Shown: piece by piece, positions 1-64,000 of the stretch
Layout of the letters: every line of letters starts with the position of its first letter
Numbering within the stretch: position 1 is the first letter of the stretch
From: Deltaproteobacteria bacterium
GTDB lineage: Bacteria > Desulfobacterota > GWC2-55-46
DNA length: 64,000 bases
Reading direction: 5' to 3'
NCBI GenBank assembly: GCA_016177845.1
Contig: JACOUO010000014.1
Coordinates: forward strand, 187,005 to 251,004
Position numbers and translations under genes: made by a program
Notes under the pieces: model-generated
Seen by the model: only the letters and a program-made list of their open reading frames with translations
The model's database searches: none
Told to the model about the DNA's origin: nothing

Positions 1-1716
<1,716 letters not shown>

Positions 1717-1854
1717 TTATGGAAGCAGAAGATTATTTCAGACACTTGTCTAAAACTAACTCTACTACGAAAATAAAAGGTGTCAAGTAAGGGGGGATTT
1801 AAAGGGGAATTGCAATTATTTTAAATAAAAACTCACGCGGGGTGAGGGAAGAAA

Positions 1855-2225
1855 ATATTTAAGTTAGCTCAGTGCTGTTTTAATAACGCCCTTGGTATTT
1901 GCCTCACGAAAGGGGGCAGTCCAAAATCTTTGATACTGGATTCCCGATAGGGACATTCGGGAATGACAGCTTGATTAGAGGGAGGGAGAGAGCGGGGCAT
2001 CAGTATCTATTAGTGAAAAAACACGCGACAGCGAACGGAGCCAATGCCCCGAGGAGCGAACCCGCAGTTCGCAAAAGTAAATAAGCAAACCGCTTTCTTT
2101 AAGTTTATATCCGGTGGGCACATCCCACCCTTTGATACTGGATTCCCGATAGGGACATTCGGGAATGACAGCTTGATTAGAGGGAGGGAGAGAGCATTAT
2201 AGGGCGGGTTGGCCCACCGAACGGC
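1855..2225. repeat. mosaic intergenic repeat block (modules A, B, C-tail and D)
   Basis: The ~76-bp unit tactggattcccgatagggacattcgggaatgacagcttgattagagggagggagagagc occurs twice (1937-1996 and 2134-2205). Between them is a B-module copy (ttgcgaactgcgggttcgctcctcggggcattggctccgttcgctgtcgcgtg, reverse-complement orientation). A ggtgggcacatcccacc palindrome is at 2113-2130. A fragment of module C (gctcagtgctgttttaa) is at 1866-1885. Confidence 0.8.
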
Positions 2226-2230
2226 ATTTT

Positions 2231-3613
2231 TTATAAAGTTACTTCATCCCCGTTTTGGGGCCTGTGTATCTTGAATCCGTATTGCTTCTGTATCAACTCT
2301 CCAAGCTTGTCAGCTGCTTCGTCCTCTCCGTGCACAAGGAATATCTCCGGGGAGTTGGTGAAGGCGGAAAGCCATCCTATAAGCTCTTCCTGCCCTGCGT
2401 GGGCTGAAAAGCCGTTTATGGTGTAAACGGAAGACCTTACGACGACCTCTTCACCCAGCACGCTCACTGATTTTGCCCCGTCAACTATCTTTCTTCCAAG
2501 GGTGTTCTGTGCCTGATAGCCTACGAAGATGATGCTGCATTCAGACCTCCAGAGGTTGTGCTTGAGATGGTGCTTTATCCTGCCGCCTTCGCACATACCG
2601 CTTCCGGCAATCACGATGCAGCCTGAGCGGAGTTTATTGAGCTTCATCGATTCCTCAGGCGTGCGCACGAAGTGCAGTCTGACGGTAGAGTCGGAATTTT
2701 TTGTGGTGAAGTACTTTGTCGCTTCCTCATCAAAACATTCGGGGTGGGAAACATAGATTTTTGTGACCTCTTCTGCAAGAGGGCTGTCAAGATAGACATC
2801 TATCCTGTAAAGCCTGCCCTCCCTTACAAGACCGTTGAGGATGTAGAGCAGGTCCTGCGTCCTGCCCACGGCGAAAGACGGGATATAGACATTTCCGCCT
2901 TTTTTAAAGGTCATCTTTATGGCGGCGACAAGCTCATCAATCGATTCTTTTAAGGGCTTGTGCGTCCTGTTGCCGTAAGTGGACTCCATTATCACATAAT
3001 CAGCGTCATCCGGCATTGACGGGTCTTTTATTATAGGATTGCCTTTTTTACCGATATCGCCAGAAAATATTATCTTTTTTTCCTTTTCGCTGTCCTGGAA
3101 CCACAGCTCAAGGGATGCGGAGCCAAGGATATGGCCGGCATCCACAAACCTGTACTTAACCCCGCTTCCAAGGTGAAAGACCTTATTGTATTGCTTTACA
3201 TCAAACTGGGGCAGTACATTTTCAACATCCTCTCCTGTATAGAGAGGCTCCACAGGCGCAAGCCCTGAGCGCATGCTCTTCCTTGTGTTCCACTCTGCGT
3301 CAGATTCCTGTATGCTTGCTGAATCGTATAACATCGGCTCAAGCAGGTCCCTTGTGGCAGGGGTGCTGAAAATCGTGCCCTTGAAGCCCTCTTTCATCAA
3401 TTTTGGGAGCAGTCCCGAATGGTCTATGTGTGCATGCGTTACGAAGATGAAATCGATCTCCGAGGGCACGAACGGGAAGTTGTTCCTGTTCATCTCATTG
3501 GAATTGTTGCCCTGGTGCATGCCGCATTCCACAAGGATTTTAAGCTTGTTTATCTCAAGATAATAACATGAGCCGGTAACAGTGCTTGCGCCGCCTACGA
3601 ATTTCAGTTTCAA
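2231..3613 (-). CDS. MBL-fold beta-CASP ribonuclease (RNase J / CPSF73-like RNA-metabolising metallo-beta-lactamase)
   Basis: HAHIDHSGLLP metal-binding motif, the beta-lactamase fold and a beta-CASP C-terminal region. The likely start is the TTG at 3613, preceded by AAGGAG and giving MKLKFVGG. An in-frame ATG at 3661 has no RBS. Confidence 0.8.
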   Translation of the reverse strand: MKLKFVGGASTVTGSCYYLEINKLKILVECGMHQGNNSNEMNRNNFPFVPSEIDFIFVTHAHIDHSGLLPKLMKEGFKGTIFSTPATRDLLEPMLYDSASIQESDAEWNTRKSMRSGLAPVEPLYTGEDVENVLPQFDVKQYNKVFHLGSGVKYRFVDAGHILGSASLELWFQDSEKEKKIIFSGDIGKKGNPIIKDPSMPDDADYVIMESTYGNRTHKPLKESIDELVAAIKMTFKKGGNVYIPSFAVGRTQDLLYILNGLVREGRLYRIDVYLDSPLAEEVTKIYVSHPECFDEEATKYFTTKNSDSTVRLHFVRTPEESMKLNKLRSGCIVIAGSGMCEGGRIKHHLKHNLWRSECSIIFVGYQAQNTLGRKIVDGAKSVSVLGEEVVVRSSVYTINGFSAHAGQEELIGWLSAFTNSPEIFLVHGEDEAADKLGELIQKQYGFKIHRPQNGDEVTL

Positions 3614-3828
3614 TTCGGGTCTCCTTGAAAGAGTATTCAATTGGGAAAAACAGTTTATCATAATGAGTTAGAAATTCAAAAAGGTAAAAACTTTAAATAA
3701 TTCAACATATTGCGACAAATTTGCCCCTTGCGGAGTTGACTGGATCCGAAATTGGTGTCCTAATTTATATAGGATTTCAGAAAATATAGATTTTTCGGTC
3801 TATCTGCCCGAAAGAGGAGGCTCGGTCG

Positions 3829-4017
3829 ATGTTGATGGAAGATGTCAGGGAAAAAGCTAAAACACTTGGAATCAAGACAGCAAGAAGGAAAAAAAACGAT
3901 TTGATCCGTGAGATACAGGCTGCGGAGGGCAACTTCCCATGCTTTGGCACTGCAACAGATTATTGTGACCAGTTTGAGTGCTGTTTCAGGGGTGACTGTT
4001 TAAACCCTGAGAATTAG
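3829..4017 (+). CDS. small protein: Rho-termination-factor-N-like (SAP-like) helix-hairpin followed by a Cys-rich tail
   Basis: Strong GAGGAGG RBS 8 nt upstream of the ATG. The N-terminus KAKTLGIKTARRKKNDLIREI resembles the Rho_N domain. The C-terminus CFGTATDYCDQFECCFRGDC has five Cys in 20 residues. Confidence 0.55.
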   Translation: MLMEDVREKAKTLGIKTARRKKNDLIREIQAAEGNFPCFGTATDYCDQFECCFRGDCLNPEN

Positions 4018-4200
4018 CAGGAAAGCTATTCCTTTATTTAACTCTGCAAGCGCGGCATTCGGCGGGCTTTTAATATTCATTAATATCCTTGCCCGATTCT
4101 CCGGGCCGCGCCAAGAAAATCCCTTTTCATAAGAAGAGGGATAGGGGCTCTCAGGCAGCCTTTTGTACCTGAGGGAAATAGAAAAATAAAGGAGGTTGCC

Positions 4201-4359
4201 ATGCCTACAGATCCTGTATGCAAAATGGAAATTGACAGGGAAGATGCTGAAGCGGAAGTTCAGTATCAGGGGAATAAGTATTATTTCTGCAGCGAAGAGT
4301 GCAAGGAAAGCTTCGACAGAAACCCTGAGCAGTATATCAGGAAGAGGAAGACTGCTTGA
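4201..4359 (+). CDS. YHS/TRASH-domain metal-binding protein (52 aa; below the ORF-track cutoff)
   Basis: AAGGAGG RBS 6 nt upstream of the ATG at 4201. The protein MPTDPVCKMEIDREDAEAEVQYQGNKYYFCSEECKESFDRNPEQY matches the YHS-domain pattern (PVCxM...YYFCSxxC). Confidence 0.7.
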   Translation: MPTDPVCKMEIDREDAEAEVQYQGNKYYFCSEECKESFDRNPEQYIRKRKTA

Positions 4360-4381
4360 TCAAGCGGCAAGATAAGCATTG

Positions 4382-4423
4382 AAAAAAAAGCCGGGTAAGG
4401 TAAAACCTTACCCGGCTTTTTTT
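4382..4423. terminator. bidirectional rho-independent terminator between convergent genes
   Basis: aaaaaaaag-GCCGGGTAAGG-taaaa-CCTTACCCGGC-ttttttt. A perfect 11-bp stem is flanked by an A-run on one side and a T-run on the other. Confidence 0.8.
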
Positions 4424-4473
4424 AGTTATATCACCGGATTGCGATAAGTGCTCCTGAGGAAAGTCCGAAGATA

Positions 4474-4953
4474 CTACACCGCATCAACGCTTTTTATCTC
4501 AGGCGCCGCTTTTTTAACAGCGGTCTCGACCCCAGCCTTAAGGGTCATACCGGCAGAAGGACAGCCTCCGCACGCACCCACGAGCCGCACCTTCACGGTT
4601 TTTTCAACATCATCTATATCCACAAGCTCTACATCTCCGCCGTCAGCCTGCAGAAAGGGCCTTACTTCATCAAGAGCGGCCTGAACCTTTCTCCTGAGCT
4701 CTTCTCCTGATGCCTCGGCCAATTTCAGTTTTGTGATATTTACAATCCAGTCAGGACCCTTGCTCACATATTCCCATGTATAAGTGTCCTTGAACTCGCC
4801 TTCAAACTGGTAATGCAGGGGCTTGGGGTCATGGTCATTTATAAGCTGGAGGACCTGTTCGGCTTCCATCCCGTCCCATGTGTCAAATATCCTCGGATGC
4901 CTTTCAAATACCGGTATTTCCCTCAGATCCAGCGTAATTATCTTCTCAGACAT
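4474..4953 (-). CDS. DUF2249 domain fused to an Nfu/NifU-C-type Fe-S domain
   Basis: The ATG at 4953 is preceded by GGAGG. The N-terminal half (LDLREIPVFERHPRIFDTW...) matches the DUF2249 pattern. The C-terminal half (VELVDIDDVEKTVKVRLVGACGGCPSAGMTLK) is the Nfu-type CxxC domain. Confidence 0.75.
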   Translation of the reverse strand: MSEKIITLDLREIPVFERHPRIFDTWDGMEAEQVLQLINDHDPKPLHYQFEGEFKDTYTWEYVSKGPDWIVNITKLKLAEASGEELRRKVQAALDEVRPFLQADGGDVELVDIDDVEKTVKVRLVGACGGCPSAGMTLKAGVETAVKKAAPEIKSVDAV

Positions 4954-5067
4954 ATAAATCCTCCTGTTCCTTTTCAAAGTCAGTTAAATTATACCATAGC
5001 GCATACGGTACTCTATGATTTATATCAGTTTTCAGGCTTTATTGAAATGAAGAAAAGGGGAGGGCGC

Positions 5068-6468
5068 TCAGGCGATTAGCCCTTCGATGGGGATACCGAA
5101 GGCTTCGGGGCCTTTTGCTCCGATAATAGACCTTGACGGGTCGTTTACAAGATCAAGCTCAAAGGGGCTTTCCAAAGATTTTTTATCTTTTCCGCATACT
5201 ATCAGGAGCATTGGCTGGAGCGGATAAGCCCTGTTGAGCATCTTAACAATGCCGACTTCGCCCGTATTGAGCTCAACAAGGGCGCCTATAGGGTAAATTC
5301 CAAGGCATTTTATAAGCCTCTCCACAATTTCCGGGTCAAGGTGCGTCTCCCGCATAAGGTAGATTTTTTTAAGGGCATCTTCAGGTAGTATCCCGTTTTG
5401 ATAGACCCTGTTGCTTGTCATCGCGTCATAGACATCGGCAACTGCCGCAATACGGGCAAACTTATGTATTTCAGTGCCCGGTATGTGGTACTGGTATCCG
5501 CTTCCGTCGTATCTTTCATGGTGCTGCAGCGGCACAAACCTTGAACTGTCGTTTATATCCTTGGTTTTAAAGAGGATTTCAGCCCCGAAGTCAGTATGGC
5601 GTTTTATCTCCTCAAATTCATTCTCTGTGAGCCGGCCGGGCTTTTTGAGTATCATCTCAGGCACGAGCATCTTTCCTATGTCATGGAGTATCGCTCCGAC
5701 CCCGAGATTATGCAGTTCATCCTTGGACAGTCCCATGCTCCTGCCAAGGGTTACGGAAAGTATGCAGACATTGACCGAATGGGCAAAGGTATAATCATCA
5801 AAGCTTTTCAGACGGGAAAGGGTTGTAAGCGCGTCCTGGTTCCTGAAGATGCTGTCAACCATTTTGCCGACGCTATTATGGACTTTATCCGTTTTGATGT
5901 CCCCGCCGAGCTTTACAGCGGTTAAGAACTCTCTGGCAAGGCCTTCAGCCTCGTTTCTAATCTTTTTGGCCTCTCTCAGCTCTTCCTTATATTCTTCCCT
6001 CTGTTCTGCTATCGACTTTTCAGCAGATAATTCAGGCTTGCCCTCTTCAGGTTCAGCATATACTATCGGTGAGGGGTTTTCTGTCTCTGAAATTTCCTCG
6101 ACAGCCTCTGTGTCGATTACAGCAGCTTCGACTTCATTTTCGGATACTTCCTCAACAGGGCTCAACTCAACTTCAGCCTCTTCCACTGCTTCGCCTGCCT
6201 CTTCGAGAACCTCTGCGGCAGGTTCAGGTTTTGGGGGAGTGAACTCAACGACTTCGGCCTTTTTAACTGCTCTCAGAATAACAGGCGGCTTGGCTGCCTC
6301 CATATCAATATGGGCATACCTGTACCCGTCCCTTTTGAAGCGTTCAATGTCCTCAGAGCTCTTGATTTTGATATTATTCATGAAAAATATGCCTGCGGAG
6401 CCTTCTTTTTCAAGGCCGCTGACATACATCCCGATCTCAAGCTCGTCTATGGCAATCTTTTTAATCAT
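5068..6468 (-). CDS. HD-GYP domain cyclic-di-GMP phosphodiesterase with a DUF3391-like N-terminus and a Glu-rich linker
   Basis: HDIGKMLVP ... HHERYDGSGY(Q) HD-GYP signature. The start is taken as the ATG at 6468 (MIKKIAIDEL). The ORF-track start at 6501 is TTG without an RBS. Confidence 0.8.
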   Translation of the reverse strand: MIKKIAIDELEIGMYVSGLEKEGSAGIFFMNNIKIKSSEDIERFKRDGYRYAHIDMEAAKPPVILRAVKKAEVVEFTPPKPEPAAEVLEEAGEAVEEAEVELSPVEEVSENEVEAAVIDTEAVEEISETENPSPIVYAEPEEGKPELSAEKSIAEQREEYKEELREAKKIRNEAEGLAREFLTAVKLGGDIKTDKVHNSVGKMVDSIFRNQDALTTLSRLKSFDDYTFAHSVNVCILSVTLGRSMGLSKDELHNLGVGAILHDIGKMLVPEMILKKPGRLTENEFEEIKRHTDFGAEILFKTKDINDSSRFVPLQHHERYDGSGYQYHIPGTEIHKFARIAAVADVYDAMTSNRVYQNGILPEDALKKIYLMRETHLDPEIVERLIKCLGIYPIGALVELNTGEVGIVKMLNRAYPLQPMLLIVCGKDKKSLESPFELDLVNDPSRSIIGAKGPEAFGIPIEGLIA

Positions 6469-6666
6469 ATGTACTCTTTCAGGACTATTTCGAAAATACA
6501 ACGCATATAGACTAATCGGCAGAAACTGACTAAAACTTTAGTTTAAAAAAGTAAAGGAAAAACAAAGGGTTCCGTGCAGGTGAATTGACATAATCGAGAA
6601 CCGGACTATACTCAAAAATATGCCGGAAGAGGATAGTGTTTTGCCCTAAGGAAAGGAGAAGGAACT

Positions 6667-6957
6667 ATGGCTATAAACATGCCTAAGATATTAAGCTGTA
6701 CTGTTACGGAATGCGCCTATAACATAAAAAACGAATGCCACACAATGGCCATCACCGTAGGCGACGGAGGCCATGCCGCATGTGATACTTATTACAGGGC
6801 ACCGAACAAAGGCGGGGCGGACATCATTGGAGGAGTGGGCGCATGCAAGGCGCATGAATGCAAGTACAACAAGCTTTATGAATGTTTTGCTCCGGGTATC
6901 ACGGTTGCGCACCACAGCGAGCATGCAGACTGCAAGACCTTTACTCCCAGAGGTTAA
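6667..6957 (+). CDS. DUF1540 domain Cys-rich protein
   Basis: GGAAAGGAGAAGG RBS. Repeated CxY/HxC pattern (SCTVTECAYNIKNECHT ... GACKAHECKYNKLYEC) typical of DUF1540. Confidence 0.7.
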   Translation: MAINMPKILSCTVTECAYNIKNECHTMAITVGDGGHAACDTYYRAPNKGGADIIGGVGACKAHECKYNKLYECFAPGITVAHHSEHADCKTFTPRG

Positions 6958-7079
6958 TCTTACATGCCGTCTGACAAGGAACATTGTAAAAAAATCAGCT
7001 ATCCTCCTTCCGGCATCTTTAATCACTCAGAACCAGAAACTCTTTAAGTCTGTTTTTCGTGCACTAAGAAAGGGGTTGC

Positions 7080-7463
7080 ATGGATTATCAGAACTTCATC
7101 AGGGAAGTCAACAGGCTTGGTTTTATCAGGGCTAATCCTGTGAAAGCTGATGCCGGGGTGAAGGCTGTACTTGGTATTCTCGCAAGCATGATGGAAGAGC
7201 CTGATGCCAGACAGCTTACCGAAAGGCTTCCTGAGCCGTTGACTTTTGAAAAGCTATACGGACATCAGGCCAATATCAAAAGGATATCAGCGGACCAATA
7301 CATAGAAGAGATAAGGGAGCAGCTTAATCTGAAGTCTGATGAGGCAAGGGAATTCATAAGAACTGTTTTACATATTACAAGAGAGATGCTTGGGAACGGC
7401 CTTCTGATAGAGCTTGGGAAAAAGCTTCCGTCTGACTGGAAAGAGATTATATTGAGCTCCTGA
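7080..7463 (+). CDS. DUF2267 domain protein
   Basis: The two-repeat architecture and conserved motifs of DUF2267 (FIREV..., EKLYGHQ...). It follows the DUF1540 gene in the same orientation. Confidence 0.65.
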   Translation: MDYQNFIREVNRLGFIRANPVKADAGVKAVLGILASMMEEPDARQLTERLPEPLTFEKLYGHQANIKRISADQYIEEIREQLNLKSDEAREFIRTVLHITREMLGNGLLIELGKKLPSDWKEIILSS

Positions 7464-7505
7464 CCTTCCTTTTATCAGTAAACTTTTTTTTGACAAGACC
7501 TTGGG

Positions 7506-8312
7506 ATGGGTGATATAGGAAGGACTATGGAGAGGATTATCACCCTTACAACTGATTTCGGCCTTAAAGACCCTTACCAGGGTGCAATGAAAGGGGCCGT
7601 CCTTTCAATAAATCCTAAAGCAAAACTAATCGACATAACACACCTTGTCTCGCCCGGAAATATCCTTGAGGGCGCGCTTATACTCCTTGACGCGTATGAA
7701 TTTTTCCCTGAAGGCGTCATTCACGCGGGGGTAGTTGACCCGGGTGTCGGAGGCGCGCGCAAACCCATTCTTATTGAGACAAAAAGGCATTTTTTCATCG
7801 GGCCTGACAATGGGCTTTTCAGCCTTATAGCTCAAAGGGAAGAGGTCAGGCGAGTAGTCCATCTCACCAATCAAAAATATTTCCGTAAAGATATCAGCGC
7901 CACCTTTCACGGAAGGGACATCTTCGGTCCTGTTGCCGCCCATCTAAGCCTTGGGGTTGACCCTGCCTTATTCGGGGAGGAGATAAAATCCCTGCAATCA
8001 ATAGAGATGCCTCAGCCCGTAAAAGAAGGCGGGCAGATAATTGGAGAGGTCATCTATGTGGACTCCTTCGGCAATCTTCTTACCAATATCAAAAGGTCTG
8101 ATATCTTGTCGTGTGGGGAAAATATTGAGGTCTCCATAAAAGGAGTCAGTTTAAAAGGCATACGGAATACTTACAGTTCGGCTGAAAAGGGGGCGGTAAT
8201 TGCATTGATAAGCAGTTCAAACCATCTTGAAATAGCAGTAAATTCAGGCATGGCCTCAAAGATAATTGGGGCTGAAGTCGGCGAAAGGGTTTTGGTCAAG
8301 GTAAGCAGATGA
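7506..8312 (+). CDS. SAM hydroxide adenosyltransferase family protein (DUF62; chlorinase/fluorinase-like)
   Basis: The N-terminal LTTDFGLKDPYQGAMKG and DxxHLVSPGN motifs are typical of the SAM hydroxide adenosyltransferase family. The stop overlaps the dtd start (ATGA). Confidence 0.8.
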   Translation: MGDIGRTMERIITLTTDFGLKDPYQGAMKGAVLSINPKAKLIDITHLVSPGNILEGALILLDAYEFFPEGVIHAGVVDPGVGGARKPILIETKRHFFIGPDNGLFSLIAQREEVRRVVHLTNQKYFRKDISATFHGRDIFGPVAAHLSLGVDPALFGEEIKSLQSIEMPQPVKEGGQIIGEVIYVDSFGNLLTNIKRSDILSCGENIEVSIKGVSLKGIRNTYSSAEKGAVIALISSSNHLEIAVNSGMASKIIGAEVGERVLVKVSR

Positions 8313-8758
8313 GGGCAGTCGTGCAAAGGGTTAAAAGAGCAGAGGTCAGGGTGGATGATAGGATAGTGGGGGCTGTCTCAAAAGGCTTTCTTGTCTATCT
8401 TGGGGTTGAGAAAGGAGACAGCTTATCTGACCTTGAATATATCTCAACAAAGCTTGAGAACCTGAGGGTGTTTGAGGACTCAAACGGCAAGATGAATCTT
8501 GACCTCAAAGAGGCAGAAGGAGAGCTTCTGATAGTCTCTCAGTTTACGCTTGCCGGAGATGTAAGAAAAGGAAGACGGCCATCTTTTGATAAGGCTGAGG
8601 CGCCCGAAAGGGCAAAAGAGCTTTATGAAGCGATTATAAATAATCTTAGAGGCAAGGGCTTTAAAGTGGAAAAAGGGGAATTTCAGGCTCACATGGAAGT
8701 GGAGAGTATAAATGACGGGCCTGTGACCTTGTTGCTGGACAGCAGGAAGGTTTTTTAG
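8309..8758 (+). CDS. dtd: D-aminoacyl-tRNA deacylase
   Basis: 149 aa. MRAVVQRV ... SQFTLAGD Dtd signature. Translationally coupled to the upstream gene. Confidence 0.9.
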   Translation: MRAVVQRVKRAEVRVDDRIVGAVSKGFLVYLGVEKGDSLSDLEYISTKLENLRVFEDSNGKMNLDLKEAEGELLIVSQFTLAGDVRKGRRPSFDKAEAPERAKELYEAIINNLRGKGFKVEKGEFQAHMEVESINDGPVTLLLDSRKVF

Positions 8759-8759
8759 G

Positions 8760-9735
8760 GTCTGATTTATATAACCCCTCACCCCAGCCCTCTCCATAGG
8801 TCTGAAATCAACTAACACCCCTAATTAAACCGTCATTCCCGAATGTCTTAATCGGGAATCCGGTATTTAGAGTAATTGTAGGGCGCGGGCTATGCCTGCC
8901 GTGGTGCTAATTTTCTTTTGCGAACAGCGGGTTCGCTCCTCGGGCGTTGGACTCTGTTCGCTGTCGAGTTCGTTCGCTAATAGATACTGACGCTCGCTCT
9001 CGCCCTCCTTCTAATCAAGCCGTCATTCCCGAATGTCTCTATCGGGAATCCAGTATTAAAGATTTTGGACTGTTCCCTTTCATTGGGAAAATACCAAAGT
9101 TCGTCATTGTGAGTCAGTGCCTTTTTTACTTTTGCGAACAGCGGGTTCGCTCCTCGGGGCATTGGACTCTGTTCGCTGTCAGGCTCATTCGCAATAGATT
9201 TCGAACTCTCTCGCTCTCTCCCTAATCAAGCCGTCATTCCCGAATGTCTCTATCGAACTGCGGGTTCGCTCCTCGGGGCATTGGACTCTGCTCGCTGTCA
9301 GGCTCATTCGCAAAAAATACCGATACCCGCTCTCTCCCTCTCCTTTATGCTCTCTGCGCAATGCCCCTTGGTGTGGTGTTTTAAAACAAAATTCAAAACA
9401 GAACAGAAAAAGAATTTTTTTTATTCTTTGTTTTTTAAAAACCCCGAGGGCGCAAATGGCGAAGCATCCCCTAAGGGAGGCAGGGCGAGCGAGCCGAGGC
9501 TGCGGGAGCGCAAGCGACTTAAGAGGCGAAGCAAGCGGATTGGGGAGGAGCGGGATGGCGAGCCATTCGCCCGAAAAAGCCCGGCAGGGCGTTAAAGTTA
9601 AAACAGCACTGAGCTGGCTGTAATACTCTTCTCAATCTGAGCTTTTCTGCTGCGCAATGCCCTTGGTGTATTTTAAAAAAACAAAAATACCAAAAAAATT
9701 CACTCCTGATGGTGAATATGGAGAGAGGGAGAATC
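8760..9735. repeat. mosaic intergenic repeat block (~1 kb)
   Basis: Three copies each of module A (cctaatcaagccgtcattcccgaatgtctctatcgggaatccagtatt; 8818-8870, 9013-9062, 9222-9256) and module B (ttttgcgaacagcgggttcgctcctcggggcattggactctgttcgctgtc; 8914-, 9122-, 9255-). One full ~185-bp module C (9435-9625). Module F (ctctgcgcaatgccccttggtgtggtgttttaaaaca; 9350- and 9645-). ORF-track entries here are artefacts of the repeats. Confidence 0.85.
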
Positions 9736-9757
9736 TCACTGCGGGATTAAAACTATT

Positions 9758-10417
9758 CTATTTGGAGCCTGCCTTAATTTTCTTATAGATGAACGGAATG
9801 AGGGAGACTATGACCACAAGCGCGAGCCCAACAATAAACTCCTTTGAGATTTTTCCTTTAAATACATCGAGTATGGAACTTGAAAATATGACAAAGGGGA
9901 CTACCGCAGGGGCTATGAATATAAAAGTTGCCAGGGCGTAATGGCTGAACTTGATATTTGTGAGCCCGAATGCGTAATTAAGGATATTAAACGGGAAAAG
10001 GGGTATCAGCCTTGTAAAAGCTACTATCTTCCAGCCCTGCTCTTCTACTTTTTTATCAAGCTCTTTTAACCTCCCCCCCTTCATTTTCGCCTCCACCCAA
10101 TCCCTGCCAAGGTATCTCGCAATCAGAAATGCAAGGGATGCCCCAAGTGTCGCTCCTATCATCACATAGACAGTGCCCCACAAAGGCCCGAAAAGAATAC
10201 CCCCCGCGACAGTAATAGGAAGGCCCGGCAGCATCAGCCCTGTTCCCATAATGTAAATGAGTATGTAGACTATCGGGCCCCAGCCGCCAAAATTATCTAT
10301 CCACCCCCTGAGCCTATCCTGGTCAAGATATTGCTCAAGCCCAAGCGCCCTGACCGAGATGAATGCCGCGAGTATGAATATTATGAATATCAGGAATTTT
10401 ATCGAGCCGCTTCGCAT
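9758..10417 (-). CDS. DedA/TVP38/TMEM64 family membrane protein
   Basis: Polytopic membrane protein with the DedA signature region (GxxxFGPLWG..., RLIPLFPFN). TAATG overlap with the upstream oxidoreductase gene. Confidence 0.8.
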   Translation of the reverse strand: MRSGSIKFLIFIIFILAAFISVRALGLEQYLDQDRLRGWIDNFGGWGPIVYILIYIMGTGLMLPGLPITVAGGILFGPLWGTVYVMIGATLGASLAFLIARYLGRDWVEAKMKGGRLKELDKKVEEQGWKIVAFTRLIPLFPFNILNYAFGLTNIKFSHYALATFIFIAPAVVPFVIFSSSILDVFKGKISKEFIVGLALVVIVSLIPFIYKKIKAGSK

Positions 10418-11841
10418 TATCTTCTTATGAGCCTTTTGGCAATTTTGGGGAACAGGCCGGTAAAGAGCCTCGCCCTGTAATACTGGTCAGCCGCCCTTTT
10501 CAATGCCATGGCGTCAGTCGGGTAAACATGTATCGCCCGGGATATCTTCGTTATCGGTATATTCTCATTCATCGCAAGGACATACTCATGGATAAGTTCG
10601 CCCGCGTGCGGCCCAAGTATATGCGCGCCAAGTATCTCTTTTTTATGGCAGACGACCTTGATGATACCATAGCCTTCGCCCTCGATTACAGCCCTGTCAA
10701 CATCATTGAAATAAAACCTGTATGTGCTTATATTCTTTTCGCCGTGCTCTTCTTTTGCTTCCATTTCAGTCAGGCCCACCCTTGCGAACTCCGGGTCAGT
10801 AAAGGTCGTCCACGGGACAACCCTGTAGTCCACCTTTCTTTTGCCAATCGGTAAAAGCGTATTGCTTAAGGCTATGCCCGCATGATATTCGGCAACATGG
10901 GTAAAGGCATAACTTCCAACAACATCTCCGCACGCTAATATGTGCTTCTGGCTTGTCTGCAAATGCTCATTTACCTTTATGCCCTTTCTTTTATCATATG
11001 CGATACCCGCACCCTCAAGGTTCAAGCCCTCTACATTCGGGGCCCTTCCGATGGCTATCATCAGCTCATCGCTCTCAAAGGTCTTATCCCCTGAAGAAGA
11101 GTGCGTTTTGATTACTTTCTTCCCATTACTCTCATTGACCTCTTTTACCTCTGTATTTGTAATGACATCTATCCCCTCTCTGACAAGGAGCTTAAGGAGC
11201 ATATCGGATACCTCGCTGTCTTCGCGCGAGAGTATCCGGTCTTGCCTTTCTATTATAGTGACCTTTGAGCCAAACCTTGAAAATACCTGCCCGAACTCAA
11301 CCCCTATGGGGCCGCCTCCCAAGATAGTTATGGACCCGGGAAGCTTTTCAAGCTTAAGCGCGCTTTCATTTGTAAGGGCTCCGCTGTCCTTAAGCCCCGC
11401 AATGGGCAGCATCACAGGGCTTGAACCCGTGGCAATGATAAACTTCTTTCCGCAGAGCTTCTCTCCGTTTACCTCAAAGAGATAGTTATCGACAAACCGC
11501 CCTGCCCCCAATATGACCTCAACCCCCATTTTGCGGAATCTTTCAGGGCTGTCATTCTCCCCAATCCTGGCCTGAATCCCTCTCATGCTCTCCATGACCT
11601 TGGGAAAATTGACATTCACATCGCCTGTTTCAATGCCGAACTCTGCGGCCCTGCGCACAATGGAAGCCGCCTTTGCAGATTGAATGAGGCGTTTTGTCGG
11701 CACACAGCCTGAGCGGAGACAATCGCCCCCCAGAGATTCCCTATCAACAAGCGCGACCCTTGCCCCGAGCTGGGCCGCTCCGCTGGCGCACACAAGCCCT
11801 GCCACGCCGCCCCCAATGATAACAAGGTCAAATTTTTTCAT
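10417..11841 (-). CDS. FAD-dependent pyridine nucleotide-disulfide oxidoreductase (mercuric reductase / dihydrolipoamide dehydrogenase-like)
   Basis: GGGVAG FAD-binding fold at the N-terminus, the redox-active disulfide GGDCLRSGCVPTK, a second NAD(P) Rossmann fold and a dimerisation domain with HVYPT. Confidence 0.85.
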   Translation of the reverse strand: MKKFDLVIIGGGVAGLVCASGAAQLGARVALVDRESLGGDCLRSGCVPTKRLIQSAKAASIVRRAAEFGIETGDVNVNFPKVMESMRGIQARIGENDSPERFRKMGVEVILGAGRFVDNYLFEVNGEKLCGKKFIIATGSSPVMLPIAGLKDSGALTNESALKLEKLPGSITILGGGPIGVEFGQVFSRFGSKVTIIERQDRILSREDSEVSDMLLKLLVREGIDVITNTEVKEVNESNGKKVIKTHSSSGDKTFESDELMIAIGRAPNVEGLNLEGAGIAYDKRKGIKVNEHLQTSQKHILACGDVVGSYAFTHVAEYHAGIALSNTLLPIGKRKVDYRVVPWTTFTDPEFARVGLTEMEAKEEHGEKNISTYRFYFNDVDRAVIEGEGYGIIKVVCHKKEILGAHILGPHAGELIHEYVLAMNENIPITKISRAIHVYPTDAMALKRAADQYYRARLFTGLFPKIAKRLIRR

Positions 11842-11929
11842 ATTACCCCCTTAAGGGAGAACATTAGAGCCTACGCCTTGAGTTTAACACAAACAGGCAT
11901 CTTGTGTTCCGTTGAGCGAAATATTTAAA

Positions 11930-12841
11930 TTATCTGGTTTTTTTGATTATTGGTGCAGATTCTTCGATAAAAGAGAGTGTCTCAGAAAGGGTCGGAATAC
12001 CTGCCCTGCCGCCAAGCCGGAGGCACTTCAGCGCGGCAAAGGCTGAGGCAAACTCAACGGTCTTTCTTATATGCCAGCCTTTAAGCAGGCCGTAGATATA
12101 GCTGCCGTGGAACACATCTCCTGCGCCTGTTGTGTCAACCGCCCTTACCTTAAAGGCAGGCTGACGGAACAGCTTTCCCTCAGACCAGGTGATTGAGCCG
12201 AGCTTTCCGAGCGTAATGGTGATTGCCTTGGGGTTATAGCCGGCAAGCTCTTTTATTGTGCCCTTGATGGTATTGGAAATGCCCTTTGAAAACTCCTCCG
12301 AGCAGACGATGTAGTCGCACATCTGCGCTATCTTAAGCATTCCGGGCCTGACCCTTCCGGCATCAAGCATTATGGGTATCTTGTTTTTTTTAGCGATTTC
12401 AGCGGCCCTGAGCGAGGCTTCCACCATGAGGCCGTCAAGCAGAAGAAAGTCCTGCTTTTTTATAAGGGATGGTTCTACTTCATCGGCGGCAAGCGGCGGA
12501 ACTGTAGGTCTTTGCCAGAAGATGGTGCGCGCGCCAGTTCTATTATTTACAGTGATAAAGGCAAGCTGGGATTTCCCGCCCTTTTTGGTCTTAAGCCCCC
12601 GTACATCAACCCCTGCGTCCTTTAGTCCTTTTTTGATTTCAACTCCCGCATTATCATCGGAAATCCTGCCGAGAAAAGTCGTCTTTACCTTCAAGCGGCT
12701 AAGGGCTACAAGGGCTGTTGCCGCAGGCCCTCCGCCCTGAATGCTGAACTCAAGCGCCTCTTCCTTGGTATCTTCCTTTGGGTAGCTTTTTACAAGGGCT
12801 ATGTAGTCAAGCGAGCATTGGCCGAGGCCTGCTACCTTCAT
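11930..12841 (-). CDS. PfkB-family carbohydrate kinase (ribokinase-like)
   Basis: GG motif near the N-terminus and the C-terminal DTTGAGDVFHGSYIYG nucleotide-binding signature of the ribokinase/PfkB family. Confidence 0.8.
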   Translation of the reverse strand: MKVAGLGQCSLDYIALVKSYPKEDTKEEALEFSIQGGGPAATALVALSRLKVKTTFLGRISDDNAGVEIKKGLKDAGVDVRGLKTKKGGKSQLAFITVNNRTGARTIFWQRPTVPPLAADEVEPSLIKKQDFLLLDGLMVEASLRAAEIAKKNKIPIMLDAGRVRPGMLKIAQMCDYIVCSEEFSKGISNTIKGTIKELAGYNPKAITITLGKLGSITWSEGKLFRQPAFKVRAVDTTGAGDVFHGSYIYGLLKGWHIRKTVEFASAFAALKCLRLGGRAGIPTLSETLSFIEESAPIIKKTR

Positions 12842-13258
12842 TTAATCTCCGACGACCTGCACGGCTATGCGCCTTTTTCTCGGCCTGTTGTCAAAGTCAA
12901 TCAGCACGAGCTGCTGCCATGTGCCAAGCGTCATCGAACCCCCGATTACTGGTATCGTAAGGCCGGCCTTCAGGAAAGAGGCCCTTACATGGGAAAAACC
13001 GTTCCCGTCGCCCCACTGCTTATCGTGCTGGTAAGGTATGTTTGAGGGCGCTATCCTCTCTATCGCGTCCTTTAAGTCCTGTATCACGCCTTTTTCGTAT
13101 TCTATGGTGGAGATTGAGGCGGTCGAGCCGATAACAAAGACAGTAATAAGGCCGTCCCTTACGCCAGATTCGCGGAGCACTGCCTCGACCTTCTGCGTTA
13201 TATCGATTACATCAGAGAATCCCTTTGCGCTGATATCAATATAGGATGAGTAATTCAT
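12842..13258 (-). CDS. YjbQ/UPF0047 family protein (secondary thiamine-phosphate synthase enzyme family)
   Basis: 138 aa with the characteristic ITVFV.GSTA...E...GFSHV...TIPV..G.M.LGTWQ...L.DFD motifs of the YjbQ family. Confidence 0.85.
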   Translation of the reverse strand: MNYSSYIDISAKGFSDVIDITQKVEAVLRESGVRDGLITVFVIGSTASISTIEYEKGVIQDLKDAIERIAPSNIPYQHDKQWGDGNGFSHVRASFLKAGLTIPVIGGSMTLGTWQQLVLIDFDNRPRKRRIAVQVVGD

Positions 13259-13385
13259 TCAGAAAAGATAGCACTGATTTTTTTTCATGTCAAATAGGAG
13301 GAAGAGTTAGTGCATAGTTTAAATAAAACTCTTTTTTTGAGGCAATCGGTGTTAAAATGGCTGAAATCGCTAAAGGATTCCTTGA

Positions 13386-13661
13386 ATGTTTGAATTCATC
13401 AAGTCAGCTAAAGAACTTAAGAACAAACTTAATACCTACAGGCTCGTCGTAAAGGACAAGCGCACTCCCAAGGCCGCCAAGATGCTCCTTTGGCTTGCCA
13501 TAGGCTATACTGTTATGCCCTTTGACATAATCCCTGATTTCATCCCCATTATCGGGCATATTGACGACGCAATAATCGTACCTCTGCTTATCGTAATAGC
13601 TGTCAAGATGGTGCCGAATGAGGTGATGGAAGATGCGAAGAGGAAAGCAAATGGGGGTTAA
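13386..13661 (+). CDS. DUF1232 (YkvA) family small membrane protein
   Basis: 91 aa with the DIIPDFIPIIGHIDDA signature of DUF1232. Confidence 0.75.
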   Translation: MFEFIKSAKELKNKLNTYRLVVKDKRTPKAAKMLLWLAIGYTVMPFDIIPDFIPIIGHIDDAIIVPLLIVIAVKMVPNEVMEDAKRKANGG

Positions 13662-13699
13662 AATTACTAGATCGAGAGGAATATTGACAAGTTAGTGCG

Positions 13700-14300
13700 T
13701 TAATTTTACACTTCTTTTATTCTGCTTTTGTACCCTGTCTTGTTTTAAAAACATCACATGACATAGTCCCCGTCAAAAGACCGCTCGCCCTGCCTTCCTT
13801 AGGGGATGTTCGCATTTGCGCCCTCGGGGTTTTGTAAAAACAAAATACAAAAAAGATTGCCTCGTCGCTTCGCTCCTCGCAATAAATATATTTTTCTTCC
13901 CATCTTGTAGGAGAATTTAAAAAACAGATTGCTTCGCTCCGCTCGCAATGACAATATTGGTAATCGTCATTCCCGCGAAAGCGGGAATCCAGTATTTCAG
14001 TTTCTGGATTCCCGATAGAGACATTCGGGAATGACGGCTTGATTAGGAGGAGGGCGAGAGCGAGCGTTAGTATCTATTAGCGAACGAACTCGATAGCCGG
14101 GAGCCAATGAACCGAGGAGCAAGCCCAGCGAAAAGTAAATAAGCAAACCGTTCTTTTAAGATTATATTTGGTGGGCACAGCCCACCCTACAAATAAAACT
14201 ATTTTCGCTTTTTGGCGCTTGTGGGAAGGGGAGGGGGATTTTAAAGGCTCAAAATCGCAAATTCCACCCTGTTTAAGCCCCCATTTCCTCAAACCATACC
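13700..14300. repeat. mosaic intergenic repeat block
   Basis: Module C in reverse orientation (13790-13860). Modules A in inverted tandem (gtcattcccgcgaaagcgggaatccagtatttcagtttctggattcccgatagagacattcgggaatgac; 13962-14035). Module B reverse complement (14055-14150). Module D ggtgggcacagcccaccctacaa (14170-14195). Confidence 0.85.
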
Positions 14301-14439
14301 AAAAAACCTTGTTTTTATTTCTGAGTTCGCCTTAAGGAATAATAGTTGAATATACATCCTCATTTAAGCTAAAATTACGAGGAAAGTTGAACAATAAGAT
14401 TTGCGTCAAAGATTGCTGTTGCAGGTGAGCGGTTATATA

Positions 14440-15531
14440 ATGGACGACCAGAAAAGGACAATCCTTATCATTGACGACGAAGAGCCTATCCGAAAGGTTC
14501 TCAACACCCATCTGACAAAAGAGGGTTTCAATATCATCCTTTCAGCCGGCGGCAGCGGCATTTTCGACACACTCTCCCAAAACTCCTATGACCTTGTGAT
14601 CTGCGACATAACAATGCCTGAGGTAAGCGGCATAAGGGTCCTTGAGTATGTAAAGCAGACCTTTGAGATAGTGCCCGTAATCATGCTTACGGGACTGACC
14701 GATATAAATATAGCTATCGATGTAATGAAAAAAGGCGCCTTCGATTATCTGATGAAGCCGATAAAGAAGGACGACCTGATGAATATCATCGGCAAGGCCC
14801 TTGTGCACAGGGACCTGTTGATGAGGAACAAGGAACTTGAGCTTGAGAACAGGGAGTACCAGAACTTCCTTGAGCAGAAGGTACGCGAGCGCACAAAAGA
14901 ACTGAACGCAAAGGCAATGGAACTTCAGAAAGCATATGGGCTTTTGAAATCCATGAATATCCAGTTCGTAAATGTCCTTGCCGAGACAATCGAAGCAAAA
15001 GACCATTATACAAGGGGCCATTGCAACCGCATGCGCCACCTTTGCGTGGAGCTGGGCGCCCTTGCCGGGCTTTCTCCCGAAGAACTTGAGATACTTGAAT
15101 ACGCCTCCCTCCTGCACGACCTCGGTAAAATCGGCGTCAACGAGGCTGTGCTAAACAAGGAGGGCCCGCTCACAGAGGAAGAATGCTGCCATATCAAAGA
15201 ACATACACTTATAGGCGAAAAGATACTTCAGGGCATTCCGCTGATGGAGTCTGTCGCTAAAATAATCGGGGCGCACCACGAGAGCTTTGACGGAGCAGGG
15301 TATCCCAGAGGCTTAAAAGGCACCGAAATACCCCTTTCCGCACGCATAATATCAGTTGCAGACCTCTTTGATGCCATGAGCAGCGACAGGCCTTACAGAA
15401 AGGGACTGCCGCTCGATGTCGTGCTGGAAGAAATGAGGCGGGTGTCAGGCACTCAGCTTGACCCCGAGATAGTGGAAATTTTCATCTCCAACAGGGTCCA
15501 TCTCCTTCAGAAAGAGACTGAACTTAAATAA
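14440..15531 (+). CDS. response regulator: receiver domain + HD-GYP domain (RpfG-like)
   Basis: ATG at 14440 giving MDDQKRTILIIDDEE, with the REC phospho-acceptor D. The C-terminal half has HDLGKIGV ... HHESFDGAGYP, the HD-GYP signature. The ORF-track start at 14401 is TTG. Confidence 0.85.
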   Translation: MDDQKRTILIIDDEEPIRKVLNTHLTKEGFNIILSAGGSGIFDTLSQNSYDLVICDITMPEVSGIRVLEYVKQTFEIVPVIMLTGLTDINIAIDVMKKGAFDYLMKPIKKDDLMNIIGKALVHRDLLMRNKELELENREYQNFLEQKVRERTKELNAKAMELQKAYGLLKSMNIQFVNVLAETIEAKDHYTRGHCNRMRHLCVELGALAGLSPEELEILEYASLLHDLGKIGVNEAVLNKEGPLTEEECCHIKEHTLIGEKILQGIPLMESVAKIIGAHHESFDGAGYPRGLKGTEIPLSARIISVADLFDAMSSDRPYRKGLPLDVVLEEMRRVSGTQLDPEIVEIFISNRVHLLQKETELK

Positions 15532-15641
15532 CCTGAACCCCCAAAGAAATTTATGGATTACCTTCCCATGCAAGAGTGTTTTCTGAGTAACTGCCCTTCA
15601 GCCCATTCAGATGCTTTAAGCAAAGGAGGCATCTCCCTCCC

Positions 15642-17441
15642 ATGATTAAAGTAAGGTCAACGCTCAATTACCTCGTTGTCACGATAATCATCTTTATGAT
15701 ATCGGTGACCTCGATATTCATCTATACAAGCGTACATCTTAAAAAAAAGGTAATCTTCCGCATAGTTCAGCAAACAGAGCTCATCTCTGACCTCATCACC
15801 CGTTCTTCAATGGACTTGCTGGCCGACGAGGGCCATGATAAGGCCGATTATGAAACGGTGCTTGCCTATGGAAACCAGATAGGCATTGATGATATAGGCA
15901 TATTCAGGCTTGACGGAAGTGAGTCTACATTTGAGAACGGCACCAAGGCTAAGGAGATAGGGCAGGCACAGGCACAACCGTCCCGTAAGATAAGCGTAAG
16001 CGAAAGAAACGCATTTTTCAAGGCTGTCGAGACCATGAACACGATAGGCGTCTTTGACACCGAAAACAAGATGTATGTTCGATATGTCCCGCTTAAGGCG
16101 GAATCTGCCTGCATTTCATGCCATCGCACGGAAGGCGAGGTATTGGCTGTCCTTAAAATAAAATTATTTACGGGAACAGATATCGAGCTGTTGGAATATT
16201 TGCAGAAGCTTATCTGGACACTCGGGCTTATCGTATTTCTGCCGGTTGGGGCGCTGCTTATATCGGGCGCGGTCATCAGGGAGAAGAACAGGCTCTTTTC
16301 CCAGCTTAAGAACAGCAACCTTAATCTCATAAAGACATATAACGACCTCAATGAGACAGAATACTACCTTCAGATGATACTTGACAACTCAAGGGTCATC
16401 ATCATCACAACCGATACGCAGGGCCGCATAGTGGAGTTCAATAAGGAGGCCGAAAACCTCCTTGAGTACGCCAAGGAAGAGGTTGTTGGCAAAGATGTCC
16501 TTATGCTCTATGATACCCCTCAGGAGCGCCATGAGCCAATAAGTAACGGAAAGGCAATAAACGGCGAGGTATGGGAGGTAAGGAACAGGGAGGTCGTGAT
16601 GAAGTCTAAATCGGGAAAGGCCATCCACATAAGCCTTACGCTTTCTACTATGGTAAATGACCAGGGCAGGATAATCGGAACAGTCGGAGTAGGCAAGGAC
16701 ATATCAGAGCAGAAGATGCTCCATTTCAAGCTCATGCAGTCGGAGAAGCTTGCCGGCATCGGCACCCTCGCTTCGGGCATAGCGCATGAGATTAATAACC
16801 CGCTTGCCGGCATTCTCGGCATGGCTGAGGCGATAAAGGATGAGGACGACCTCAGGCTCATCAAGGAATATACCGGCGACATCATTGAGTACACACTGAA
16901 TGCCAAGGACATTGTGCGTGAGCTATCTTCGTACTCAAGGGCCGCCAACAATATGACGGAATCGATAGTCGATGTACAGGCGGTTATTGAGAACTCGCTG
17001 AGAATGGCGCGCCACTCCGCTTCTTTCAGAGATATAAAAGTGGATATGGTCCTCAGGAAAGACTGCCATATAAACGCAAACCCGGTAGAGATACAGCAGG
17101 TGTTCGTAAACCTTATTGTAAACGCCATCCACGCCATGCATGATCAGGGCACCCTTATACTTAAGTGCTGGGAGGAGGGGGCTTTTGTAAATGCGGTGGT
17201 GGAGGATACAGGACACGGCATTTCCGAAAAAAACTTAAGCCAGATATTCGACCCGTTCTTCACTACAAAGCCTGTGGGAGAAGGTACAGGGCTCGGGCTT
17301 TATGTGGTATATAAGATCATCATGAAGTACGGCGGCAATATAGATGTGGAAAGCAGGGAAGGCGTGGGCACTAAGTTTATATTGAAATTCCCTCTGGCAC
17401 TGGAAGCTGAGACTAATTTGAATCAAGGAGACCTTTTTTGA
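15642..17441 (+). CDS. sensor histidine kinase with a periplasmic c-type heme-binding (CxxCH) sensor domain and a PAS domain
   Basis: TM1 at residues ~10-30. A ~170-aa periplasmic region contains KAESACISCHRTEG (CxxCH). TM2 at ~185-207. Then a PAS domain, the HisKA H-box SGIAHEINNPLAGI, and N, G1 and G2 boxes of the HATPase domain. Confidence 0.8.
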   Translation: MIKVRSTLNYLVVTIIIFMISVTSIFIYTSVHLKKKVIFRIVQQTELISDLITRSSMDLLADEGHDKADYETVLAYGNQIGIDDIGIFRLDGSESTFENGTKAKEIGQAQAQPSRKISVSERNAFFKAVETMNTIGVFDTENKMYVRYVPLKAESACISCHRTEGEVLAVLKIKLFTGTDIELLEYLQKLIWTLGLIVFLPVGALLISGAVIREKNRLFSQLKNSNLNLIKTYNDLNETEYYLQMILDNSRVIIITTDTQGRIVEFNKEAENLLEYAKEEVVGKDVLMLYDTPQERHEPISNGKAINGEVWEVRNREVVMKSKSGKAIHISLTLSTMVNDQGRIIGTVGVGKDISEQKMLHFKLMQSEKLAGIGTLASGIAHEINNPLAGILGMAEAIKDEDDLRLIKEYTGDIIEYTLNAKDIVRELSSYSRAANNMTESIVDVQAVIENSLRMARHSASFRDIKVDMVLRKDCHINANPVEIQQVFVNLIVNAIHAMHDQGTLILKCWEEGAFVNAVVEDTGHGISEKNLSQIFDPFFTTKPVGEGTGLGLYVVYKIIMKYGGNIDVESREGVGTKFILKFPLALEAETNLNQGDLF

Positions 17442-18592
17442 TGGCCGTTCTTTTTAGAGTTCTTTCTGTTTTTCTTCTTGTTATGACCGTATTCATGTTT
17501 TCTAAACCCGCTCTGGCCGAGGAGGACCGCCTTGACCGTATAGAGAAGGAATTGGGAGAGATAAGAAAAGAGAATAATGAACTTAAGCTTCGCCTCAAGG
17601 AGATAGAGACGGATGATGAGGAGGTACGGCATAATCTTCAGAAGCTATCAAGCCTTGTCGAGGTAAGCGGTTACGCTGACGCGGAATTTTACTTCACTGA
17701 CCAGGAGAATGAGAATAATAAGTTCCGTATCCGCCATCTAAGCCTCTTCTTCTCAAAGGATATACAGAAGGAATGGAAGCTTTTCTCTGAAATAGAATAT
17801 GAGGACGCGCCTTTAATCGAATCAAGGCACACTACAGATATCTCAGACAAAGTGCAGGGAAAGCTCTTTGTGGAGCAGATGTATATCGAGTATCATCCGC
17901 AGGTAAAATGGGACATGAGGCTTGGAAGGTTCCTTACTCCGGCAGGCATCTGGAATATATATCATTATCCGCCATTTGTCCCTACTCAGGAAAGGCCCCT
18001 GATGGTGAGAAAGATATTCCCGCAGGTATGTGACGGTATTCAGCTCAGGAACTCATTTACCCTGAATGACTCGATACTTGATACCCACCTGTATATCGCT
18101 AACGGCTCAGGCAACCCGGGCCGCCTTGACAGGAACGAGAACAAGGGAATAGGGGCAAGGGTCAATGCGGATATAATCTACGGGCTTTCGGCAGGAGCCT
18201 CATATTACAGGGAAAAAGACAACCAGAACATCAACGCGGACAGCTACGGAGTGCACCTGTTATTCAACCATGCGCCCTTTAAATTCCAGACAGAATATCA
18301 GTTCAGGCATAATGCTCCTGAGAGCGCGCGCAGCTTCAATGACAAAGGGTTATACGCCCAGTTGACATATGATATAGCCAAGTGGACATTTGCCGGAAGA
18401 TGGGACTGGTATGATAGTAATGATACGGACAGCAAAAATGACCTGTTCAGATATACAGGTGCGGTAAACTATCATTTCGCGCATAATGTAGTGGGTAAAG
18501 TTGAATATAACAGGAATGAGTTCGATGACCCTGCTGTAAAGGACTATAATGAGGTCATACTTGCCATAGTAGTTGCGATTGGGGACCTTTAA
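17438..18592 (+). CDS. putative outer-membrane beta-barrel (porin-like) protein with an N-terminal coiled coil
   Basis: Signal peptide ending ALA-EE, a coiled-coil stretch, then alternating amphipathic beta-strand pattern rich in Y/F/N/G. ATGA overlap with the kinase gene. Confidence 0.5.
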   Translation: MMAVLFRVLSVFLLVMTVFMFSKPALAEEDRLDRIEKELGEIRKENNELKLRLKEIETDDEEVRHNLQKLSSLVEVSGYADAEFYFTDQENENNKFRIRHLSLFFSKDIQKEWKLFSEIEYEDAPLIESRHTTDISDKVQGKLFVEQMYIEYHPQVKWDMRLGRFLTPAGIWNIYHYPPFVPTQERPLMVRKIFPQVCDGIQLRNSFTLNDSILDTHLYIANGSGNPGRLDRNENKGIGARVNADIIYGLSAGASYYREKDNQNINADSYGVHLLFNHAPFKFQTEYQFRHNAPESARSFNDKGLYAQLTYDIAKWTFAGRWDWYDSNDTDSKNDLFRYTGAVNYHFAHNVVGKVEYNRNEFDDPAVKDYNEVILAIVVAIGDL

Positions 18593-19035
18593 TGCGTTTT
18601 AAAAAGGCAGTGTGCTTTATTCTGGCAGCTCTCTTTATCTTTGCCTCCACAGGCAAGGCAGGGGAGGTCATTGCCGTCATCGTGAATAAAGCCAATCCGA
18701 TAAACAGCATCAGCGAAGGCGAACTTAAGAAGATATATACGAATAATATCCTGAGCTGGTCTGACGGCACCGCGATAATCATCTATGAACTTTCGGTGCA
18801 GGACCCGCTTAGAAATATTTTCTCACAGAGGATACTTGAAAAAGAGGCTGAAAAGGCAGCTGAGGAGTGGGCGCACCTTAAGCTTACCAATCAGGCAAAG
18901 AATCCGCCTCTGGCGATGAAGAGCGAGGCCCTGATCATAAGAAAGATATCAAGGGAAAAGGGTGCGATAGGCTATGTTTCCCTTGCTTCGGTAAGGGGCA
19001 GCCAGCAGATTAAAATAGTATCAACCTTTGAATGA
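18592..19035 (+). CDS. periplasmic PstS-like (phosphate-binding-protein-fold) short solute-binding domain protein
   Basis: Signal peptide, then AVIVNKANPINSISEGELKKIYTNNILSWSDGT resembling the PBP-like domains often encoded next to sensor kinases. TAATG coupling with the upstream gene. Confidence 0.5.
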   Translation: MRFKKAVCFILAALFIFASTGKAGEVIAVIVNKANPINSISEGELKKIYTNNILSWSDGTAIIIYELSVQDPLRNIFSQRILEKEAEKAAEEWAHLKLTNQAKNPPLAMKSEALIIRKISREKGAIGYVSLASVRGSQQIKIVSTFE

Positions 19036-19085
19036 GCTTCTCAGTCGAAAGCTTTTGTTTCCCTTCAAAACCGTAAGTCCCTTCT

Positions 19086-19406
19086 TTAAACCCCGTTATC
19101 ATAATCAAATTCATCGAGTTCCCCTACAGGCCGTTGGAATGTAAAATTGAAAGGGTCTGCGATGAGCCTTCTTGCGGTAACCTTTACGCTCCTTGTGGGT
19201 ACAGAGAAGGGCAGGCCTATTACAAAGACCCCTGTGCCAAGCGCCAGAGCTACCAGGCCAAGCGGCCTTGTGATTACAAGGTCAAACATTATTGCTGTAG
19301 ACGAGGGTTTCTCGCGTTCCGGCACGCTCGGCTGAGTCTCGGCATAGGATAGAGTCGAAGTAGCCAGAAATATCATGAGGAAAAGGACAGCAAATAATTT
19401 TTTCAT
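19086..19406 (-). CDS. hypothetical secreted/membrane protein
   Basis: 106 aa with a signal peptide (MKKLFAVLFLMIFLATSTLSYA) and one further hydrophobic segment. No recognisable family. Confidence 0.4.
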   Translation of the reverse strand: MKKLFAVLFLMIFLATSTLSYAETQPSVPEREKPSSTAIMFDLVITRPLGLVALALGTGVFVIGLPFSVPTRSVKVTARRLIADPFNFTFQRPVGELDEFDYDNGV

Positions 19407-19558
19407 ACCCCTGCCCCTTCTTAGGTTAGTTACTCAATATAGTAATTATGGATGGTAAATGGAATTTTGCAAGTTTTCAGTTTTTAATTCTGAAACAGCT
19501 TGCAGCGCAACAGGCTGGCAATACTTTTTGAGTGAGAGGGTGAGGGGGCCTTAATTAC

Positions 19559-20362
19559 CTACCCTTCCACCAACTGTCTGAAAGACGGATGATAGGGGCC
19601 TGCGACTATGGATTCCTCAAGCTCTTTTGTGGGCTGGAGCCCGACCCTTATTACGGTGATAGAGGCATCGTTTAAAAGCTTCATTGCCTGCCTGCAGACA
19701 GCCGTCATTTCATTAAGCGTCCAGGGGGCATAGCTGCCGCTCAGATACATCTTGTGCAAAGGCGTGTTTTTTAGAACGATTGTCGGATAGACCCTTACAA
19801 AATCCGGCTTAAGGAGTATAACCTTCTCGGTTGTTTCTATGATGGTCTGGGTCGTGTCACCGGGCAGCCCGGGCATAAACTGCAACCCCACCTTGATGCC
19901 ATGCTCTTTTAAAATCTCTACGGCTTGAATTGTTTGGGCAGATGTGTGTCCCCTGCCTGAGAGCCTTAAAACCTCATCAGACATGGACTGGACGCCAAGC
20001 TCTACGATTTCAACTTTGTATTTTTTCAGATAGCAGGCTATTTCTTCTGATATGTAATCAGGACGGGTGGAGAGGCGCAAGCTGTCAAGCCTGCCTGCCT
20101 TGATATACTTAGATGCGGCTTTAAGATAATCGTGCTGGATATTTTCAGGCAGTCCCGTAAAGCTTCCGCCGTAGAAGGCGGCCTCTTTCGCGCCAATGCC
20201 TTTCCATGTTGAAAGATATGAGTCGATTGTGCCGGTTACTTCTTTTATTGAAGGCAGGTTTACGCTTCCTGTAATGCCTTCCTGGTCGCAGAACACGCAC
20301 TGGTTAGGGCATCCGCCGAATGGGATGAAGATAGGGATGATGAGCTGTTTTTTACGCCCCAT
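19559..20362 (-). CDS. radical SAM protein, TIGR01212 (YhcC-like) family
   Basis: CPNQCVFCDQ CxxxCxxC-type radical SAM cluster motif very close to the N-terminus, with a ~265-aa length typical of TIGR01212. Confidence 0.75.
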   Translation of the reverse strand: MGRKKQLIIPIFIPFGGCPNQCVFCDQEGITGSVNLPSIKEVTGTIDSYLSTWKGIGAKEAAFYGGSFTGLPENIQHDYLKAASKYIKAGRLDSLRLSTRPDYISEEIACYLKKYKVEIVELGVQSMSDEVLRLSGRGHTSAQTIQAVEILKEHGIKVGLQFMPGLPGDTTQTIIETTEKVILLKPDFVRVYPTIVLKNTPLHKMYLSGSYAPWTLNEMTAVCRQAMKLLNDASITVIRVGLQPTKELEESIVAGPYHPSFRQLVEG

Positions 20363-21110
20363 TTAGAATTTTACCGGTTACTTCAGGGAACATTTCCTTT
20401 TTGCGCTCCTGCAGCTTTTTCAAAGCCTCTCCCGCGGCGAACTGCTCGGCATCTTTTTTCTTGTTGGCAGACCCGGTCCCAAGCACCTCTCCTGAGATTA
20501 CTACTTCTACCTCAAAGGTCTTTTTATGCGGCGGGCCGTCCTCCTTCACCAGTCTGTAGAGAGGGGCCTCTTTGAAAAATCTTTGTGTAAGCTCCTGAAG
20601 TTTCGGTTTTGAATCAAAATGGCTGTGCTCTATTAAAGTATGATCGATATGGGGTGAGAAGATGGTCTCAATATATAAAAAAGTTTCATGGAATCCGAAC
20701 TCAAAATAGATTGCGGCCAGAAGCGCCTCAAATACTCCCGCGAGGATTGTTATGTTATCGCTTCCTCCGGAGCTGCGCTCTCCCTTGCCCAAAAGTAGAT
20801 ATTCGTTGAGACATAATTTTTTTGCAAGCCTTGCCAGGGTATGCTTGTTTACCAGCTTTGCCCTGAGCCTTGTCAGTTCGCCTTCGTCTATATCAGGGTA
20901 TTTTTTATAGAGCAGGTGGCTTATGACATTTGACAGAACGGCGTCACCCAAAAACTCAAGCCGTTCATTTGACTCAGGCGCGGCAAGTATTATGGCCTCT
21001 TTCTCATTCAAGAACGACCTGTGTACAAAAACCTTTTGCAGGAGGTCCTTGTTCTTGAATTGCAAGGGCAAGCTCCTGTTAAAATCTTCCAAAATTATCA
21101 GCCTTTTCAC
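20352..21110 (-). CDS. rnc: ribonuclease III
   Basis: ERLEFLGDAVL RNase III signature and a C-terminal dsRBD (GPPHKKTFEVEV...GSANKKKDAEQFAA). GTG start with a GGAGG RBS. Confidence 0.9.
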   Translation of the reverse strand: MKRLIILEDFNRSLPLQFKNKDLLQKVFVHRSFLNEKEAIILAAPESNERLEFLGDAVLSNVISHLLYKKYPDIDEGELTRLRAKLVNKHTLARLAKKLCLNEYLLLGKGERSSGGSDNITILAGVFEALLAAIYFEFGFHETFLYIETIFSPHIDHTLIEHSHFDSKPKLQELTQRFFKEAPLYRLVKEDGPPHKKTFEVEVVISGEVLGTGSANKKKDAEQFAAGEALKKLQERKKEMFPEVTGKILNGA

Positions 21111-21137
21111 AGTCCTCCTGCTTTAGCCGCTCTCGGT

Positions 21138-22454
21138 CTATATCAGCGGCTCACCTATGGCCTCTCCGGTCATGCCGTTCTCATCAAATGAAGAGAGGCG
21201 AACATCTACAAGCATATTCCTCAGCTCATTACTGCCTTCGAGGAATACCTGTATGTAATTTCTTGCCCTGCCCTTAAGGAGCCCTGATTTTTTATCCCTT
21301 GAGGATTCGACAAGCACTCCTGCCGTCTTGCCTGTAAAATGCCTGTGAAACTCGCAGCGCTTTACGATATCAAGCTCCTTTAACTTTTCGCACCTTGCCT
21401 TGATTATATTACCGTTTACCTGATTGAGATAATCGGCCGCTGGCGTGCCCTTTCTCTTTGAGAACGGGAATATGTGGAGATACGAGACAGGCAGTTCTTC
21501 AAGAAGAGAGAAAGTGTTCTCAAACTCCGCCTCGCCTTCCCCCGGAAAGCCTGCTATGACATCGACCCCGACTGAAATTTCAGGCACGGATTTAAAGAGG
21601 CCTAAGACCCTTTCTGCAAAAAGCTCGCGCGTGTAAGGCCGCTTCATCTTTCTTATGATGTTATTATCTCCGCTTTGCAGCGGCAGGTGTAGATGGTTGC
21701 AGACCCGTTTTGCGTCCTTTAAAATATCAATCAGCTCTTCTGTCACTTCATCCGGGTCAAGCGAGCTTATCCTGAAGCGGCAGGGGTAAGCCTTTTTTTC
21801 AATCAGCTTTAAAATAGATGTTATGCTTTTTTCTCCGAGATCAGCGCCATACGCGCCAAGATGGATTCCGGTAAGTATTATCTCTTTATAACCGCTCTCA
21901 ACGAGCGAGTCTATTTCGCGCTCCACTTCCTCAAGCGAAAGGCTCTTTGACGCCCCTCTTGCCTTCGGGATTATGCAGTAAGAGCACTGCCTGTTGCACC
22001 CTTCCTGAACTTTAAAGTTTGCCCTTGTCCTGCCGCCTGAGCTTTTAGCCCTTAGAGTGAAAGGAGTGCCTTGCTCGCCTGAGCCTACAAAGGCCTGTGC
22101 CTCTGTCTGCCTGCCTCTTGTGATGCACTCAAGCACCTTGCCCTTTTCAGGGTTGCCGAGTATGTAGTCTACTCCTTCGATAAGGCGCACTTCATCAGGG
22201 GAGACCTGAGCGTAGCAGCCTGTGACGATTACTACAGCATCAGGGTTAATCTTCCTGACTTTCCTTATAAGCTGGCGAGACTGGTAATCAGTCTTGCCGG
22301 TAACTGTGCAGGTGTTTATGATGTAGGCATCCGCGAATGAAGGGAACGGGACAACCTCGATATTTCCATTCCTTAGGATATCTTCAAGGGCGGATGAGTC
22401 GTATTGATTTGATTTGCAGCCGAGCGTTGTAATGGAAGCGGATTTGGCTGTCAT
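21138..22454 (-). CDS. mtaB: MiaB/RimO-family radical SAM methylthiotransferase, MtaB-like
   Basis: N-terminal MTTase domain (ITTLGCKSNQYDS), radical SAM CNRQCSYCIIP, and a C-terminal TRAM-like domain. Confidence 0.8.
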   Translation of the reverse strand: MTAKSASITTLGCKSNQYDSSALEDILRNGNIEVVPFPSFADAYIINTCTVTGKTDYQSRQLIRKVRKINPDAVVIVTGCYAQVSPDEVRLIEGVDYILGNPEKGKVLECITRGRQTEAQAFVGSGEQGTPFTLRAKSSGGRTRANFKVQEGCNRQCSYCIIPKARGASKSLSLEEVEREIDSLVESGYKEIILTGIHLGAYGADLGEKSITSILKLIEKKAYPCRFRISSLDPDEVTEELIDILKDAKRVCNHLHLPLQSGDNNIIRKMKRPYTRELFAERVLGLFKSVPEISVGVDVIAGFPGEGEAEFENTFSLLEELPVSYLHIFPFSKRKGTPAADYLNQVNGNIIKARCEKLKELDIVKRCEFHRHFTGKTAGVLVESSRDKKSGLLKGRARNYIQVFLEGSNELRNMLVDVRLSSFDENGMTGEAIGEPLI

Positions 22455-23545
22455 TTTAGAGCCTCTTCTATCCAGCCCCCGCCAAGCACTTCATCTCCGT
22501 CATAAAATACTACGGCCTGGCCCGGTGTGACTGCCTTCTGCCTTTCTTTAAATTCCAATTTTATGCTGCCTTCGTTTGTTATTTTTATCTCAGCCAAAGC
22601 GCCTTCATGCCTGTAGCGTATCTTAACAGTTGCGGTCAGGATTCCTGATGCTGCCTTTTCCTTTGCCTCCGGGTTTATCCAGTTGACTTCGTTTGCGGTC
22701 AGTCCGCCTGAGTAAAGCCTCTCAAGAGGGCCTACCAGAAGGCGGTTTCTCTCCATATCCAGGTCAAGGACATAGAACGGCCCGCCTGAAAGGTTAAGCC
22801 CTTTCCTCTGGCCGATAGTGTAGTTGAAAAGGCCCTTATGCTTTCCAAGGATTTTGCCGTAGATGTCAACGATGTCGCCGTCCTGTGATGAGACCCTTGA
22901 AGAGAGGAAATCGGTATAGCTGGGTTCTTCGACAAAGCAGATTTCCTGGCTCTCTTTTTTCTCTGATGTGCGCAGCCCGATTGTCTTGGCGTATGCGCGC
23001 ACTTGGGGCTTTGTGAGATTTCCTACGGGGAACAGCACCTTTGAGAGCTGCTCCTGAGTCATGGTGAAAAGGAAGTAGCTCTGGTCCTTACCTGTGTCTT
23101 TTCCTTTAAGGAGTTTGTAGCCGAAAGGGGCAGGCTCGATTCGGGCGTAGTGGCCCGTTGCGAGATAATCCGCTTCAAGGCCGATAGCCTTTTTAAGGAG
23201 TACCTCGAACTTGAGTACCTGATTGCATTTTATGCAGGGATTTGGAGTGGCTCCGCTAAGGTAGCTCTGGACAAAATAGTCCACTACCTCTTTGGAGAAG
23301 ACTTCTTCGACATTGACCACGTAAAAAGGGATACCGAGCTTGTCGGCAACACTTCTTGCGTCGTAAATATCATCGAGCGAACAGCAGCTTCCGGCAGTCG
23401 CCCCTTTGTCGTCTTCTCTTTTGGAGTAATCCCACAGCTGCATGGAGACCCCGATACAGTCAAAGCCCTGTTCTTTTAATATCGCAAGGGCTGTCGAGGA
23501 GTCCACGCCGCCGCTCATGGCGACAACGACTCTTTTACTGGACAT
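22451..23545 (-). CDS. mnmA: tRNA-specific 2-thiouridylase
   Basis: PP-loop SGGVDSS, catalytic cysteines, and full-length MnmA architecture. ATGA-coupled to mtaB. Confidence 0.9.
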   Translation of the reverse strand: MSSKRVVVAMSGGVDSSTALAILKEQGFDCIGVSMQLWDYSKREDDKGATAGSCCSLDDIYDARSVADKLGIPFYVVNVEEVFSKEVVDYFVQSYLSGATPNPCIKCNQVLKFEVLLKKAIGLEADYLATGHYARIEPAPFGYKLLKGKDTGKDQSYFLFTMTQEQLSKVLFPVGNLTKPQVRAYAKTIGLRTSEKKESQEICFVEEPSYTDFLSSRVSSQDGDIVDIYGKILGKHKGLFNYTIGQRKGLNLSGGPFYVLDLDMERNRLLVGPLERLYSGGLTANEVNWINPEAKEKAASGILTATVKIRYRHEGALAEIKITNEGSIKLEFKERQKAVTPGQAVVFYDGDEVLGGGWIEEALK

Positions 23546-23559
23546 CTGGATTTAGGTTT

Positions 23560-24230
23560 TTCCTCCGCATTCATCCGCTAACGGATGCGCTAAGGTCATT
23601 TTAATAAAGAATTCGGAATATTTCCATATAAAAAATAAGGGGATAGGAAAAAGGTTGTGAAATCCACCCTTCTTCCTAATCAAGCCGTCATTCCCGAATG
23701 TCTCTATCGGGAATCCAGTATTAAAGATAGGAGCGAAGCGCCAAGGCAATCTTTCTTGTGTTTTGCCTTACAAAACCCCGAGGGCGCAAATGGCGAAGCA
23801 TCCCCTAAGGGAGGAAGGGTGAGCGAGCCGAGGCTGCGGGAGCGTAAGCGACCTAAGAAATGAACCGAGCGGATTGGGGAGGCGCGGGGTGGCGAGCCAT
23901 TCGCCCAAAAGAGCCCGGCAGGGCGTTAAAGTTAAAACAGCACTGAGCTGACTACATATTTTCTTTCCCTATTCTTGTCTTTAAAGCCTGCCGCTGTGCT
24001 TTTCTACTTTTGCGCGCCGGGCCTGCTCCTCGTGGCATTGGCTCCGTTCGCTGTCGCGTTTGTTCGCTAATAGATACTGAAGCCCGCTCTCTCCCGCTCC
24101 CTTATGCTCATTTCGCAACGCCCCTTGGCGTGGTGTTTTAAACAAGACAAAATAGAAATACAAATACTTCCCCCTCCCTTGATGGGTGGGGATAAAGGGG
24201 AGGGTGATTTAAGTACCAAAAAACAAAAAA
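23560..24230. repeat. mosaic intergenic repeat block
   Basis: Module A (23678-23730), full module C (23765-23955), module B (24000-24090), module F (24105-24160) and module E cccctcccttgatgggtggggataaaggggagggtga (24170-24215). Confidence 0.85.
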
Positions 24231-24257
24231 GCCCCTGAACCTTTCAGGTTCAGGGGC
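24216..24257 (-). terminator. rho-independent terminator of the isc operon
   Basis: On the minus strand: GCCCCTGAACCtgaaAGGTTCAGGGGC followed by ttttttgtttttt. Confidence 0.8.
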
Positions 24258-24277
24258 TTTGAATTAAACTTCAATAT

Positions 24278-24652
24278 TTATTTTGTTTCCAGCTTCTTCC
24301 TGTAATCCTCAATAGCCGCATGGAGCGCGTCGGCTGCGAGGTTTGAGCAGTGCATCTTTACGGGCGGCAGGCCGTCAAGGGCCTCGGCTACCGTATTGTT
24401 TGAAATCTTCTCAGCGTCATCGAGCCCCTTGCCTTTTACAAGCTCAGTTACCATCGAGCTTGTGGCAATTGCGGCTCCGCAGCCGAAGGTCTTGAATTTA
24501 ACATCCGTAATTACATTGTTCTCGATCTTGATAGTAAGCTTCATTATATCGCCGCACGCAGGGTTTCCCACCATGCCTGTGCCGCTTGCTTCCTCAATCT
24601 CGCCGACATTCCTCGGGTTTGAGAAATGATCCATTACTTTTTCGCTGTACAT
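24278..24652 (-). CDS. nifU: Fe-S cluster assembly scaffold NifU/IscU
   Basis: ATG at 24652 preceded by GGAGAGGG, giving MYSEKVMDHFSNPRNVG. Conserved GNPACGD, FKTFGCGAAIA and LVKG scaffold motifs with three conserved Cys. Confidence 0.9.
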   Translation of the reverse strand: MYSEKVMDHFSNPRNVGEIEEASGTGMVGNPACGDIMKLTIKIENNVITDVKFKTFGCGAAIATSSMVTELVKGKGLDDAEKISNNTVAEALDGLPPVKMHCSNLAADALHAAIEDYRKKLETK

Positions 24653-24723
24653 ATCCCTCTCCTTAAAATAACCGTTTTCTTCGGCTTTATACAATCTATT
24701 ATATCGCTTTTTGCTATTTTTGC

Positions 24724-25893
24724 TTAAAATTTATGTCCTGCAAAAAGCGGTGACATGCTTCTCATCCTCTCAACTATCGGGGGCATGATCTCGATAAGAT
24801 AATCGATCTCTTCCACGGTATTTGATTTACCGAGGCTGAACCTGACAGAACCGTGGGCAAGCTCAAGGCTTATGCCCATTGCAACAAGCACATGGGAGGG
24901 CTCAAGGCTGCCTGAGGTGCAGGCTGAACCGCTTGAGGCCGCTATGCCCTTCATATCAAGGTTTAAAAGGAGGGACTCGCCCTCGACAAATTCAAAGCTT
25001 ATGTTTGCGGTATTGGGCAGCCTTTTTTCAGGATGTCCGTTTACATAAACATGCTGTATTTTCTCTTTAAGCCCTGTCTCAAGCCTGTTCCTGAGCATTG
25101 AGAGGTGCGCAATCTCCTTATCCAGGTCCCTTATCGCGATTTCAGCGGCCTTGCCAAAACCGATGATGCCGGCGACATTCTCAGTGCCGCCCCTTCTGTT
25201 TCTCTCCTGATGTCCGCCGTGGATAAGCGGGGTGAGCCTGACGCCCCTTTTTGCGAACAGTGCGCCTACTCCCTTGGGACCGTATATCTTATGGCCTGAT
25301 ATTGTCAGGAGGTCGACATTTAATTCCTGCACATTGATGGGGATTTTGCCTGCAGCCTGCACAGCGTCAGTGTGGAATGTGATGCCGCGCTCTTTGGCGA
25401 TTTGGCCTATCTCTTTTATAGGGAACAGTACGCCCGTTTCATTATTGGCGAACATTACAGTTATTAAAATAGTCTTGGGTGTTATCGCAGCCTTAAGCTG
25501 TTCAAGGTCGATAAGCCCGTCCTTGTCAACTTCAAGGTATGTAATTTCAAAGCCTTCTTTAGCGAGGTGCTTGCAGGTGCTAAGTATTGCCGGGTGCTCT
25601 ACTTTTGTGGTGATTATGTGGTTGCCTTTGTCTTTTTTGGCGTAGGCAATGCCCTTTATGGCGTGGTTGTCCGACTCAGTGCCTGAGCTTGTGAAGATAA
25701 GCTCAAGAGGGGCGCAGTTTAAGAGCTTGCAGACATTCTCACGGGCATCTTCCACGGCCTTTCTTGTGCCCCTGCCTGCCCAATGAATGCTTGAGGGGTT
25801 TCCCCACTGTTCTTTATAAAAGGGAACCATCGCCTCAAATACTTCATCTATGACTGGGGTCGTGGCATTATGGTCAAAATAGATCTTGTTCAA
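24724..25893 (-). CDS. nifS: cysteine desulfurase
   Basis: TTG start at 25893 preceded by AAAGGAGG and overlapping the iscR stop (TTGA), giving MNKIYFDHNATTP. PLP lysine in SGHKIYGPKG and the active-site Cys loop SSGSACTSG. Confidence 0.85.
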   Translation of the reverse strand: MNKIYFDHNATTPVIDEVFEAMVPFYKEQWGNPSSIHWAGRGTRKAVEDARENVCKLLNCAPLELIFTSSGTESDNHAIKGIAYAKKDKGNHIITTKVEHPAILSTCKHLAKEGFEITYLEVDKDGLIDLEQLKAAITPKTILITVMFANNETGVLFPIKEIGQIAKERGITFHTDAVQAAGKIPINVQELNVDLLTISGHKIYGPKGVGALFAKRGVRLTPLIHGGHQERNRRGGTENVAGIIGFGKAAEIAIRDLDKEIAHLSMLRNRLETGLKEKIQHVYVNGHPEKRLPNTANISFEFVEGESLLLNLDMKGIAASSGSACTSGSLEPSHVLVAMGISLELAHGSVRFSLGKSNTVEEIDYLIEIMPPIVERMRSMSPLFAGHKF

Positions 25894-26372
25894 GATACTT
25901 CCTCCTTTAGGTCGCTGACTGTGCATATATTTGAAGTTGGTCTTGGTTTGCCGTCATGTATTGCCTTTGCTTCGATGCTTAAGTCTTCTATCGAGACCGA
26001 GTTAAGGAATTCGGCTATCTTTTCCGCCAGACACTTCCACACCCTTTGTGTAGTGCATCTTGTGGCCCTGTCGCATCCGCTTGAGTCTTCATCAAGACAG
26101 GCAACCGGGTTTAAAGGCTCTTCGACTACGGATATTACATCCCCGACGCTTATCTTTGAGGCTGCCTTGGCAAGCACATAGCCGCCGCCCGGCCCCCGTA
26201 CGCTTTTTACTATCTTTCCCTTGCGGAGCTTTACAAAAAGCTGCTCAAGATAAGAGAGCGAGATGCCTTCTTCGGTTGATATATCCTTAAGAGTTACAGG
26301 CTTTTCACCGGAATGGCAGGCAAGATTGACCATTGCCCTTACAGCGTACTGTCCTTTAGTCGATAGCCTCAA
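25890..26372 (-). CDS. iscR: Rrf2-family transcriptional regulator (IscR-like)
   Basis: TTG start with a GGAG RBS. MRLSTKGQYAVRAM wHTH N-terminus. A C-terminal Cys cluster (C..CxxxxxC...C) may ligate an Fe-S cluster. Confidence 0.85.
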   Translation of the reverse strand: MRLSTKGQYAVRAMVNLACHSGEKPVTLKDISTEEGISLSYLEQLFVKLRKGKIVKSVRGPGGGYVLAKAASKISVGDVISVVEEPLNPVACLDEDSSGCDRATRCTTQRVWKCLAEKIAEFLNSVSIEDLSIEAKAIHDGKPRPTSNICTVSDLKEEVS

Positions 26373-26449
26373 TTCTACTCCTTTTTTGGCTAAAAAAGAA
26401 AAAGACCCATGCCCCCAGGGGCATGAGAATCCTTCTCTGTATAATGTTC

Positions 26450-26478
26450 AATCTATTATACCTTATCAATTTTGTCAA
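26450..26478 (-). promoter_or_regulatory. putative sigma70-type promoter of iscR
   Basis: On the minus strand: TTGACA, a 17-nt spacer, then TAGATT. A near-perfect 18-bp palindrome, catgcccccaggggcatg at 26410-26427, lies in the predicted leader. Confidence 0.4.
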
Positions 26479-26552
26479 GTATTGTTTTTACGATAAAAAA
26501 GGTTTAAACAAGCTTTGTAGCTGAAAAAAACAAAAAATCTAACCGCTTGGTG

Positions 26553-26581
26553 TAGACATAAGTATAAGATTTTGCTATAAT
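26553..26581 (+). promoter_or_regulatory. putative sigma70-type promoter of the asrA-like gene
   Basis: TAGACA at 26553-26558, a 17-nt spacer, then TATAAT at 26576-26581. A GAGGT RBS and the ATG at 26600 follow. Confidence 0.45.
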
Positions 26582-26599
26582 TATTCGAGGTTGAGACAT

Positions 26600-27637
26600 A
26601 TGGATAATAAAAAATACGCATTCATTACAGAAAAAGATTTTAAAGGTCTTGTTACCGGTCTTATCAAGGAATATAAGGTATTCGGGACCATAAAAAAAGA
26701 CGGTTTTCCGGCTTTTGCCGGTATTACCTCATTTGACGAACTCGAGCTTTTCCAGTCTCCCACCCACCTCTCGGCAAAAGAATTCCTTTTCCCGCAGAGG
26801 GAAACACTCCTTAAATTCAATATTCAGAATAAGACCCATGAGCCTGTGATAGAATCAGGGGAACAGGTCATTATAGGCATGCATTCCTGCGACATTCACG
26901 CGCTTACGCTCATGGACAGGGTCTTTGCCGCAGGCACGCCTGACCCGAACTATCTTTCAAGGAGAGCCAAGACCATTATAATAGGAACGGAATGTTTTCC
27001 CGATAAGTTCTGTTTCTGCAAGAGCGTGGGCACAATGACTGTGGAGGAGGGCTTTGACATCTTCCTTCATAAGCTGAAAAAAGGCTTTCTTGTGAGGACA
27101 GGGTCTGTAAAAGGTGAGGAGATACTTTCAAGGCTTACAAAATCCCGCCCTGCCGCCTTCAAAGAGATAAAAGAGGTTGAGGCTCTTCAAAAGGTAAAAG
27201 AGGGCTCCTTTATTACGACTTTGGATGCCCCTGCCGAGGAGCTTCCGGGCATTTACGAAAAGAGCGATAACAGCCCTGTCTGGGACAGGATTGGGGCTAT
27301 TTGCTACGGGTGCGGCTCGTGCAACCATGTTTGCCCCACATGCTACTGCTTTGATATCAAAGATGAGGTAAAGGCAAATCTTAAAGAAGGCGAGCGCGTA
27401 AGGGTTTGGGACGGCTGCATGGTTGAGGACTTTGCCAAGGTAGCGGGCGACCACAACTTCAGGGGTTTGAGGGCAAACAGGCTTAAGCACCGTTTTAACA
27501 GGAAATTCAGATATTTAACCGGCAAATTCGACGCCCTCTTCTGTGTCGGTTGCGGACGCTGTTCAAGGACATGCCTTGTAAACATCAATATCGCGGAAAT
27601 AACAAATGAACTTATACGAGAACATAATAAAAAATAA
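26600..27637 (+). CDS. 4Fe-4S dicluster protein, AsrA / sulfhydrogenase-beta (HydB)-like
   Basis: Two ferredoxin-like motifs, CYGCGSCNHVCPTCYC and CVGCGRCSRTCLVN. The ~345-aa length matches anaerobic sulfite reductase subunit A and hydrogenase beta-subunit homologues. Confidence 0.7.
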   Translation: MDNKKYAFITEKDFKGLVTGLIKEYKVFGTIKKDGFPAFAGITSFDELELFQSPTHLSAKEFLFPQRETLLKFNIQNKTHEPVIESGEQVIIGMHSCDIHALTLMDRVFAAGTPDPNYLSRRAKTIIIGTECFPDKFCFCKSVGTMTVEEGFDIFLHKLKKGFLVRTGSVKGEEILSRLTKSRPAAFKEIKEVEALQKVKEGSFITTLDAPAEELPGIYEKSDNSPVWDRIGAICYGCGSCNHVCPTCYCFDIKDEVKANLKEGERVRVWDGCMVEDFAKVAGDHNFRGLRANRLKHRFNRKFRYLTGKFDALFCVGCGRCSRTCLVNINIAEITNELIREHNKK

Positions 27638-28466
27638 TAATCATACAGAGACGCCCTCTCCATATGTGCCTGTCATGGGCACGGTTGAACGGGTAACGAG
27701 GGTTACGGAGCACGAGAGGCTCTTTGTAATCGCCCCTTCAAACAAAGAGCTGCTCAATTACTGTCCGGGCCAGTTCTACATGGTCGGGCTGCCGGGCTAT
27801 GGCGAGGCCCCTATCTCAATCACATCAGGGCCGGGGCAGGAGAAGGAATTCGAGTTTTGCATAAGGGCTGTGGGCAATGTGACAAATGCCCTGCACAGGC
27901 TCAGGAAAGGCGATACTGTCTTTATCAGGGGGCCTTTTGGCACAGGCTTTAATCTGGAAGAGATGAAAGGCAAGGACATATTATTTGTTGCCGGAGGTAT
28001 CGGCATAGTTCCCATGCGCTCTCTCATTAAGGCAGTTCTTAACGATACAAAAAGCTATGGCAGGCTCTCGCTTATATACGGCTCAAGAAACCCTGATGAC
28101 ATCCTCTACAAAGAAGAATTTGAGGAGTGGAAGGCAAAAGGGCTTGATATGCGCCTTACGGTCGATAAGCCCCACCCGACCTGGAAGGGCAATGTCGGGG
28201 TCGTCACCACCCTTATTCCAAAGATAGAAGTTGACCCTGCAAGGACAATCGGCGTGATTATCGGCCCGCCTGTGATGTATAAATTTGTAATCCTCTCATT
28301 CAGGGATAAAAAGATAACGGATGATAAGATTTTCGTATCGCTTGAAAGAAGGATGAAGTGCGGGGTAGGCAAGTGCGGACATTGCCAGATAAACAGTTCC
28401 TATGTGTGTCAGGAAGGCCCTGTTTACAGGCTTAAAGACCTGCACAGTTTGCCTGAAGCGATATAA
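27606..28466 (+). CDS. FAD/NAD(P)-binding oxidoreductase with a C-terminal 2Fe-2S cluster, AsrB / PyrK / HydG-like
   Basis: Ferredoxin-reductase-type FAD and NAD folds plus the C-terminal CGVGKCGHCQ 2Fe-2S motif. Overlaps the preceding gene by 32 nt, suggesting an operon. Confidence 0.7.
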   Translation: MNLYENIIKNNNHTETPSPYVPVMGTVERVTRVTEHERLFVIAPSNKELLNYCPGQFYMVGLPGYGEAPISITSGPGQEKEFEFCIRAVGNVTNALHRLRKGDTVFIRGPFGTGFNLEEMKGKDILFVAGGIGIVPMRSLIKAVLNDTKSYGRLSLIYGSRNPDDILYKEEFEEWKAKGLDMRLTVDKPHPTWKGNVGVVTTLIPKIEVDPARTIGVIIGPPVMYKFVILSFRDKKITDDKIFVSLERRMKCGVGKCGHCQINSSYVCQEGPVYRLKDLHSLPEAI

Positions 28467-28493
28467 ATATTAATTAAAATATAAAATCAAAAA

Positions 28494-28525
28494 CGGCTGT
28501 CGAGAAATTCGGCAGCCGTTTTTTG
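28494..28525 (+). terminator. rho-independent terminator
   Basis: CGGCTGTCGagaaattCGGCAGCCG followed by ttttttg. Confidence 0.75.
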
Positions 28526-28529
28526 ATAT

Positions 28530-29135
28530 GGACGCCCTGAGCCGTCATTGCGAACGGAGCGAAGCAATCCTTTTATTTATTCCCCTCACTTCTACCCTCT
28601 CAAACTGTCCAATAGATTGCTTCGGGCTTAACGCCCTCGCAATGACGACATCTCACCCGTTTCCCGAATGTCACTATCGGGAATTTACTTTTAAAATACT
28701 GGATTCCCGCTTTCGCGGGAATGACAATTCTAAACCTGTCATTGCGAGCGGAGCGAAGCAATCCTTTTATTTATTCCCCTCACTTCTACCCTCTCAAACT
28801 GTCAAATAGATTGCTTCGGGCTTAACGCCCTTGCAATGACGACATCTCACCCGTCATTCCCGAATGTCACTATCGGGAATTGACAATTCTAAACCAGTCA
28901 TTGCGAGCGAAGCGAGGCAATCCTGTTATTTATTCCCCTTACTTCTACCCTCTCAAACTGTCAAATAGATTGCTTCGGGCTTAACGCCCTTGCAATGACG
29001 ACATCTCACCCGTCATTCCCGAATGTCACTATCGGGAATCTACTTTTAAAATACTGGATTCCCGCTTTCGCGGGAATGACAATTCTAAACCAGTCATTGC
29101 GAGCGAAGCGAGGCAATCTGTTTTATTTACTCCCG
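28530..29135. repeat. tandem array (~3.3 copies) of a ~160-200-bp composite structured repeat
   Basis: The unit gtcattgcgagcgaagcgaagcaatcc..(70 nt)..gattgcttcgggcttaacgccctcgcaatgacgac contains nested long-range inverted repeats (gtcattgcgag/ctcgcaatgac and cgaagcaatc/gattgcttcg). Each unit is followed by module-A-type hairpins (cattcccgaatgtcactatcgggaat and ggattcccgctttcgcgggaatgac). Unit starts are near 28537, 28737 and 28897. Confidence 0.85.
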
Positions 29136-29136
29136 C

Positions 29137-29667
29137 CTACGCCTCTCTCCCTGTCTGTATCTTAAACTCCCTCCAGACATAATCGAGGCCTGAATACACG
29201 GTAACAACCGCAGTTACGAGTGTAAGCCAGTCAAGGCCGAAGTTGAAGGGGATAAGCATGGCGTAGATTACTGTGGTTATCTGGAGGGCTGTAGTGAGCT
29301 TGCCGAAGAAAGACGGGGAGATGATGACCTTTTTACCTGCGCCTTTTAATGTGAAAAAGCCGGTAAGGATAACGGCATCCCTTACGATTACAGGAACGCA
29401 CAGCCATATCGGGAGAAACCCTTTAAGAGTAAGCGAGAGGTAAGCGGTAACAAGCAGGAGCTTGTCCGCGAACGGGTCCATGTGGGCGCCGAATTCCGTT
29501 CTCTGGTTGTAAGTGCGTGCGATAAAGCCGTCTATGCCGTCTGTAATGCCTGCGATGGCGAAGACGATTGTTGCATAGAAGAGCTGGTTTTCAAGGACGA
29601 GCAGCAGGAATACCGGAACAAGCAGTATCCTGAATATAGTCAATATGTTTGGAACATTCAAGACCAT
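29137..29667 (-). CDS. pgsA: CDP-diacylglycerol--glycerol-3-phosphate 3-phosphatidyltransferase
   Basis: CDP-alcohol phosphatidyltransferase motif DGxDGxxAR...G...DxxxD (DGIDGFIARTYNQRTEFGAHMDPFADK) and multiple TM helices. Confidence 0.85.
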   Translation of the reverse strand: MVLNVPNILTIFRILLVPVFLLLVLENQLFYATIVFAIAGITDGIDGFIARTYNQRTEFGAHMDPFADKLLLVTAYLSLTLKGFLPIWLCVPVIVRDAVILTGFFTLKGAGKKVIISPSFFGKLTTALQITTVIYAMLIPFNFGLDWLTLVTAVVTVYSGLDYVWREFKIQTGREA

Positions 29668-29670
29668 ATA

Positions 29671-30282
29671 TTATGGCAGCCATTGGAAATATGACTTCTG
29701 TTCCTTTTGATATTCTCTTGGTGGCAGGGTTGCGAATACCGCGTCTATAAGCCTCTGTATCCGTGGTTCATAAGCCTGGTGCAGGGCAAGCTCAATGGTC
29801 TTTTTCTCAAGCCTTAAGTCTGATTCTTTTGTGGTGTATTCCGCCTCCCAGAGCTTAACGCCGGTTGCCGAATACATCTCAAACCTTGCGTCCATCTTAA
29901 GGGCGGTATATGTGGCGAACCTGTCCTTATCCCACTCTTTTATCTGGATATAGAGTATAGCATCAGTTCCGAAATGGTTGGCTACATCCCCGTAGGATTT
30001 CCCTTCAAACCACGATCTTCCTATGCCTTGATATTTTTCATCGACGCTTTCAAGCGGAAGGACTTGATAGTTAAGGTTCCTTAACTTCTGGTACGACATC
30101 ACCCTGAACTTATCGCTTATGTCCCGGTATTCCTTATTTGCGGTATCCCTGTAGACAATGGGCATGATGGCGACTGTCTTTGGGCTCAGAGAGCTGTACT
30201 CGTTAGAGACAGTATGCTTAACGAGATTGCCGCAGCCCGTGATGAATACAAAAAAGAAGAGAATTGTGATTAATTTTTTCAT
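29671..30282 (-). CDS. hypothetical lipoprotein
   Basis: Signal peptide with lipobox FITGCG. 203 aa, no confidently recognised family (possibly DUF799-like). Same strand as pgsA and 3 nt upstream of it. Confidence 0.55.
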   Translation of the reverse strand: MKKLITILFFFVFITGCGNLVKHTVSNEYSSLSPKTVAIMPIVYRDTANKEYRDISDKFRVMSYQKLRNLNYQVLPLESVDEKYQGIGRSWFEGKSYGDVANHFGTDAILYIQIKEWDKDRFATYTALKMDARFEMYSATGVKLWEAEYTTKESDLRLEKKTIELALHQAYEPRIQRLIDAVFATLPPREYQKEQKSYFQWLP

Positions 30283-30286
30283 TTTA

Positions 30287-30997
30287 TCAGGAAACAGGTT
30301 TTGGGGAGGCCTTTATGATGATTACCTGCGGCCCGCCCGGAAAGACAACGAATTTGTCTTCTACCTCTTTTGAGATCCTTTCTAATAATGTCTGCCCGCT
30401 GCCCGAGGCCTTTGCCAGAAGAACGATTCTACCCTTATAAAATGAGTCATAGGAGATGTCCTTTATCATGGCTATTTTGCCAAGGGCGGCAAGGAGCGTC
30501 CTGTAAGTCTCGTAATCAGTTATATCTACAAGGTTTATTGTTACAATCGAAGTGGACTCCGCACCTGATGTGATGCTGTTCAGTGCGGTCCTTAGCTGTT
30601 CTGCGTTTATAGAGGCCTCTATCCATATGTGATAGACCTCAAGGCCTGTGGCGTTCTCCCCCTCAGGCACTTCCAGTCCGGCAGGAGAATCCATGTGTGT
30701 GACCCAGCCCTCTGAAAGCACTTTATAATTGAGCACATACGAACGGGGGCTTGAGGTGATGTTGGCCTCTGTCAATGCCTTGTTGGCGTCTATCGAGTCC
30801 TTGTGCATGATGGACTTGAGCGCGTCTGAAACGGCATTTTGCAATGCTTTGTCTATTGCGATGCGCTTGACCTCTGCGGCATCATCCACCCGTGAGGCAG
30901 TGCCTTCAGCCTTTATCGTGATGATATCTTCGGCAAAGGCGCTAAAAGGCAGTATCAGGGCTATGAGAATGTAGATTATTGCTAATTTTGTTTTCAA
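30287..30997 (-). CDS. hypothetical secreted protein
   Basis: TTG start overlapping the miaA stop (TTGA). Cleavable signal peptide (…PFSAFA-ED). 236 aa, no family recognised. Confidence 0.5.
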   Translation of the reverse strand: MKTKLAIIYILIALILPFSAFAEDIITIKAEGTASRVDDAAEVKRIAIDKALQNAVSDALKSIMHKDSIDANKALTEANITSSPRSYVLNYKVLSEGWVTHMDSPAGLEVPEGENATGLEVYHIWIEASINAEQLRTALNSITSGAESTSIVTINLVDITDYETYRTLLAALGKIAMIKDISYDSFYKGRIVLLAKASGSGQTLLERISKEVEDKFVVFPGGPQVIIIKASPKPVS

Positions 30998-31911
30998 CTC
31001 AGGAATTCCTTTACAAGGTTGATTATATCCTTTTTCCCGTCAGGATGAAACCATCTTATTTCATTATCTTTTTTAAACCAGGTAATCTGCCTTTTGGCAT
31101 AATGCCGCGTGTTCTTCTTAAGTTCCTCCACGGCTTTCTCAAGATTATATTCACCTGCGATAAAATTGCACATTTCTTTATAACCCAAAGCGCACATCGG
31201 CTTCAAGCATGATGAGTAGCCCATCCCAAGAAGCCGCCTTGTCTCTTCCAATAGTCCCTCTTCCATCATCCTGTCGACTCGCCGTTCGATATCCCTGTAA
31301 AGGGAATCCCTTTCCTTGATGAGCCCTATTTTCAAGGTCTCAAACGGCTCTTCGGAAAAGCCATGCTCTCTCTGAAAGTCCGACATGGTCTTGCCTGAGA
31401 TATTATACACCTCAAGCGCGCGGATTACCCGTATAAGGTTATTGGGGTGGATGGTTGAGGCTGATATTGGGTCAACTTCCTTTAGTTTTTCGTAGATGTA
31501 CTCTTTTCCCTTTGTTTTCGCCTCTTCCATGAGGTTTTGCCTTATGGAGGCGTCCGAGGCAGGGCCTTCAAAAAGCCCTTGGGTCAGCGCCTTCACATAA
31601 AGCCCTGTGCCACCTGCCACAAAAATGTTTTTGCCCCTTGAGCTGATTTCTTCGATTTTAGCGGAGGCGTCCTTTTTATACCGCGCGGCGGTGTAGTCCT
31701 CATCAGGGTTGACTATATCAATGAGATGATGGGCAGCATTTGCCCTCTGCTCCCTTGTGGGCTTGGCAGTGCCGATGTCCATGTATCTATAAATCTGCAT
31801 GGAATCAGCGCTGACAATCTCACCGTTAAAAAGAGTTGAGAGCTCTACGGCAAGGTCGCTCTTGCCTGTGGCTGTCGGTCCGACTATGAGGATAAGTTTG
31901 GTTTTAGGCAT
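30994..31911 (-). CDS. miaA: tRNA dimethylallyltransferase
   Basis: P-loop GPTATGKS and the full MiaA architecture. Confidence 0.9.
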   Translation of the reverse strand: MPKTKLILIVGPTATGKSDLAVELSTLFNGEIVSADSMQIYRYMDIGTAKPTREQRANAAHHLIDIVNPDEDYTAARYKKDASAKIEEISSRGKNIFVAGGTGLYVKALTQGLFEGPASDASIRQNLMEEAKTKGKEYIYEKLKEVDPISASTIHPNNLIRVIRALEVYNISGKTMSDFQREHGFSEEPFETLKIGLIKERDSLYRDIERRVDRMMEEGLLEETRRLLGMGYSSCLKPMCALGYKEMCNFIAGEYNLEKAVEELKKNTRHYAKRQITWFKKDNEIRWFHPDGKKDIINLVKEFLS

Positions 31912-31914
31912 AAA

Positions 31915-31960
31915 AGAGTTTATTTTTGGTGGGCGCAGCCCACCCTACAAGTTTATATTT
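31915..31960. repeat. solitary module-D palindromic repeat
   Basis: tttggtgggcgcagcccaccctacaagtttatatt. The same module occurs at 2113-2130 and 14170-14195. Confidence 0.7.
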
Positions 31961-32024
31961 GCACCCCACCTATCAAACCAAAACCCCATTGATTTTACAA
32001 CAAGTTATGCTTGGGAAAGGAGAT

Positions 32025-32849
32025 TTAGGCGGCAATAAGGCGGATTAAGGTAAGCTCCGGCGGGCAGTTTATGCGTACGGGTATCATCACGACCCCGACC
32101 CCTCTGGAAACATAGGTCTGGCTCTCCCCGTTCTGAACAAGCCCCCCTGAATATTTCTGCCCATAGCTTGAGGGGACGATAGGGGCGTAGCCAAAAGGAA
32201 GTCTGACCTGGCCGCCGTGGGTGTGGCCTGAAAGCACAAGGTCAACCCTCTCTTGCTTTGAAACAAACTCCGAATAATCAGGATGATGGGAGAGAACGAC
32301 CCTTGGGATTTCCCTGTCAACTCCCTTTAAGGCAAGGGCAATATCAGGAGAATCTTCCCAGAAATCCTTTACGCCGGCGATGCACAGGGCGCTACCGCCC
32401 TTTTCAATAAGCCTGTGAGCGTTTTCAAGCAGCGGTATGTTGTGGGATTCAATGACTTTTGCCGCGTATTCTTTACCGATGAAGTGGTCATGGTTGCCGA
32501 GTATGGATATTATCCCGTGCTTTGCCTTTAGGGAGCTTAAGCTTTTTATCACAGGCTCCATGTACTTCTTTTCTTCATCGATATAGTCGCCTGTAAGTAC
32601 CGTAAGGTCGGGTTTCAGGTTGTTGGCGGTCTTAACAACATTATCGATGTATTCAAGCCCGACAATGGGGCTGTGGTGTATGTCCGTAATCTGGCAGATG
32701 GTAAAGTTATTGAACTCAGGGGCAAGCCCCTTTATCTTTACAGGCACTTCTTCGACTTTTATCTTTCTGGGCTCTATCACGAAACCCTCAAGCATCAGCG
32801 CGCCGCCCAGAAGTACCCCGCTTTTAAAAAAAGCTCTCCTTGAGATCAC
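32025..32849 (-). CDS. Tat-exported metallophosphoesterase (calcineurin-like)
   Basis: Twin-arginine motif SRRAFFK. Metallophosphatase motifs DxH, GDY, GNHD and GHTH. Confidence 0.8.
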   Translation of the reverse strand: MISRRAFFKSGVLLGGALMLEGFVIEPRKIKVEEVPVKIKGLAPEFNNFTICQITDIHHSPIVGLEYIDNVVKTANNLKPDLTVLTGDYIDEEKKYMEPVIKSLSSLKAKHGIISILGNHDHFIGKEYAAKVIESHNIPLLENAHRLIEKGGSALCIAGVKDFWEDSPDIALALKGVDREIPRVVLSHHPDYSEFVSKQERVDLVLSGHTHGGQVRLPFGYAPIVPSSYGQKYSGGLVQNGESQTYVSRGVGVVMIPVRINCPPELTLIRLIAA

Positions 32850-32856
32850 TTAAACC

Positions 32857-34617
32857 TCACCTTTTAAACATCACTTCTATCTCGCTTCTCGTAAATTTTT
32901 TGATTACAGGCCTGCCGTGAGGGCAGTGCCCCGCAAAATCTATCTTAACCATCTCCCTTATAAGGGCGTTTCCCTCTTCCCTTGTAAGCGGTCTCGGCCC
33001 CCTGATAACGCTGTGGCAGGCTATCCTCATAAGGGCCTCCTCAATCCTGTCTTCAACCCTTGACGAGCCGCCTACTGAGGAGAGTTCTTCAGCCAAATCT
33101 CTTATAAGAGTACCGCAGCTTTTTGCTGAAAGCAAATCAGGCACAGACTTTAAAAGGAATGTCTCGCCGCCTGTCTTTATGGAAGGCCCGAAGGGCATTA
33201 TCTCAAATCCAAGCCTGTCCAGATAATCCATTGATTCGTTTATCGAATCCCGTTCTTCGGGTGTGGTCTCAATGCGCTCAGGCAACAGAAGCATCTGCCG
33301 TTTTATCTTTGCTTCCATGAACTGCTTTTTAAGCCTCTCAAATGCGCTTCTTTCTGCCGCGCCGTGCTGGTCTATCAAATAAAGCTCGCCCCCGTTTGCC
33401 TTTGACTGGGCCAGTAAAAATTCGCCCCAGACCTGCCCGATTGTATCAAGCTCAAGCAGTTCAGGGTTTTTGACTTCTTCAGTATCCCGGTGGAACTCAA
33501 GCCGTCTTTCAACAGGCTCATCAAAATAAAAAGGGGCAGTCTCGGCGGCAAAAGATTCTTTTGATTGCGACACAGGGTAGCTTAAGTTATTGCCGTAAAC
33601 AGGACGGCTTGAATACGAAATAGAAGGGGCGGCTTTTGAAGGCAAAAGCCCTGTTGAGAGAGCCCCTCTGATTGCGTATTTGACGCTGTCGTAGATGAAT
33701 CTGGTGTTTTTAAACCGTACTTCGCTCTTGGTGGGGTGGATGTTTACATCTACATCCTCAAAGGGAATAATAAGGTCAAGCACAGCGAAGGGGTATCTTG
33801 AGTCGATTATCGACCCATATCCGTCAATTATAGCACGGTTTACGCCTTTGTCACGGATGGCGCGCCCGTTCACATAGGTATAGATTCCCTTGCTTGTAGG
33901 GAATGTCAGGTCAGGGGAGCTGATAAAGCCTGTCAGGTGAGGGGATTTTACCTCAATAAGGCTCTTTATGACCTCAATGCCGAATAAGTCCGCAATCCTT
34001 TGTTTCAGAGTGCCTGGTGCGGTCTCAAGGGCCCTGCCTGAGCCGTGTATTATCTTAAACCTCTTATCAGGGTTGATTAGCGCAATCTTTTTAAATACAT
34101 CAAGTATCTTTCCGTACTCGGACTCATTTGACCTTAGGAATTTAAGCCTTGCGGGTGTGTTGAAGAAGAGGTCTTTTACCTCGATGGAGGTGCCTTCAGG
34201 CGTACCGTCTTCGGATACCTCAGGGGTTGTGGAGCCTTCTATGACAACCATTGTGCCGGAGATATCCTCAGGACGCCTTGTCTTTAAGGTAACTCTGGCA
34301 ATGGATGAAATGCTTGAGAGCGCTTCACCCCTGAACCCCATTGTCCTGATGGAATAAAGGTCGTCTTCGCTTGATATTTTGGAAGTGGCATGGCGGTAGA
34401 ACGCAAGAGGGGCGTCTTCTTTTGAGATGCCGTGGCCGTTGTCAACGATGCGGATAAGCCTTTTGCCGCCCTCGATGATATGTACGGAGATGGAGGTAGC
34501 CCCTGCGTCAAGGGCGTTTTCCATCAGCTCCTTTACGACCGAGGCAGGTCTTTCTACGACCTCGCCTGCGGCAATTTTAGAGGCAAGCAGCTCATCAAGT
34601 ATCTTTATCTTAGCCAT
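32857..34617 (-). CDS. mutL: DNA mismatch repair protein MutL
   Basis: GHKL ATPase N-terminus (IAAGEVVERPASVVKELMENALDAGAT), transducer domain and C-terminal dimerisation domain. 586 aa. Confidence 0.9.
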   Translation of the reverse strand: MAKIKILDELLASKIAAGEVVERPASVVKELMENALDAGATSISVHIIEGGKRLIRIVDNGHGISKEDAPLAFYRHATSKISSEDDLYSIRTMGFRGEALSSISSIARVTLKTRRPEDISGTMVVIEGSTTPEVSEDGTPEGTSIEVKDLFFNTPARLKFLRSNESEYGKILDVFKKIALINPDKRFKIIHGSGRALETAPGTLKQRIADLFGIEVIKSLIEVKSPHLTGFISSPDLTFPTSKGIYTYVNGRAIRDKGVNRAIIDGYGSIIDSRYPFAVLDLIIPFEDVDVNIHPTKSEVRFKNTRFIYDSVKYAIRGALSTGLLPSKAAPSISYSSRPVYGNNLSYPVSQSKESFAAETAPFYFDEPVERRLEFHRDTEEVKNPELLELDTIGQVWGEFLLAQSKANGGELYLIDQHGAAERSAFERLKKQFMEAKIKRQMLLLPERIETTPEERDSINESMDYLDRLGFEIMPFGPSIKTGGETFLLKSVPDLLSAKSCGTLIRDLAEELSSVGGSSRVEDRIEEALMRIACHSVIRGPRPLTREEGNALIREMVKIDFAGHCPHGRPVIKKFTRSEIEVMFKR

Positions 34618-34632
34618 TTACAAATTTCCTGC

Positions 34633-35310
34633 TTATAAGAACCTGCTTAACGGGCATTGTTCGCAGAGCGGTTTTTTTGTTTTACAGTAATCTTTGCCAA
34701 GCCTTACTATCAAGGCATGGTATTCGTTGAACATGGTCAGGTCTTTCGGGAGGTTATCCATAAAGACCGCCTTCATCTCTTCGTAGCTGATATCTTCGCC
34801 TACAAACCCGTGCCTTGAAAAGACCCTCTTTGTATAGGCATCTACCACAAATTCAGGGTAAGAGGCGGCGTAGAGGATTATGGAGTCAGCTGTTTCAGGG
34901 CCGATGCCGTTTATCCCAAGCAGTTCCTGCCTTAAGGAGGCGGCGTTTTTCCTGAAAAGCCTCTCAAGGCTTCCGTTATAATTATCAAAAAGATGGTTTA
35001 TGAAGTGCTTAAGGCGTTTTGCCTTTATGTTGAAGTACCCTGCCGGCCTGATTAGCCCGGCAAGCTCAGTATGTTCAATGCGGTGCATCTTCTCAGGCGT
35101 AAGAAGCCCCTTTGCCTTGAGGTTCTTTATTGCCTTCTCGACATTTGTCCAAGCGGTATTCTGTGTAAGGATTGCCCCGATTATTATCTCGAAGCGGGTA
35201 TCTCCGGGCCACCATCCCTGTGGCCCGAAAGATTTGAATAGACTATTGTAGAAATCCAACAGTGATGAGGGGATGTCTTTTTTCTTCAAAGCGCGCATAC
35301 TGAATGCCAA
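34633..35310 (-). CDS. HhH-GPD / endonuclease III-related DNA glycosylase-like protein
   Basis: HhH motif (LLGINGIGPETADSI) and a C-terminal Cys cluster (C..C..C...C), as in the EndoIII-related family. Confidence 0.7.
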   Translation of the reverse strand: MAFSMRALKKKDIPSSLLDFYNSLFKSFGPQGWWPGDTRFEIIIGAILTQNTAWTNVEKAIKNLKAKGLLTPEKMHRIEHTELAGLIRPAGYFNIKAKRLKHFINHLFDNYNGSLERLFRKNAASLRQELLGINGIGPETADSIILYAASYPEFVVDAYTKRVFSRHGFVGEDISYEEMKAVFMDNLPKDLTMFNEYHALIVRLGKDYCKTKKPLCEQCPLSRFL

Positions 35311-35340
35311 AAATCCCCGCCATTTTGGGCGTGGTTTTAA

Positions 35341-37077
35341 TTACAGGTTTTTAAGGCGTTCCACTTCCCTTTCGGTCAGCATCCTGTACTGGCCGGGCTC
35401 AAGGCTTCCAAGCTTTATTCCAGCGAACTCAACTCTCTTAAGCTTTATGACAGGGTGTCCTATTGCCTGACACATCCTTTTGACAAGCCTGTTCCTGCCC
35501 TCTATTACGGTAATCTCTATCCAGGAGTTCTCCTGAGTTTCCTTTACAAACCTTGCCCTTGCAGGCAGAGTCCTTCCGTCCTCAAGGTAAACCCCGCGTT
35601 CCAGCTTCTCAATGTCTTCCCTCTTAGGCACATCCTTGACCTTTACAAGGTACTTTTTAGGGACTTTGAAGTTCGGGTGGATGAGCTTGTTTGAAAGCTC
35701 GCCGTCATTGGTAAGAAGTATTACCCCTTCGGCATCATAGTCCAGCCTGCCAATGGGATAAACCCTTTCCTTTGTATTGACAAGGTCGGTCACTACCTGC
35801 CTGTGAAGCGGGTCAGTAACCGCGCTGATGCAATCCTTTGGCTTATTTAAAAGTATATAGACCTTTGGCCCTTTGAACGAAATGAGCTTTCCGTCAACCG
35901 CTATCCTGTCCTTGAACGGGTCTGCTTTTGCCCCGACCTCAGTAACAGTATGGTTGTTTACGGTTACTCTGCCCTGAGTTACAAGCTCCTCTGCCTTTCT
36001 TCTGGATGTGATACCGGCAGCGGAGATGATCTTTTGAAGCCTTTCCTCATGCCCTTCCTCCAGATGGCGTGCAGGCTGTGGGGTTTTAGACCTTCTCGGC
36101 CTTGCTGGCCTCTGGGGCCTTTCCGACCACTTGGGCTTATCTGAACCCTCAGGTCTTTCAGGCCTTTCAGTCCCTTCAAAACGCTTCGGTCTTTCAGGCC
36201 TTTCTGACCTCTCAAACCTCTTAGGCCTTTCGCTTCTTTCCGATCTCTCAGGCCTCTCAAACCTTTGCGGCCTTTCGGGCCTTTCGGTTCTATTTGGCTT
36301 GTCAGTTCCTTCAAAACGCTTCGGTCTTACAGGCCTTTCCGACCTCTCAAACCTCTTAGGCCTTTCGCTTCTTTCAGATCTCTCAGGTCTCTCAAACCTT
36401 TGCGGCCTTTCCCGTCTTTCGGTTCTCTCGGATGACGACCAATCAAACTTTTTCTTTATCTGGTCTGTCCTCTCCCTCGTCTCCGATTCCTTCCTCGGGT
36501 ATCTCCTCGGAGCGTCCTGTGAGGCTCTCTCGTCCTTCTTCCAAGGCTTCTTCCTCAGTTCCTTCTGTGAGGTCTTCCCCTCCGGCCTCCAGACCAGAGT
36601 CCTCTCCCTCGTCTCCGATTCCTTCTTCGGGTATCTCTTCGCAGTGTCCTGTGAGGTCCTCTTCTCCCTGTTCCAGGATTGGTTCTTCTCCGAGTCCCTC
36701 CGGGTAGTCCTCTCCTCCGGCTTCCAGGACTGAGTCCCCTCCCTCGTCTCCGAGTTCCTCCTCGGATATCTCTTCGGAGCTTCCTCTGAGGGGTTCTCCT
36801 CCCTCTTCTTCCAAGGCTGGCTCCTGATGTTCTTCTTCATATCCATCCGGGAAGTCTTCTCCTCCGGCCTCCAGGACTGAGTCTTCTCCCTCGTCTCTGA
36901 TTGCCTCCTGGGACGGCCTTCCCTGTTCGGACGACCTTCCGTTCTCGGACGGTCCTCCCTCCTGTTCCTGTTCTCCTGCGCCCTCTTCTGATTCGGGCGG
37001 GTTTTGGGCGGCATTTTCTTCCTCCATTTTCTGTAAATCTTTAAGGCTCGGCAGGCACGAGAGGTCTTTAAGATCAA
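35341..37077 (-). CDS. rluB: RluB/RsuA-family pseudouridine synthase with an S4 domain and a long Arg/Glu-rich low-complexity N-terminal extension (start unresolved)
   Basis: The core (from about 36070 downward) has the S4 domain (ERLQKIISAAGITSRRKAEELV) and the pseudouridine synthase catalytic region (GRLDYDAEGVILLTNDG). There is no ATG, GTG or TTG in frame between the scpB stop (36443) and the S4 domain. The frame is open upstream to 37077 through the GA-rich repeats, in the +1 frame relative to scpB. Confidence 0.6.
   Translation of the reverse strand: MILKTSRACRALKIYRKWRKKMPPKTRPNQKRAQENRNRREDRPRTEGRPNREGRPRRQSETREKTQSWRPEEKTSRMDMKKNIRSQPWKKREENPSEEAPKRYPRRNSETREGTQSWKPEERTTRRDSEKNQSWNREKRTSQDTAKRYPKKESETRERTLVWRPEGKTSQKELRKKPWKKDERASQDAPRRYPRKESETRERTDQIKKKFDWSSSERTERRERPQRFERPERSERSERPKRFERSERPVRPKRFEGTDKPNRTERPERPQRFERPERSERSERPKRFERSERPERPKRFEGTERPERPEGSDKPKWSERPQRPARPRRSKTPQPARHLEEGHEERLQKIISAAGITSRRKAEELVTQGRVTVNNHTVTEVGAKADPFKDRIAVDGKLISFKGPKVYILLNKPKDCISAVTDPLHRQVVTDLVNTKERVYPIGRLDYDAEGVILLTNDGELSNKLIHPNFKVPKKYLVKVKDVPKREDIEKLERGVYLEDGRTLPARARFVKETQENSWIEITVIEGRNRLVKRMCQAIGHPVIKLKRVEFAGIKLGSLEPGQYRMLTEREVERLKNL
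36130..36900. repeat. GA-rich coding tandem repeats (2 x ~123 bp at 36130-36430; ~3 x 130-147 bp at 36460-36900)
   Basis: Direct reading of the sequence. The repeats encode ~44-49-aa acidic repeats in the ScpB tail (EGEDSVLEAGGED...EEIPEEGIGD) and R/E/P repeats (ERPERSERSERPKRFERSERP) in the rluB frame. Confidence 0.8.
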
Positions 37078-37546
37078 ATGTTTCCAGGAATTCCCTTGTA
37101 GTGCCGTAAACCACTGGCCTGCCGGGGACTTCCCTTCTGCCTACTATTTTTATGAATCTCTTCTCCATAAGGGTAGCAAGGACTCCACCTGAGTCCACGC
37201 CTCTTATGGCTTCAAGCTCACCCCTTGTAAGGGGCTGCTTGTATGCAATGATAGCAAGGCTTTCCATTGCCGCCTTGCTTATCTTCTGTGCGCCTATTTT
37301 AAAGAACTTCCGCAGCCACGGCGCGAACTCCGGGTTTGTCCTGAACTGGTAACCCCCGGCAACCTCTTCTATCAAAAAGCCACCGCTTCTGGCTTTATAG
37401 TCCTCAATCAGTTCCGCTAACGCTTCCTTTATTATTTGCCTGTCCTCGCCTTCAAGCACATTGGCGAGCTTCTCAAAGCTGATTGCGCTGTCCGCGGCAA
37501 AGATAAGGGATTCCAATACAGGCTTAAGACTGATTTTATCCAGCAT
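36443..37546 (-). CDS. scpB: segregation and condensation protein B with a ~170-aa acidic repetitive C-terminal tail
   Basis: Two ScpB winged-helix domains (LESLIFAADSAISFEKLANVL...; GELEAIRGVDSGGVLATLMEKRFI) followed by Glu/Gly/Asp-rich tandem repeats. Confidence 0.85.
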   Translation of the reverse strand: MLDKISLKPVLESLIFAADSAISFEKLANVLEGEDRQIIKEALAELIEDYKARSGGFLIEEVAGGYQFRTNPEFAPWLRKFFKIGAQKISKAAMESLAIIAYKQPLTRGELEAIRGVDSGGVLATLMEKRFIKIVGRREVPGRPVVYGTTREFLETFDLKDLSCLPSLKDLQKMEEENAAQNPPESEEGAGEQEQEGGPSENGRSSEQGRPSQEAIRDEGEDSVLEAGGEDFPDGYEEEHQEPALEEEGGEPLRGSSEEISEEELGDEGGDSVLEAGGEDYPEGLGEEPILEQGEEDLTGHCEEIPEEGIGDEGEDSGLEAGGEDLTEGTEEEALEEGRESLTGRSEEIPEEGIGDEGEDRPDKEKV

Positions 37547-37564
37547 AGGCTCTAAGTTCTTCCT

Positions 37565-38356
37565 TTACCCGTTATTTTCGGATTCTGTAGTAGTGGGCTC
37601 TGCGGCAAGCTCCGCTGCTTGTTCCTGTTCGGCATTCTCCTGCGGAGCGGGCAGATAGACTCTTATTACACCGTCATCTGTCTGGTGGATCTTTATCATG
37701 GTGAGCTTCGCAAGCTCAAGAATGGCAAGGAATGTAACTACAATTTCGCCTTTTGTTGAACCTTCGGCAAATAAAGCGGTAAATGTGGAACTTTTCAGGG
37801 TGTTGAGGTGCTCCATTATATCATTTATCTTATCCGCTATCTTAAACCGCTCAGAGGTAAGCTCAATCTTTCTCTCTTTAGGGGCTTTGGCAAGGACATC
37901 CTTCAAAGCCTCCATGAGGTCAAAGACAGAAACGCTCATGAATCCTGCCCCTTCCTCAAGCTCTTCTACAGGTATTTCAGAGCCCCTTGGGAATACATCT
38001 CTTCCGAGCACTACTCTTTCCCCAAGCTCTTTGGCAGCTTCTTTATACCTCTGGTACTCAAGGAGCCTCCTGACAAGCTCTTCCCTCGGGTCTGCCCCTT
38101 CTTCTTCCTCTTCTGGGGCTTCCTCATCCACGGGCAGCAGCATCTTGCTCTTGATATGCACAAGGCTCGCCGCCATTACGAGGAACTCACCCGCAAAATC
38201 AAGGTTCATCTCTTTCATCAGCTCAATATACTGAAGGTACTGCTCTGTAATGACAGCTACGGGAATATCGTAGATATCCACCTCGTTCTTCTTTATAAGA
38301 TGAAGAAGGAGGTCAAGAGGGCCTTCGAATATATCGAGTTTGATATTATAGAACAT
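37565..38356 (-). CDS. scpA: segregation and condensation protein A
   Basis: ScpA N-terminal motif FEGPLDLLLHLIKKNEVDIYDIPVAVITEQYL. ATG at 38356, 4 nt after the trpS stop. The ORF-track start at 38368 is TTG. Confidence 0.85.
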   Translation of the reverse strand: MFYNIKLDIFEGPLDLLLHLIKKNEVDIYDIPVAVITEQYLQYIELMKEMNLDFAGEFLVMAASLVHIKSKMLLPVDEEAPEEEEEGADPREELVRRLLEYQRYKEAAKELGERVVLGRDVFPRGSEIPVEELEEGAGFMSVSVFDLMEALKDVLAKAPKERKIELTSERFKIADKINDIMEHLNTLKSSTFTALFAEGSTKGEIVVTFLAILELAKLTMIKIHQTDDGVIRVYLPAPQENAEQEQAAELAAEPTTTESENNG

Positions 38357-38360
38357 TGCT

Positions 38361-39350
38361 TTATTCAAGCCCCATAGCGGCTCTTACCTGCTTCATGGTC
38401 TGATTGGCGACTTCAGAAGCTTTTACCGCACCCTGCTTAAGTATTGACCATACAAGCTCAGGGTCTTTTTCAAGCTCTTTGCGCCTTTTCTGTATAGGTT
38501 CTATATTGGCAAGCACCTTAGGTATAACGGATTTTTTGCACTCGGTGCAGCCTATGAGCGCCTTTGTGCAGCCTTCCCTGACCCATTCGATTGTTTTTTC
38601 ATCAGAATAAAGGTTATGGAATGTAAGGAAGAACGGGCAGACATCAGGGCTTCCGGCATCTGTCCTTCTTTTTCTGGCAGTATCCGTCATCATGTAAAGA
38701 ATCTTCTTTTCAATCTCTTCCGGCGTGTCAGAAAGAAAGATTGCGTTATTATAGCTCTTGCTCATCTTCCTGCCGTCAGTTCCCAGCACCTTGGGAATAG
38801 AGGTAAGAAGCGTCTGCGGTTCAGGGAATACCTCCCCGTAGAAGTAGTTAAACCTTCTGGTAATCTCCCTTGAAAGCTCAAGGTGAGGGGCCTGGTCTAT
38901 ACCTACAGGCACTTTATTTGCCTTATAGATTATGATATCCGCTGTCTGCAGCACAGGGTAGCCGAGAAAACCGTATGTATGGAGGTCTTTATCCTTTATC
39001 TCCTGAATCTGTTCCTTGTAAGTAGGGTTTCTCTCAAGCCAGGGCAGTGGGGTTATCATGGACAGGAGCACATTAAGCTCCGCATGTTCCTTAATGGCAG
39101 ACTGGCGGAAAATCGTTGATTTTGCCGGGTCTATGCCCACGGCGAGCCAGTCCAGCACCATCTGCCTTACATTCTCCTTGATGCCTGAGGGGTTTGCGTA
39201 ATCGGTAGTAAGGGCGTGCCAGTCAGCTACGAAGAAGAAACACTCGTACTCCTCCTGAAGCTTTAGCCAATTGGCAAGAACCCCGTGATAATGGCCAAAA
39301 TGCAGTTTACCTGTCGGCCTCATTCCGCTTAAAACTCGGGCCTGCGACAT
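38361..39350 (-). CDS. trpS: tryptophan--tRNA ligase
   Basis: Class I HIGH motif (GKLHFGHYHG) and KMSKS. Confidence 0.9.
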   Translation of the reverse strand: MSQARVLSGMRPTGKLHFGHYHGVLANWLKLQEEYECFFFVADWHALTTDYANPSGIKENVRQMVLDWLAVGIDPAKSTIFRQSAIKEHAELNVLLSMITPLPWLERNPTYKEQIQEIKDKDLHTYGFLGYPVLQTADIIIYKANKVPVGIDQAPHLELSREITRRFNYFYGEVFPEPQTLLTSIPKVLGTDGRKMSKSYNNAIFLSDTPEEIEKKILYMMTDTARKRRTDAGSPDVCPFFLTFHNLYSDEKTIEWVREGCTKALIGCTECKKSVIPKVLANIEPIQKRRKELEKDPELVWSILKQGAVKASEVANQTMKQVRAAMGLE

Positions 39351-39992
39351 TTACAAAATACCTCCCGTAAGAAGACCCACTAATAGAAATACTATCGGTG
39401 AGATGAACTTGTTCAGAACTCCTGAGACTATAAGGACCAAAAGTATTATGAAGCCGTATTGTTCAAGTCTTGCGTATGCGAATGCCTTTGCCGGGGGAAG
39501 CAGGTTTGCCAAAACCTTGCTGCCGTCAAGCGGAGGCACAGGCACAAGATTAAATACCGCAAGCGAGACATTCATCAGCACGCTGTACTCTATCATCACG
39601 AAAAGCGGGTTATAAACACCCGGCATGCTGACGCCGAAAGTTGGCTCCGCCAATATAAAAAGCTTGTAAGCAAGCGCTGAGATGGCCGCAAGGAAAAGAT
39701 TGGCCAACGGGCCTGCAAGCGCAATCCACATGAGAGACTTTGAGATATTCTTAAGGTTTCTCGGGTTTATGGGAACGGGTTTTGCCCATCCGAATAAGCC
39801 TGAGAAGAAGAGCATCAAAGTACCTACAAGGTCAAGGTGCTTTAAAGGGTTTAAACTAACCCTGCCGAGCATCTTTGCCGTGGGGTCTCCAAGCCTGTAC
39901 GCTACCCATGCATGCGCGCACTCATGAATGGTAAGGGCGAGCAGAATAGGGGGCGCTGTCAGAAGCAATCTTTGGAAATACTCTTGGAACAT
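39351..39992 (-). CDS. site-2 protease family (M50-like) membrane metalloprotease
   Basis: HExxH in a TM helix (LTIHECAHAW) and multiple TM segments. Confidence 0.75.
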   Translation of the reverse strand: MFQEYFQRLLLTAPPILLALTIHECAHAWVAYRLGDPTAKMLGRVSLNPLKHLDLVGTLMLFFSGLFGWAKPVPINPRNLKNISKSLMWIALAGPLANLFLAAISALAYKLFILAEPTFGVSMPGVYNPLFVMIEYSVLMNVSLAVFNLVPVPPLDGSKVLANLLPPAKAFAYARLEQYGFIILLVLIVSGVLNKFISPIVFLLVGLLTGGIL

Positions 39993-40179
39993 AATAATAC
40001 ACCTATAACTTTTAAGTTTATCAGATAGTTCACCGCAAGGTCAACGCAAATCTTGGAGGGGTAAATTGGCGTTTAATAATTAATATATACAGGGATTTTC
40101 ATTGTAGAGGGAAAGTGAAAAGGTGATTTAAAAGTGGTTTTGAGGAGAAAATGTGAGATTTAATGAGGTAAAAACTAAG

Positions 40180-40740
40180 CTCCCCTCCCTTGATGGGAGG
40201 GGATAAAGGGGAGGGTGAAAGTGAAAAAACCTCACTCCAGCCCTCTCTCTCGTCAGTCGTCATTCCCGAATGTCTCTATCGGGAATCTACTTAAAAATAC
40301 TGGATTCCCGCTTTCGCGGGAATGACAGATTATGGAATAATCTATCTGTGAGAACAGAGCGAAGCAATCTATTTTCTTCACCTCCTGCGCCATCGGGGGT
40401 TTTAAGAACAAAAACTAAATTCTTTTATTCTGATTTTAGATCTTGTCTTGTTTTTAAAACACCACACCAAGGGGCATTGCGTAGAGAGCATAAAGGAGAG
40501 GAAGAGAGCGGGAATTAGTATCTGTTAGCGAACGGAGTCCAATGCCCCGAGGAGCGAACCCGCTGTTCGCAAAAGTAAAATAGCAGAAGCGTTAATAGGC
40601 AGAGGAGTTGATGAGTTTGCTTCTCGCAACTGGCCAAGCAGTCGTCATTGCGTACTTGAAGTAATCTGTCTTTGCTGGGAGGAAATAAAGGGGAGGGTGA
40701 TGCAGTCAGTGCAGGGATTTCAGCCCTGAGCAACCCGCTT
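40180..40740. repeat. mosaic intergenic repeat block
   Basis: Module E at 40185-40230 and 40670-40710. Module A pair at 40255-40330 (gtcattcccgaatgtctctatcgggaatctacttaaaaatactggattcccgctttcgcgggaatgac). Module F and module B in reverse complement at 40455-40585. Confidence 0.85.
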
Positions 40741-43383
40741 TTATTTAGCCTTCTTCTCAGCCTTCCTGTTTTTTTTCCATTTTACGTAAGTCTTTACAAA
40801 CTCCTCTTCGTCTTCCTTTGTATGTATCTCCCCATCAAGCCGCTTTTTAAAAAGCGTTCTGAATATCTCTCCCATGATAGGGCCTTCTTCAATCCCAAGC
40901 TTTTTTAAGTCCGCTCCCTTTAGCATTGTCTCAGTGTATCTCAGCTTCGCTATGAAAATTGAAAGCGCCTTTTTCACATTCTCATTCTGAGTACGGGCAA
41001 GGAGGTAGATATGGATTTCAAGGGGCAGAGGCTTGAGCAGTTCATAGATATCGCTGTTCTTTTTTACCATCCCTGAATTCAGGCGGTTCAATGCCTTGAT
41101 GCCGTCAATCCTTGAATTAAGGACGAAGAGCCTCTTTTTACCTGATATCAGAAGCCTTTTTACAAGCGAGCTTAGCTCGGATTCCGTCAGCGGGTCAGTT
41201 AGCGCGAGGAACAAGACAAGCCATTCCTCGACAGGCTCTCCCGTAAACAGGAGCTTGTACCATGTAAGCGCCTCTTTTGCCCTTTCAAAGAAAAGCTCAC
41301 GGTCAATATCCCATGTGATGCTTTTGTGAATGAGCTTAAGGAGGCCAAGCTCATTGAGTTTCCTGATGGATTTGACGGCAGTCTCTTCTTCAAGGATATT
41401 TTTAAGCTCTTCAAACAGCCTTGCGCCTGAAAGCTGTCTGAAAGAATCAAGCTTTACAGAGTTTTTGATAAGGTTTAAGGTATGCTTTCCTATCCTGAAA
41501 TCAAACTTCTCGGAGAACCTTACTGCCCTGAGCATCCTTGTGGGGTCTTCGACAAAGCTTAAATTATGAAGCACCCGTATGGTCTTTTCCTTTAAATCCT
41601 TCTGCGCCCCGAAAAAGTCTATAAGCTCTCCGAAGCCTTCGGGGTTAAGGGCTATCGCAAGGGTATTTATGATGAAATCGCGCCTGTAGAGGTCGAGCTT
41701 CAGTGACGACTGCTCAATGGTAGGCAGCGCGCCCGGCTTTTCATAGTATTCGAGGCGTGCCGTGGCGATATCTATCTTAAACCCGTCCGGGAATATGAGT
41801 ACAGCTGTCCTGAACCTGTGGTGCGGGCGTACCCGAAGTTCCCTTCTCTTGGCAAACTCATGGGCAAATACTATCCCGTCCCCGCCTTCTATCACTATAT
41901 CAATATCGAGGTTATCCCTTCTTAATATTAAATCCCTTACAAATCCGCCTACGGCGTATGCCTTACAGCCAAGCTCTTCGGCAATCTCCCCGGCCTCTTT
42001 GAGTATCTCGATTACCCATTCAGGCAGCCTCTCCTTCATGTGCTTTGAGAGGTATCTTACTTTTTTCGGCGCTCCTTCTGTGCTTTCCCTCAACTCATCC
42101 TGCAATAGCTTGAGCAAATCCGTTCTTGTGATTACGCCGACAACCTTTTTATCTCTTATGACAGGCAGCAGCCTCTGGCCGTGCCCGATTACCTTTTCCC
42201 GTATCTCATCAATGGATGTGTCCGCATTTACCCATTCGACCTCTGTTGTCATGTAATCGCTTACAGGGGCTGAGCCAAGCCCGTGATAGACTGCCTTATC
42301 GCAGACCTGCCTTGTGATTACCCCGTGTATCTCGCTGTCCTCTACAACGGGAGCGGCGTTTATATTGTACCTTCTCATAAGGTCAACCGCCTGCCTGAGC
42401 GTTGTAGCGGCAGGCACAGTTATGGGAGGATAAGACATTATGTCGGAGGCGTTTCTCCTTGGGGCGATTGTCTTTCGTAAGATAGAGAGTAGCTTTTCCT
42501 TTGCCTCGATAAGGGTTACTCCCTTAAGGGTGGCTGATGCGGCGTTAGGGTGCCCTCCGCCTCCGATTGCGCGCGCCACCTTGCCAACATCTACTTCAGG
42601 GGTCTTTGAGCGCGCTATCAGGTGCACCCTGTCCTCAGAGTCCACAAGCAGGAAAAGGCAGTTCATGCCCTCGATGTCCCGTATCTTATGCGCAAGGATG
42701 GAAATATCACCCACATATCTTTCAATATATCCTTCAGCTATTACAACTTCCACTCCTCCGATGATGTACTTTGTCTCTGAGTGGAGAAAATCATTGAGCA
42801 GTGAGACTTCCTCAGGGGTAAGCTCTTTTCTTAAAAGGTCCGATACAACGGTTAAGTTCGCGCCGTTTGAAAGGAGAAATGCCGCGGCCTCGTAGTCTTT
42901 TACTGTTGTTCCCGGATAGGTTAGAAAACCGGTATCTTCATATATGCCTGCCATCAGTATCGTTGCTTCATCCGGGGTAAGGCTTAACCCTCTGTCTCTG
43001 ATAACAAGCGTAAGCACGGAGGTACACGCCCCGTAAGGCGCAATGACCTCAACTGAGCCCTTCACCACATCGCCTGTAGAGGGATGGTGGTCGTAGATGT
43101 GGATATCGATATCTTTTTTGCAGACCGCTTCGGCAAAGGGGCCGATTCTGCCAGGATGTCTTGCGTCAACGAGAATGAGCCTCTTGATTTTTTTGATGTC
43201 TATATCCTTGATGCGGTCAAATTTAAAAGGGAGTTTCACGCTTCCGCTGTCAATTGCCTCCTTAAGTGTCTTTTCAAGAGAGCCTGAAAAAACGAGACGG
43301 GCCTGCGGATAAAGCTTTTTTGCGGCAATCATGGACGCGAATGTATCAAAATCCGCGTTTGTATGAGATGTAATGACTTCCAT
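40741..43383 (-). CDS. multidomain protein: DHH-DHHA1 phosphoesterase + tandem CBS + CCA/poly(A) polymerase-type nucleotidyltransferase + HD domain
   Basis: N-terminal DHH motifs (HTNADFDTFASM ... DHH), two CBS domains, the polymerase-beta-type head GGFVRDLILRRDNLDIDIV with the tRNA-NT core, and a C-terminal HD-like region. 880 aa. Confidence 0.8.
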   Translation of the reverse strand: MEVITSHTNADFDTFASMIAAKKLYPQARLVFSGSLEKTLKEAIDSGSVKLPFKFDRIKDIDIKKIKRLILVDARHPGRIGPFAEAVCKKDIDIHIYDHHPSTGDVVKGSVEVIAPYGACTSVLTLVIRDRGLSLTPDEATILMAGIYEDTGFLTYPGTTVKDYEAAAFLLSNGANLTVVSDLLRKELTPEEVSLLNDFLHSETKYIIGGVEVVIAEGYIERYVGDISILAHKIRDIEGMNCLFLLVDSEDRVHLIARSKTPEVDVGKVARAIGGGGHPNAASATLKGVTLIEAKEKLLSILRKTIAPRRNASDIMSYPPITVPAATTLRQAVDLMRRYNINAAPVVEDSEIHGVITRQVCDKAVYHGLGSAPVSDYMTTEVEWVNADTSIDEIREKVIGHGQRLLPVIRDKKVVGVITRTDLLKLLQDELRESTEGAPKKVRYLSKHMKERLPEWVIEILKEAGEIAEELGCKAYAVGGFVRDLILRRDNLDIDIVIEGGDGIVFAHEFAKRRELRVRPHHRFRTAVLIFPDGFKIDIATARLEYYEKPGALPTIEQSSLKLDLYRRDFIINTLAIALNPEGFGELIDFFGAQKDLKEKTIRVLHNLSFVEDPTRMLRAVRFSEKFDFRIGKHTLNLIKNSVKLDSFRQLSGARLFEELKNILEEETAVKSIRKLNELGLLKLIHKSITWDIDRELFFERAKEALTWYKLLFTGEPVEEWLVLFLALTDPLTESELSSLVKRLLISGKKRLFVLNSRIDGIKALNRLNSGMVKKNSDIYELLKPLPLEIHIYLLARTQNENVKKALSIFIAKLRYTETMLKGADLKKLGIEEGPIMGEIFRTLFKKRLDGEIHTKEDEEEFVKTYVKWKKNRKAEKKAK

Positions 43384-43496
43384 AAATGGATATTAGCATA
43401 CTTATGAAATTGTTACAAAGTATTAGGATATATAGATTTTTTTTGTTACAATTGAATTTATATTTTTTTTGAATATCAAAGTGTTGGTTCTTAAAA

Positions 43497-44366
43497 ATGA
43501 GTATGAAATCTGAATCCATTACAATTAATTCTTTTAATGAATATATTGACATTGTTAATCGGTCAATGGGGAATATTTGTTTATTCCGGGGGCAAGTAGA
43601 AGATTTAGAATTACTTCCAAAAATAGCAAGACCTGAATGTATCGGTCTTTTTCAAAACCAAAGATTTATAGAGTCTTGGAAAAAAACAATTCCGGCTTTG
43701 CCGTCTAAAGATCTAAGTAACTTATTAAATGACGAAGAGCTTCCGATAACTAAACCAACTAAAGAAATGAAAAAATATCAGAAAGATTTTCTGTTATTTG
43801 AAATGAAAATGTTTTCAGAATTCTGCAGAGCATCAATTCCATATTTAAATGGTAAAATACCAAATGGTAAGTGGGAATGGCTCACATTAGCACAACACCA
43901 TGGTTTGCCAACTCGATTATTAGATTGGACGAAAAACCCCTTAATAGCATTATGGTTTGCAGTGCAGGACTCTTCAAAAATGTCTGAAGCTGAACAAAAA
44001 AGGTCTTCAACTTATGGTGTTGTTTGGCAATTCAATCCCAAAAATTCAGATTTTTTAAACACGTTGAAAGATAAAACTCCATTTTCATTAAAAAGAACAA
44101 AAATTTTTGAGCCAAATCATATATCACAGAGAATTGTCGCTCAATCCGCTTGTTTTACAGCACATAAATACTTAAATGATCGTGGTTTTATTTCTCTTAT
44201 TAGAAACAAATTCTATAAAGATAGATTATTTAAAATTATTATACCTTATAATAGATTTCCTATTTTAAAAAAGAGCCTTTCACATTTCGGCATAAATTCT
44301 GCTACACTTTTCGCCGATTTAGACAATCTTTGTAGAAATATTATTGAAGTGTACACTCCTGAATAG
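43497..44366 (+). CDS. FRG-domain protein, in an AT-rich island
   Basis: Contains the FRG-domain pattern GNICLFRGQ...LLP plus downstream WEWLTLAQHHGLPTRLLDWT (the Phe-Arg-Gly motif region). Local GC is about 32-35% versus ~48% in the flanks. Confidence 0.7.
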   Translation: MSMKSESITINSFNEYIDIVNRSMGNICLFRGQVEDLELLPKIARPECIGLFQNQRFIESWKKTIPALPSKDLSNLLNDEELPITKPTKEMKKYQKDFLLFEMKMFSEFCRASIPYLNGKIPNGKWEWLTLAQHHGLPTRLLDWTKNPLIALWFAVQDSSKMSEAEQKRSSTYGVVWQFNPKNSDFLNTLKDKTPFSLKRTKIFEPNHISQRIVAQSACFTAHKYLNDRGFISLIRNKFYKDRLFKIIIPYNRFPILKKSLSHFGINSATLFADLDNLCRNIIEVYTPE

Positions 44367-44374
44367 CCTCTAAT

Positions 44375-44620
44375 CTAATCTTTTTGCGAACTGGGTTCGC
44401 TCCTCGGGGTATTGGCTCCCGGCTACCGAGTTCGTTCTCTAATCAAGCCGTCATTCCCGACTGTCTCTATCGGGAATCGAGTATTGTAGTATTTTAGTAT
44501 TGTAGAGTGGGCTGTGCCACCAAATGTTCTTATAAAAGAGCGTTGTTGCTAAAAACAAGACAGAATACAAAATATTTCCCTCCTTTATCGGGATGATAAA
44601 GGGAAGGGTGAAAAGTGAAA
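44375..44620. repeat. mosaic intergenic repeat block
   Basis: Module B (44385-44440), module A (44440-44480), a module-D-like palindrome (44500-44520) and module E (44575-44615). Confidence 0.8.
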
Positions 44621-44640
44621 ACTGCCTCTCTCCCGCTGAA

Positions 44641-44676
44641 ATAAAAAAAGGGCAGACAGCTTTCGCTGTCTGCCCT
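44641..44676 (-). terminator. rho-independent terminator at the 3' end of the cytochrome locus
   Basis: On the minus strand: GGGCAGACAGCgaaaGCTGTCTGCCC followed by tttttttat. Confidence 0.75.
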
Positions 44677-44690
44677 TTAAACGGTTCAAG

Positions 44691-45548
44691 TTATTTTGAT
44701 ATGGTCTTTACTTCCGCTTTTGTCTTATCCGCTGCCTTTTCATCCTTCGGCTCCTCTATCTTGGGAGCAGGCTGTGAATGGCATCTGAAGCAGTCATCGA
44801 GCGGGAAGGCCACTTTAACATGGCATGTTCCGCAGTACTGGCCTGAGATAATCTTTATCATGTTCATCTCAGGGTTCCCGCCCTTCTGCTGCTTGAATAT
44901 GGAGGTGTGACAGGTCTCACAGTTCATCTGCTCTGTGTGCGCTTTATGGGGGAAGAGCACATCAGGCGGATGTGGCGTGAACTTTGTAACAGGGATAACT
45001 ACATCCATATCAAGGGCGTCAAGCGTTCCTTTGCCATCAGGCGAGGCCGCAGGTTTTATCTTACCTTCCCTTACAGCCTTTACCCAGTCGACCTTGTTGC
45101 CGAAGTGGTCTTTTGGAAGGTCCTTTAAGGAATCGTCAATATTGCTGTTCCCGGCGTTCTGCGCTCCGTATGAGTGGCAGCGTTTGCAGTTGCTGACAGG
45201 GAATGATGTTGTGCCGTTATGGCATGATCCGCAGTATTTGCCTGATTCTATATCAGCCTGTGTAACCCCGGTGGCATTTGGCTTCATCGCGAAGCCAAGG
45301 TCAGTATGGCAGGCCTTGCAGGTGTATTTGGCCCTGTGTGCCCAATGAGGAAAGAGCACAGGCTCAATTGTTTTTGAACTTCTGGTGTTTTTATCCATCA
45401 GCACAGTACCATGTGAGCCGGGCGCCTTGACTTTTTTCAGGTCAGTTTCCCATGTATTACCCTGCGCGTTTACTCCCTGGTAAAAGAAAAGGCCTGTGAC
45501 AAAGGCCGTTGATAATATGGCCAGACGCTTGAAAATTTTACTACGCAC
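44691..45548 (-). CDS. hexaheme c-type cytochrome: two tandem triheme cytochrome c7-like domains, membrane-anchored
   Basis: Six CxxCH motifs (CKACH, CGSCH, CKRCH, CETCH, CGTCH, CFRCH). Two c7-type FPHxAH motifs (LFPHWAHRAKYTCKACH, LFPHKAHTEQMNCETCH). GTG start at 45548 with a GGAGG RBS. An in-frame ATG at 45626 would overlap the upstream gene. Confidence 0.8.
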   Translation of the reverse strand: MRSKIFKRLAILSTAFVTGLFFYQGVNAQGNTWETDLKKVKAPGSHGTVLMDKNTRSSKTIEPVLFPHWAHRAKYTCKACHTDLGFAMKPNATGVTQADIESGKYCGSCHNGTTSFPVSNCKRCHSYGAQNAGNSNIDDSLKDLPKDHFGNKVDWVKAVREGKIKPAASPDGKGTLDALDMDVVIPVTKFTPHPPDVLFPHKAHTEQMNCETCHTSIFKQQKGGNPEMNMIKIISGQYCGTCHVKVAFPLDDCFRCHSQPAPKIEEPKDEKAADKTKAEVKTISK

Positions 45549-45598
45549 TTTAGACCTCCGTTTTAAAACTGACTTCAATTGACTCAATTGCTTTATTA

Positions 45599-46072
45599 TT
45601 AATAGCCGACATGGCATGAGGCGCATAATCTGAGGTAATCCACCCTTAACATCTTGGGATATCTGGACTTGTTGTGCGGGTCATGGCATGTATAGCAGAC
45701 CATCTCTCCGTCATCGGTTAAAGGCAGTTTAGCCGGAATTTTAATCTTGGGCATCTTGCCGATAGGATGCCTGGTAACCGGATGATTGGTCATATTCCCC
45801 GGATGGCATTTGGCGCATGTCGTAACCGGGTCAAAGCTGAGCCTCGGGGGCTCGCTCCCATGGCAGACTGAACAGGTGCTGTCATCATAATAGTTATGAG
45901 GATTGGCGCTTACCTGTCCCTCTTCTTCGGAATAAGCTGTTCCCGGATTTGTGATTCCGAGAACGGGCAAAAAGATAAGAAGTGCAAGAATAAGAATCGG
46001 GTTTATCAGGGCGCCTCTCCAATGGAACCGTTTTTTAAAAATTCTTTTACCTGAGGATTTATTCGGGTCCAT
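45599..46072 (-). CDS. tetraheme c-type cytochrome, N-terminal membrane anchor
   Basis: Four CxxCH motifs (CSVCH, CAKCH, CYTCHDPHN, CASCH) and a TM helix at residues ~20-40. Confidence 0.8.
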   Translation of the reverse strand: MDPNKSSGKRIFKKRFHWRGALINPILILALLIFLPVLGITNPGTAYSEEEGQVSANPHNYYDDSTCSVCHGSEPPRLSFDPVTTCAKCHPGNMTNHPVTRHPIGKMPKIKIPAKLPLTDDGEMVCYTCHDPHNKSRYPKMLRVDYLRLCASCHVGY

Positions 46073-46174
46073 GTCTTTATGCCGTCTTAAGTTTCAGGAA
46101 GTTTTTTAAGCTAAACTCCCGATTTTTTGAATTTGCCCGAAAAAAGTACGGGCGCCCCTTCTGACAGAGCGGTA

Positions 46175-48397
46175 CTAATTTGCGCAGGTCGAAACCGTAT
46201 TGCAGTTGTAAGTTGCCGTAACTCCGATAAAGTTTGTGAAGTTATAATTGCAGACCTTATCTGTGGCCGGTGTCACGGACCTGAAGTTCATCTCTACGCC
46301 CGTAGATGTAGTGGCCCGCTTGTGTGATTCCACGCAAGCGCCGTTCATGAGCCTGTAGCCGAGCGGGTCAGAGCCCGCAAGCGCGCCTGCAGCGGCATTG
46401 CTTCCGTGAACGCCCTTCATGACATTATTTATAGAGTCATAGCTTCCGCCATGGCATGAGAGGCAGAGTATGCCGAATTTGTTGCTGTTATTGCCTGTGT
46501 TGGACCCTGCGGTATAGAAAGGCGAACTTGTGCCAAGCCCGTCAACAGGGTGCGGAACCCTTGAGAAGTTGGCGTTCGGGCCGACATAGCCTTCATCTCC
46601 GTAGACATCTCTTCTGTGGCAGTTATAGCAGAAGTTGACAAGCGAGCCTGAGCCGGTCTGGTTCTTGTTAAGTATCCACTTCTGGTCTGAACCATGCGCG
46701 CCTTTAGGGTCGGCTGTAACGCTTGAAGAATGGCAGTCAGTGCAGGTCGAGGTGCTGTCATGCGTTACATTGAAGAACCCTGTCCTCTGGCCGACACCCG
46801 GGAAGTCAACATACCTGAATGTATTTGTCAGTCCAAGGTTATTTGCAGGCCAGTTCGGATTTGCCGATACGAAAGGCTGGTTCTTGCCCTGCGCGAACAC
46901 GGGGTGGTAGCTCATGTTATTTACATTGAAGTCCGCCGTCGGGTCTGACTGCAGGACGAGCGAACCGTCCGCATTGCCTGAGGGCACGCTCGGGTTTGTA
47001 ACGCCATAAGAATAGTAGGAATGGCACTTTATGCAGAGATAACCTTCAAGGTTATCTGAGCCGGGTGTCAATGAATTGAAATCCGTTACCGTGTATGTAA
47101 GCGCCTGATTGCCTGCTGAAGGCCATGCAGAGGGCTTCACGCCCCAGCTTCCGAGCACATTCGGAGCTATGATGTTGCCATTGACGCCGCCTATGGTATG
47201 GTTGCCGGATTTTGTGGCGTGTGAGTTATGGCAATCCGCGCACTCTGCGTGCCTGTTATTGCCGAGGTTTGCCGCTGACTCCCTCGCGGGCTCGCCCGGG
47301 CTCTGCCTTGAGGCTATATGAGAGCCGTAGGTGCCTTTTATATTATGTTTGTATAAATAGCTGAACTGAGGCTCCACATCTTTTGATGTTACATTCCCGT
47401 TATGGCAGTTAAGACAGGTCCATTCCTCATCAACTGTCTGCGATGTGGCGGGGTTTATCCCTTTGAGAAGGGATTTCCCTGCTGTGCCGTTATGAGAGCG
47501 ATGGCACGCAAGGCAGCTCTGCATCTGAGGCGTATCATCTGAAAAGCCTGCTGAGCCCATGTCTTCATGCCATGGGTTTACGCCATTGCCGTTCCATGTT
47601 GCCGTAGATGTTTTATGGATTGACGGATTTGTCTCCCAGAATCTCTTTTCATGGCAGTTAAGACAGAGCACGCCGCTTTCAAGCGAGCTTACCATGAATT
47701 TGGGATAAGCTGTCCCGTGCGGGTCATGGCAGCTGGTGCACTGTATCCTTCCTGAGCTGTCAACCTTTACATTGGGCGGAAGCAGTGTGTCGGATTTTAT
47801 TTCCGGGTTTGACGGATATGCCAATGAATATTCAAATGATATAGGGTGGTCATCCTTTAAGTCCGTTCCTATGTAAGAAGTCGAGGCCGAAGTAAGCTTG
47901 CCTGCAGTGACTCCGGTGCCTGTGACAGAAAAAGTGCCTGCCAGTGTTTTACCCGGCTGATTTAGGAGTGAGCCAAGGGCGATTGTGCCGTCATGGCATG
48001 AGAGGCAAAGTTTTGATGAACCCGTGGGCTGGCCCAATGTAGGAGAGTTCGGGCTTAATGTGGCAGCCAGTGTCTGGCTTTCATATACATTATAGGTGGC
48101 TCCGGTATCCTGCTTGTTCCAGACAGGGCCTGAAGGTGCGGCATTGTGCGGTGTATGGCAGAATACGCATACTTCAGAGGTCTCTGTTGTCTTTACCGCA
48201 GCCGTAGAAAGGCTTCCGAGGTTATGCTTGGTGCCGGAAACGCTCGCCCAGAGCTGGGTGGAGGTAAATGCAATTGTAAGGCCGGCTGCCGAGACTGCCA
48301 GAGCGGCTGCCAGATGTCGTTTTGAGCAGGTACGCCTCGCAGATAAAAAAGCCTCCTTTAATTCAGAAAGGGAAGAAGGTAATTTTTTCTTTTTCAT
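46175..48397 (-). CDS. large (≥11-heme) Ser/Thr/Gly/Asn-rich multiheme c-type cytochrome, probably extracytoplasmic or cell-surface
   Basis: Eleven CxxCH motifs, many with a CxxCHxxHN extension. Low-complexity S/T/G/N-rich composition. Signal-anchor AALAVSAAGLTIAFTS. The start is taken as the ATG at 48397 (MKKKKLP). The ORF extends to a TTG at 48445. Confidence 0.8.
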   Translation of the reverse strand: MKKKKLPSSLSELKEAFLSARRTCSKRHLAAALAVSAAGLTIAFTSTQLWASVSGTKHNLGSLSTAAVKTTETSEVCVFCHTPHNAAPSGPVWNKQDTGATYNVYESQTLAATLSPNSPTLGQPTGSSKLCLSCHDGTIALGSLLNQPGKTLAGTFSVTGTGVTAGKLTSASTSYIGTDLKDDHPISFEYSLAYPSNPEIKSDTLLPPNVKVDSSGRIQCTSCHDPHGTAYPKFMVSSLESGVLCLNCHEKRFWETNPSIHKTSTATWNGNGVNPWHEDMGSAGFSDDTPQMQSCLACHRSHNGTAGKSLLKGINPATSQTVDEEWTCLNCHNGNVTSKDVEPQFSYLYKHNIKGTYGSHIASRQSPGEPARESAANLGNNRHAECADCHNSHATKSGNHTIGGVNGNIIAPNVLGSWGVKPSAWPSAGNQALTYTVTDFNSLTPGSDNLEGYLCIKCHSYYSYGVTNPSVPSGNADGSLVLQSDPTADFNVNNMSYHPVFAQGKNQPFVSANPNWPANNLGLTNTFRYVDFPGVGQRTGFFNVTHDSTSTCTDCHSSSVTADPKGAHGSDQKWILNKNQTGSGSLVNFCYNCHRRDVYGDEGYVGPNANFSRVPHPVDGLGTSSPFYTAGSNTGNNSNKFGILCLSCHGGSYDSINNVMKGVHGSNAAAGALAGSDPLGYRLMNGACVESHKRATTSTGVEMNFRSVTPATDKVCNYNFTNFIGVTATYNCNTVSTCAN

Positions 48398-48441
48398 CTT
48401 AGCACCATCCGCTGCGGCCGTATTTTTCCTGCTGGGCAATA

Positions 48442-49545
48442 TCAATTCCCGTGATATTCAAAAACCTGAACCCTTTTGTTGTAAGAATCAGCTACATAAA
48501 CTTTATCTGCGCTGTCAATATATATGCCGGAAGGGCTCCAGAACTTTCCTGCCTCCCTGCCTACTGAGCCGAAATTCAGAAGGAAATTCCCGCTCCTGTC
48601 AAATATCTGCACTGTATCAAATATGGCATCAACAATATAAATATTCCCGTCATGGTCAACGGCAACACCCTTTGGCCTGCCTAAATCGCCTGTACCGTCG
48701 CCGTGCTTGCCTATTTTAGAGACGAATTTGCCATCCTTATCGAATATCTGTATCCTGAAATTCATTGTGTCAGTAACATAGAGCTCGTTTTTATTGTCGA
48801 TGAAGAGGTCGACCGGGTAGTTGAGCTCTCCATCTTTATCGCCCAATTTGCCAATCGTATTTACGAGGCCGCCTTTCAGGTCGTATACCCCTATATTATG
48901 CGAGCCTGTATCTGACACATAAAGGAGCTTATCCTGCCTGTTAATGGCAATTCCCGTCATCCTCTTGCCCTCGCCGATACTGCGAAGGTACTGGCCCTTC
49001 GGGCTGAAGACCAGGATCTTATTAAGGACAGAGTCCGTTATATAGATATTGTCTTCGCCGTCAACAGCCGCGGAGATAGGGGATTCGAGATACCGGTTAT
49101 CGTCAAGTTCGTCTATATAGCTGTATTTGCCGTTCTTGGCGTCGTATATGTGCACCCTTTTAAAAGCGGTATCGGCAACGATTATCCTTCCGGTGGAATC
49201 CGTTACAACTCCATAGGGTTTAATTATATCCTCAGATTTTGAACCGAGGACAAATTCTGCGAGTTTCTTGAAAAAGCCTTTATTCGCGCCTATGTCCGAG
49301 GGATTCGCTATTGTCGTTGAATAAGAGATCCTTGCCGGTTCCGGAGGGGACGGCCATATTATCGGCTTTGCCGCTAATTGCCGGTCTTCTTTTATGGGCT
49401 GAGAGCCGCAACCTGAAAATGAGAATAGAAATGCGCAAAGCGCAAGTCCCATGGACAAAGATGCGATGGCGCCTTTTTGAGAATTTTTTGCCGTATTCAC
49501 CTTTTGATTTCCAGACAGAGCTTTTTGCGGCTCAAGTGTGCTCAT
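48442..49545 (-). CDS. NHL-repeat six-bladed beta-propeller lipoprotein
   Basis: Lipobox FSFSGCGS. Six repeats of the NHL pattern (e.g. YVTDTMNFRIQIFDKDGKF, GVAVDHDGNIYIVDAIFDTVQIFD). Confidence 0.8.
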   Translation of the reverse strand: MSTLEPQKALSGNQKVNTAKNSQKGAIASLSMGLALCAFLFSFSGCGSQPIKEDRQLAAKPIIWPSPPEPARISYSTTIANPSDIGANKGFFKKLAEFVLGSKSEDIIKPYGVVTDSTGRIIVADTAFKRVHIYDAKNGKYSYIDELDDNRYLESPISAAVDGEDNIYITDSVLNKILVFSPKGQYLRSIGEGKRMTGIAINRQDKLLYVSDTGSHNIGVYDLKGGLVNTIGKLGDKDGELNYPVDLFIDNKNELYVTDTMNFRIQIFDKDGKFVSKIGKHGDGTGDLGRPKGVAVDHDGNIYIVDAIFDTVQIFDRSGNFLLNFGSVGREAGKFWSPSGIYIDSADKVYVADSYNKRVQVFEYHGN

Positions 49546-49561
49546 TCAATCGCCTCTAAAA

Positions 49562-50173
49562 TTATTTCCTGTGGCAATACTGGCAGATATCCAGGCCCGC
49601 TGAGCGGAGCCGCATCGTAAAATCCGCGCCCCAGTCAGCCCTGCCTGTAAGGAGCCCTCTTTCATGAGGGTTATGGCAGGTGGCGCAGATGATCTTGCCT
49701 GATTTAGGGTCAAGCGGAAGTATTGTGGGTACATCTTTAAGAGAGATCCGCATGTTGGTGGCGATTGCGGATGAGGGGACCACGAGGTGGTCAGGAGCTG
49801 CATAGCCGCTCATCGTAACGCTTGCGCCCTCTGTTCCGGGATGCTTTTTGACAAGATGGCATCTCGTGCAGATCTCGTTCGGGTTGTCCTCGAAATGGAG
49901 CTGGACATCTTTAATGGAATGCTCTTTTTTAATATCTGGTATCTGCTTATGGCAGACCGTGCAGGTGCCCCAGAGTATCTCGCCCGCATCGTTAATCTGT
50001 TCGTGAGGGTTTATGATTGTGCCGAGGGCCTCTCCTCTTTCATAGGGAGGGGTGGTCTCTTTCGGGGGTTCCGGCGCCTTTTGCGCTGAAAATGAGACCC
50101 CGGCCATGAATATAAAAGCTCCCGCCAGAATGGCAGGTTTTAAGTACTTTCCGAAATTTCTGTGCATATTCAT
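49562..50173 (-). CDS. tetraheme c-type cytochrome, secreted; paralogue of 45599..46072
   Basis: Four CxxCH motifs (CTVCH, CTRCH, CATCHNPHE, CQYCH) and a signal peptide. Confidence 0.8.
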   Translation of the reverse strand: MNMHRNFGKYLKPAILAGAFIFMAGVSFSAQKAPEPPKETTPPYERGEALGTIINPHEQINDAGEILWGTCTVCHKQIPDIKKEHSIKDVQLHFEDNPNEICTRCHLVKKHPGTEGASVTMSGYAAPDHLVVPSSAIATNMRISLKDVPTILPLDPKSGKIICATCHNPHERGLLTGRADWGADFTMRLRSAGLDICQYCHRK

Positions 50174-50210
50174 ACCTTTTTTTGCGGTGCTTGTTTAGTT
50201 CCCTTTTGTG

Positions 50211-51347
50211 TTACTTCGTGAATGAATAAATGCCGCCGTCTTCAGAGGTTATATATACCGCATTTTCAAAAACAACGGGTGAGGAATGTACGCCGCCGTT
50301 GGTTTGATACTTCCATGCCACTTCGCCTGCCTTCAGGTCTACCGCGTAAAGATAGCCGTCCTCACAGCCTACATAGAGGAGGCCGTTGCCGGAGACCGCC
50401 GGTGTGGAGTTTATTTCGGCAGGGAATTTATAATCAGCCGATTCTGTACCGTTTGCCTTATTGAATACCTTGATATGTCCGTTCTTAAACGCCATGTAGA
50501 GCTTGTCTTTGGTAATAACCGGGGAAGCATAGGCAATCTCGTTGTCCATGTTCTTTCTCCAGACAAATTTGCCGGTCTTTGCGTCCAGAGCGTATATAGA
50601 CCTGTCATATGAGGACACATAAATGATCCCGTCTTTTATGGCAGGGGATGAGTAGATGGCAGATTGAGTTCTTTTTGACCAGTTCCTTCCGCCGCTTTTG
50701 GCTGAAACCGAATATATCAGCCCGTTTTTGCCTGCGCCATAGATGGAGCCGTCCGAATAAGCCGGAGTGGCGTAAATGCCGCTGTATTTTTCGTAATCAG
50801 GCATCTTCATTCTCCAGGCGCGTTTGCCTGTTGAGAGATCTATGGCGTAGAGGTAGAGGTCTGATGAGCCGGCATATACCATGCCTTCGGCTACAAGCAG
50901 TGATGTCTGTACGGCGCCACCGGTATTGTGCTTCCATACGAGCTTTCCGGTTGCTGCCTCAACAGCATAGATGTTGCCGTCTTTTGAGCCGACAAGGACC
51001 TTATCTTCAAATACAGCCGGAGTCGAGACGATCTCTGCTTGCGTGGGGAAGCTCCAGAGCATATTCCCGGTTGCCGCGTCGATGGCATAGAGGTTTTTGT
51101 CATATGATGCCGCGTAAACGGTATTGTTGTTTACAACGGGGGAGGCGAATATGGCGCCTTTTGCCATGAACTTCCATTTAAGGGTAAGGGGAGGTACTGG
51201 GGCCTTTTCAGTATAAGATGAATGGGCCGGGGTTTTTAAGAACATTGGCCAGCTGTCGGCTTTTGCCTCAGCTGAAAAAAGGCCAAGGCCCAGTGAAAGG
51301 GCCAGTATGGTTATACTTTTTTGTATTGGGAATTTCTTAGGCTGCAT
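50211..51347 (-). CDS. PQQ-repeat (BamB-like) eight-bladed beta-propeller protein, secreted
   Basis: Signal peptide. Repeated A.Dg/a.TGk..W motifs (LYAIDAATGNMLWSF, IYAVEAATGKLVWKH, LYAIDLSTGKRAWRM, IYALDAKTGKFVWRK, LYAVDLKAGEVAWKY). Confidence 0.8.
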   Translation of the reverse strand: MQPKKFPIQKSITILALSLGLGLFSAEAKADSWPMFLKTPAHSSYTEKAPVPPLTLKWKFMAKGAIFASPVVNNNTVYAASYDKNLYAIDAATGNMLWSFPTQAEIVSTPAVFEDKVLVGSKDGNIYAVEAATGKLVWKHNTGGAVQTSLLVAEGMVYAGSSDLYLYAIDLSTGKRAWRMKMPDYEKYSGIYATPAYSDGSIYGAGKNGLIYSVSAKSGGRNWSKRTQSAIYSSPAIKDGIIYVSSYDRSIYALDAKTGKFVWRKNMDNEIAYASPVITKDKLYMAFKNGHIKVFNKANGTESADYKFPAEINSTPAVSGNGLLYVGCEDGYLYAVDLKAGEVAWKYQTNGGVHSSPVVFENAVYITSEDGGIYSFTK

Positions 51348-51360
51348 AGTTTCACCAGTT

Positions 51361-51963
51361 TTAAACCTTGAATTTTGAAAACTCCTGCGTAACCTCTCTC
51401 CTTACATTTGAGATCTGGCGGAGAACATCCGACAGTTCTGCTTTGGAAGGGGTCTTGTCAGAAGCCATGATGTTGTTGAGAGCCGTTATTTTCTCGTCTA
51501 TTACATTTGCAGACCTCTTAACTGAACGGAAACTTGCCCCAAGCGAGCCCAGCATTCCGTTAAAGACTTCAGGCAGGTCAATAGGCATTTTAATGGATAC
51601 TCTTTGAGTGAAATCCCCTTGAGCAGTTTTCCTGAGCGCCTCTCTGAAGCTCATCAGGGGAAGCTCGATGCGACGAGTAAGGTAATACCCTATAATGGCC
51701 GAGACCGCAATGATCGACGGTATGGTGATAGCGCTTAGTTTCCATATGATAGGAGCGGCTATCTCGGTAGTCGTCCTTATCTTAAGATGGATTCTATATA
51801 ACTCCGCTGAAAGTTCCCTGTCAATTAAAAAATATACGAAAAACAGGTTGAGCGCGAAGCCGAGCAGGACCGCTAAAGTAAAGCCCAGCACGAAATGCAA
51901 CTGTAGTCTTTTCTTTACGAAAAAATTGCGCCTTCTGTACTTTGGACGGGAATTTCTGCTCAT
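51361..51963 (-). CDS. small membrane protein: 2 TM + HAMP domain, no output domain
   Basis: TM1 at ~31-53, TM2 at ~93-112, then the HAMP pattern (LREALRKTAQGDFTQRVSIKMP...). 200 aa. Confidence 0.65.
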   Translation of the reverse strand: MSRNSRPKYRRRNFFVKKRLQLHFVLGFTLAVLLGFALNLFFVYFLIDRELSAELYRIHLKIRTTTEIAAPIIWKLSAITIPSIIAVSAIIGYYLTRRIELPLMSFREALRKTAQGDFTQRVSIKMPIDLPEVFNGMLGSLGASFRSVKRSANVIDEKITALNNIMASDKTPSKAELSDVLRQISNVRREVTQEFSKFKV

Positions 51964-52120
51964 ATGCGCCTATAAACTATCATAATTGAGGAGAATATTC
52001 AACCCGCTCAGATTTTAATACATCCATATTAAACCAGTATTAAAGCGGAATTAAGAGTTTAAAAAGCCTGTAACCGACAGAATATTATATCGGCAATACC
52101 GGAGCCGCCTTAAGTCCAAA

Positions 52121-52960
52121 TTATTTTACATGGCAGGCAAGGCACAAGGCGCTGCCTTCATTGCTTATGACAAGATCGAAATGCTGCTTGGAGTAAGGGT
52201 TATGACAGCTTCCGCAGCCTACGCCGCCGCCGAAGAGCTTTATCTGTGAAGGGAGTTCTTCAACCCTTCTGTAGGCGCCTTTATATTTACGCTTTGCCTC
52301 CAGATAGGAGACCCCTATTGGATGGCTTACGCCTATCTGGTTAGCGTCATGGAAAACGACATTGTCTACCCGCGTATCGGATGCTGATACCGCATCATGG
52401 CAGGAGAGGCATTTTATTGAAAGCTCATCAAGCACATTGCCAAGCTCCCATGCCACAAATTTAGAGCTGGTAGATGTAACTACATGGGCCGTGCCCATGG
52501 AGACCTTGTGCAAGTCATTTTCAAGGTCATTGTGGCATAACATGCAAAAACCCTGTCCGCCTGCGCTTGATCTTAAGTGGTACGCGCCCTTGCCCGGGTT
52601 ATGCGCCGGGTGGCAGGATATACAGGTCAGGTCGCCTTTCCAGTTAAGCGGGAAGCTTGCCGGAACCTGCATGGAAGGGTTTATATCAACAGGATGGGAC
52701 AGTTCCTTCTGGCTCGAATGGCACTCGTAGCACATGAAAGATATATCTTTTTTAAATGCGCGGGGAGTCTCACCCGGCTGCGGCACTGTCAGGTGGCAAT
52801 CAAGGCACTTCCCCTCGAAATCATGGTAGCTCTCCCATTGGGAAGATACCAGTTTTCCGATAAGCAGGAGCGATATGAAGGCGGCTATGATAATAAAAGT
52901 GTTTTTTTTCACAAATCTATTCTTTGACTTTGATGCCTGAGGTGGCCCTTTTAAGTTCAT
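52121..52960 (-). CDS. heptaheme c-type cytochrome, membrane-anchored
   Basis: Seven CxxCH motifs (CLDCH, CYECH, CISCHPAHN, CMLCH, CLSCH, CGSCHNPY, CLACH) and an N-terminal signal-anchor. An alternative GTG start at 52912 lies immediately after the upstream stop. Confidence 0.8.
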   Translation of the reverse strand: MNLKGPPQASKSKNRFVKKNTFIIIAAFISLLLIGKLVSSQWESYHDFEGKCLDCHLTVPQPGETPRAFKKDISFMCYECHSSQKELSHPVDINPSMQVPASFPLNWKGDLTCISCHPAHNPGKGAYHLRSSAGGQGFCMLCHNDLENDLHKVSMGTAHVVTSTSSKFVAWELGNVLDELSIKCLSCHDAVSASDTRVDNVVFHDANQIGVSHPIGVSYLEAKRKYKGAYRRVEELPSQIKLFGGGVGCGSCHNPYSKQHFDLVISNEGSALCLACHVK

Positions 52961-53513
52961 TGAGCCCCATTTTTAAATCCGCTATGGCCTCTTTCAGGTC
53001 ATGGTCAGAGGGATTATCCTGCTTAAGCAGCACTGCAAGCCGTTCTTCAAATTTTTCGATATCCGACAGCGCATCACCGCAGCTTCTTACATTATGGTTC
53101 AGGTCGCGGACCATTTTATTTATATCATCTGCAAGGGCTACAAGCTGATCCTCTCCCCTGAACCTTGTATCTACAGTGAGGTCGCCGGAGCCTATCAATT
53201 TAAGGTTTTCTTCAATGCGGTATATGGGACCGGCAATTTTATGCGAGAACAGAACGGATATCGTAATGATGGCCGCCGTAATAAGCGCAAGCAGGGCTGT
53301 TGAGTAGAATGAGGCAAAGATAAGCGGAAATATCCTGATCTTCAGGTCATATATATTATAGATGGCCTGCCCGTACGAGCCGCCGAGCGTCCTTGCTGTC
53401 ATTAAATACAGAAATAGCGTTATGCCCAGCATGCCAGCGATTACAAAAAGGCAAAACCTTATTCCATATTTTAATTTAAAGGCTCTTTGCACAAGTCCCG
53501 AGTCTTTTGCCAT
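52917..53513 (-). CDS. small membrane protein: 2 TM + HAMP domain, paralogue of 51361..51963
   Basis: TM1 at ~20-42, TM2 at ~63-88, then HAMP (IGSGDLTVDTRFRGEDQLVALADDINKMVRDL). 198 aa. Confidence 0.65.
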   Translation of the reverse strand: MAKDSGLVQRAFKLKYGIRFCLFVIAGMLGITLFLYLMTARTLGGSYGQAIYNIYDLKIRIFPLIFASFYSTALLALITAAIITISVLFSHKIAGPIYRIEENLKLIGSGDLTVDTRFRGEDQLVALADDINKMVRDLNHNVRSCGDALSDIEKFEERLAVLLKQDNPSDHDLKEAIADLKMGLNELKRATSGIKVKE

Positions 53514-53739
53514 AGTTATCTCTCGCTGCCTGAGTCAAAGCGGTTTGGGTTATTTGTGTCTGAAATTGTTAAAAAAAACGGTGAGGAGGATTTTCTGGGT
53601 GCTGCAAAAGGGGTACTTAAAATCTTAAACAGGAATGTATTCATTTATTCATCCGTATTGGGGAACTTACTGTGTAAGAAAGTTTTTGTATTATATCGTA
53701 AAAAGATTTTTTTGTGAAGATTATTAAATGGATGCGAAA

Positions 53740-54620
53740 TCTGTTTAACTTCCTCCCTTAATGGGACGGGATAAATGAGAGAGGGAGAAAAATATTGCAG
53801 GGTGGGCTGTGACCACAGAATCTAATCTCAAAAGGTGTTTGTGCTGATTTACTTTTACGCCGGGCTTTAACTCTTCGGGGTATTGGCTCCGTTAGCTGTC
53901 GAGTCCGTTCGCTAATAAATACGAATGCCCGCTCTCTCCCTCTCCCCTGATCAAGCCGTCATTCCCGAATGTCTCTATCGGGAATCTACTTTTAAAATAC
54001 TGGATTCCCGCTTTCGCGGGAATGACAATTACTAAAACCTGTCATCGTGGGCAGGGCAAAGCAATCTGTTTGTCCCCCTCACCCCCAACCCTCTCCCACA
54101 AGGGGAGAGCTGGGAGCGACGCGAGAAGGCAATCGTTAATATTTTGTCTTTATAAAACCCCGAGGGCGTTAATGGTGCGTAAGGGAGGAAGGGTGAGCGA
54201 GCCGAGGCTGCGGGAGCGTAAGCGACCTAAGAAATGAACCGAGCGGATTGGGGAGGAGCGGGGTTGCGCATCCATTCGCCCGAAAGAGCCCGGCAGGGCG
54301 TTAAAGTTAAAACATCACAGAACTTCAAAAAAATGAGACTTGCAGTAAAGCGTTGTTGTTTATTAACTTTTGCGAACAGCGGGTTCGCTCCTCGCGGCAT
54401 TGGACTCCGTTAGCTGTCGAGTCCGTTCGCTAATAAATACCAATGCCCGCTCTCTCCCTCTCCTTTCCTTTATGCTCTCTGCGCAATGCCCCTTGGTGTG
54501 GTGTTTTAAAAACAAGACAGAACAAACAGAATCTGTCATTGCGAGCAAAGTGAAGCAATCTGTTTTTCATTTAGTATCCCCCTCCCTTGATTGCAAGGAG
54601 ATAAAGGATATGGGTGAGCT
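53740..54620. repeat. mosaic intergenic repeat block
   Basis: Module E-like (53745-53790), module D-like (53800-53820), module B (53858-53940 and 54365-54450), module A pair (53942-54030), module C (54160-54320) and module F (54470-54525). Confidence 0.85.
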
Positions 54621-54832
54621 GAATGCAAAACACCCTTTTACCTTTCAACTCCCCCTTTTTGAAATACCTTGAAAAAAAACGCCGTTATAAATATAATGAA
54701 ATGCTTGATTTACCTGTTGATGGTGCGTCTCGCGCCTGTTGCGGGGTTTTTAAGAAGTAAAGATACACGGATTGCATCCGATATAAGATAAGTTTTTGAG
54801 AGCAAATATTTGAAGGACGAGAGGAGAGGTTT

Positions 54833-55867
54833 ATGGCAAATGAGACATTTTTAAAGGCGTGCCGCAGGGAGCAGACCGACTATACCCCAGTGTGGCTCAT
54901 GAGGCAGGCAGGCCGTTACATGAAGGAATACATGGCAATAAGGGAGAAGCATTCTTTTATAGAGATGTGCAAGAAGCCTGAGATAGCCTGTGAAGTTACC
55001 CTGCAGCCCGTCAAGGCTTTTGAGCTTGACGCCGCCATTATCTTTGCCGACATCCTCCTTCCGCTTGAAGGCATGGGTATCAACTTCGAGTTCGCAAAGA
55101 ACGAAGGCCCTGTAATCAGAAATCCCGTTAGGAACAGAAAAGACATAGACGCAGTAAAGGTCATCAATCCTGAAGCTGATGTGCCGTATCTCCTTGAAGC
55201 CATAAAGCTTGTCAAAAAAGAGCTTAACGGCAAGGTGCCCCTTATCGGCTTTTCAGGCGCGCCGTTCACGCTGGCAAGCTACATCATCGAGGGCGAGGGC
55301 TCACGCAACTACATCAACACCAAAAAGCTCATGTACACAGACCCTGAGGGCTGGAAGATACTCATGGACAAGATAGCCGATGTAGTTATCGTCTATCTCC
55401 AGGCGCAGGCAAAGGCTGGCGCGCAGGTCCTGCAGCTCTTTGACAGCTGGGTCGGCTGCTTAGGCCCCGATGACTTCAGGGAATATGCTCTGCCCTATAC
55501 AAAAAGGGTTATCGATACCATCAAAAAGACAACGGATGTGCCTGTTATCAACTTCGGCACAAATACCGGCACATACTTAAATCTTGTAAAACAGGGCGGC
55601 GGCGATGTCATCGGCGTTGACTGGAAGGTCAGGCTCGATGAAGCATGGAAGACTATCGGCTATGAACACTCCATTCAGGGAAACCTTGACCCTGTAGTCC
55701 TCTTCAGCAATCCTGCTACCATCAGGAAGAGGGTAAAGGAAATAATCGACATGGCAGAAGGCAGGCCCGGACATATCTTCAACCTCGGCCACGGCATCAT
55801 CCTTGGCACGCCGGTTGATAATGTAAGGGCGGTTATCGACAGCGTGCACGAGTTCTCAAAAAGATAA
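54833..55867 (+). CDS. hemE: uroporphyrinogen decarboxylase
   Basis: N-terminal PVWLMRQAGRYMPEY-type signature (here PVWLMRQAGRYMKEY) and a full-length 344-aa URO-D fold. Confidence 0.9.
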   Translation: MANETFLKACRREQTDYTPVWLMRQAGRYMKEYMAIREKHSFIEMCKKPEIACEVTLQPVKAFELDAAIIFADILLPLEGMGINFEFAKNEGPVIRNPVRNRKDIDAVKVINPEADVPYLLEAIKLVKKELNGKVPLIGFSGAPFTLASYIIEGEGSRNYINTKKLMYTDPEGWKILMDKIADVVIVYLQAQAKAGAQVLQLFDSWVGCLGPDDFREYALPYTKRVIDTIKKTTDVPVINFGTNTGTYLNLVKQGGGDVIGVDWKVRLDEAWKTIGYEHSIQGNLDPVVLFSNPATIRKRVKEIIDMAEGRPGHIFNLGHGIILGTPVDNVRAVIDSVHEFSKR

Positions 55868-55935
55868 ATTTTAAGCAAACCCTTCCTGGCCTTGCCTCGG
55901 AAGGTTTCACACATAAATAAAATTCGAGGTTAAAG

Positions 55936-56859
55936 ATGACTTCTACTCCAAAAGGTGTTCTGCTCCTTGCTTTCGGCGGGGCTGACTCCATTGAAAGCGT
56001 CGAGCCCTTTGTAAAAAATGTGCTTAAGGGCAGGCCCGTTACCCCTGAGCTTATTGAAAAGACCAAAGAACGGTATAAGCTCATCGGCGGCAAATCGCCT
56101 CTTCTTGGTTTGACGATTGAGCAGGGCAAGGCCATTGAGAAGCTCATGAACAAGGACGGAGGCAATTATAAAGTTTATGTCGGGATGCGCTACTGGCACC
56201 CGTTCATCAAAGAGACCTTAAGCCAGATGAAGGCAGACGGCATAAAAGAGGCTGTTGCGGCCATCATGGCCCCGTTCACATCCCTTGTCGCCACAGGCGG
56301 ATACGAAAAGGATGTAGAGAGCGCGCTTGCGGAGCTGGATGGCGAGCCCAAGGTAGAGTTCATCCCCCGTTGGAACATGAAGCCCCTTTTTCTTGATGCC
56401 GTAGCTGAGAAGCTGGCTGAGCAGTTAAAGTATTTTGACGACCCTAATGACGCGCTTGTCATATTCAGCAATCACAGTCTTCCCCTGGGCGCGCTTGAAG
56501 GCGACCCTTACGAGATGATAATCAACCAGAGCGCCAATGAGATTGCCAAAAAATTCGGCAAGCTGGACTACAAGGTGTCTTACCAGAGCAGGGGCGCAGG
56601 CCCGCGCGAATGGCTTGGCCCGCAGACAGAGGACATAATCCAGCAGGCAAAGAAAAAAGGCAAAAAAGGCGTCATCATAGTTCCGCTTGGTTTTGTAGCT
56701 GACCATGTCGAAACTCTCTACGATATAGACATCCTCTTTAAAGGCATGGCAGAGCAGCAGGGACTTGAATTCAGAAGGACCGCTTCATTAAATGATTCGC
56801 CCAAGCTCATGGAACTGATGGCCGACCTTCTCGTTAAACTGGCTGAAAAAAGACAATGA
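55936..56859 (+). CDS. hemH: ferrochelatase (likely coproporphyrin ferrochelatase, given the hemE-hemH-hemY order)
   Basis: Ferrochelatase N-terminus (GVLLLAFGGADSIESVEPFVKNVL) and a 307-aa length. ATGA overlap with the downstream hemY. Confidence 0.85.
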   Translation: MTSTPKGVLLLAFGGADSIESVEPFVKNVLKGRPVTPELIEKTKERYKLIGGKSPLLGLTIEQGKAIEKLMNKDGGNYKVYVGMRYWHPFIKETLSQMKADGIKEAVAAIMAPFTSLVATGGYEKDVESALAELDGEPKVEFIPRWNMKPLFLDAVAEKLAEQLKYFDDPNDALVIFSNHSLPLGALEGDPYEMIINQSANEIAKKFGKLDYKVSYQSRGAGPREWLGPQTEDIIQQAKKKGKKGVIIVPLGFVADHVETLYDIDILFKGMAEQQGLEFRRTASLNDSPKLMELMADLLVKLAEKRQ

Positions 56860-58286
56860 AAAAAGTGGTAATAATAGGGGGCGGCATAGCAGGACTTGCC
56901 GCCGCTTACAGCTTAAGAGAACACCAGACCCCAGACACGCCTGATTTCGAGATTATCCTTCTTGAAAAGAATAACAGGCTTGGCGGGAACATCCGCACGG
57001 AAAAGACAGACGGCTTCCTTATAGAAGGCGGGCCGGACTGCTTCATTTCAGAAAAACCCTGGGCAATGGAGCTGTGCAAGAGGATCGGCCTCGGGGATAA
57101 GATACTCCCTACAAATGAGGGCGGAAAGACCTATGTGCTTTCAGGCGGAAAGCTGCACATCCTTCCTGACGGCGTTATTTTGATGGTACCAACCAAGATG
57201 CTCCCGCTTGCCACAAGCACCCTTATCTCATGGGCCGGCAAGATAAGAATGGCCTCCGAGATATTCGTGCCAAAGAAAAAAGGCAGGGAAGATGAGACCC
57301 TTGGCCAGTTCGTAAGGAGAAGGCTTGGGCAGGAAGCCCTTGATAAGATAGCCGAGCCGCTTGTGGCCGGAGTCCATGCCGGAGACCCTGAGACCATGTC
57401 TGTCAGGGCGAGCTTCCCTAAGTTCGTCCAGCTTGAGGAGGAGTACGGAAGCCTCATCAAAGGCATGATAAAGAGGATGGAACTCCTTAAAAAGACACAT
57501 AAGCCTCAAGCCTCAGCAGGGCCTAAGAAAAAGGTCACGATGTTCATGACCCTCAAAGACGGCCTCTCTGAAATGATAGATACGCTGACAACCATTCTCT
57601 TAAAAACAAATACCCGCATTGAAAAGGGTGTGGCAGTTACAGGCGTCACAAAAAAGAACAACGGTTATGAAGTCGCTCTCGATGGGGGCAAGTCAATTGA
57701 GGCTGACGCTGTAGTTATTGCCGCGCCTGCTTATGCCGCGGCAAATGTGCTCAGCAGGTTTGACGCTGACCTGTCACAGAAGCTCCTTACAATCCCGTAT
57801 GTCTCAACGGCTACCGTTTCGATTGCCTTTAAAAAGAGCGATGTGAAACATCCGTTGAACGGCTTTGGTTTTGTTGTGCCGAAGATAGAAAAAAGAAGGA
57901 TAATGGCTGCCACATGGACTTCGCGCAAGTTCAGCTTCCGCGCCCCTGATGATACTGTTTTAATCAGGTGCTTTGTTGGCGGCTCAAAGAATATGGAGCT
58001 TGTGAACCTGAGTGACCCTGAAATGATAAAGATGGTCAAGGAAGAACTCAGGGATACGATGGGCATAACCGCCGAGCCTGTCCTTGTCAAGGTCTTCAGG
58101 TGGATAAACTCCATGCCGCAATACACTGTTGGCCATGAGGACAGGATTAAATGGATTGAGGAGAGGCTCGCAAATCATCCGGGGCTTTACCTTACAGGCA
58201 GCGCTTACCACGGCATCGGCATCAGCGACAGCATCCGCATAGGCGAGGTAGTCGCAAAGAAGATTCTCCATCAGTTAAAAAATTAA
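56856..58286 (+). CDS. hemY: protoporphyrinogen/coproporphyrinogen III oxidase (HemY/CgoX family)
   Basis: FAD dinucleotide-binding motif VVIIGGGIAGLAAAY, a 476-aa length, and the HemY-family C-terminal region. Confidence 0.85.
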   Translation: MKKVVIIGGGIAGLAAAYSLREHQTPDTPDFEIILLEKNNRLGGNIRTEKTDGFLIEGGPDCFISEKPWAMELCKRIGLGDKILPTNEGGKTYVLSGGKLHILPDGVILMVPTKMLPLATSTLISWAGKIRMASEIFVPKKKGREDETLGQFVRRRLGQEALDKIAEPLVAGVHAGDPETMSVRASFPKFVQLEEEYGSLIKGMIKRMELLKKTHKPQASAGPKKKVTMFMTLKDGLSEMIDTLTTILLKTNTRIEKGVAVTGVTKKNNGYEVALDGGKSIEADAVVIAAPAYAAANVLSRFDADLSQKLLTIPYVSTATVSIAFKKSDVKHPLNGFGFVVPKIEKRRIMAATWTSRKFSFRAPDDTVLIRCFVGGSKNMELVNLSDPEMIKMVKEELRDTMGITAEPVLVKVFRWINSMPQYTVGHEDRIKWIEERLANHPGLYLTGSAYHGIGISDSIRIGEVVAKKILHQLKN

Positions 58287-58501
58287 TATCCATCCAGACT
58301 CGATTTCATTTTTCTCCTCTGAAGCTATTTCTCTGATTACAAACCCTTCGCCTGTATTTAAATGCAAAACATTTGATTTATTCTTTTTATTCAGGGTTAA
58401 TTTAACCCCGAATAGTTGCGTGTTCTTGAAATTATTCAATTAATTCAAGAGCTTTCTTTTGCAGCCGATATATTAAACAGACGATTAGCTTAAGGGAGAG
58501 T

Positions 58502-60634
58502 ATGGGCGAAAAAATATTCAGGGTTATTTGGGGTGACTGGCGGTTCAGATTGTCAATAGGGACGAAAAGCCTCTTGGCTTTCCTGCTTATAATCAGCGTG
58601 CTTGCCGGTGGGTTTTATTATTTCACGAGCAATACGCTGGCCGACAGGATTGAGAAAGACGCCCTTGGTGAAATTGACCTGAAACTTAAAGGAGCCTGGA
58701 GGCTCTATTATACAAGAACCGAGCAGATGAAGCTCGGCATGCTTCAGGCAGGCAGTGAAGATGCCGTTAAAACGGCATTCGAGAGAGCAGATTCCATATT
58801 CCTGAGAAAACTTCTGAATGATTACACTATCCCGAGGCCTTATGTAAGCCTGTGGCTTGCGGTTGACGGCAACCAGAGGATAATCGGCAGAAGAAATGGC
58901 AATACAGGTGATTTTGTTGAGATAAACGGCCTTATAGCCAAGGCCTTGAGCACAGGCCAGTCCATCATATCGACAGAGTCGGTAACAAGGGAGTTCCTTA
59001 CAAAGGAAGATACCGTACTTGCTTCAAGAGTCGATACGGCAGGGCTCATGCAGGTAGTCGTGACCCCTGTTGAATCCAGGGGCAGGATTGTCGGCGCGTT
59101 CGTATCAGGCATACTCCTTAACAGGTATGACTGGCTGCCTAATTCCATTTTCGAAAGTTTCCATATTAATTCTGCCTTATTTACCGCGACAAACCAGGAA
59201 TCGAGGGTAATAGCATCTACCCTGCGTCCAAAAAGTATTTTCAATCCACTTGATGTCCTTCCCGAACAGGTCACCAAATCCATGGCTTCCAACAGGAAGT
59301 TTGTCGGCAGTTCCACCCTTGATAACACTGATGTGTATATCGGCGCTGAGCCCATCCTCAATTATGAAGGCGATGTGATAGGCGGGCTTGCCGTTGGTAT
59401 CTACAACTCAGAGGTAAAGCGATATGTGGACTCAACCGAGAAGAGCATTGTGATGTTCGCAGGCATAGGAGTGCTCTTCAGCATTCTTCTGGCATTCTTC
59501 GTTTACAGGGATACAGCAAAGCCCATAGCCGCCATCACAGGCGCGATGGATGAGATATCAAAGGGAAACCTTGAGGTAAGGGTCGAGATAAAGACAAAGG
59601 ATGAGTTTGAGAATATAGGCGAGGGGCTTAATCAGATGGTCAACTCCATCCGCATAAGGGAGGAGAGGCTTGACCGCTTTAACGAGCTTTCCAAGATACT
59701 TTTGGAGTATAACGACCCCGAGGAGCTTCTTGATAAGGCCCTTACAAGGATGATAGAGCTTACTGATTCCAACATGGGTGTCGTATATATTCATGATGAT
59801 AAGAATGAATCACTGAAGCCGCTTGCCTCATACGGCGTGGGCGAAGAGGAGCTTAAGAAGCTTAAAGTAGGCGAGGGGCTTGCAGGCAAATGCGCTTCAG
59901 AAAGAAAGACCATAATCCTTCAGGACATAACAGACGCGAACCTTTCCCTTGAGACAGGCTTTTCAAAGTTCAGGCCCTCAGGCCTTGTTTACTTCCCGAT
60001 GAATTACAAGGAGCATCTCAACGGCGTTTTTGTGATAGGCAGTCTTTCTCCGTATATTGAGGATGAGATAAAGCATCTTGAGCATCTTGTGACCCAGATA
60101 GCCATAGCGCTTGATAACGCGCTTACGCATCAGGAGATTGAAAAGCTCTCCGTCTCAGACCCGCTTACCGGCATCTACAACAGGAGGCATTTCATAGAGC
60201 TTCTTGAGAATGAGTTCACGGCAGCCAAGAGATACAAGTACATACTTGGCATCATGATGATAGATATAGATGATTTCAAGTTTATCAATGATAACTTCGG
60301 GCACCAGCAAGGGGACAGGGTTATAGTTGAGGTCAGCAGGATAATGCGCGATAAGACGCGCTCAACGGATACCTGGGGCAGGTACGGAGGAGAAGAGTTC
60401 ATAGGGTTTGCCTCTCACTGCGGGATGGAGGGTATGACCATCCTTGCAGAGAAGATAAGGAAGGGCATTGAGGATTTTGACTTCCCGAGCATGAATGGCA
60501 GAAGGGTAACGGTCAGTATCGGCGTAGCCTTCTTCCCGAGCGAAGGAGTAAAAGATCTTGAGGACCTTATCAAGTCGGCGGATGAGAACCTTTATAAGGC
60601 AAAAAGGAGCGGCAAGAACAGGGTAGTGGTGTGA
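58502..60634 (+). CDS. diguanylate cyclase: periplasmic sensor domain, TM, HAMP, GAF and GGDEF
   Basis: Two TM segments flank a ~270-aa periplasmic region. HAMP (AITGAMDEISKGNLEVRV), then a GAF-like domain, then a GGDEF domain with the RYGGEEF active site. Confidence 0.85.
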   Translation: MGEKIFRVIWGDWRFRLSIGTKSLLAFLLIISVLAGGFYYFTSNTLADRIEKDALGEIDLKLKGAWRLYYTRTEQMKLGMLQAGSEDAVKTAFERADSIFLRKLLNDYTIPRPYVSLWLAVDGNQRIIGRRNGNTGDFVEINGLIAKALSTGQSIISTESVTREFLTKEDTVLASRVDTAGLMQVVVTPVESRGRIVGAFVSGILLNRYDWLPNSIFESFHINSALFTATNQESRVIASTLRPKSIFNPLDVLPEQVTKSMASNRKFVGSSTLDNTDVYIGAEPILNYEGDVIGGLAVGIYNSEVKRYVDSTEKSIVMFAGIGVLFSILLAFFVYRDTAKPIAAITGAMDEISKGNLEVRVEIKTKDEFENIGEGLNQMVNSIRIREERLDRFNELSKILLEYNDPEELLDKALTRMIELTDSNMGVVYIHDDKNESLKPLASYGVGEEELKKLKVGEGLAGKCASERKTIILQDITDANLSLETGFSKFRPSGLVYFPMNYKEHLNGVFVIGSLSPYIEDEIKHLEHLVTQIAIALDNALTHQEIEKLSVSDPLTGIYNRRHFIELLENEFTAAKRYKYILGIMMIDIDDFKFINDNFGHQQGDRVIVEVSRIMRDKTRSTDTWGRYGGEEFIGFASHCGMEGMTILAEKIRKGIEDFDFPSMNGRRVTVSIGVAFFPSEGVKDLEDLIKSADENLYKAKRSGKNRVVV

Positions 60635-60662
60635 TTGAAGATAAAATTTAGAGAAATGAAAA

Positions 60663-60702
60663 CCGGGGCTGATTTTTTAAAATCAGCCCCGGTTCGGTTT
60701 TT
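60663..60702 (+). terminator. rho-independent terminator
   Basis: CCGGGGCTGAttttttaaaaTCAGCCCCGG followed by ttcggttttt. Confidence 0.75.
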
Positions 60703-61177
60703 AAGTATGGCGCAAAGGAGAGGCCTGGTGGTCTTTGTGTAACTTTCGGTCCCTTCGTTCCTAAAATAAAAAAGGCCAGCTTGATAGGATTCAACTGTTT
60801 CATTCTAGGGGGAGAAGTCCATACCTGTCAATTTCTCCTCGCTCTCAACGAATTTTGTCAATGAAAGTTTCAACGTACTGACCGTACCTCTAAAGTGATG
60901 AAAGAAGTTCAGGGGCGTTGTACGTCCAACGCGCCCCTTCGAAGTCCACGAGCCGTGATTTTGTGATATAATTCGAGCAAGTTTGAGCCTCGACAGCTTG
61001 CCATCCAACAAGACTGATTTACTCACCGCGCTTTCTTTCATCCCGAAAGACAAGCATCTTCTCCGAAAAAAGCAAGGCCTTCAAGTAAATATTTTAAACG
61101 TCTAAACTGGTCGAAAAAATGCCATTTCTTAATGGTTGTTTTTCGATTGTCAGACAGTCTATGATGGAGGTGCGCAT

Positions 61178-62434
61178 ATGGGTGCGTCGGATTTGGTGGA
61201 TAGGTTTTTCGGCTCTAATGGCTTTCTGCCTCACGGACATTGTTACTTGTGGCAGCCTGATCTGCTCTGGCTGAGCGTAATTTCGGATTCACTGATTACT
61301 CTGTCGTATTACTCCATTCCAGTTGCGCTGGTCTATTTCGTGTACACCCGCAAGGATCTGGCTTTCCGCTGGATGTTCGTCATGTTCGGTTTTTTCATCC
61401 TGGCGTGCGGCACGACCCATCTTATGAATGTATGGACGGTATGGGCGCCGTTGTATTGGCTCGATGCTTCCATAAAGGCCGTAACCGCCGTGGCCTCTGT
61501 CATTACTGCCGTGCTGTTGTGGCCACTCATCCCCAGGGCGCTGGAGCTGCCCAGCCCAGGGCAGCTCCAGCAGGTTAACGAGCAGCTTGAGGCGCAGTCG
61601 TACAAACTGATGCAGTCCAATGAGGCGCTGCGAGCCGAAATAGCCGAACGCGAACAGGCGGAGGCTGAGATACGTAGGTTGAACGAAGAACTTGAGCTAA
61701 AGGTCTCAGAGAGGACCAGGGAGCTGCTTGAAGCCCAGGAGGAACTGATCCGGAAGGAAAAGCTGTCCGTGCTTGGACAGATCGCAGGCAGCGTGGGGCA
61801 CGAGATAAGGAACCCGTTAGGGGTCATAAAAAACGCAATCTTCTATCTAAAGATGGTCCTGTCCGCTGCTGACAATAACACTAAAGAGTACCTTGACATC
61901 ATCAGGGAGGAGGTTGACATCTCCGAGCAAATCGTTGCCGATCTTCTCGATTTTGCCCGCACCAAGACGCCGCAAAAAAGGCCAGTGAACTTGAAAGCGC
62001 TTTTGACAAAGTGCCTCGAAAAAAACAAGATACCCGGAGCCGTTACCGTGCTGGATGAGATCCAGGAAAGCCTCCCTGCGGTATATGCCGACCCTGTGCA
62101 GTTAGGTCAAGTGTTTATGAACCTACTCAAAAACGCGGTTGAGGCGATGCCTTCCGGCGGATTCCTTTCGCTTAAGGCCGAAGAAATTCATCAATCCCAA
62201 GAGTTGAGGGTAGTAATTGCCGATACCGGTCAGGGGATATCCTCTGAGGGCATGTCAAGGCTTTTCCATCCGCTCTATACGACCAAGGCAAAGGGGCTGG
62301 GTCTCGGATTGACGATCGTGAAGAACCTTACAGAGGCGAACGGCGGAAGCATCAAGGTGGAGAGCGAGCCCGGGAAAGGTACAGTCGTTACAGTGAAATT
62401 GCCTGTGGTCAAGGAGGGACATGGTGAACAGTAA
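61178..62434 (+). CDS. sensor histidine kinase with an ethylene-receptor-like (ethylene-binding-domain, Cu-site) N-terminal transmembrane domain
   Basis: GGAGGT RBS 6 nt before the ATG at 61178. The N-terminal three-TM region aligns by eye with plant ETR1 residues ~25-125 (SYYSIPVALVYFVYTRKDLAFRWMFVMFGFFILACGTTHLMNVWT vs [45 protein letters not shown]), including the Cu-ligand Cys and His. A coiled coil follows, then HisKA (GSVGHEIRNPLG) and HATPase (GLGLGL) domains. Confidence 0.75.
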   Translation: MGASDLVDRFFGSNGFLPHGHCYLWQPDLLWLSVISDSLITLSYYSIPVALVYFVYTRKDLAFRWMFVMFGFFILACGTTHLMNVWTVWAPLYWLDASIKAVTAVASVITAVLLWPLIPRALELPSPGQLQQVNEQLEAQSYKLMQSNEALRAEIAEREQAEAEIRRLNEELELKVSERTRELLEAQEELIRKEKLSVLGQIAGSVGHEIRNPLGVIKNAIFYLKMVLSAADNNTKEYLDIIREEVDISEQIVADLLDFARTKTPQKRPVNLKALLTKCLEKNKIPGAVTVLDEIQESLPAVYADPVQLGQVFMNLLKNAVEAMPSGGFLSLKAEEIHQSQELRVVIADTGQGISSEGMSRLFHPLYTTKAKGLGLGLTIVKNLTEANGGSIKVESEPGKGTVVTVKLPVVKEGHGEQ

Positions 62435-63194
62435 GAAACTAAGGGTTCTTGTCGTGGATGACGACCGGAGAATGGTCAGGACGATCTTCGATATCCTTAT
62501 GAACAAAGGATACGAGGCGGTGTCCGTCCATACCGGCGAGGACGCGGTGGAAAAGGTCAGAAAGGAAAAATTTGATTGTGTCCTAATGGACATCAGGATG
62601 CCGGGCATAAGCGGCATTGAGGCATGCGGAAGGATTCATGAATTGTCGCCGAACCTTCCGGTGATCCTGGCAAGCGCCTACGCTACGGAAGAGATGGAGG
62701 CTGAAGCAAGAAAATACGGTGCATATGCTGTAATGATCAAGCCGCTCGACCTTCAGAGAGTTCTTTCATTTCTTTCATTGCTCATGAATGAGGAGAGCAT
62801 ACTCATTGTGGACGACGACACCAGGTTTTCCATGACGCTAAAAGATATCCTCAAAGCGAGGGGATACAGAGTGCAAACCGAAAGCAACCCGGAAAAGGTA
62901 CTCGGCCATATGGAGCAAAATTACAAATTGGTGGTGCTTCTTGACTTGAAGCTCGGAGACGCCGACGGGCTCGACGTCCTGAAGGAACTGCGGGCTAAAT
63001 ATCCTTCAAAGCCGGTGGTGCTGGTGACAGGCTATAGGGAAGAGATGGCTGGTTCGATCCAAAAGGGGCTTCAGATAGGCGCCTACACCTGTTTGTATAA
63101 GCCTCTTGAGATCGAGAAGCTTTTGGAATTGATCAGGGACGTCAGCAGAAGGAAAGTAGCGGAGATCCTTGGCGAGGAGTTTGAAAAGCTGTGA
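62421..63194 (+). CDS. response regulator with two tandem receiver domains
   Basis: AAGGAGGG RBS. REC1 (LRVLVVDDD...DCVLMDIRMPG) and REC2 (ILIVDDDTRF...LVVLLDLKLGD). No output domain. Confidence 0.8.
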   Translation: MVNSKKLRVLVVDDDRRMVRTIFDILMNKGYEAVSVHTGEDAVEKVRKEKFDCVLMDIRMPGISGIEACGRIHELSPNLPVILASAYATEEMEAEARKYGAYAVMIKPLDLQRVLSFLSLLMNEESILIVDDDTRFSMTLKDILKARGYRVQTESNPEKVLGHMEQNYKLVVLLDLKLGDADGLDVLKELRAKYPSKPVVLVTGYREEMAGSIQKGLQIGAYTCLYKPLEIEKLLELIRDVSRRKVAEILGEEFEKL

Positions 63195-64000
63195 AAGGCA
63201 AACTCAGGATACTGATTATAGACGACGACCCGATGGCCCGCAGAACACTGTCCGATATCCTGCATGTTTACGGGTATGAGGCTCTTGCCGCGAAGGACGG
63301 GGCCGAAGCGTTTGCCGAGTTGCAGAGGGGGCCGGTAAACCTTGCGCTTATAGACCTCCAGCTTCCAGACATTCCTGGAACCGATGTCATGGCAGGTATC
63401 AAAGATAGATCGCCTTCGACAGAGGTTATAATCATGACAGGCCATGCAACGCTGGAATCGGCAATAGAGGCGACAAACCGCGGGGCTTTTTCTTACCTCA
63501 TTAAGCCATATGATGTCCAGCAGTTGTTGCTGCACATCCAGCACGCGCTGGAAAAACAGCGGGTAGCGGAAGAATTGAGAAAGAGCGAGGAAAGGCTCGA
63601 CGAAGCGCAGAAGGTCGCGCATCTGGGAAATTGGGAATGGGATATTTCCGACAACGAGTTCTGGTGGTCCGATGAAATGTACAGGATCCTTGGACTGGCT
63701 CCGCAAGAGAAAGCCCTGACTTTCGAGGTTATTTTTTCCATCACCCATCATGACGACCGTGAGATATTTAGAGACGCAGTAAACGGATTGTTTTCCGAAC
63801 ACACTCCCTACAATATGAATTTCCGGGTCACTCATCCGGCTGTGGGAAAGCGAATCTTCCACGCCGAGGGAAAAACCAAGACAGGCTGGGACGGGAAGCC
63901 TCTCAGCCTGATTGGTGTCATACAGGATATAACCGAGAACATGCTGGCAGAGGATGCGCTGCGGGAAAGCAACGAGAGATTTCGTATCGCGTTCGAAAAC
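63191..64000 (+). CDS. response regulator receiver + PAS domain protein (3' end truncated by the window edge)
   Basis: GTG start overlapping the upstream stop (GTGA). REC domain (LRILIIDDDPMARR...LALIDLQLPD) followed by a PAS domain (LGNWEWDISDNEFWWSDEMYRILG). The ORF runs to the window end. The antisense ORF 63083..63862 is rejected. Confidence 0.7.
   Translation, partial: MKGKLRILIIDDDPMARRTLSDILHVYGYEALAAKDGAEAFAELQRGPVNLALIDLQLPDIPGTDVMAGIKDRSPSTEVIIMTGHATLESAIEATNRGAFSYLIKPYDVQQLLLHIQHALEKQRVAEELRKSEERLDEAQKVAHLGNWEWDISDNEFWWSDEMYRILGLAPQEKALTFEVIFSITHHDDREIFRDAVNGLFSEHTPYNMNFRVTHPAVGKRIFHAEGKTKTGWDGKPLSLIGVIQDITENMLAEDALRESNERFRIAFEN

Follow-up and report, generated by a model that had tools for sequence, protein, structure and literature searches.

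A heptaheme c-type cytochrome gene enclosed by two paralogous membrane proteins, each made up of two transmembrane (TM) helices and a HAMP domain with no recognisable output, was identified at the head of what appears to be an OmcE-type nanowire operon in the window (the whole 64,000-nucleotide stretch of deltaproteobacterial DNA analysed). The three-gene arrangement was fixed among orthologous loci, and it occurred elsewhere as a stand-alone module linked to signalling genes. Our best-supported reading, held tentatively and at a little under an even chance, is that the two HAMP proteins and the cytochrome form a split redox sensor whose cytoplasmic output is supplied in trans. The trio heads a predicted, conserved nine-gene operon that runs on the minus strand from 53513 down to 44691. 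Its genes, a promoter match and a nearby diguanylate cyclase gene were as follows.

53690 to 53718, minus strand: sigma-70-like promoter match, TTCACA-17-TATAAT, 11/12, about 175 nt upstream of HAMP-A
52917 to 53513, minus strand: HAMP-A, 198 aa; TM1 about 20-42, periplasmic loop about 43-62, TM2 about 63-90, HAMP about 91-140, helical hairpin about 141-198
52121 to 52912, minus strand: heptaheme c-type cytochrome, 263 aa when read from the GTG at 52912; signal peptide or anchor at the N-terminus, then the conserved motif W-x-SYHDF-x3-CxxCH
51361 to 51963, minus strand: HAMP-B, 200 aa, paralogue with the architecture of HAMP-A; periplasmic loop tipped by an invariant His59
50211 to 51347, minus strand: PQQ/BamB-like beta-propeller, secreted, 378 aa
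49562 to 50173, minus strand: tetraheme cytochrome, 203 aa
48442 to 49545, minus strand: NHL-repeat six-bladed beta-propeller lipoprotein, 367 aa, lipobox FSGC
46175 to 48445, minus strand: undecaheme cytochrome, 756 aa counted from its earliest possible start; homologous to the whole length of OmcE at residues 52-267 (window 47645-48292)
45599 to 46072, minus strand: tetraheme cytochrome, 157 aa
44691 to 45626, minus strand: hexaheme cytochrome, last gene of the operon, 311 aa, with two c7-type triheme ('nanowire_3heme') domains
58502 to 60634, plus strand: dCache-HAMP-GAF-GGDEF diguanylate cyclase, divergent, beyond hemE-hemH-hemY

BLASTP (23% identity over the full length, E 3e-6) and profile-profile comparison of the two ortholog sets (98.8% probability, E 5e-17, 181 columns) identified HAMP-A and HAMP-B as full-length paralogues. 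The first-pass annotation, a reading of the bare sequence, had described two paralogues of about 200 residues with two TM helices and a HAMP domain on either side of the heptaheme gene, and this was confirmed, both being minus-strand open reading frames at the coordinates listed above. Two TM segments were found in each protein by hydropathy, and the K/R-rich N-termini seen on sequence inspection fit an N-in topology with a cytoplasmic HAMP for both. In the AF2 models the helices spanned residues 5-41, 47-108, 125-164 and 170-191 of HAMP-A and residues 18-58, 65-114, 130-167 and 174-196 of HAMP-B. According to hydropathy and the models, the periplasmic segment comprised about 20 residues in HAMP-A and about 28 in HAMP-B, and no extracytoplasmic sensor domain was present in either chain. 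The earlier description 'HAMP-only' was right about the missing output domain and overlooked the C-terminal helical hairpin, which makes up the only 55 or so residues after the HAMP and was the best-predicted part of the HAMP-A model (pLDDT 92-96). When this model was searched against the PDB with Foldseek, no match was obtained at E<=0.001 and only generic helical hairpins were returned. Mean column identity was highest in the periplasmic loops (0.78 in A, 0.84 in B) and lowest in the C-terminal hairpins (0.52 in A, 0.47 in B). The HAMP-A loop contained an invariant Tyr47 together with other nearly invariant aromatic residues, while His59 of HAMP-B was located at the flexible apex of the periplasmic hairpin in the AF2 model.

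A HAMP domain follows immediately on the last TM helix, has about 50 residues in a helix-connector-helix order (AS1, connector, AS2) and dimerises as a parallel four-helix bundle. Its signature consists of a Pro in AS1, a Gly where AS1 meets the connector and an acidic residue ahead of AS2. Against the Pfam HAMP model (PF00672, curated cut-off 25 bits), HAMP-A scored 18.1 bits, which is below the cut-off, with residues 89-139 aligned to model positions 2-52 of 53, and HAMP-B gave no match. In both AF2 models, TM2 continued into AS1 and was followed by a connector of 12-16 residues and then by AS2. Both proteins were aligned by NCBIfam to the TM2+HAMP part of histidine kinases and methyl-accepting chemotaxis proteins (MCPs), the family profiles matched TM2-HAMP of Tsr and PcaY (E 1e-5 to 4e-5), the Pfam model was matched at E<0.01 by 36 of 45 diverse relatives (best E 1.4e-12), and many orthologues carried a precomputed PF00672 match in databases. 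Residues P96, G110 and D122 of HAMP-A were invariant in 26 orthologues, the first two also in the 45 diverse relatives, and HAMP-B conserved an LPL motif, GD(F/L) with an invariant D117, and an ELP..FN.M motif. Although neither sequence reaches the threshold on its own, the HAMP call is supported by the profile searches and the relatives. Beyond HAMP and generic coiled coil, no domain was found in Pfam, NCBIfam and PDB profile searches, which bears out the earlier claim of HAMP proteins without an output domain. The database label 'methyl-accepting chemotaxis protein' was rejected, since PF00015, the cytoplasmic MCP signalling domain with its conserved hairpin tip, was matched by neither protein nor any of the 45 relatives; the label appears to stem from the HAMP match alone. 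No linked cytoplasmic output gene was present in the operon, where all nine products were exported or membrane proteins and none was a kinase.

The conservation of the trio was judged on 28 A-type genes with enough downstream sequence, whose trio orthologues form one lineage and are not independent observations. An open reading frame with 6-7 hemes started within 120 nt of the A-type gene in 26 of the 28, and the heptaheme and B-type genes lay further downstream in L011, which brought the cytochrome-bearing loci to 27. The B-type gene followed in all of these that were long enough, only the short contig L016 being excluded, and L018 held an orphan A-type gene with neither cytochrome nor B. The close association of the HAMP pair with the heptaheme gene, remarked on in the window by the first-pass annotation, was thus found to be a fixed arrangement. 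The A-cytochrome-B order was kept down to 35-40% identity, and the flanks may vary, as in L003, where different genes surround the trio. In two Nitrospirae MAGs (L041, L055) and in L089 the trio occurred without any other nearby cytochrome, next to REC+HDOD genes or, in L089, a histidine kinase and a sigma54 response regulator. A-type and B-type genes were found together in at least three lineages, a co-occurrence which suggests that the two act as a pair.

The start of the cytochrome gene was also re-examined. The ATG at 52960, which gives a 44-nt overlap with HAMP-A, and the GTG at 52912, which lies 4 nt after the HAMP-A stop, had both been reported correctly, and the longest reading frame in the window would begin at the ATG. 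Because in 22 of 26 orthologous loci the start of the longest cytochrome frame and the HAMP-A stop were no more than 8 nt apart in either direction, and an upstream extension like that of the window was found in only four, the GTG is probably the true start. The 44-nt overlap is likely an artefact of ORF calling, and the conserved feature would be the tight coupling of the two genes, not their overlap. An apparent HAMP-A::cytochrome fusion of 467 aa in L085 was set aside as a probable indel artefact because this contig has many broken genes and the two ORFs are separated by only a few nt. The cytochrome contained seven CXXCH motifs and seven conserved His outside them; His59 of HAMP-B was rejected as a missing distal heme ligand, since seven such His suffice for seven hemes.

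The two proteins belong to a family of unnamed, output-less HAMP proteins of about 200 aa (mini-HAMP proteins), comprising 1,359 clusters at 50% identity (E<=1e-10), spread over many phyla and in most cases without a cytochrome link. The first-pass annotation had asked whether the family is always linked to multiheme cytochromes, and its own refuting condition, homologues scattered without such linkage, applied by half: most members in other phyla had no multiheme cytochrome within 5 kb, so linkage is a trait of particular subfamilies and not of the whole family. The pairing nevertheless recurred in separate branches and different phyla, with cytochromes of 3, 4 or 7 hemes, and the partner cytochromes shared an N-terminal (N)PH-x5-10-CxxCH motif. 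In L092 (CheA-CheW-367 aa-tetraheme-miniHAMP) and L034 (MCP-362 aa-tetraheme-miniHAMP-CheB-CheR-CheY-HDOD-PAS/GAF kinase), a single-copy mini-HAMP and a small cytochrome were located within chemosensory clusters. In L079, adjacent A-type and B-type genes and a triheme cytochrome lay between two putative kinase/response-regulator gene pairs. The loop His was present in 24/24 B orthologues and in 6/6 distant cytochrome-linked members that are not A-type, and was found in 0/48 non-cytochrome members among the genome loci; four of five further His-bearing representatives adjoined a cytochrome. As a perfect marker of cytochrome linkage the His was rejected, since L088 has it beside a SurA-like gene and an HExxH protein. 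Recurrent neighbours in other phyla were SurA_N-like, PDZ, HEAT and small HExxH proteins.

The locus had been called respiratory in the first-pass annotation, where its OmcE-type character went unrecognised. Residues 52-267 of the undecaheme cytochrome aligned with residues 10-232 of OmcE (7TFS; PMC12954529) at E 6.5e-25, and the alignment kept all four CxxCH motifs and the N-terminal TKHxL motif; the same region also aligned with 9yuq (E 4.4e-20). The OmcE homology forms one domain of the undecaheme protein, fused to a further seven-heme region, and not a free subunit. Two beta-propellers (PQQ/BamB-like and NHL lipoprotein) and four other multiheme cytochromes completed the cluster, among which the tetraheme cytochrome at 49562-50173 had no sequence relative in the PDB. 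Judged from its genes, the operon would therefore be classed as an OmcE-type nanowire cluster. No ORF for a large outer-membrane beta-barrel was found between 44691 and 53513 or in the orthologous clusters L001, L003 and L004, and Pfam and NCBIfam searches revealed no obvious quinol dehydrogenase or b-type cytochrome subunit in the operon. Mini-HAMP genes as a general part of OmcE-type clusters were rejected, as they are absent from the typical loci L086 and L087. The match at 53690-53718 is a candidate operon promoter, such matches being no more numerous in the region than expected by chance. The upstream spacer and the whole window gave nothing at the gathering score against Rfam, with chance-level matches only at E<=1, and no tRNA genes were found in the window. 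The diguanylate cyclase, which is the only signalling gene nearby and whose position was kept in L001, L004 and L085 and not in L003, is only a candidate for the downstream partner of HAMP-A and HAMP-B.

Based on these observations, a split redox sensor is proposed. The exported heptaheme cytochrome would be the input module and would contact the short, highly conserved periplasmic loops of HAMP-A and HAMP-B, which would pair with each other as a heteromer whose HAMP domains form a four-helix bundle. When the cytochrome changes its redox or ligand state, the TM helices would carry this change to the HAMP and hairpin on the cytoplasmic side, and these would act on a separate bound protein because they have no enzymatic output of their own. 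Because the unit heads an OmcE-type extracellular-electron-transfer operon, the signal may report the loading of the electron path. A split sensor had already been suggested in the first-pass annotation, and the fixed trio and its signalling neighbours elsewhere make it the best-supported reading, in which we infer the pairing of A and B, the cytochrome contact, which way the signal travels and what serves as its output. Trio conservation, stand-alone trios near signalling genes, relatives in Che clusters, loop conservation, the loop His, A/B co-occurrence and the precedent of the CHH receptor described below all argue for it. Against it, no cytoplasmic partner can be named and the nearby diguanylate cyclase is absent in L003; the seven non-CXXCH His of the cytochrome make a ligand from HAMP-B needless; the loop His also occurs without a cytochrome (L088) and an A-type gene as an orphan (L018); the poor conservation of the C-terminal hairpin tells against a very specific interface in that part; the greater part of the family is unconnected with cytochromes; and the linkage to signalling genes is circumstantial, such genes being common in these genomes.

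The high conservation of the loops and TM2, the lack of an output domain and the tightly coupled gene starts, which suggest co-assembly, would also be expected if HAMP-A and HAMP-B were an inner-membrane receptor that merely holds the heptaheme cytochrome at the membrane surface, near a quinol-oxidising complex or a maturation/export machine, with HAMP and hairpin as a dimerisation scaffold that passes no signal. Such a contact point at the inner membrane would be needed because neither a quinol dehydrogenase nor a b-type cytochrome subunit is obvious in the operon, and relatives in other phyla likewise adjoin exported proteins such as SurA-like lipoproteins. However, the HAMP signature, invariant in A (P96, G110, D122) and kept in the wider family, is difficult to reconcile with a passive anchor, the stand-alone trio lies beside signalling genes and away from respiratory genes, and relatives are embedded between cheA/cheW and cheB/cheR; we regard pure docking as unlikely, though deserving some weight. 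A membrane or envelope role unrelated to redox, in which the cytochrome neighbourhood reflects the inheritance of one operon in this clade, would suit a very large family whose members mostly have no cytochrome nearby, the recurrence of SurA_N-like, PDZ, HEAT and small HExxH neighbours, and an orthologous clade of a single lineage with non-independent loci. It appears improbable, given that cytochrome pairing recurs in separate branches and phyla with 3-, 4- and 7-heme partners, that a loop residue co-varies with this pairing and that the partner cytochromes have their N-terminal motif in common.

The loop His, with Tyr in A, might instead bind heme or a metal at the periplasmic face of the dimer, which would make the mini-HAMP a redox-active protein in its own right, belonging to the electron path or to the sensing site. 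The invariance of the His in B and in cytochrome-linked single-copy members, its place at the apex of the periplasmic hairpin in the AF2 model, and Tyr47 and the aromatics of the A loop are in line with this idea, but an A/B pair supplies one His only, no known heme-binding motif is present and L088 has the His without a cytochrome, so that cofactor binding seems highly improbable. For the split redox sensor itself, a wider form can be imagined, which we consider quite unlikely: the A/B pair and the cytochrome would represent an unrecognised class of modular trans-membrane redox sensors, in which a soluble multiheme cytochrome docks on two near-domain-less HAMP transducers, possibly through reversible ligation or hydrogen bonding of the loop His to heme, and reports the state of the nanowire path to the cytoplasm, while the same chassis of about 200 aa is reused across phyla with SurA-like, HExxH and PDZ partners. 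If so, mini-HAMP proteins would be a general 'receptor for a periplasmic partner' family.

Little is known about how mineral- or electrode-respiring bacteria perceive the condition of the extracellular electron path that they use. If the split-sensor reading is true, a small separable sensor wired to a multiheme cytochrome would offer a direct handle on this process and possibly a portable redox-sensing part. More than 1,000 output-less mini-HAMP clusters are annotated as 'chemotaxis proteins' or 'hypothetical'; an adjacent exported partner, if shown, would correct this widespread mis-annotation and would extend the recent finding that an output-less HAMP signals via proteins bound in trans. 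The locus further adds an OmcE nanowire subunit in fused, undecaheme form, from an uncultured groundwater lineage.

OmcE nanowire gene clusters have been described in Geobacter and Desulfuromonas (bioRxiv 10.1101/2025.10.22.684050), and the uet cluster in Tenderiales (bioRxiv 10.1101/2022.05.06.490989). The operon in the window resembles them in its OmcE-homologous tetraheme module, two beta-propellers and several further multiheme cytochromes, and it shares an undecaheme protein and c7-type triheme domains with uet. It differs in the fusion of the OmcE-like module to a further seven-heme region and in the lack of a cupredoxin, a peptidyl-prolyl isomerase and a large beta-barrel; the accounts of these clusters mention no mini-HAMP trio, and L086 and L087 have none either.

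The stand-alone HAMP arrangement had been thought undescribed in the first-pass annotation; output-less HAMP proteins are in fact already known (Af1503, PMC3585426; CHH, bioRxiv 10.64898/2026.05.25.727664). Af1503 of Archaeoglobus fulgidus, the prototype HAMP structure, is likewise a TM protein that ends in HAMP without a cytoplasmic output domain (PMC3585426). The family-A profile matched the Af1503 HAMP chains weakly (E 0.4-0.8), homology is established for the HAMP only, and neither a cytochrome partner nor a second, paralogous copy is known for Af1503. We know of no function assigned to Af1503. The transducer HtrII takes its signal from a separate partner, sensory rhodopsin II, and not from a sensor domain of its own. 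It resembles the present proteins as a 2TM + HAMP transducer driven by another protein, and the HAMP-A and HAMP-B families gave weak profile matches to it. However, HtrII has a full MCP signalling domain controlling CheA and an integral membrane partner, whereas the proteins studied here have no MCP domain and an exported cytochrome. GSU0582 and GSU0935 of the metal-reducing deltaproteobacterium Geobacter sulfurreducens are heme-c chemoreceptors in which a periplasmic c-type heme senses for a TM-HAMP signalling protein (PMC3460858). Each carries one heme, in a PAS-like domain that is joined to a full MCP, whereas the window encodes a separate multiheme protein next to transducers that have no MCP domain. 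The Cache_heme-HAMP (CHH) receptor of Pseudomonas azotoformans, described in 2026, binds heme-c and signals through a HAMP-bound Ser/Thr kinase (bioRxiv 10.64898/2026.05.25.727664), and thus also combines a periplasmic c-type heme input, a TM part and an output-less cytoplasmic HAMP to which a separate protein binds. Compared with CHH, the operon encodes no Ser/Thr kinase or other partner and the transducers have almost no periplasmic domain; in place of a fused single-heme domain of Cache fold, there are a separate heptaheme cytochrome and two paralogous transducers with a hairpin after the HAMP.

The ORF map of the window revealed nine closely packed ORFs on the minus strand, from 53513 down to 44691, with intergene gaps of -44 to +157 nt, and the trio of HAMP-A, heptaheme cytochrome and HAMP-B genes stood at the head of this operon.

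Genes of the cytochrome operon, in operon order
52917-53513, minus strand: gene 1, HAMP-A, 198 aa
52121-52960 (longest ORF), minus strand: gene 2, cytochrome with 7 CXXCH motifs (heptaheme)
51361-51963, minus strand: gene 3, HAMP-B, 200 aa
minus strand: gene 4, PQQ/BamB-like beta-propeller
minus strand: gene 5, tetraheme cytochrome
minus strand: gene 6, NHL beta-propeller with lipobox
46175-48445, minus strand: gene 7, cytochrome with 11 CXXCH motifs (undecaheme), 756 aa
minus strand: gene 8, second tetraheme cytochrome
minus strand: gene 9 (last), hexaheme cytochrome made of two c7-type triheme domains

On re-reading, the first-pass annotation was borne out in its ORF coordinates, its heme count of seven, its 44-nt overlap and its alternative GTG start at 52912.

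HAMP-A and HAMP-B shared 23% identity over their full length in BLASTP (E 3e-6), the comparison of their ortholog profiles gave a probability of 98.8% (E 5e-17), and the two are true paralogues. Each contained two hydrophobic segments, and the strongly basic N-termini read from the sequences argue for an N-in topology with a cytoplasmic HAMP domain. The AF2 models, built on 26-sequence alignments (mean pLDDT 77 and 75), displayed a common fold in which a long N-terminal TM1 helix and a short turn led into a helix running from the periplasm through TM2 to the HAMP domain; after this first HAMP helix came a 12-16-residue connector, a second long helix, a turn and a folded-back final helix. In Pfam, HAMP-A scored 18.1 bits for HAMP against a cut-off of 25, and no HAMP match was found for HAMP-B. 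In NCBIfam models of histidine kinases and chemoreceptors, both proteins aligned with the part spanning TM2 and HAMP; in the PDB, the ortholog profiles matched Tsr and PcaY over TM2-HAMP (E ~1e-5), Pfam HAMP was matched by 36 of 45 diverse relatives (best E 1.4e-12), and the Pro, Gly and Asp positions of the HAMP signature were invariant. The assignment is thus weak in Pfam for the window pair but secure at family level, and the original reading as HAMP, not another coiled-coil family, stands. The proteins had also been described as two TM helices, a loop and HAMP only; the TM helices and HAMP domain were confirmed, but both proteins carried an extra helical hairpin of ~55 residues C-terminal to HAMP, for which no known domain was matched in Pfam, NCBIfam, PDB profile or structure searches. 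An MCP signalling domain was present in neither, and the public label "methyl-accepting chemotaxis protein" is therefore unjustified.

Word-indexed searches returned 88 relatives for A and 52 for B, nearly all of 190-215 aa, from uncultured "Deltaproteobacteria"/Thermodesulfobacteriota MAGs, often with contigs common to both. All nine genes recurred in unchanged order in three mapped relatives, one of which had wholly different flanks. A scan with one genome per species gave 320 relatives, and 80 loci were kept. A 6-7 heme ORF started <=120 nt downstream in 26 of the 28 A-type genes with enough downstream sequence; including locus L011, where the heptaheme and B lay farther downstream, the cytochrome was present in 27 of 28 A-type loci. 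B was present in all of those 27 that were long enough, the short contig L016 alone ending earlier, and the single real exception was an orphan A-type gene on the short contig L018.

In 22 of 26 orthologous loci the longest cytochrome ORF started no more than 8 nt before or after the HAMP-A stop (-8 to +8), and longer upstream extensions like that of the window occurred in only 4 of 26. The corresponding start in the window was GTG 52912, giving 263 aa. Because the orthologue starts cluster at the HAMP-A stop, the reported overlap, correct at 44 nt for the ATG at 52960, is itself most likely an artefact of choosing the longest ORF; what is conserved is the tight coupling of the two genes. The products of these ORFs opened with a short basic stretch and then a hydrophobic segment, which finished V-x-S before Q-W, and this N-terminus could be a cleavable signal peptide instead of an anchor. 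On the orthologous metagenome contig L085, HAMP-A and the heptaheme cytochrome were called as one 467-aa protein (4938-6341), whose topology would be workable if the signal peptide formed a third TM helix. This fusion is probably an indel artefact, since the contig is full of broken genes.

Around the operon, hemE (URO-D), hemH (ferrochelatase) and hemY-type oxidase genes (54833-58286, plus strand) adjoined it divergently and could provide coordinated heme supply for the 39-heme operon; heme biosynthesis genes also lay beside it in relatives L001, L004 and L085, and not in L003. An FRG-domain gene (43497-44366, plus strand; Pfam E 3e-21) was located between the last cytochrome gene and a DHH-CBS-polyA-polymerase gene, on the opposite strand. 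It was not at the corresponding position in L001 and L004, had interspersed repeats on its downstream side (44391-44491), and looks like a local insertion. Intergenic spacers of the window were filled by a patchwork of short interspersed repeat modules, 35-210 nt long, 65-100% identical and in both orientations, at approximately 1890-2200, 8800-9620, 13980-14190, 23670-24210, 28520-29125, 40180-40700, 44390-44490 and 53750-54570. One example was the hairpin GTCATTCCCGAATGTCTCTATCGGGAATC, with 9 direct and several inverted copies, and no Rfam match was found for the modules. The 1.1-kb HAMP-A/hemE spacer was composed of them, and relatives had only ~185-310 nt there. Additionally, tandem direct repeats (135-nt units in five copies, 126-nt units in four) occupied 36086-36955; both families lay where the ScpB ORF (36443-37546) overlaps the pseudouridine synthase ORF (35341-37077), which suggests that the coding sequence there is repetitive and of low complexity.

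Residues 52-267 of the undecaheme cytochrome (47645-48292, minus strand) aligned with the whole subunit of PDB 7TFS, the OmcE nanowire (PMC12954529), at E 6.5e-25; the four heme motifs were all covered, as was the TKHxL motif at the N-terminus. A further nanowire-like entry, 9yuq, matched these residues at E 4.4e-20. This homology, revealed by the 7TFS alignment, was missing from the earlier description of the locus. The OmcE homologue formed the N-terminal quarter of the 756-aa protein, the remaining ~490 aa bearing seven hemes, and its domain family was very large (4,614 matches). OmcE clusters comprise two multiheme cytochromes, two beta-propeller lipoproteins, an OmcE subunit and a large beta-barrel (bioRxiv 10.1101/2025.10.22.684050), and the uet cluster of Tenderiales contains undecaheme, tetraheme and c7 triheme cytochromes with two NHL propellers, a beta-barrel, a prolyl isomerase and a cupredoxin (bioRxiv 10.1101/2022.05.06.490989). 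The window operon shared their cytochrome and propeller content; unlike them, it lacked the beta-barrel, had the OmcE module fused to seven more hemes and carried the mini-HAMP trio. No mini-HAMP genes were found in the two typical OmcE-type clusters checked (L086, L087), so the trio is, on gene content, regarded as an addition specific to the clade of the window operon.

The most telling cytochrome-linked loci lay outside the orthologous clade. There the A-heptaheme-B trio was found on its own in two Nitrospirae MAGs (L041, L055), in L041 divergent from genes for REC and HDOD proteins, and also in locus L089, where a histidine kinase and a sigma54 response regulator were encoded nearby. In L079, adjoining A-type and B-type genes with a triheme cytochrome lay between two putative kinase/response-regulator gene pairs. 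Single-copy mini-HAMP genes paired with a small cytochrome in L032, L033, L091 and L090 (between rplM and rpsI), and two mini-HAMP/cytochrome pairs lay inside chemosensory clusters.

Gene order of the two chemosensory clusters
L092, 369-5609: CheA, CheW, 367-aa protein, tetraheme, mini-HAMP
L034, 1445-8876: MCP, 362-aa protein, tetraheme, mini-HAMP, CheB, CheR, CheY, HDOD, PAS/GAF kinase

In this cluster variant, an unannotated exported protein of ~365 aa, the tetraheme and the mini-HAMP stood between cheA-cheW and cheB-cheR-cheY-HDOD. The arrangement suggests a cytochrome-based input into the Che pathway. The partner cytochromes shared an N-terminal (N)PH-x5-10-CxxCH motif just past the signal sequence. 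In a rough neighbour-joining tree, drawn without support values, A-type and B-type proteins of different lineages formed two separate groups, which suggests an old duplication and lasting pairing.

When 1.84 billion cluster representatives were searched by profile, 11,533 matched at E<=1e-3 and 1,359 still did so at E<=1e-10; the top 150 were almost all of 180-215 aa and aligned over their full length. MAG labels included Omnitrophota, Planctomycetia, Spirochaetota, Nitrospirae/Nitrospirota, Elusimicrobia/Elusimicrobiota, Bdellovibrionota, Latescibacterota and others. Most relatives in genome loci had no multiheme ORF within 5 kb, and constant cytochrome linkage, raised for checking in the first-pass annotation, thus fails family-wide; for the trio, incidental linkage is an unlikely explanation. 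Among recurrent neighbours, a SurA_N-like lipoprotein lay upstream and a small exported HExxH protein lay downstream of the mini-HAMP gene; Planctomycetia MAGs had a TPR-PDZ protein and Spirochaetota MAGs a HEAT-repeat protein. The first two formed, with the mini-HAMP gene, a conserved three-gene unit in Omnitrophota and other MAGs (L040, L045, L056, L058, L083, L088), whose ~185-aa exported HExxH protein matched nothing in Pfam, and in L088 the unit was followed by a CHASE2-cyclase gene. The theme common to these loci is a mini-HAMP gene directly adjoining an exported-protein gene. The main rival to a sensor role of the trio, that it docks the cytochrome at the membrane or helps to assemble it and sends no signal, is rather doubtful.

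Among orthologues, conservation peaked in the periplasmic loops, with a mean column identity of 0.78 in A and 0.84 in B, and was lowest in the C-terminal hairpins (0.52 and 0.47). HAMP-B His59, which the AF2 model places at the tip of the periplasmic hairpin, was invariant: His occupied this column in 24/24 B orthologues, in 6/6 distant cytochrome-linked members other than A-type and in 0/48 non-cytochrome members of genome loci, the members being related and hence not independent events. An equivalent His occurred in 25 of ~140 top representatives; four of the five with gene context adjoined a cytochrome and one did not. A cofactor-binding role of this His is improbable. No vacant coordination site was found in the heptaheme, where seven conserved non-CXXCH His match seven hemes and thus leave none for the loop His to fill.

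Architecture, paralogy, synteny, modularity and linkage to signalling genes were observed, and a split sensor is the best-supported, though still tentative, reading of the trio. The exported cytochrome would provide the input by acting upon the loops of an A/B heteromer. From there the change would pass through TM2 and HAMP to the cytoplasm, and a separate protein bound to the HAMP-hairpin would read it out; A/B pairing, cytochrome contact, signalling direction and output are what we infer here. At the head of the OmcE-type operon, the trio would act as a gauge of redox load in that pathway. The product of a nearby dCache-HAMP-GAF-GGDEF gene, kept in L001, L004 and L085 and not in L003, is only a candidate downstream element. 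A similar case is HtrII, whose signal comes from a separate partner protein. Stand-alone HAMP proteins are already known in output-less form as Af1503 (PMC3585426) and CHH (bioRxiv 10.64898/2026.05.25.727664), and heme-c sensors fused to chemoreceptors are known in GSU0582 and GSU0935 (PMC3460858). What appears undescribed is the combination of two nearly domain-less paralogous HAMP transducers with a separate multiheme cytochrome encoded between them, and the use of this trio both alone and heading a nanowire-type operon; no description of the HAMP pair with a cytochrome was found in open-access papers and bioRxiv preprints. The split-sensor reading matches CHH, a HAMP-only heme-c receptor with a bound Ser/Thr kinase (bioRxiv 10.64898/2026.05.25.727664).

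Follow-up and report, generated by a model that had tools for sequence, protein, structure and literature searches.

We propose that three overlapping genes at the 3' end of a 64,000-nucleotide stretch of DNA (the window) encode an ethylene-receptor-type histidine kinase, a tandem-receiver (REC) protein and a diguanylate cyclase, which together would carry a signal received in the membrane to c-di-GMP. We give this explanation, taken as a whole, a probability of about 0.72, and it is carried by domain identities, residue conservation, operon structure and conserved co-occurrence. The source is an uncultured Geobacter-like 'Deltaproteobacteria' MAG, and GenBank labels the kinase (MBI1912226.1) a 'hypothetical protein'. 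The features are as follows.

60660..60695, no strand: GC-rich hairpin, perfect over 15-16 bp, resembling a bidirectional intrinsic terminator (sequence)
61166..61170, + strand: putative ribosome-binding site GGAGG, 7 nt 5' of the kinase ATG (sequence)
61178..62434, + strand: gene for the ethylene-binding-domain (EBD) histidine kinase, 418 aa, from ATG 61178 to TAA 62434; MBI1912226.1
61229..61252, + strand: extracytoplasmic motif P18-H19-G20-H21-C22-Y-L-W25, directly preceding TM1 and not covered by the Pfam model (conservation)
61262..61549, + strand: ethylene-binding domain, aa 29-124, three TM helices (Pfam, BLASTP, AlphaFold2)
61403..61420, + strand: ACGTTH in TM helix 2, with the predicted Cu(I) ligands Cys77/His81 (alignment to ETR1)
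61526..61774, + strand: hinge IPRALELPSP (aa 117-126) and long signalling helix (AlphaFold2, conservation, Pfam)
61775..61963, + strand: HisKA/DHp with H-box HEIRNPL and the predicted phospho-accepting His208 (nt 61799-61801) (Pfam)
62090..62407, + strand: HATPase_c with G1 DTGQG (aa 349) and G2 GLGLG (aa 373) (Pfam, motifs)
62421..63194, + strand: tandem-receiver protein (ORF2), 257 aa with start ATG 62421 or 256 aa with start GTG 62424
63191..64000, + strand: 5' end (270 of 905 codons) of the predicted cyclase gene (ORF3), whose GTG start overlaps the ORF2 stop (GTGA)

The sensor was identified by several routes. Pfam placed PF25487 (ETR1_N) at residues 29-124 of the kinase (136.7 bits against a cutoff of 27, E=3.4e-40), with a match spanning model positions 2-97 of 97 and hence full length, and BLASTP against the N-terminus of Arabidopsis ETR1, in a sequence whose numbering agrees with the published D25/C65/H69/K91 positions, aligned 95 aa at 40% identity (E=1e-21). 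Kinase residues D37, Y44, I47, P48, I74, C77, H81 and K100 correspond to ETR1 D25, Y32, I35, P36, I62, C65, H69 and K91 and are identical at all eight positions; the list of essential ETR1 residues (Tyr32, Ile35, Pro36, Ile62) was compiled from PMC8879215 and PMC6586836. Roles have been described for D25, K91, C65 and H69 (PMC10266040), for Y32, I62, C65 and H69 (PMC8879215) and for I35, P36 and I62 (PMC6586836), Asp25 in helix 1 and Lys91 in helix 3 being a coupled pair involved in high-affinity binding and signal transmission (PMC10266040). Motifs are shared as well: ACGTTH (aa 76-81) aligns with CGATH, FRW (63-65) with YRW and FGFFI with FGAFI. AlphaFold2 predicted three TM helices at 27-57, 64-89 and 93-114 (mean pLDDT 81.9, 80-91 in the TM helices); a Kyte-Doolittle profile (19 aa, threshold 1.6) flagged only TM2 (60-85) and TM3 (95-122), with helix 1 falling under the threshold. 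Across 21 close homologues Y44, I74, C77 and H81 never vary, and D37, P48 and K100 are kept in at least 90%. The 80 genome relatives (species level) show no change at any of the eight binding residues, a result that for Cys77/His81 is partly built in by the search pattern FI[LI]ACGTTH. Bacterial species with an EBD number at least 598, and a sequence search with the kinase detected no solved EBD structure.

Since the Cu-ligand and binding residues are intact and kept in orthologues, these data support the reading as an ethylene-binding domain, and at the level of sequence we regard the sensor as confirmed to be a genuine homologue of that of ETR1 with its predicted Cu ligands in place. The preliminary description of this DNA had aligned residues ~30-125 with ETR1, counted three TM helices, listed the ACGTTH/CGATH, FRW/YRW and F-G-F-I motifs and named the Cu(I)-ligating Cys and His of helix 2 as conserved. 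All of this was borne out, including by the Pfam/HMM search that it had suggested as a check, and the pair whose loss in orthologues it had named as counter-evidence proved invariant among the close homologues.

Conservation extends to both sides of the domain. In the N-terminal motif, all 80 genome relatives keep H19, G20, C22 and W25, and 79/80 keep P18; among the 21 close homologues C22 is invariant and P18, H19 and W25 are at least 90% conserved. This P-H-G-x-C-x-x-W signature is missing from plant receptors; Cys22 is the one Cys before TM1, and cyanobacterial ethylene receptors likewise have a single N-terminal Cys (PMC6682694). Within the proline-rich hinge L117, P119, A121, L124 and P125 are invariant and P127 is at least 90% conserved in the same 21 homologues. 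After the hinge, AlphaFold2 models a helix of ~100 residues that starts at aa 127, takes in the H-box and stays unbroken up to aa 227. Pfam finds neither GAF nor PAS in residues 125-199 and the model is one continuous helix, so that a plant-type EBD-GAF-kinase architecture does not apply; the kinase is an EBD-helix-HK protein of 418 aa, about the simplest possible, with 22 like-built relatives.

The catalytic part (HisKA 200-262, E=2.1e-11; HATPase_c 305-410, E=7.1e-25) has the motifs of the active type, and the protein is accordingly predicted to be a HisKA-class sensor histidine kinase. Residues ~180-415 best match AtoS in NCBIfam (205.7 bits) and ZraS in the PDB (9jfj, E=1.7e-37), with AtoS/ZraS-type scores falling far short of the 646 and 479 bits set as equivalog cutoffs. 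The receivers of ORF2 and ORF3 in turn best match AtoC-type receivers, a combination consistent with cognate pairing.

ORF2, whose start is called at GTG 62424 in public assemblies, is the double-REC regulator of the preliminary description: Pfam places two receivers in it, REC1 (~aa 9-116; D13/D14, D57, S85, K107) and REC2 (~aa 127-240; D131/D132, D175, T203, K227), and for the receivers of ORF2 and ORF3 the Response_reg matches have E=1.2e-50 and 4.5e-26. The active-site residues of both ORF2 domains are invariant in six orthologues, the phospho-acceptor pockets are complete and there is no output domain. ORF3 had been described as a REC-PAS protein, which is right for the REC (aa 7-116, Asp55) and first PAS (PAS_3) within the window and covers only the first 270/905 aa. 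The gene continues past the window end, and we completed it, as had been suggested, from a contig (remainder at L001:8285-11002) that matches the window at 100% identity across 9,094 nt. The full product has 905 aa and the order REC-PAS-PAS-GAF-GAF-GGDEF, with a receiver quintet of D11/D12, D55, T83 and K105 and, outside the window, a C-terminal GGDEF domain (PF00990, E=2.4e-47). The cyclase sequence (...GHTAGD...RQTDLVARYGGEEF...) contains an intact GGEEF, an RQTD I-site and the canonical specificity Asp; by reference to PleD and GacA, GG(D/E)EF is the active site, RxxD the inhibitory site (I-site) and the Asp (in place of the Hypr Ser) the mark of specificity. These intact motifs make ORF3 a predicted diguanylate cyclase, and the pathway output would thus be c-di-GMP. 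A PleD-type REC-REC-GGDEF single polypeptide was considered and does not apply, the REC-REC protein (257 aa) and the cyclase (905 aa) being separate genes.

Starts and stops overlap throughout the trio, by 14 or 11 nt (depending on the start chosen) between kinase and REC-REC genes and by 4 nt between REC-REC and cyclase genes. On the 5' side lies a 480-bp non-coding gap and a hairpin, 26 nt past the stop of an upstream dCache-HAMP-GAF-GGDEF gene, that is predicted to mark the end of the preceding transcription unit; on the 3' side a 340-bp gap contains a promoter-like site. The overlaps, the upstream hairpin and the downstream gap identify the trio as a predicted single two-component operon with the EBD kinase gene first.

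We examined whether this arrangement recurs. At 23 REC-REC loci on long metagenome contigs a related kinase was always present (23/23), a REC..GGDEF gene was found at 17/23 and an EBD at 2/23, and 18/23 cassettes lay beside at least two related kinases with other sensors. Seven loci of the closest homologues include four with EBD-HK, REC-REC and REC-x-GGDEF in shuffled gene order and a fifth with REC-REC and a hybrid kinase instead. The scarcity of EBDs among the 23 cassettes, together with the lack of a REC-REC neighbour at all 80 EBD genes searched in other phyla (0/80), indicates that the link of EBD and REC-REC is clade-specific. The co-clustered kinases have dCache, HAMP or PAS sensors and DHp helices nearly the same as that of the local EBD kinase. 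Judged from these neighbourhoods, REC-REC plus REC-GGDEF is a widespread, conserved output cassette served by paralogous kinases with near-identical DHp and varied sensors, to which the EBD is one plug-in input among several. The downstream pair is therefore a conserved cassette and not, as first described, an unusual one. The finding of wider reach may be this cassette itself, whose kinases vary in nothing but the sensor head.

This distribution also raises the possibility that other paralogous kinases chiefly serve the REC-REC protein and the cyclase, with the EBD kinase acting as a phosphatase or modulator or, in a variant, the REC-REC protein being merely a phosphate sink, a role that had been proposed at the outset and is a guess. 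The frequency of multi-kinase neighbourhoods fits such a scheme, cross-talk among kinases is expected from the near-identical DHp helices, and two receivers with complete pockets and no output would suit either version. We nevertheless consider it doubtful. The operon has no kinase besides the EBD kinase, whose gene overlaps that for REC-REC, while the only other kinase in the window shares 33% core identity with it and has a partner in its own REC-HD-GYP gene. Furthermore, full-length identity among REC-REC orthologues is 59-65% against 51-54% for the kinase cores, and this greater conservation suggests a specific interaction role over a passive sink.

Returning to the EBD kinase as the receptor of the operon, a mechanism can be derived by homology with ETR1, SynEtr1 and AzoEtr1, from which we infer ligand, direction of regulation, phosphotransfer partners and phenotype. 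Cu(I) held by Cys77/His81 (and Asp37) would bind ethylene or a similar small pi-ligand within the membrane; a bridge between Asp37 and Lys100 would relay this event to TM3 and on through the long helix, so that autophosphorylation changes. The phosphoryl group would move to the tandem-REC protein (Asp57, Asp175) and/or the cyclase REC (Asp55), and synthesis of c-di-GMP at the GGEEF site would change, most likely affecting both surface attachment and biofilm behaviour. Because paralogous kinases with other sensors share the cassette, ethylene may be one of several inputs merged into a single c-di-GMP decision.

The suggestion that the organism may sense ethylene or a related ligand thus stands as regards a bona fide EBD with intact Cu ligands kept in orthologues. 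A true EBD could instead report copper availability, redox, oxygen or another Cu(I) ligand (alkene, alkyne, CO, isonitrile-like). The habitat context is groundwater and subsurface, with a multihaem cytochrome cluster, Geobacter-like relatives and homologues whose sample names refer to groundwater or sediment. The host, a probable anaerobe, is a metal reducer of the subsurface that is not plant-associated; the invariant periplasmic PHGxCxxW, missing in plant receptors, could be a second metal site, and ligand specificity has been measured for few EBDs (PMC11819568, PMC6682694). However, every residue whose mutation abolishes ethylene binding by ETR1 is present, saturable ethylene binding has been measured for the bacterial EBDs tested so far with this residue set, namely SynEtr1, AzoEtr1 and, as whole cells, Geitlerinema (PMC11819568, PMC6682694), and no copper-homeostasis genes were found in the 30 kb examined upstream, making a signal other than ethylene unlikely. 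Anaerobic microbial ethylene formation exists (PMC12552129), and ethylene is a plausible natural cue for this host. The fuller proposition, that anaerobic subsurface Geobacter-like bacteria truly use ethylene (or some other gas that binds Cu(I)) as an environmental cue, that the minimal EBD-helix-kinase reads it, that paralogous kinases with interchangeable sensor heads converge on a single tandem-REC protein and a single REC-diguanylate cyclase, and that PHGxCxxW is functional (it would serve Cu(I) entry, a second metal site or a dimer disulfide), is speculative and we hold it only tentatively.

The preliminary description also noted a slightly raised GC content and suggested a separately acquired signalling module. 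The first point was correct: no other 2.8-kb segment of the window has a GC content as high as 61178-64000 (0.5165; segment mean 0.474, sd 0.018; ~+2.3 sd), and the GC3 of the kinase gene (0.642) is the highest among 43 genes (mean 0.549, sd 0.061). Horizontal gain as a unit could account for these values, for the non-coding gap 5' of the kinase and for a best EBD match in genomes from another phylum (Methylomirabilis, 72%). Yet the excess of ~4 points has local parallels, in that the GC3 of the housekeeping gene hemE, 5 kb upstream, is 0.629 against 0.642/0.624/0.599 for the operon genes and hemH/hemY have a GC of 0.50, while the whole cyclase gene is at 0.498 and the next gene at 0.477. A true compositional outlier within the window is the FRG gene (0.309), and no integrase, transposase, mobility gene, tRNA or repeat boundary was seen flanking the operon. 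The acquisition claim was therefore not upheld, and we consider it quite improbable. Chance resemblance to an EBD, as in a generic three-helix membrane anchor, has in its favour merely the general compositional bias of TM segments and is practically negligible given the full-length HMM match, the in-helix functional polar residues that all match ETR1 and the hundreds of conserved relatives.

The preferred reading, an EBD kinase feeding a c-di-GMP cassette, can be set against known systems. AtoS/ZraS-type (NtrB-like) kinases provide the best core matches and share the H-box HEIRNPL, but differ in sensor domain and partner regulators, there being no sigma-54 activator here. In Caulobacter DivJ/PleC-DivK-PleD several kinases feed an output-less receiver and a receiver-diguanylate cyclase encoded side by side, and the receiver-only protein (DivK) can modulate kinases. 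This likeness is an analogy at the domain level only, since DivK has one REC and PleD is itself tandem-REC, whereas here the tandem REC is separate and the cyclase has one REC plus PAS/GAF. With Arabidopsis ETR1 (subfamily 1) the kinase shares a three-helix N-terminal EBD with eight identical residues followed by a HisKA/HATPase kinase, a Cys in a short extracytoplasmic N-terminus and, as deduced from loop charges and ETR1 homology, an N-out/C-in layout. It lacks the GAF between sensor and kinase and the C-terminal receiver, and has one N-terminal Cys within PHGxCxxW where ETR1 has Cys4/Cys6, two N-terminal cysteines being what links the dimer of plant-type receptors by disulfide; ETR1 signals via CTR1/EIN2, whereas signalling here would proceed by His-Asp phosphotransfer to c-di-GMP.

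Bacterial EBD kinases are already known and widespread, two have been proven experimentally (SynEtr1 and AzoEtr1), and current understanding is not overturned. The EBDs of AzoEtr1 (PMC11819568) and of SynEtr1/Geitlerinema (PMC6682694) have the same seven residues and bind 14C-ethylene. Synechocystis SynEtr1 (slr1212, UirS/PixA) is likewise an ethylene-binding EBD histidine kinase with the single N-terminal Cys of cyanobacterial receptors; it passes its signal to a response regulator by phosphotransfer and influences biofilm and cell-surface traits (PMC6682694, PMC11819568). It differs in adding PAS and a cyanobacteriochrome GAF, which make it a dual light/ethylene receptor, where the kinase here has no photosensory module, and in its output, which runs via the small RNA CsiR1 and a regulator that binds DNA in place of a diguanylate cyclase. 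Characterization outside cyanobacteria had been called sparse, which holds in that there is one such receptor so far, and is now to be amended by AzoEtr1 of Azospirillum brasilense (PMC11819568). AzoEtr1 likewise has all seven residues for binding and is followed directly in its operon by a response-regulator gene; its residues 1-130 were shown to bind ethylene, and the receptor affects biofilm formation (PMC11819568). It comes from a plant-associated alphaproteobacterium and is a 525-aa EBD-PAS-HK protein with a single regulator downstream, compared with a 418-aa EBD-helix-HK protein with REC-REC and REC-...-GGDEF partners in a subsurface Geobacter-like organism. With this operon, the predicted range of ethylene sensing comes to include an uncultured metal reducer of the subsurface that is neither phototrophic nor associated with plants. 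The minimal kinase and its like-built relatives are attractive for the still-missing experimental EBD structure and suit in-vitro reconstitution of ligand-to-kinase coupling. Finally, the operon offers a direct, testable route from EBD to c-di-GMP that fits the biofilm phenotypes of Synechocystis and Azospirillum.

The gene at 61178-62434 encodes a histidine kinase with an ethylene-binding domain (EBD), the three-helix Cu(I)/ethylene-binding domain of plant ETR1. It is the first gene of a three-gene operon whose output is predicted to be c-di-GMP:

58502-60634, + strand: dCache-HAMP-GAF-GGDEF gene (710 aa; GGEEF and an RSTD I-site), adjoining the operon upstream
60660-60695: perfect terminator-like bidirectional hairpin between the upstream GGDEF gene and the operon
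61178 (ATG) to 62434 (TAA), + strand: EBD kinase, 418 aa
61229-61252, + strand: P18-H19-G20-x-C22-x-x-W25 motif (kinase aa 18-25), directly before TM1 and outside the ETR1_N model
62421-63194 (or from a GTG at 62424 in public assemblies), + strand: ORF2, tandem-receiver (REC-REC) gene with two complete receiver domains by Pfam scan
63191 (GTG) to beyond the window end, + strand: ORF3, cyclase gene, its start overlapping the ORF2 stop
L001:11342-13333 (contig L001 matches the window exactly where the two overlap and runs past its end): beyond the cyclase, a ParA/MinD/BcsQ-like ATPase (314 aa) and a two-HAMP protein that the contig end truncates

The kinase ATG is preceded at 7 nt by a GGAGG. 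A Pfam scan matched aa 29-124 to PF25487 (ETR1_N, 'Ethylene receptor 1-like, N-terminal domain') with 136.7 bits (E=3.4e-40; gathering score 27) over model positions 2-97 of 97, a score far above chance level, and placed HisKA (aa 200-262) and HATPase_c (aa 305-410) C-terminal to the EBD. BLASTP gave 40% identity over 95 residues to the Arabidopsis ETR1 N-terminus (E=1e-21), and the numbering of the ETR1 query agrees with the published D25, C65, H69 and K91. By the BLAST offset, identical residues stand at D25 (D37 in the kinase), Y32 (Y44), I35 (I47), P36 (P48), I62 (I74), C65 (C77), H69 (H81) and K91 (K100). In ETR1, C65 and H69 are the ligands of the Cu(I) cofactor, while D25 is required for copper and high-affinity ethylene binding and is coupled to K91, which passes the signal to helix 3 (PMC10266040). 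Mutations of Y32, I62, C65 or H69 abolish binding (PMC8879215), and the essential residues include I35, P36 and I62 (PMC6586836). Aligned with its closest homologues (21 sequences), the kinase shows no variation at Y44, I74, C77 and H81, and conservation of at least 90% at D37, P48 and K100; all eight are invariant in the best 80 of at least 598 species-level genome relatives, a set retrieved with patterns that in part dictated C77/H81 and D37/Y44 while leaving I47, P48 and K100 free. The preliminary description had quoted the motifs ACGTTH, FRW and F-G-F-I (FGFFI in the kinase), all of which are found in the kinase, and had proposed that failure to score with EBD HMMs, or loss of the Cys/His pair in orthologues, would overturn its reading. 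Because the Pfam model matches and the residues are kept in relatives, both outcomes favour an EBD, and the kinase carries every EBD-family feature that can be read from sequence. The observation behind that description was therefore sound; its interpretation is partly supported, standing for the EBD kinase, needing correction on a bare REC-PAS output and lacking support on separate acquisition, as detailed below. The GenBank record of this Deltaproteobacteria MAG (MBI1912226.1, locus tag HYS21_09505) labels the protein 'hypothetical protein', although it matches ETR1_N with 137 bits and its kinase domains are clear.

An AlphaFold2 model built from 21 homologues (mean pLDDT 81.9) predicts three helices (aa 27-57, 64-89 and 93-114) followed by the short, conserved IPRALELPSP hinge, an unbroken helix (aa 127-227) holding the H-box HEIRNPL with His208, and then DHp helix 2 and the alpha/beta ATP-binding domain. 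The Pfam scan of the kinase found no PAS or GAF domain between sensor and kinase core. This is the simplest possible architecture for an EBD kinase, shared by 22 of the 42 EBD-bearing proteins among the top 120 homologues; the others carry an added PAS, GAF or receiver domain. The plant-type receptor architecture was not found, because the kinase has no GAF domain. Its core resembles AtoS/ZraS-type kinases, with scores far under the equivalog cutoffs, and a PDB sequence search matched this core alone and found no solved relative of the EBD. The PHGxCxxW motif is as conserved as the copper ligands among the best 80 bacterial genome relatives (of at least 598 species): H19, G20, C22 and W25 are invariant in 80/80 and P18 in 79/80. 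The motif is missing from plant ETR1, and in the literature found only its cysteine is remarked on (PMC6682694). It could form a dimer disulfide, as a counterpart of ETR1 Cys4/Cys6, or an extra periplasm-facing His/Cys metal site.

ORF2 overlaps the kinase gene by 14 nt (start at 62421) or 11 nt (start at 62424); a PDB sequence search found no solved relative consisting of tandem receivers only. Exact-protein look-up found two contigs of 10-13 kb that match the window at 100% identity across 9,094 and 5,891 nt, and look-up via REC-REC led to this same pair. These complete ORF3, which the preliminary description had seen truncated as a 'REC-PAS protein', as a 905-aa REC-PAS-PAS-GAF-GAF-GGDEF protein (GGDEF E=2.4e-47). 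Its GGEEF active site is intact, with an inhibitory site (RQTD) five residues upstream. An Asp specificity residue marks ordinary diguanylate cyclases, and Ser the cGAMP-making 'Hypr' enzymes; the idea of a Hypr-GGDEF, suggested by the Geobacter-like host, was ruled out since the ORF3 residue is Asp. Upstream, the dCache-HAMP-GAF-GGDEF gene encodes another c-di-GMP enzyme as a separate transcription unit, set apart from the operon by the hairpin and by some 480 nt of non-coding DNA; an 82-aa minus-strand ORF in this gap (60805-61053) had no Pfam match and was taken as non-coding. Downstream, 340 bp carrying a promoter-like site separate the cyclase gene from the ParA/MinD-like gene. The hairpin on one side and this gap on the other argue for a three-gene unit.

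The upstream gap also holds a minus-strand sigma-70-like promoter (TTGACA-18-TAGAAT, 11/12 consensus; 60831 to 60802) that faces the hairpin (60695-60660). Together they could yield an antisense or intergenic small RNA of about 110-140 nt (60650-60831, - strand) upstream of the kinase operon, with a fold z-score of -3.9 dominated by the hairpin and no Rfam match. Rfam found no riboswitch or known RNA in 58.2-64 kb, only a sub-threshold miRNA match on the terminator hairpin.

The downstream pair had been called unusual, a view that the relatives do not bear out. Genomic context was taken for seven EBD-kinase homologues from among the closest (46-56% identity). In four loci an orthologous tandem-REC gene (247-252 aa) occurs together with a REC-(PAS or GAF)-GGDEF gene, in varying order and usually with extra kinases; in one, REC-REC precedes a hybrid kinase, and two have a single REC in its place, followed in one by a REC-PAS-HD gene. 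Full-length identity among the REC-REC proteins is 59-65%, above that of the kinases. Within clusters, the DHp helices of dCache, HAMP or PAS kinases are almost identical to those of the local EBD kinase, from which shared partner specificity is predicted; the DHp signature reads GSVGHE(I/L)RNPLGV(I/M)xNA(I/V)(Y/F)(Y/F)L. At least 351 relatives were recovered when metagenomes were searched with an alignment of REC-REC; among 23 loci of at least 9 kb, all had a related kinase core, 18 at least two kinases, 17 a REC..GGDEF gene (mostly directly downstream) and two, on near-duplicate contigs, an EBD kinase. Conversely, the 80 genome loci retrieved through the EBD (best 80 of at least 598 species, most of them cyanobacterial) contain no neighbouring REC-REC, which rules it out as a general EBD partner. 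The tandem-REC and REC-cyclase genes are therefore a widespread output cassette to which different sensor kinases attach, the EBD being one such sensor in this lineage. The cassette comprises one to four kinases (dCache, HAMP, PAS or EBD heads), then a tandem-REC protein of about 250 aa and a REC-x-GGDEF or REC-kinase hybrid. It recurs across sediment and groundwater metagenomes (contigs L083, L086, L088, L090, L091 and L092-L171; e.g. L133:492-10010 and L147:1-8764), and no published description of it was found in the literature searched.

The segment had been described as slightly GC-richer, and 61178-64000 is indeed the top 2.8-kb stretch (GC 0.5165; mean 0.474, sd 0.018), with the kinase gene having the highest GC3 of the 43 window genes. 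Separate acquisition of the module is unsupported because the GC excess is small and no mobility features were found around the operon: hemE reaches a GC3 of 0.629, the full cyclase gene has a GC of 0.498 and the next gene downstream 0.477 (the two-HAMP protein beyond it, on L001, 0.563). Horizontal acquisition inferred from the GC rise was thus rejected as unsupported. Three further features bear on composition, signalling and host:

14401-17441, + strand: second c-di-GMP-linked two-component pair, a REC-HD-GYP-type protein (HD_5, 376 aa) then a PAS histidine kinase (599 aa)
43497-44366, + strand: FRG-domain protein gene, GC 0.309 and GC3 0.231 against window means of 0.479 and 0.549
44691-53513, - strand: multihaem c-type cytochrome cluster (c7-type, paired CXXCH, MtrC/MtrF-like)

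The FRG-domain gene lies in a low-GC patch (about 43.0-44.5 kb). Its composition departs most clearly from that of the window, and it is probably foreign, showing how such DNA looks here. A large protein of 880 aa (40741-43383, - strand) is a fusion of DHH/DHHA1, two CBS domains and a head domain of the poly(A) polymerase/CCA-adding type. The core of the PAS histidine kinase at 14401-17441 is only 33% identical to that of the EBD kinase.

The cytochromes, interspersed with NHL-repeat and PQQ-like beta-propeller proteins, suggest extracellular electron transfer; hemE-hemH-hemY genes are also present. This cluster and the kinase relatives, which are named Geobacteraceae or were sampled from groundwater or sediment, indicate that the host is a subsurface, Geobacter-like bacterium and not a plant associate. 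Ethylene is a plausible natural cue because microbes form it anaerobically via methylthio-alkane reductases (PMC12552129). Another Cu(I)-binding ligand may be sensed instead; no copper-handling genes lie in 30-64 kb of the window, and the literature search found nothing linking ethylene receptors to Geobacter or deltaproteobacteria.

With ethylene as the cue, Cu(I) at Cys77/His81/Asp37 would, by homology, bind it inside the membrane, and the Asp37-Lys100 link and hinge would relay the change down the long helix to His208. The phosphoryl group would pass to Asp57/Asp175 of REC-REC, to Asp55 of the cyclase, or to both, and this phosphotransfer would alter c-di-GMP production; the ligand, sign of regulation, receiver phosphorylated and phenotype are what we infer here, while domain identities, conserved residues, operon layout, recurrent co-occurrence and the common DHp are directly shown. 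REC-REC may be a sink, an adaptor or a kinase modulator; DivK is such a modulator of the PleC and DivJ kinases. Ethylene affects biofilm in Synechocystis and Azospirillum (PMC6682694, PMC11819568) and a diguanylate-cyclase gene adjoins GeiEtr2 (PMC6682694), which by analogy is in line with a c-di-GMP output.

EBDs form their own Pfam family, with relatives in at least 598 species of many phyla by a genome scan run with a 6-sequence alignment, and SynEtr1 and AzoEtr1 are both proven to bind ethylene (PMC6682694, PMC11819568). Bacterial EBD histidine kinases are therefore an already known kind, to which this kinase adds one; its interest lies in its minimal architecture, its explicit c-di-GMP output, the ecology of its host and its plug-in link to a multikinase cassette.
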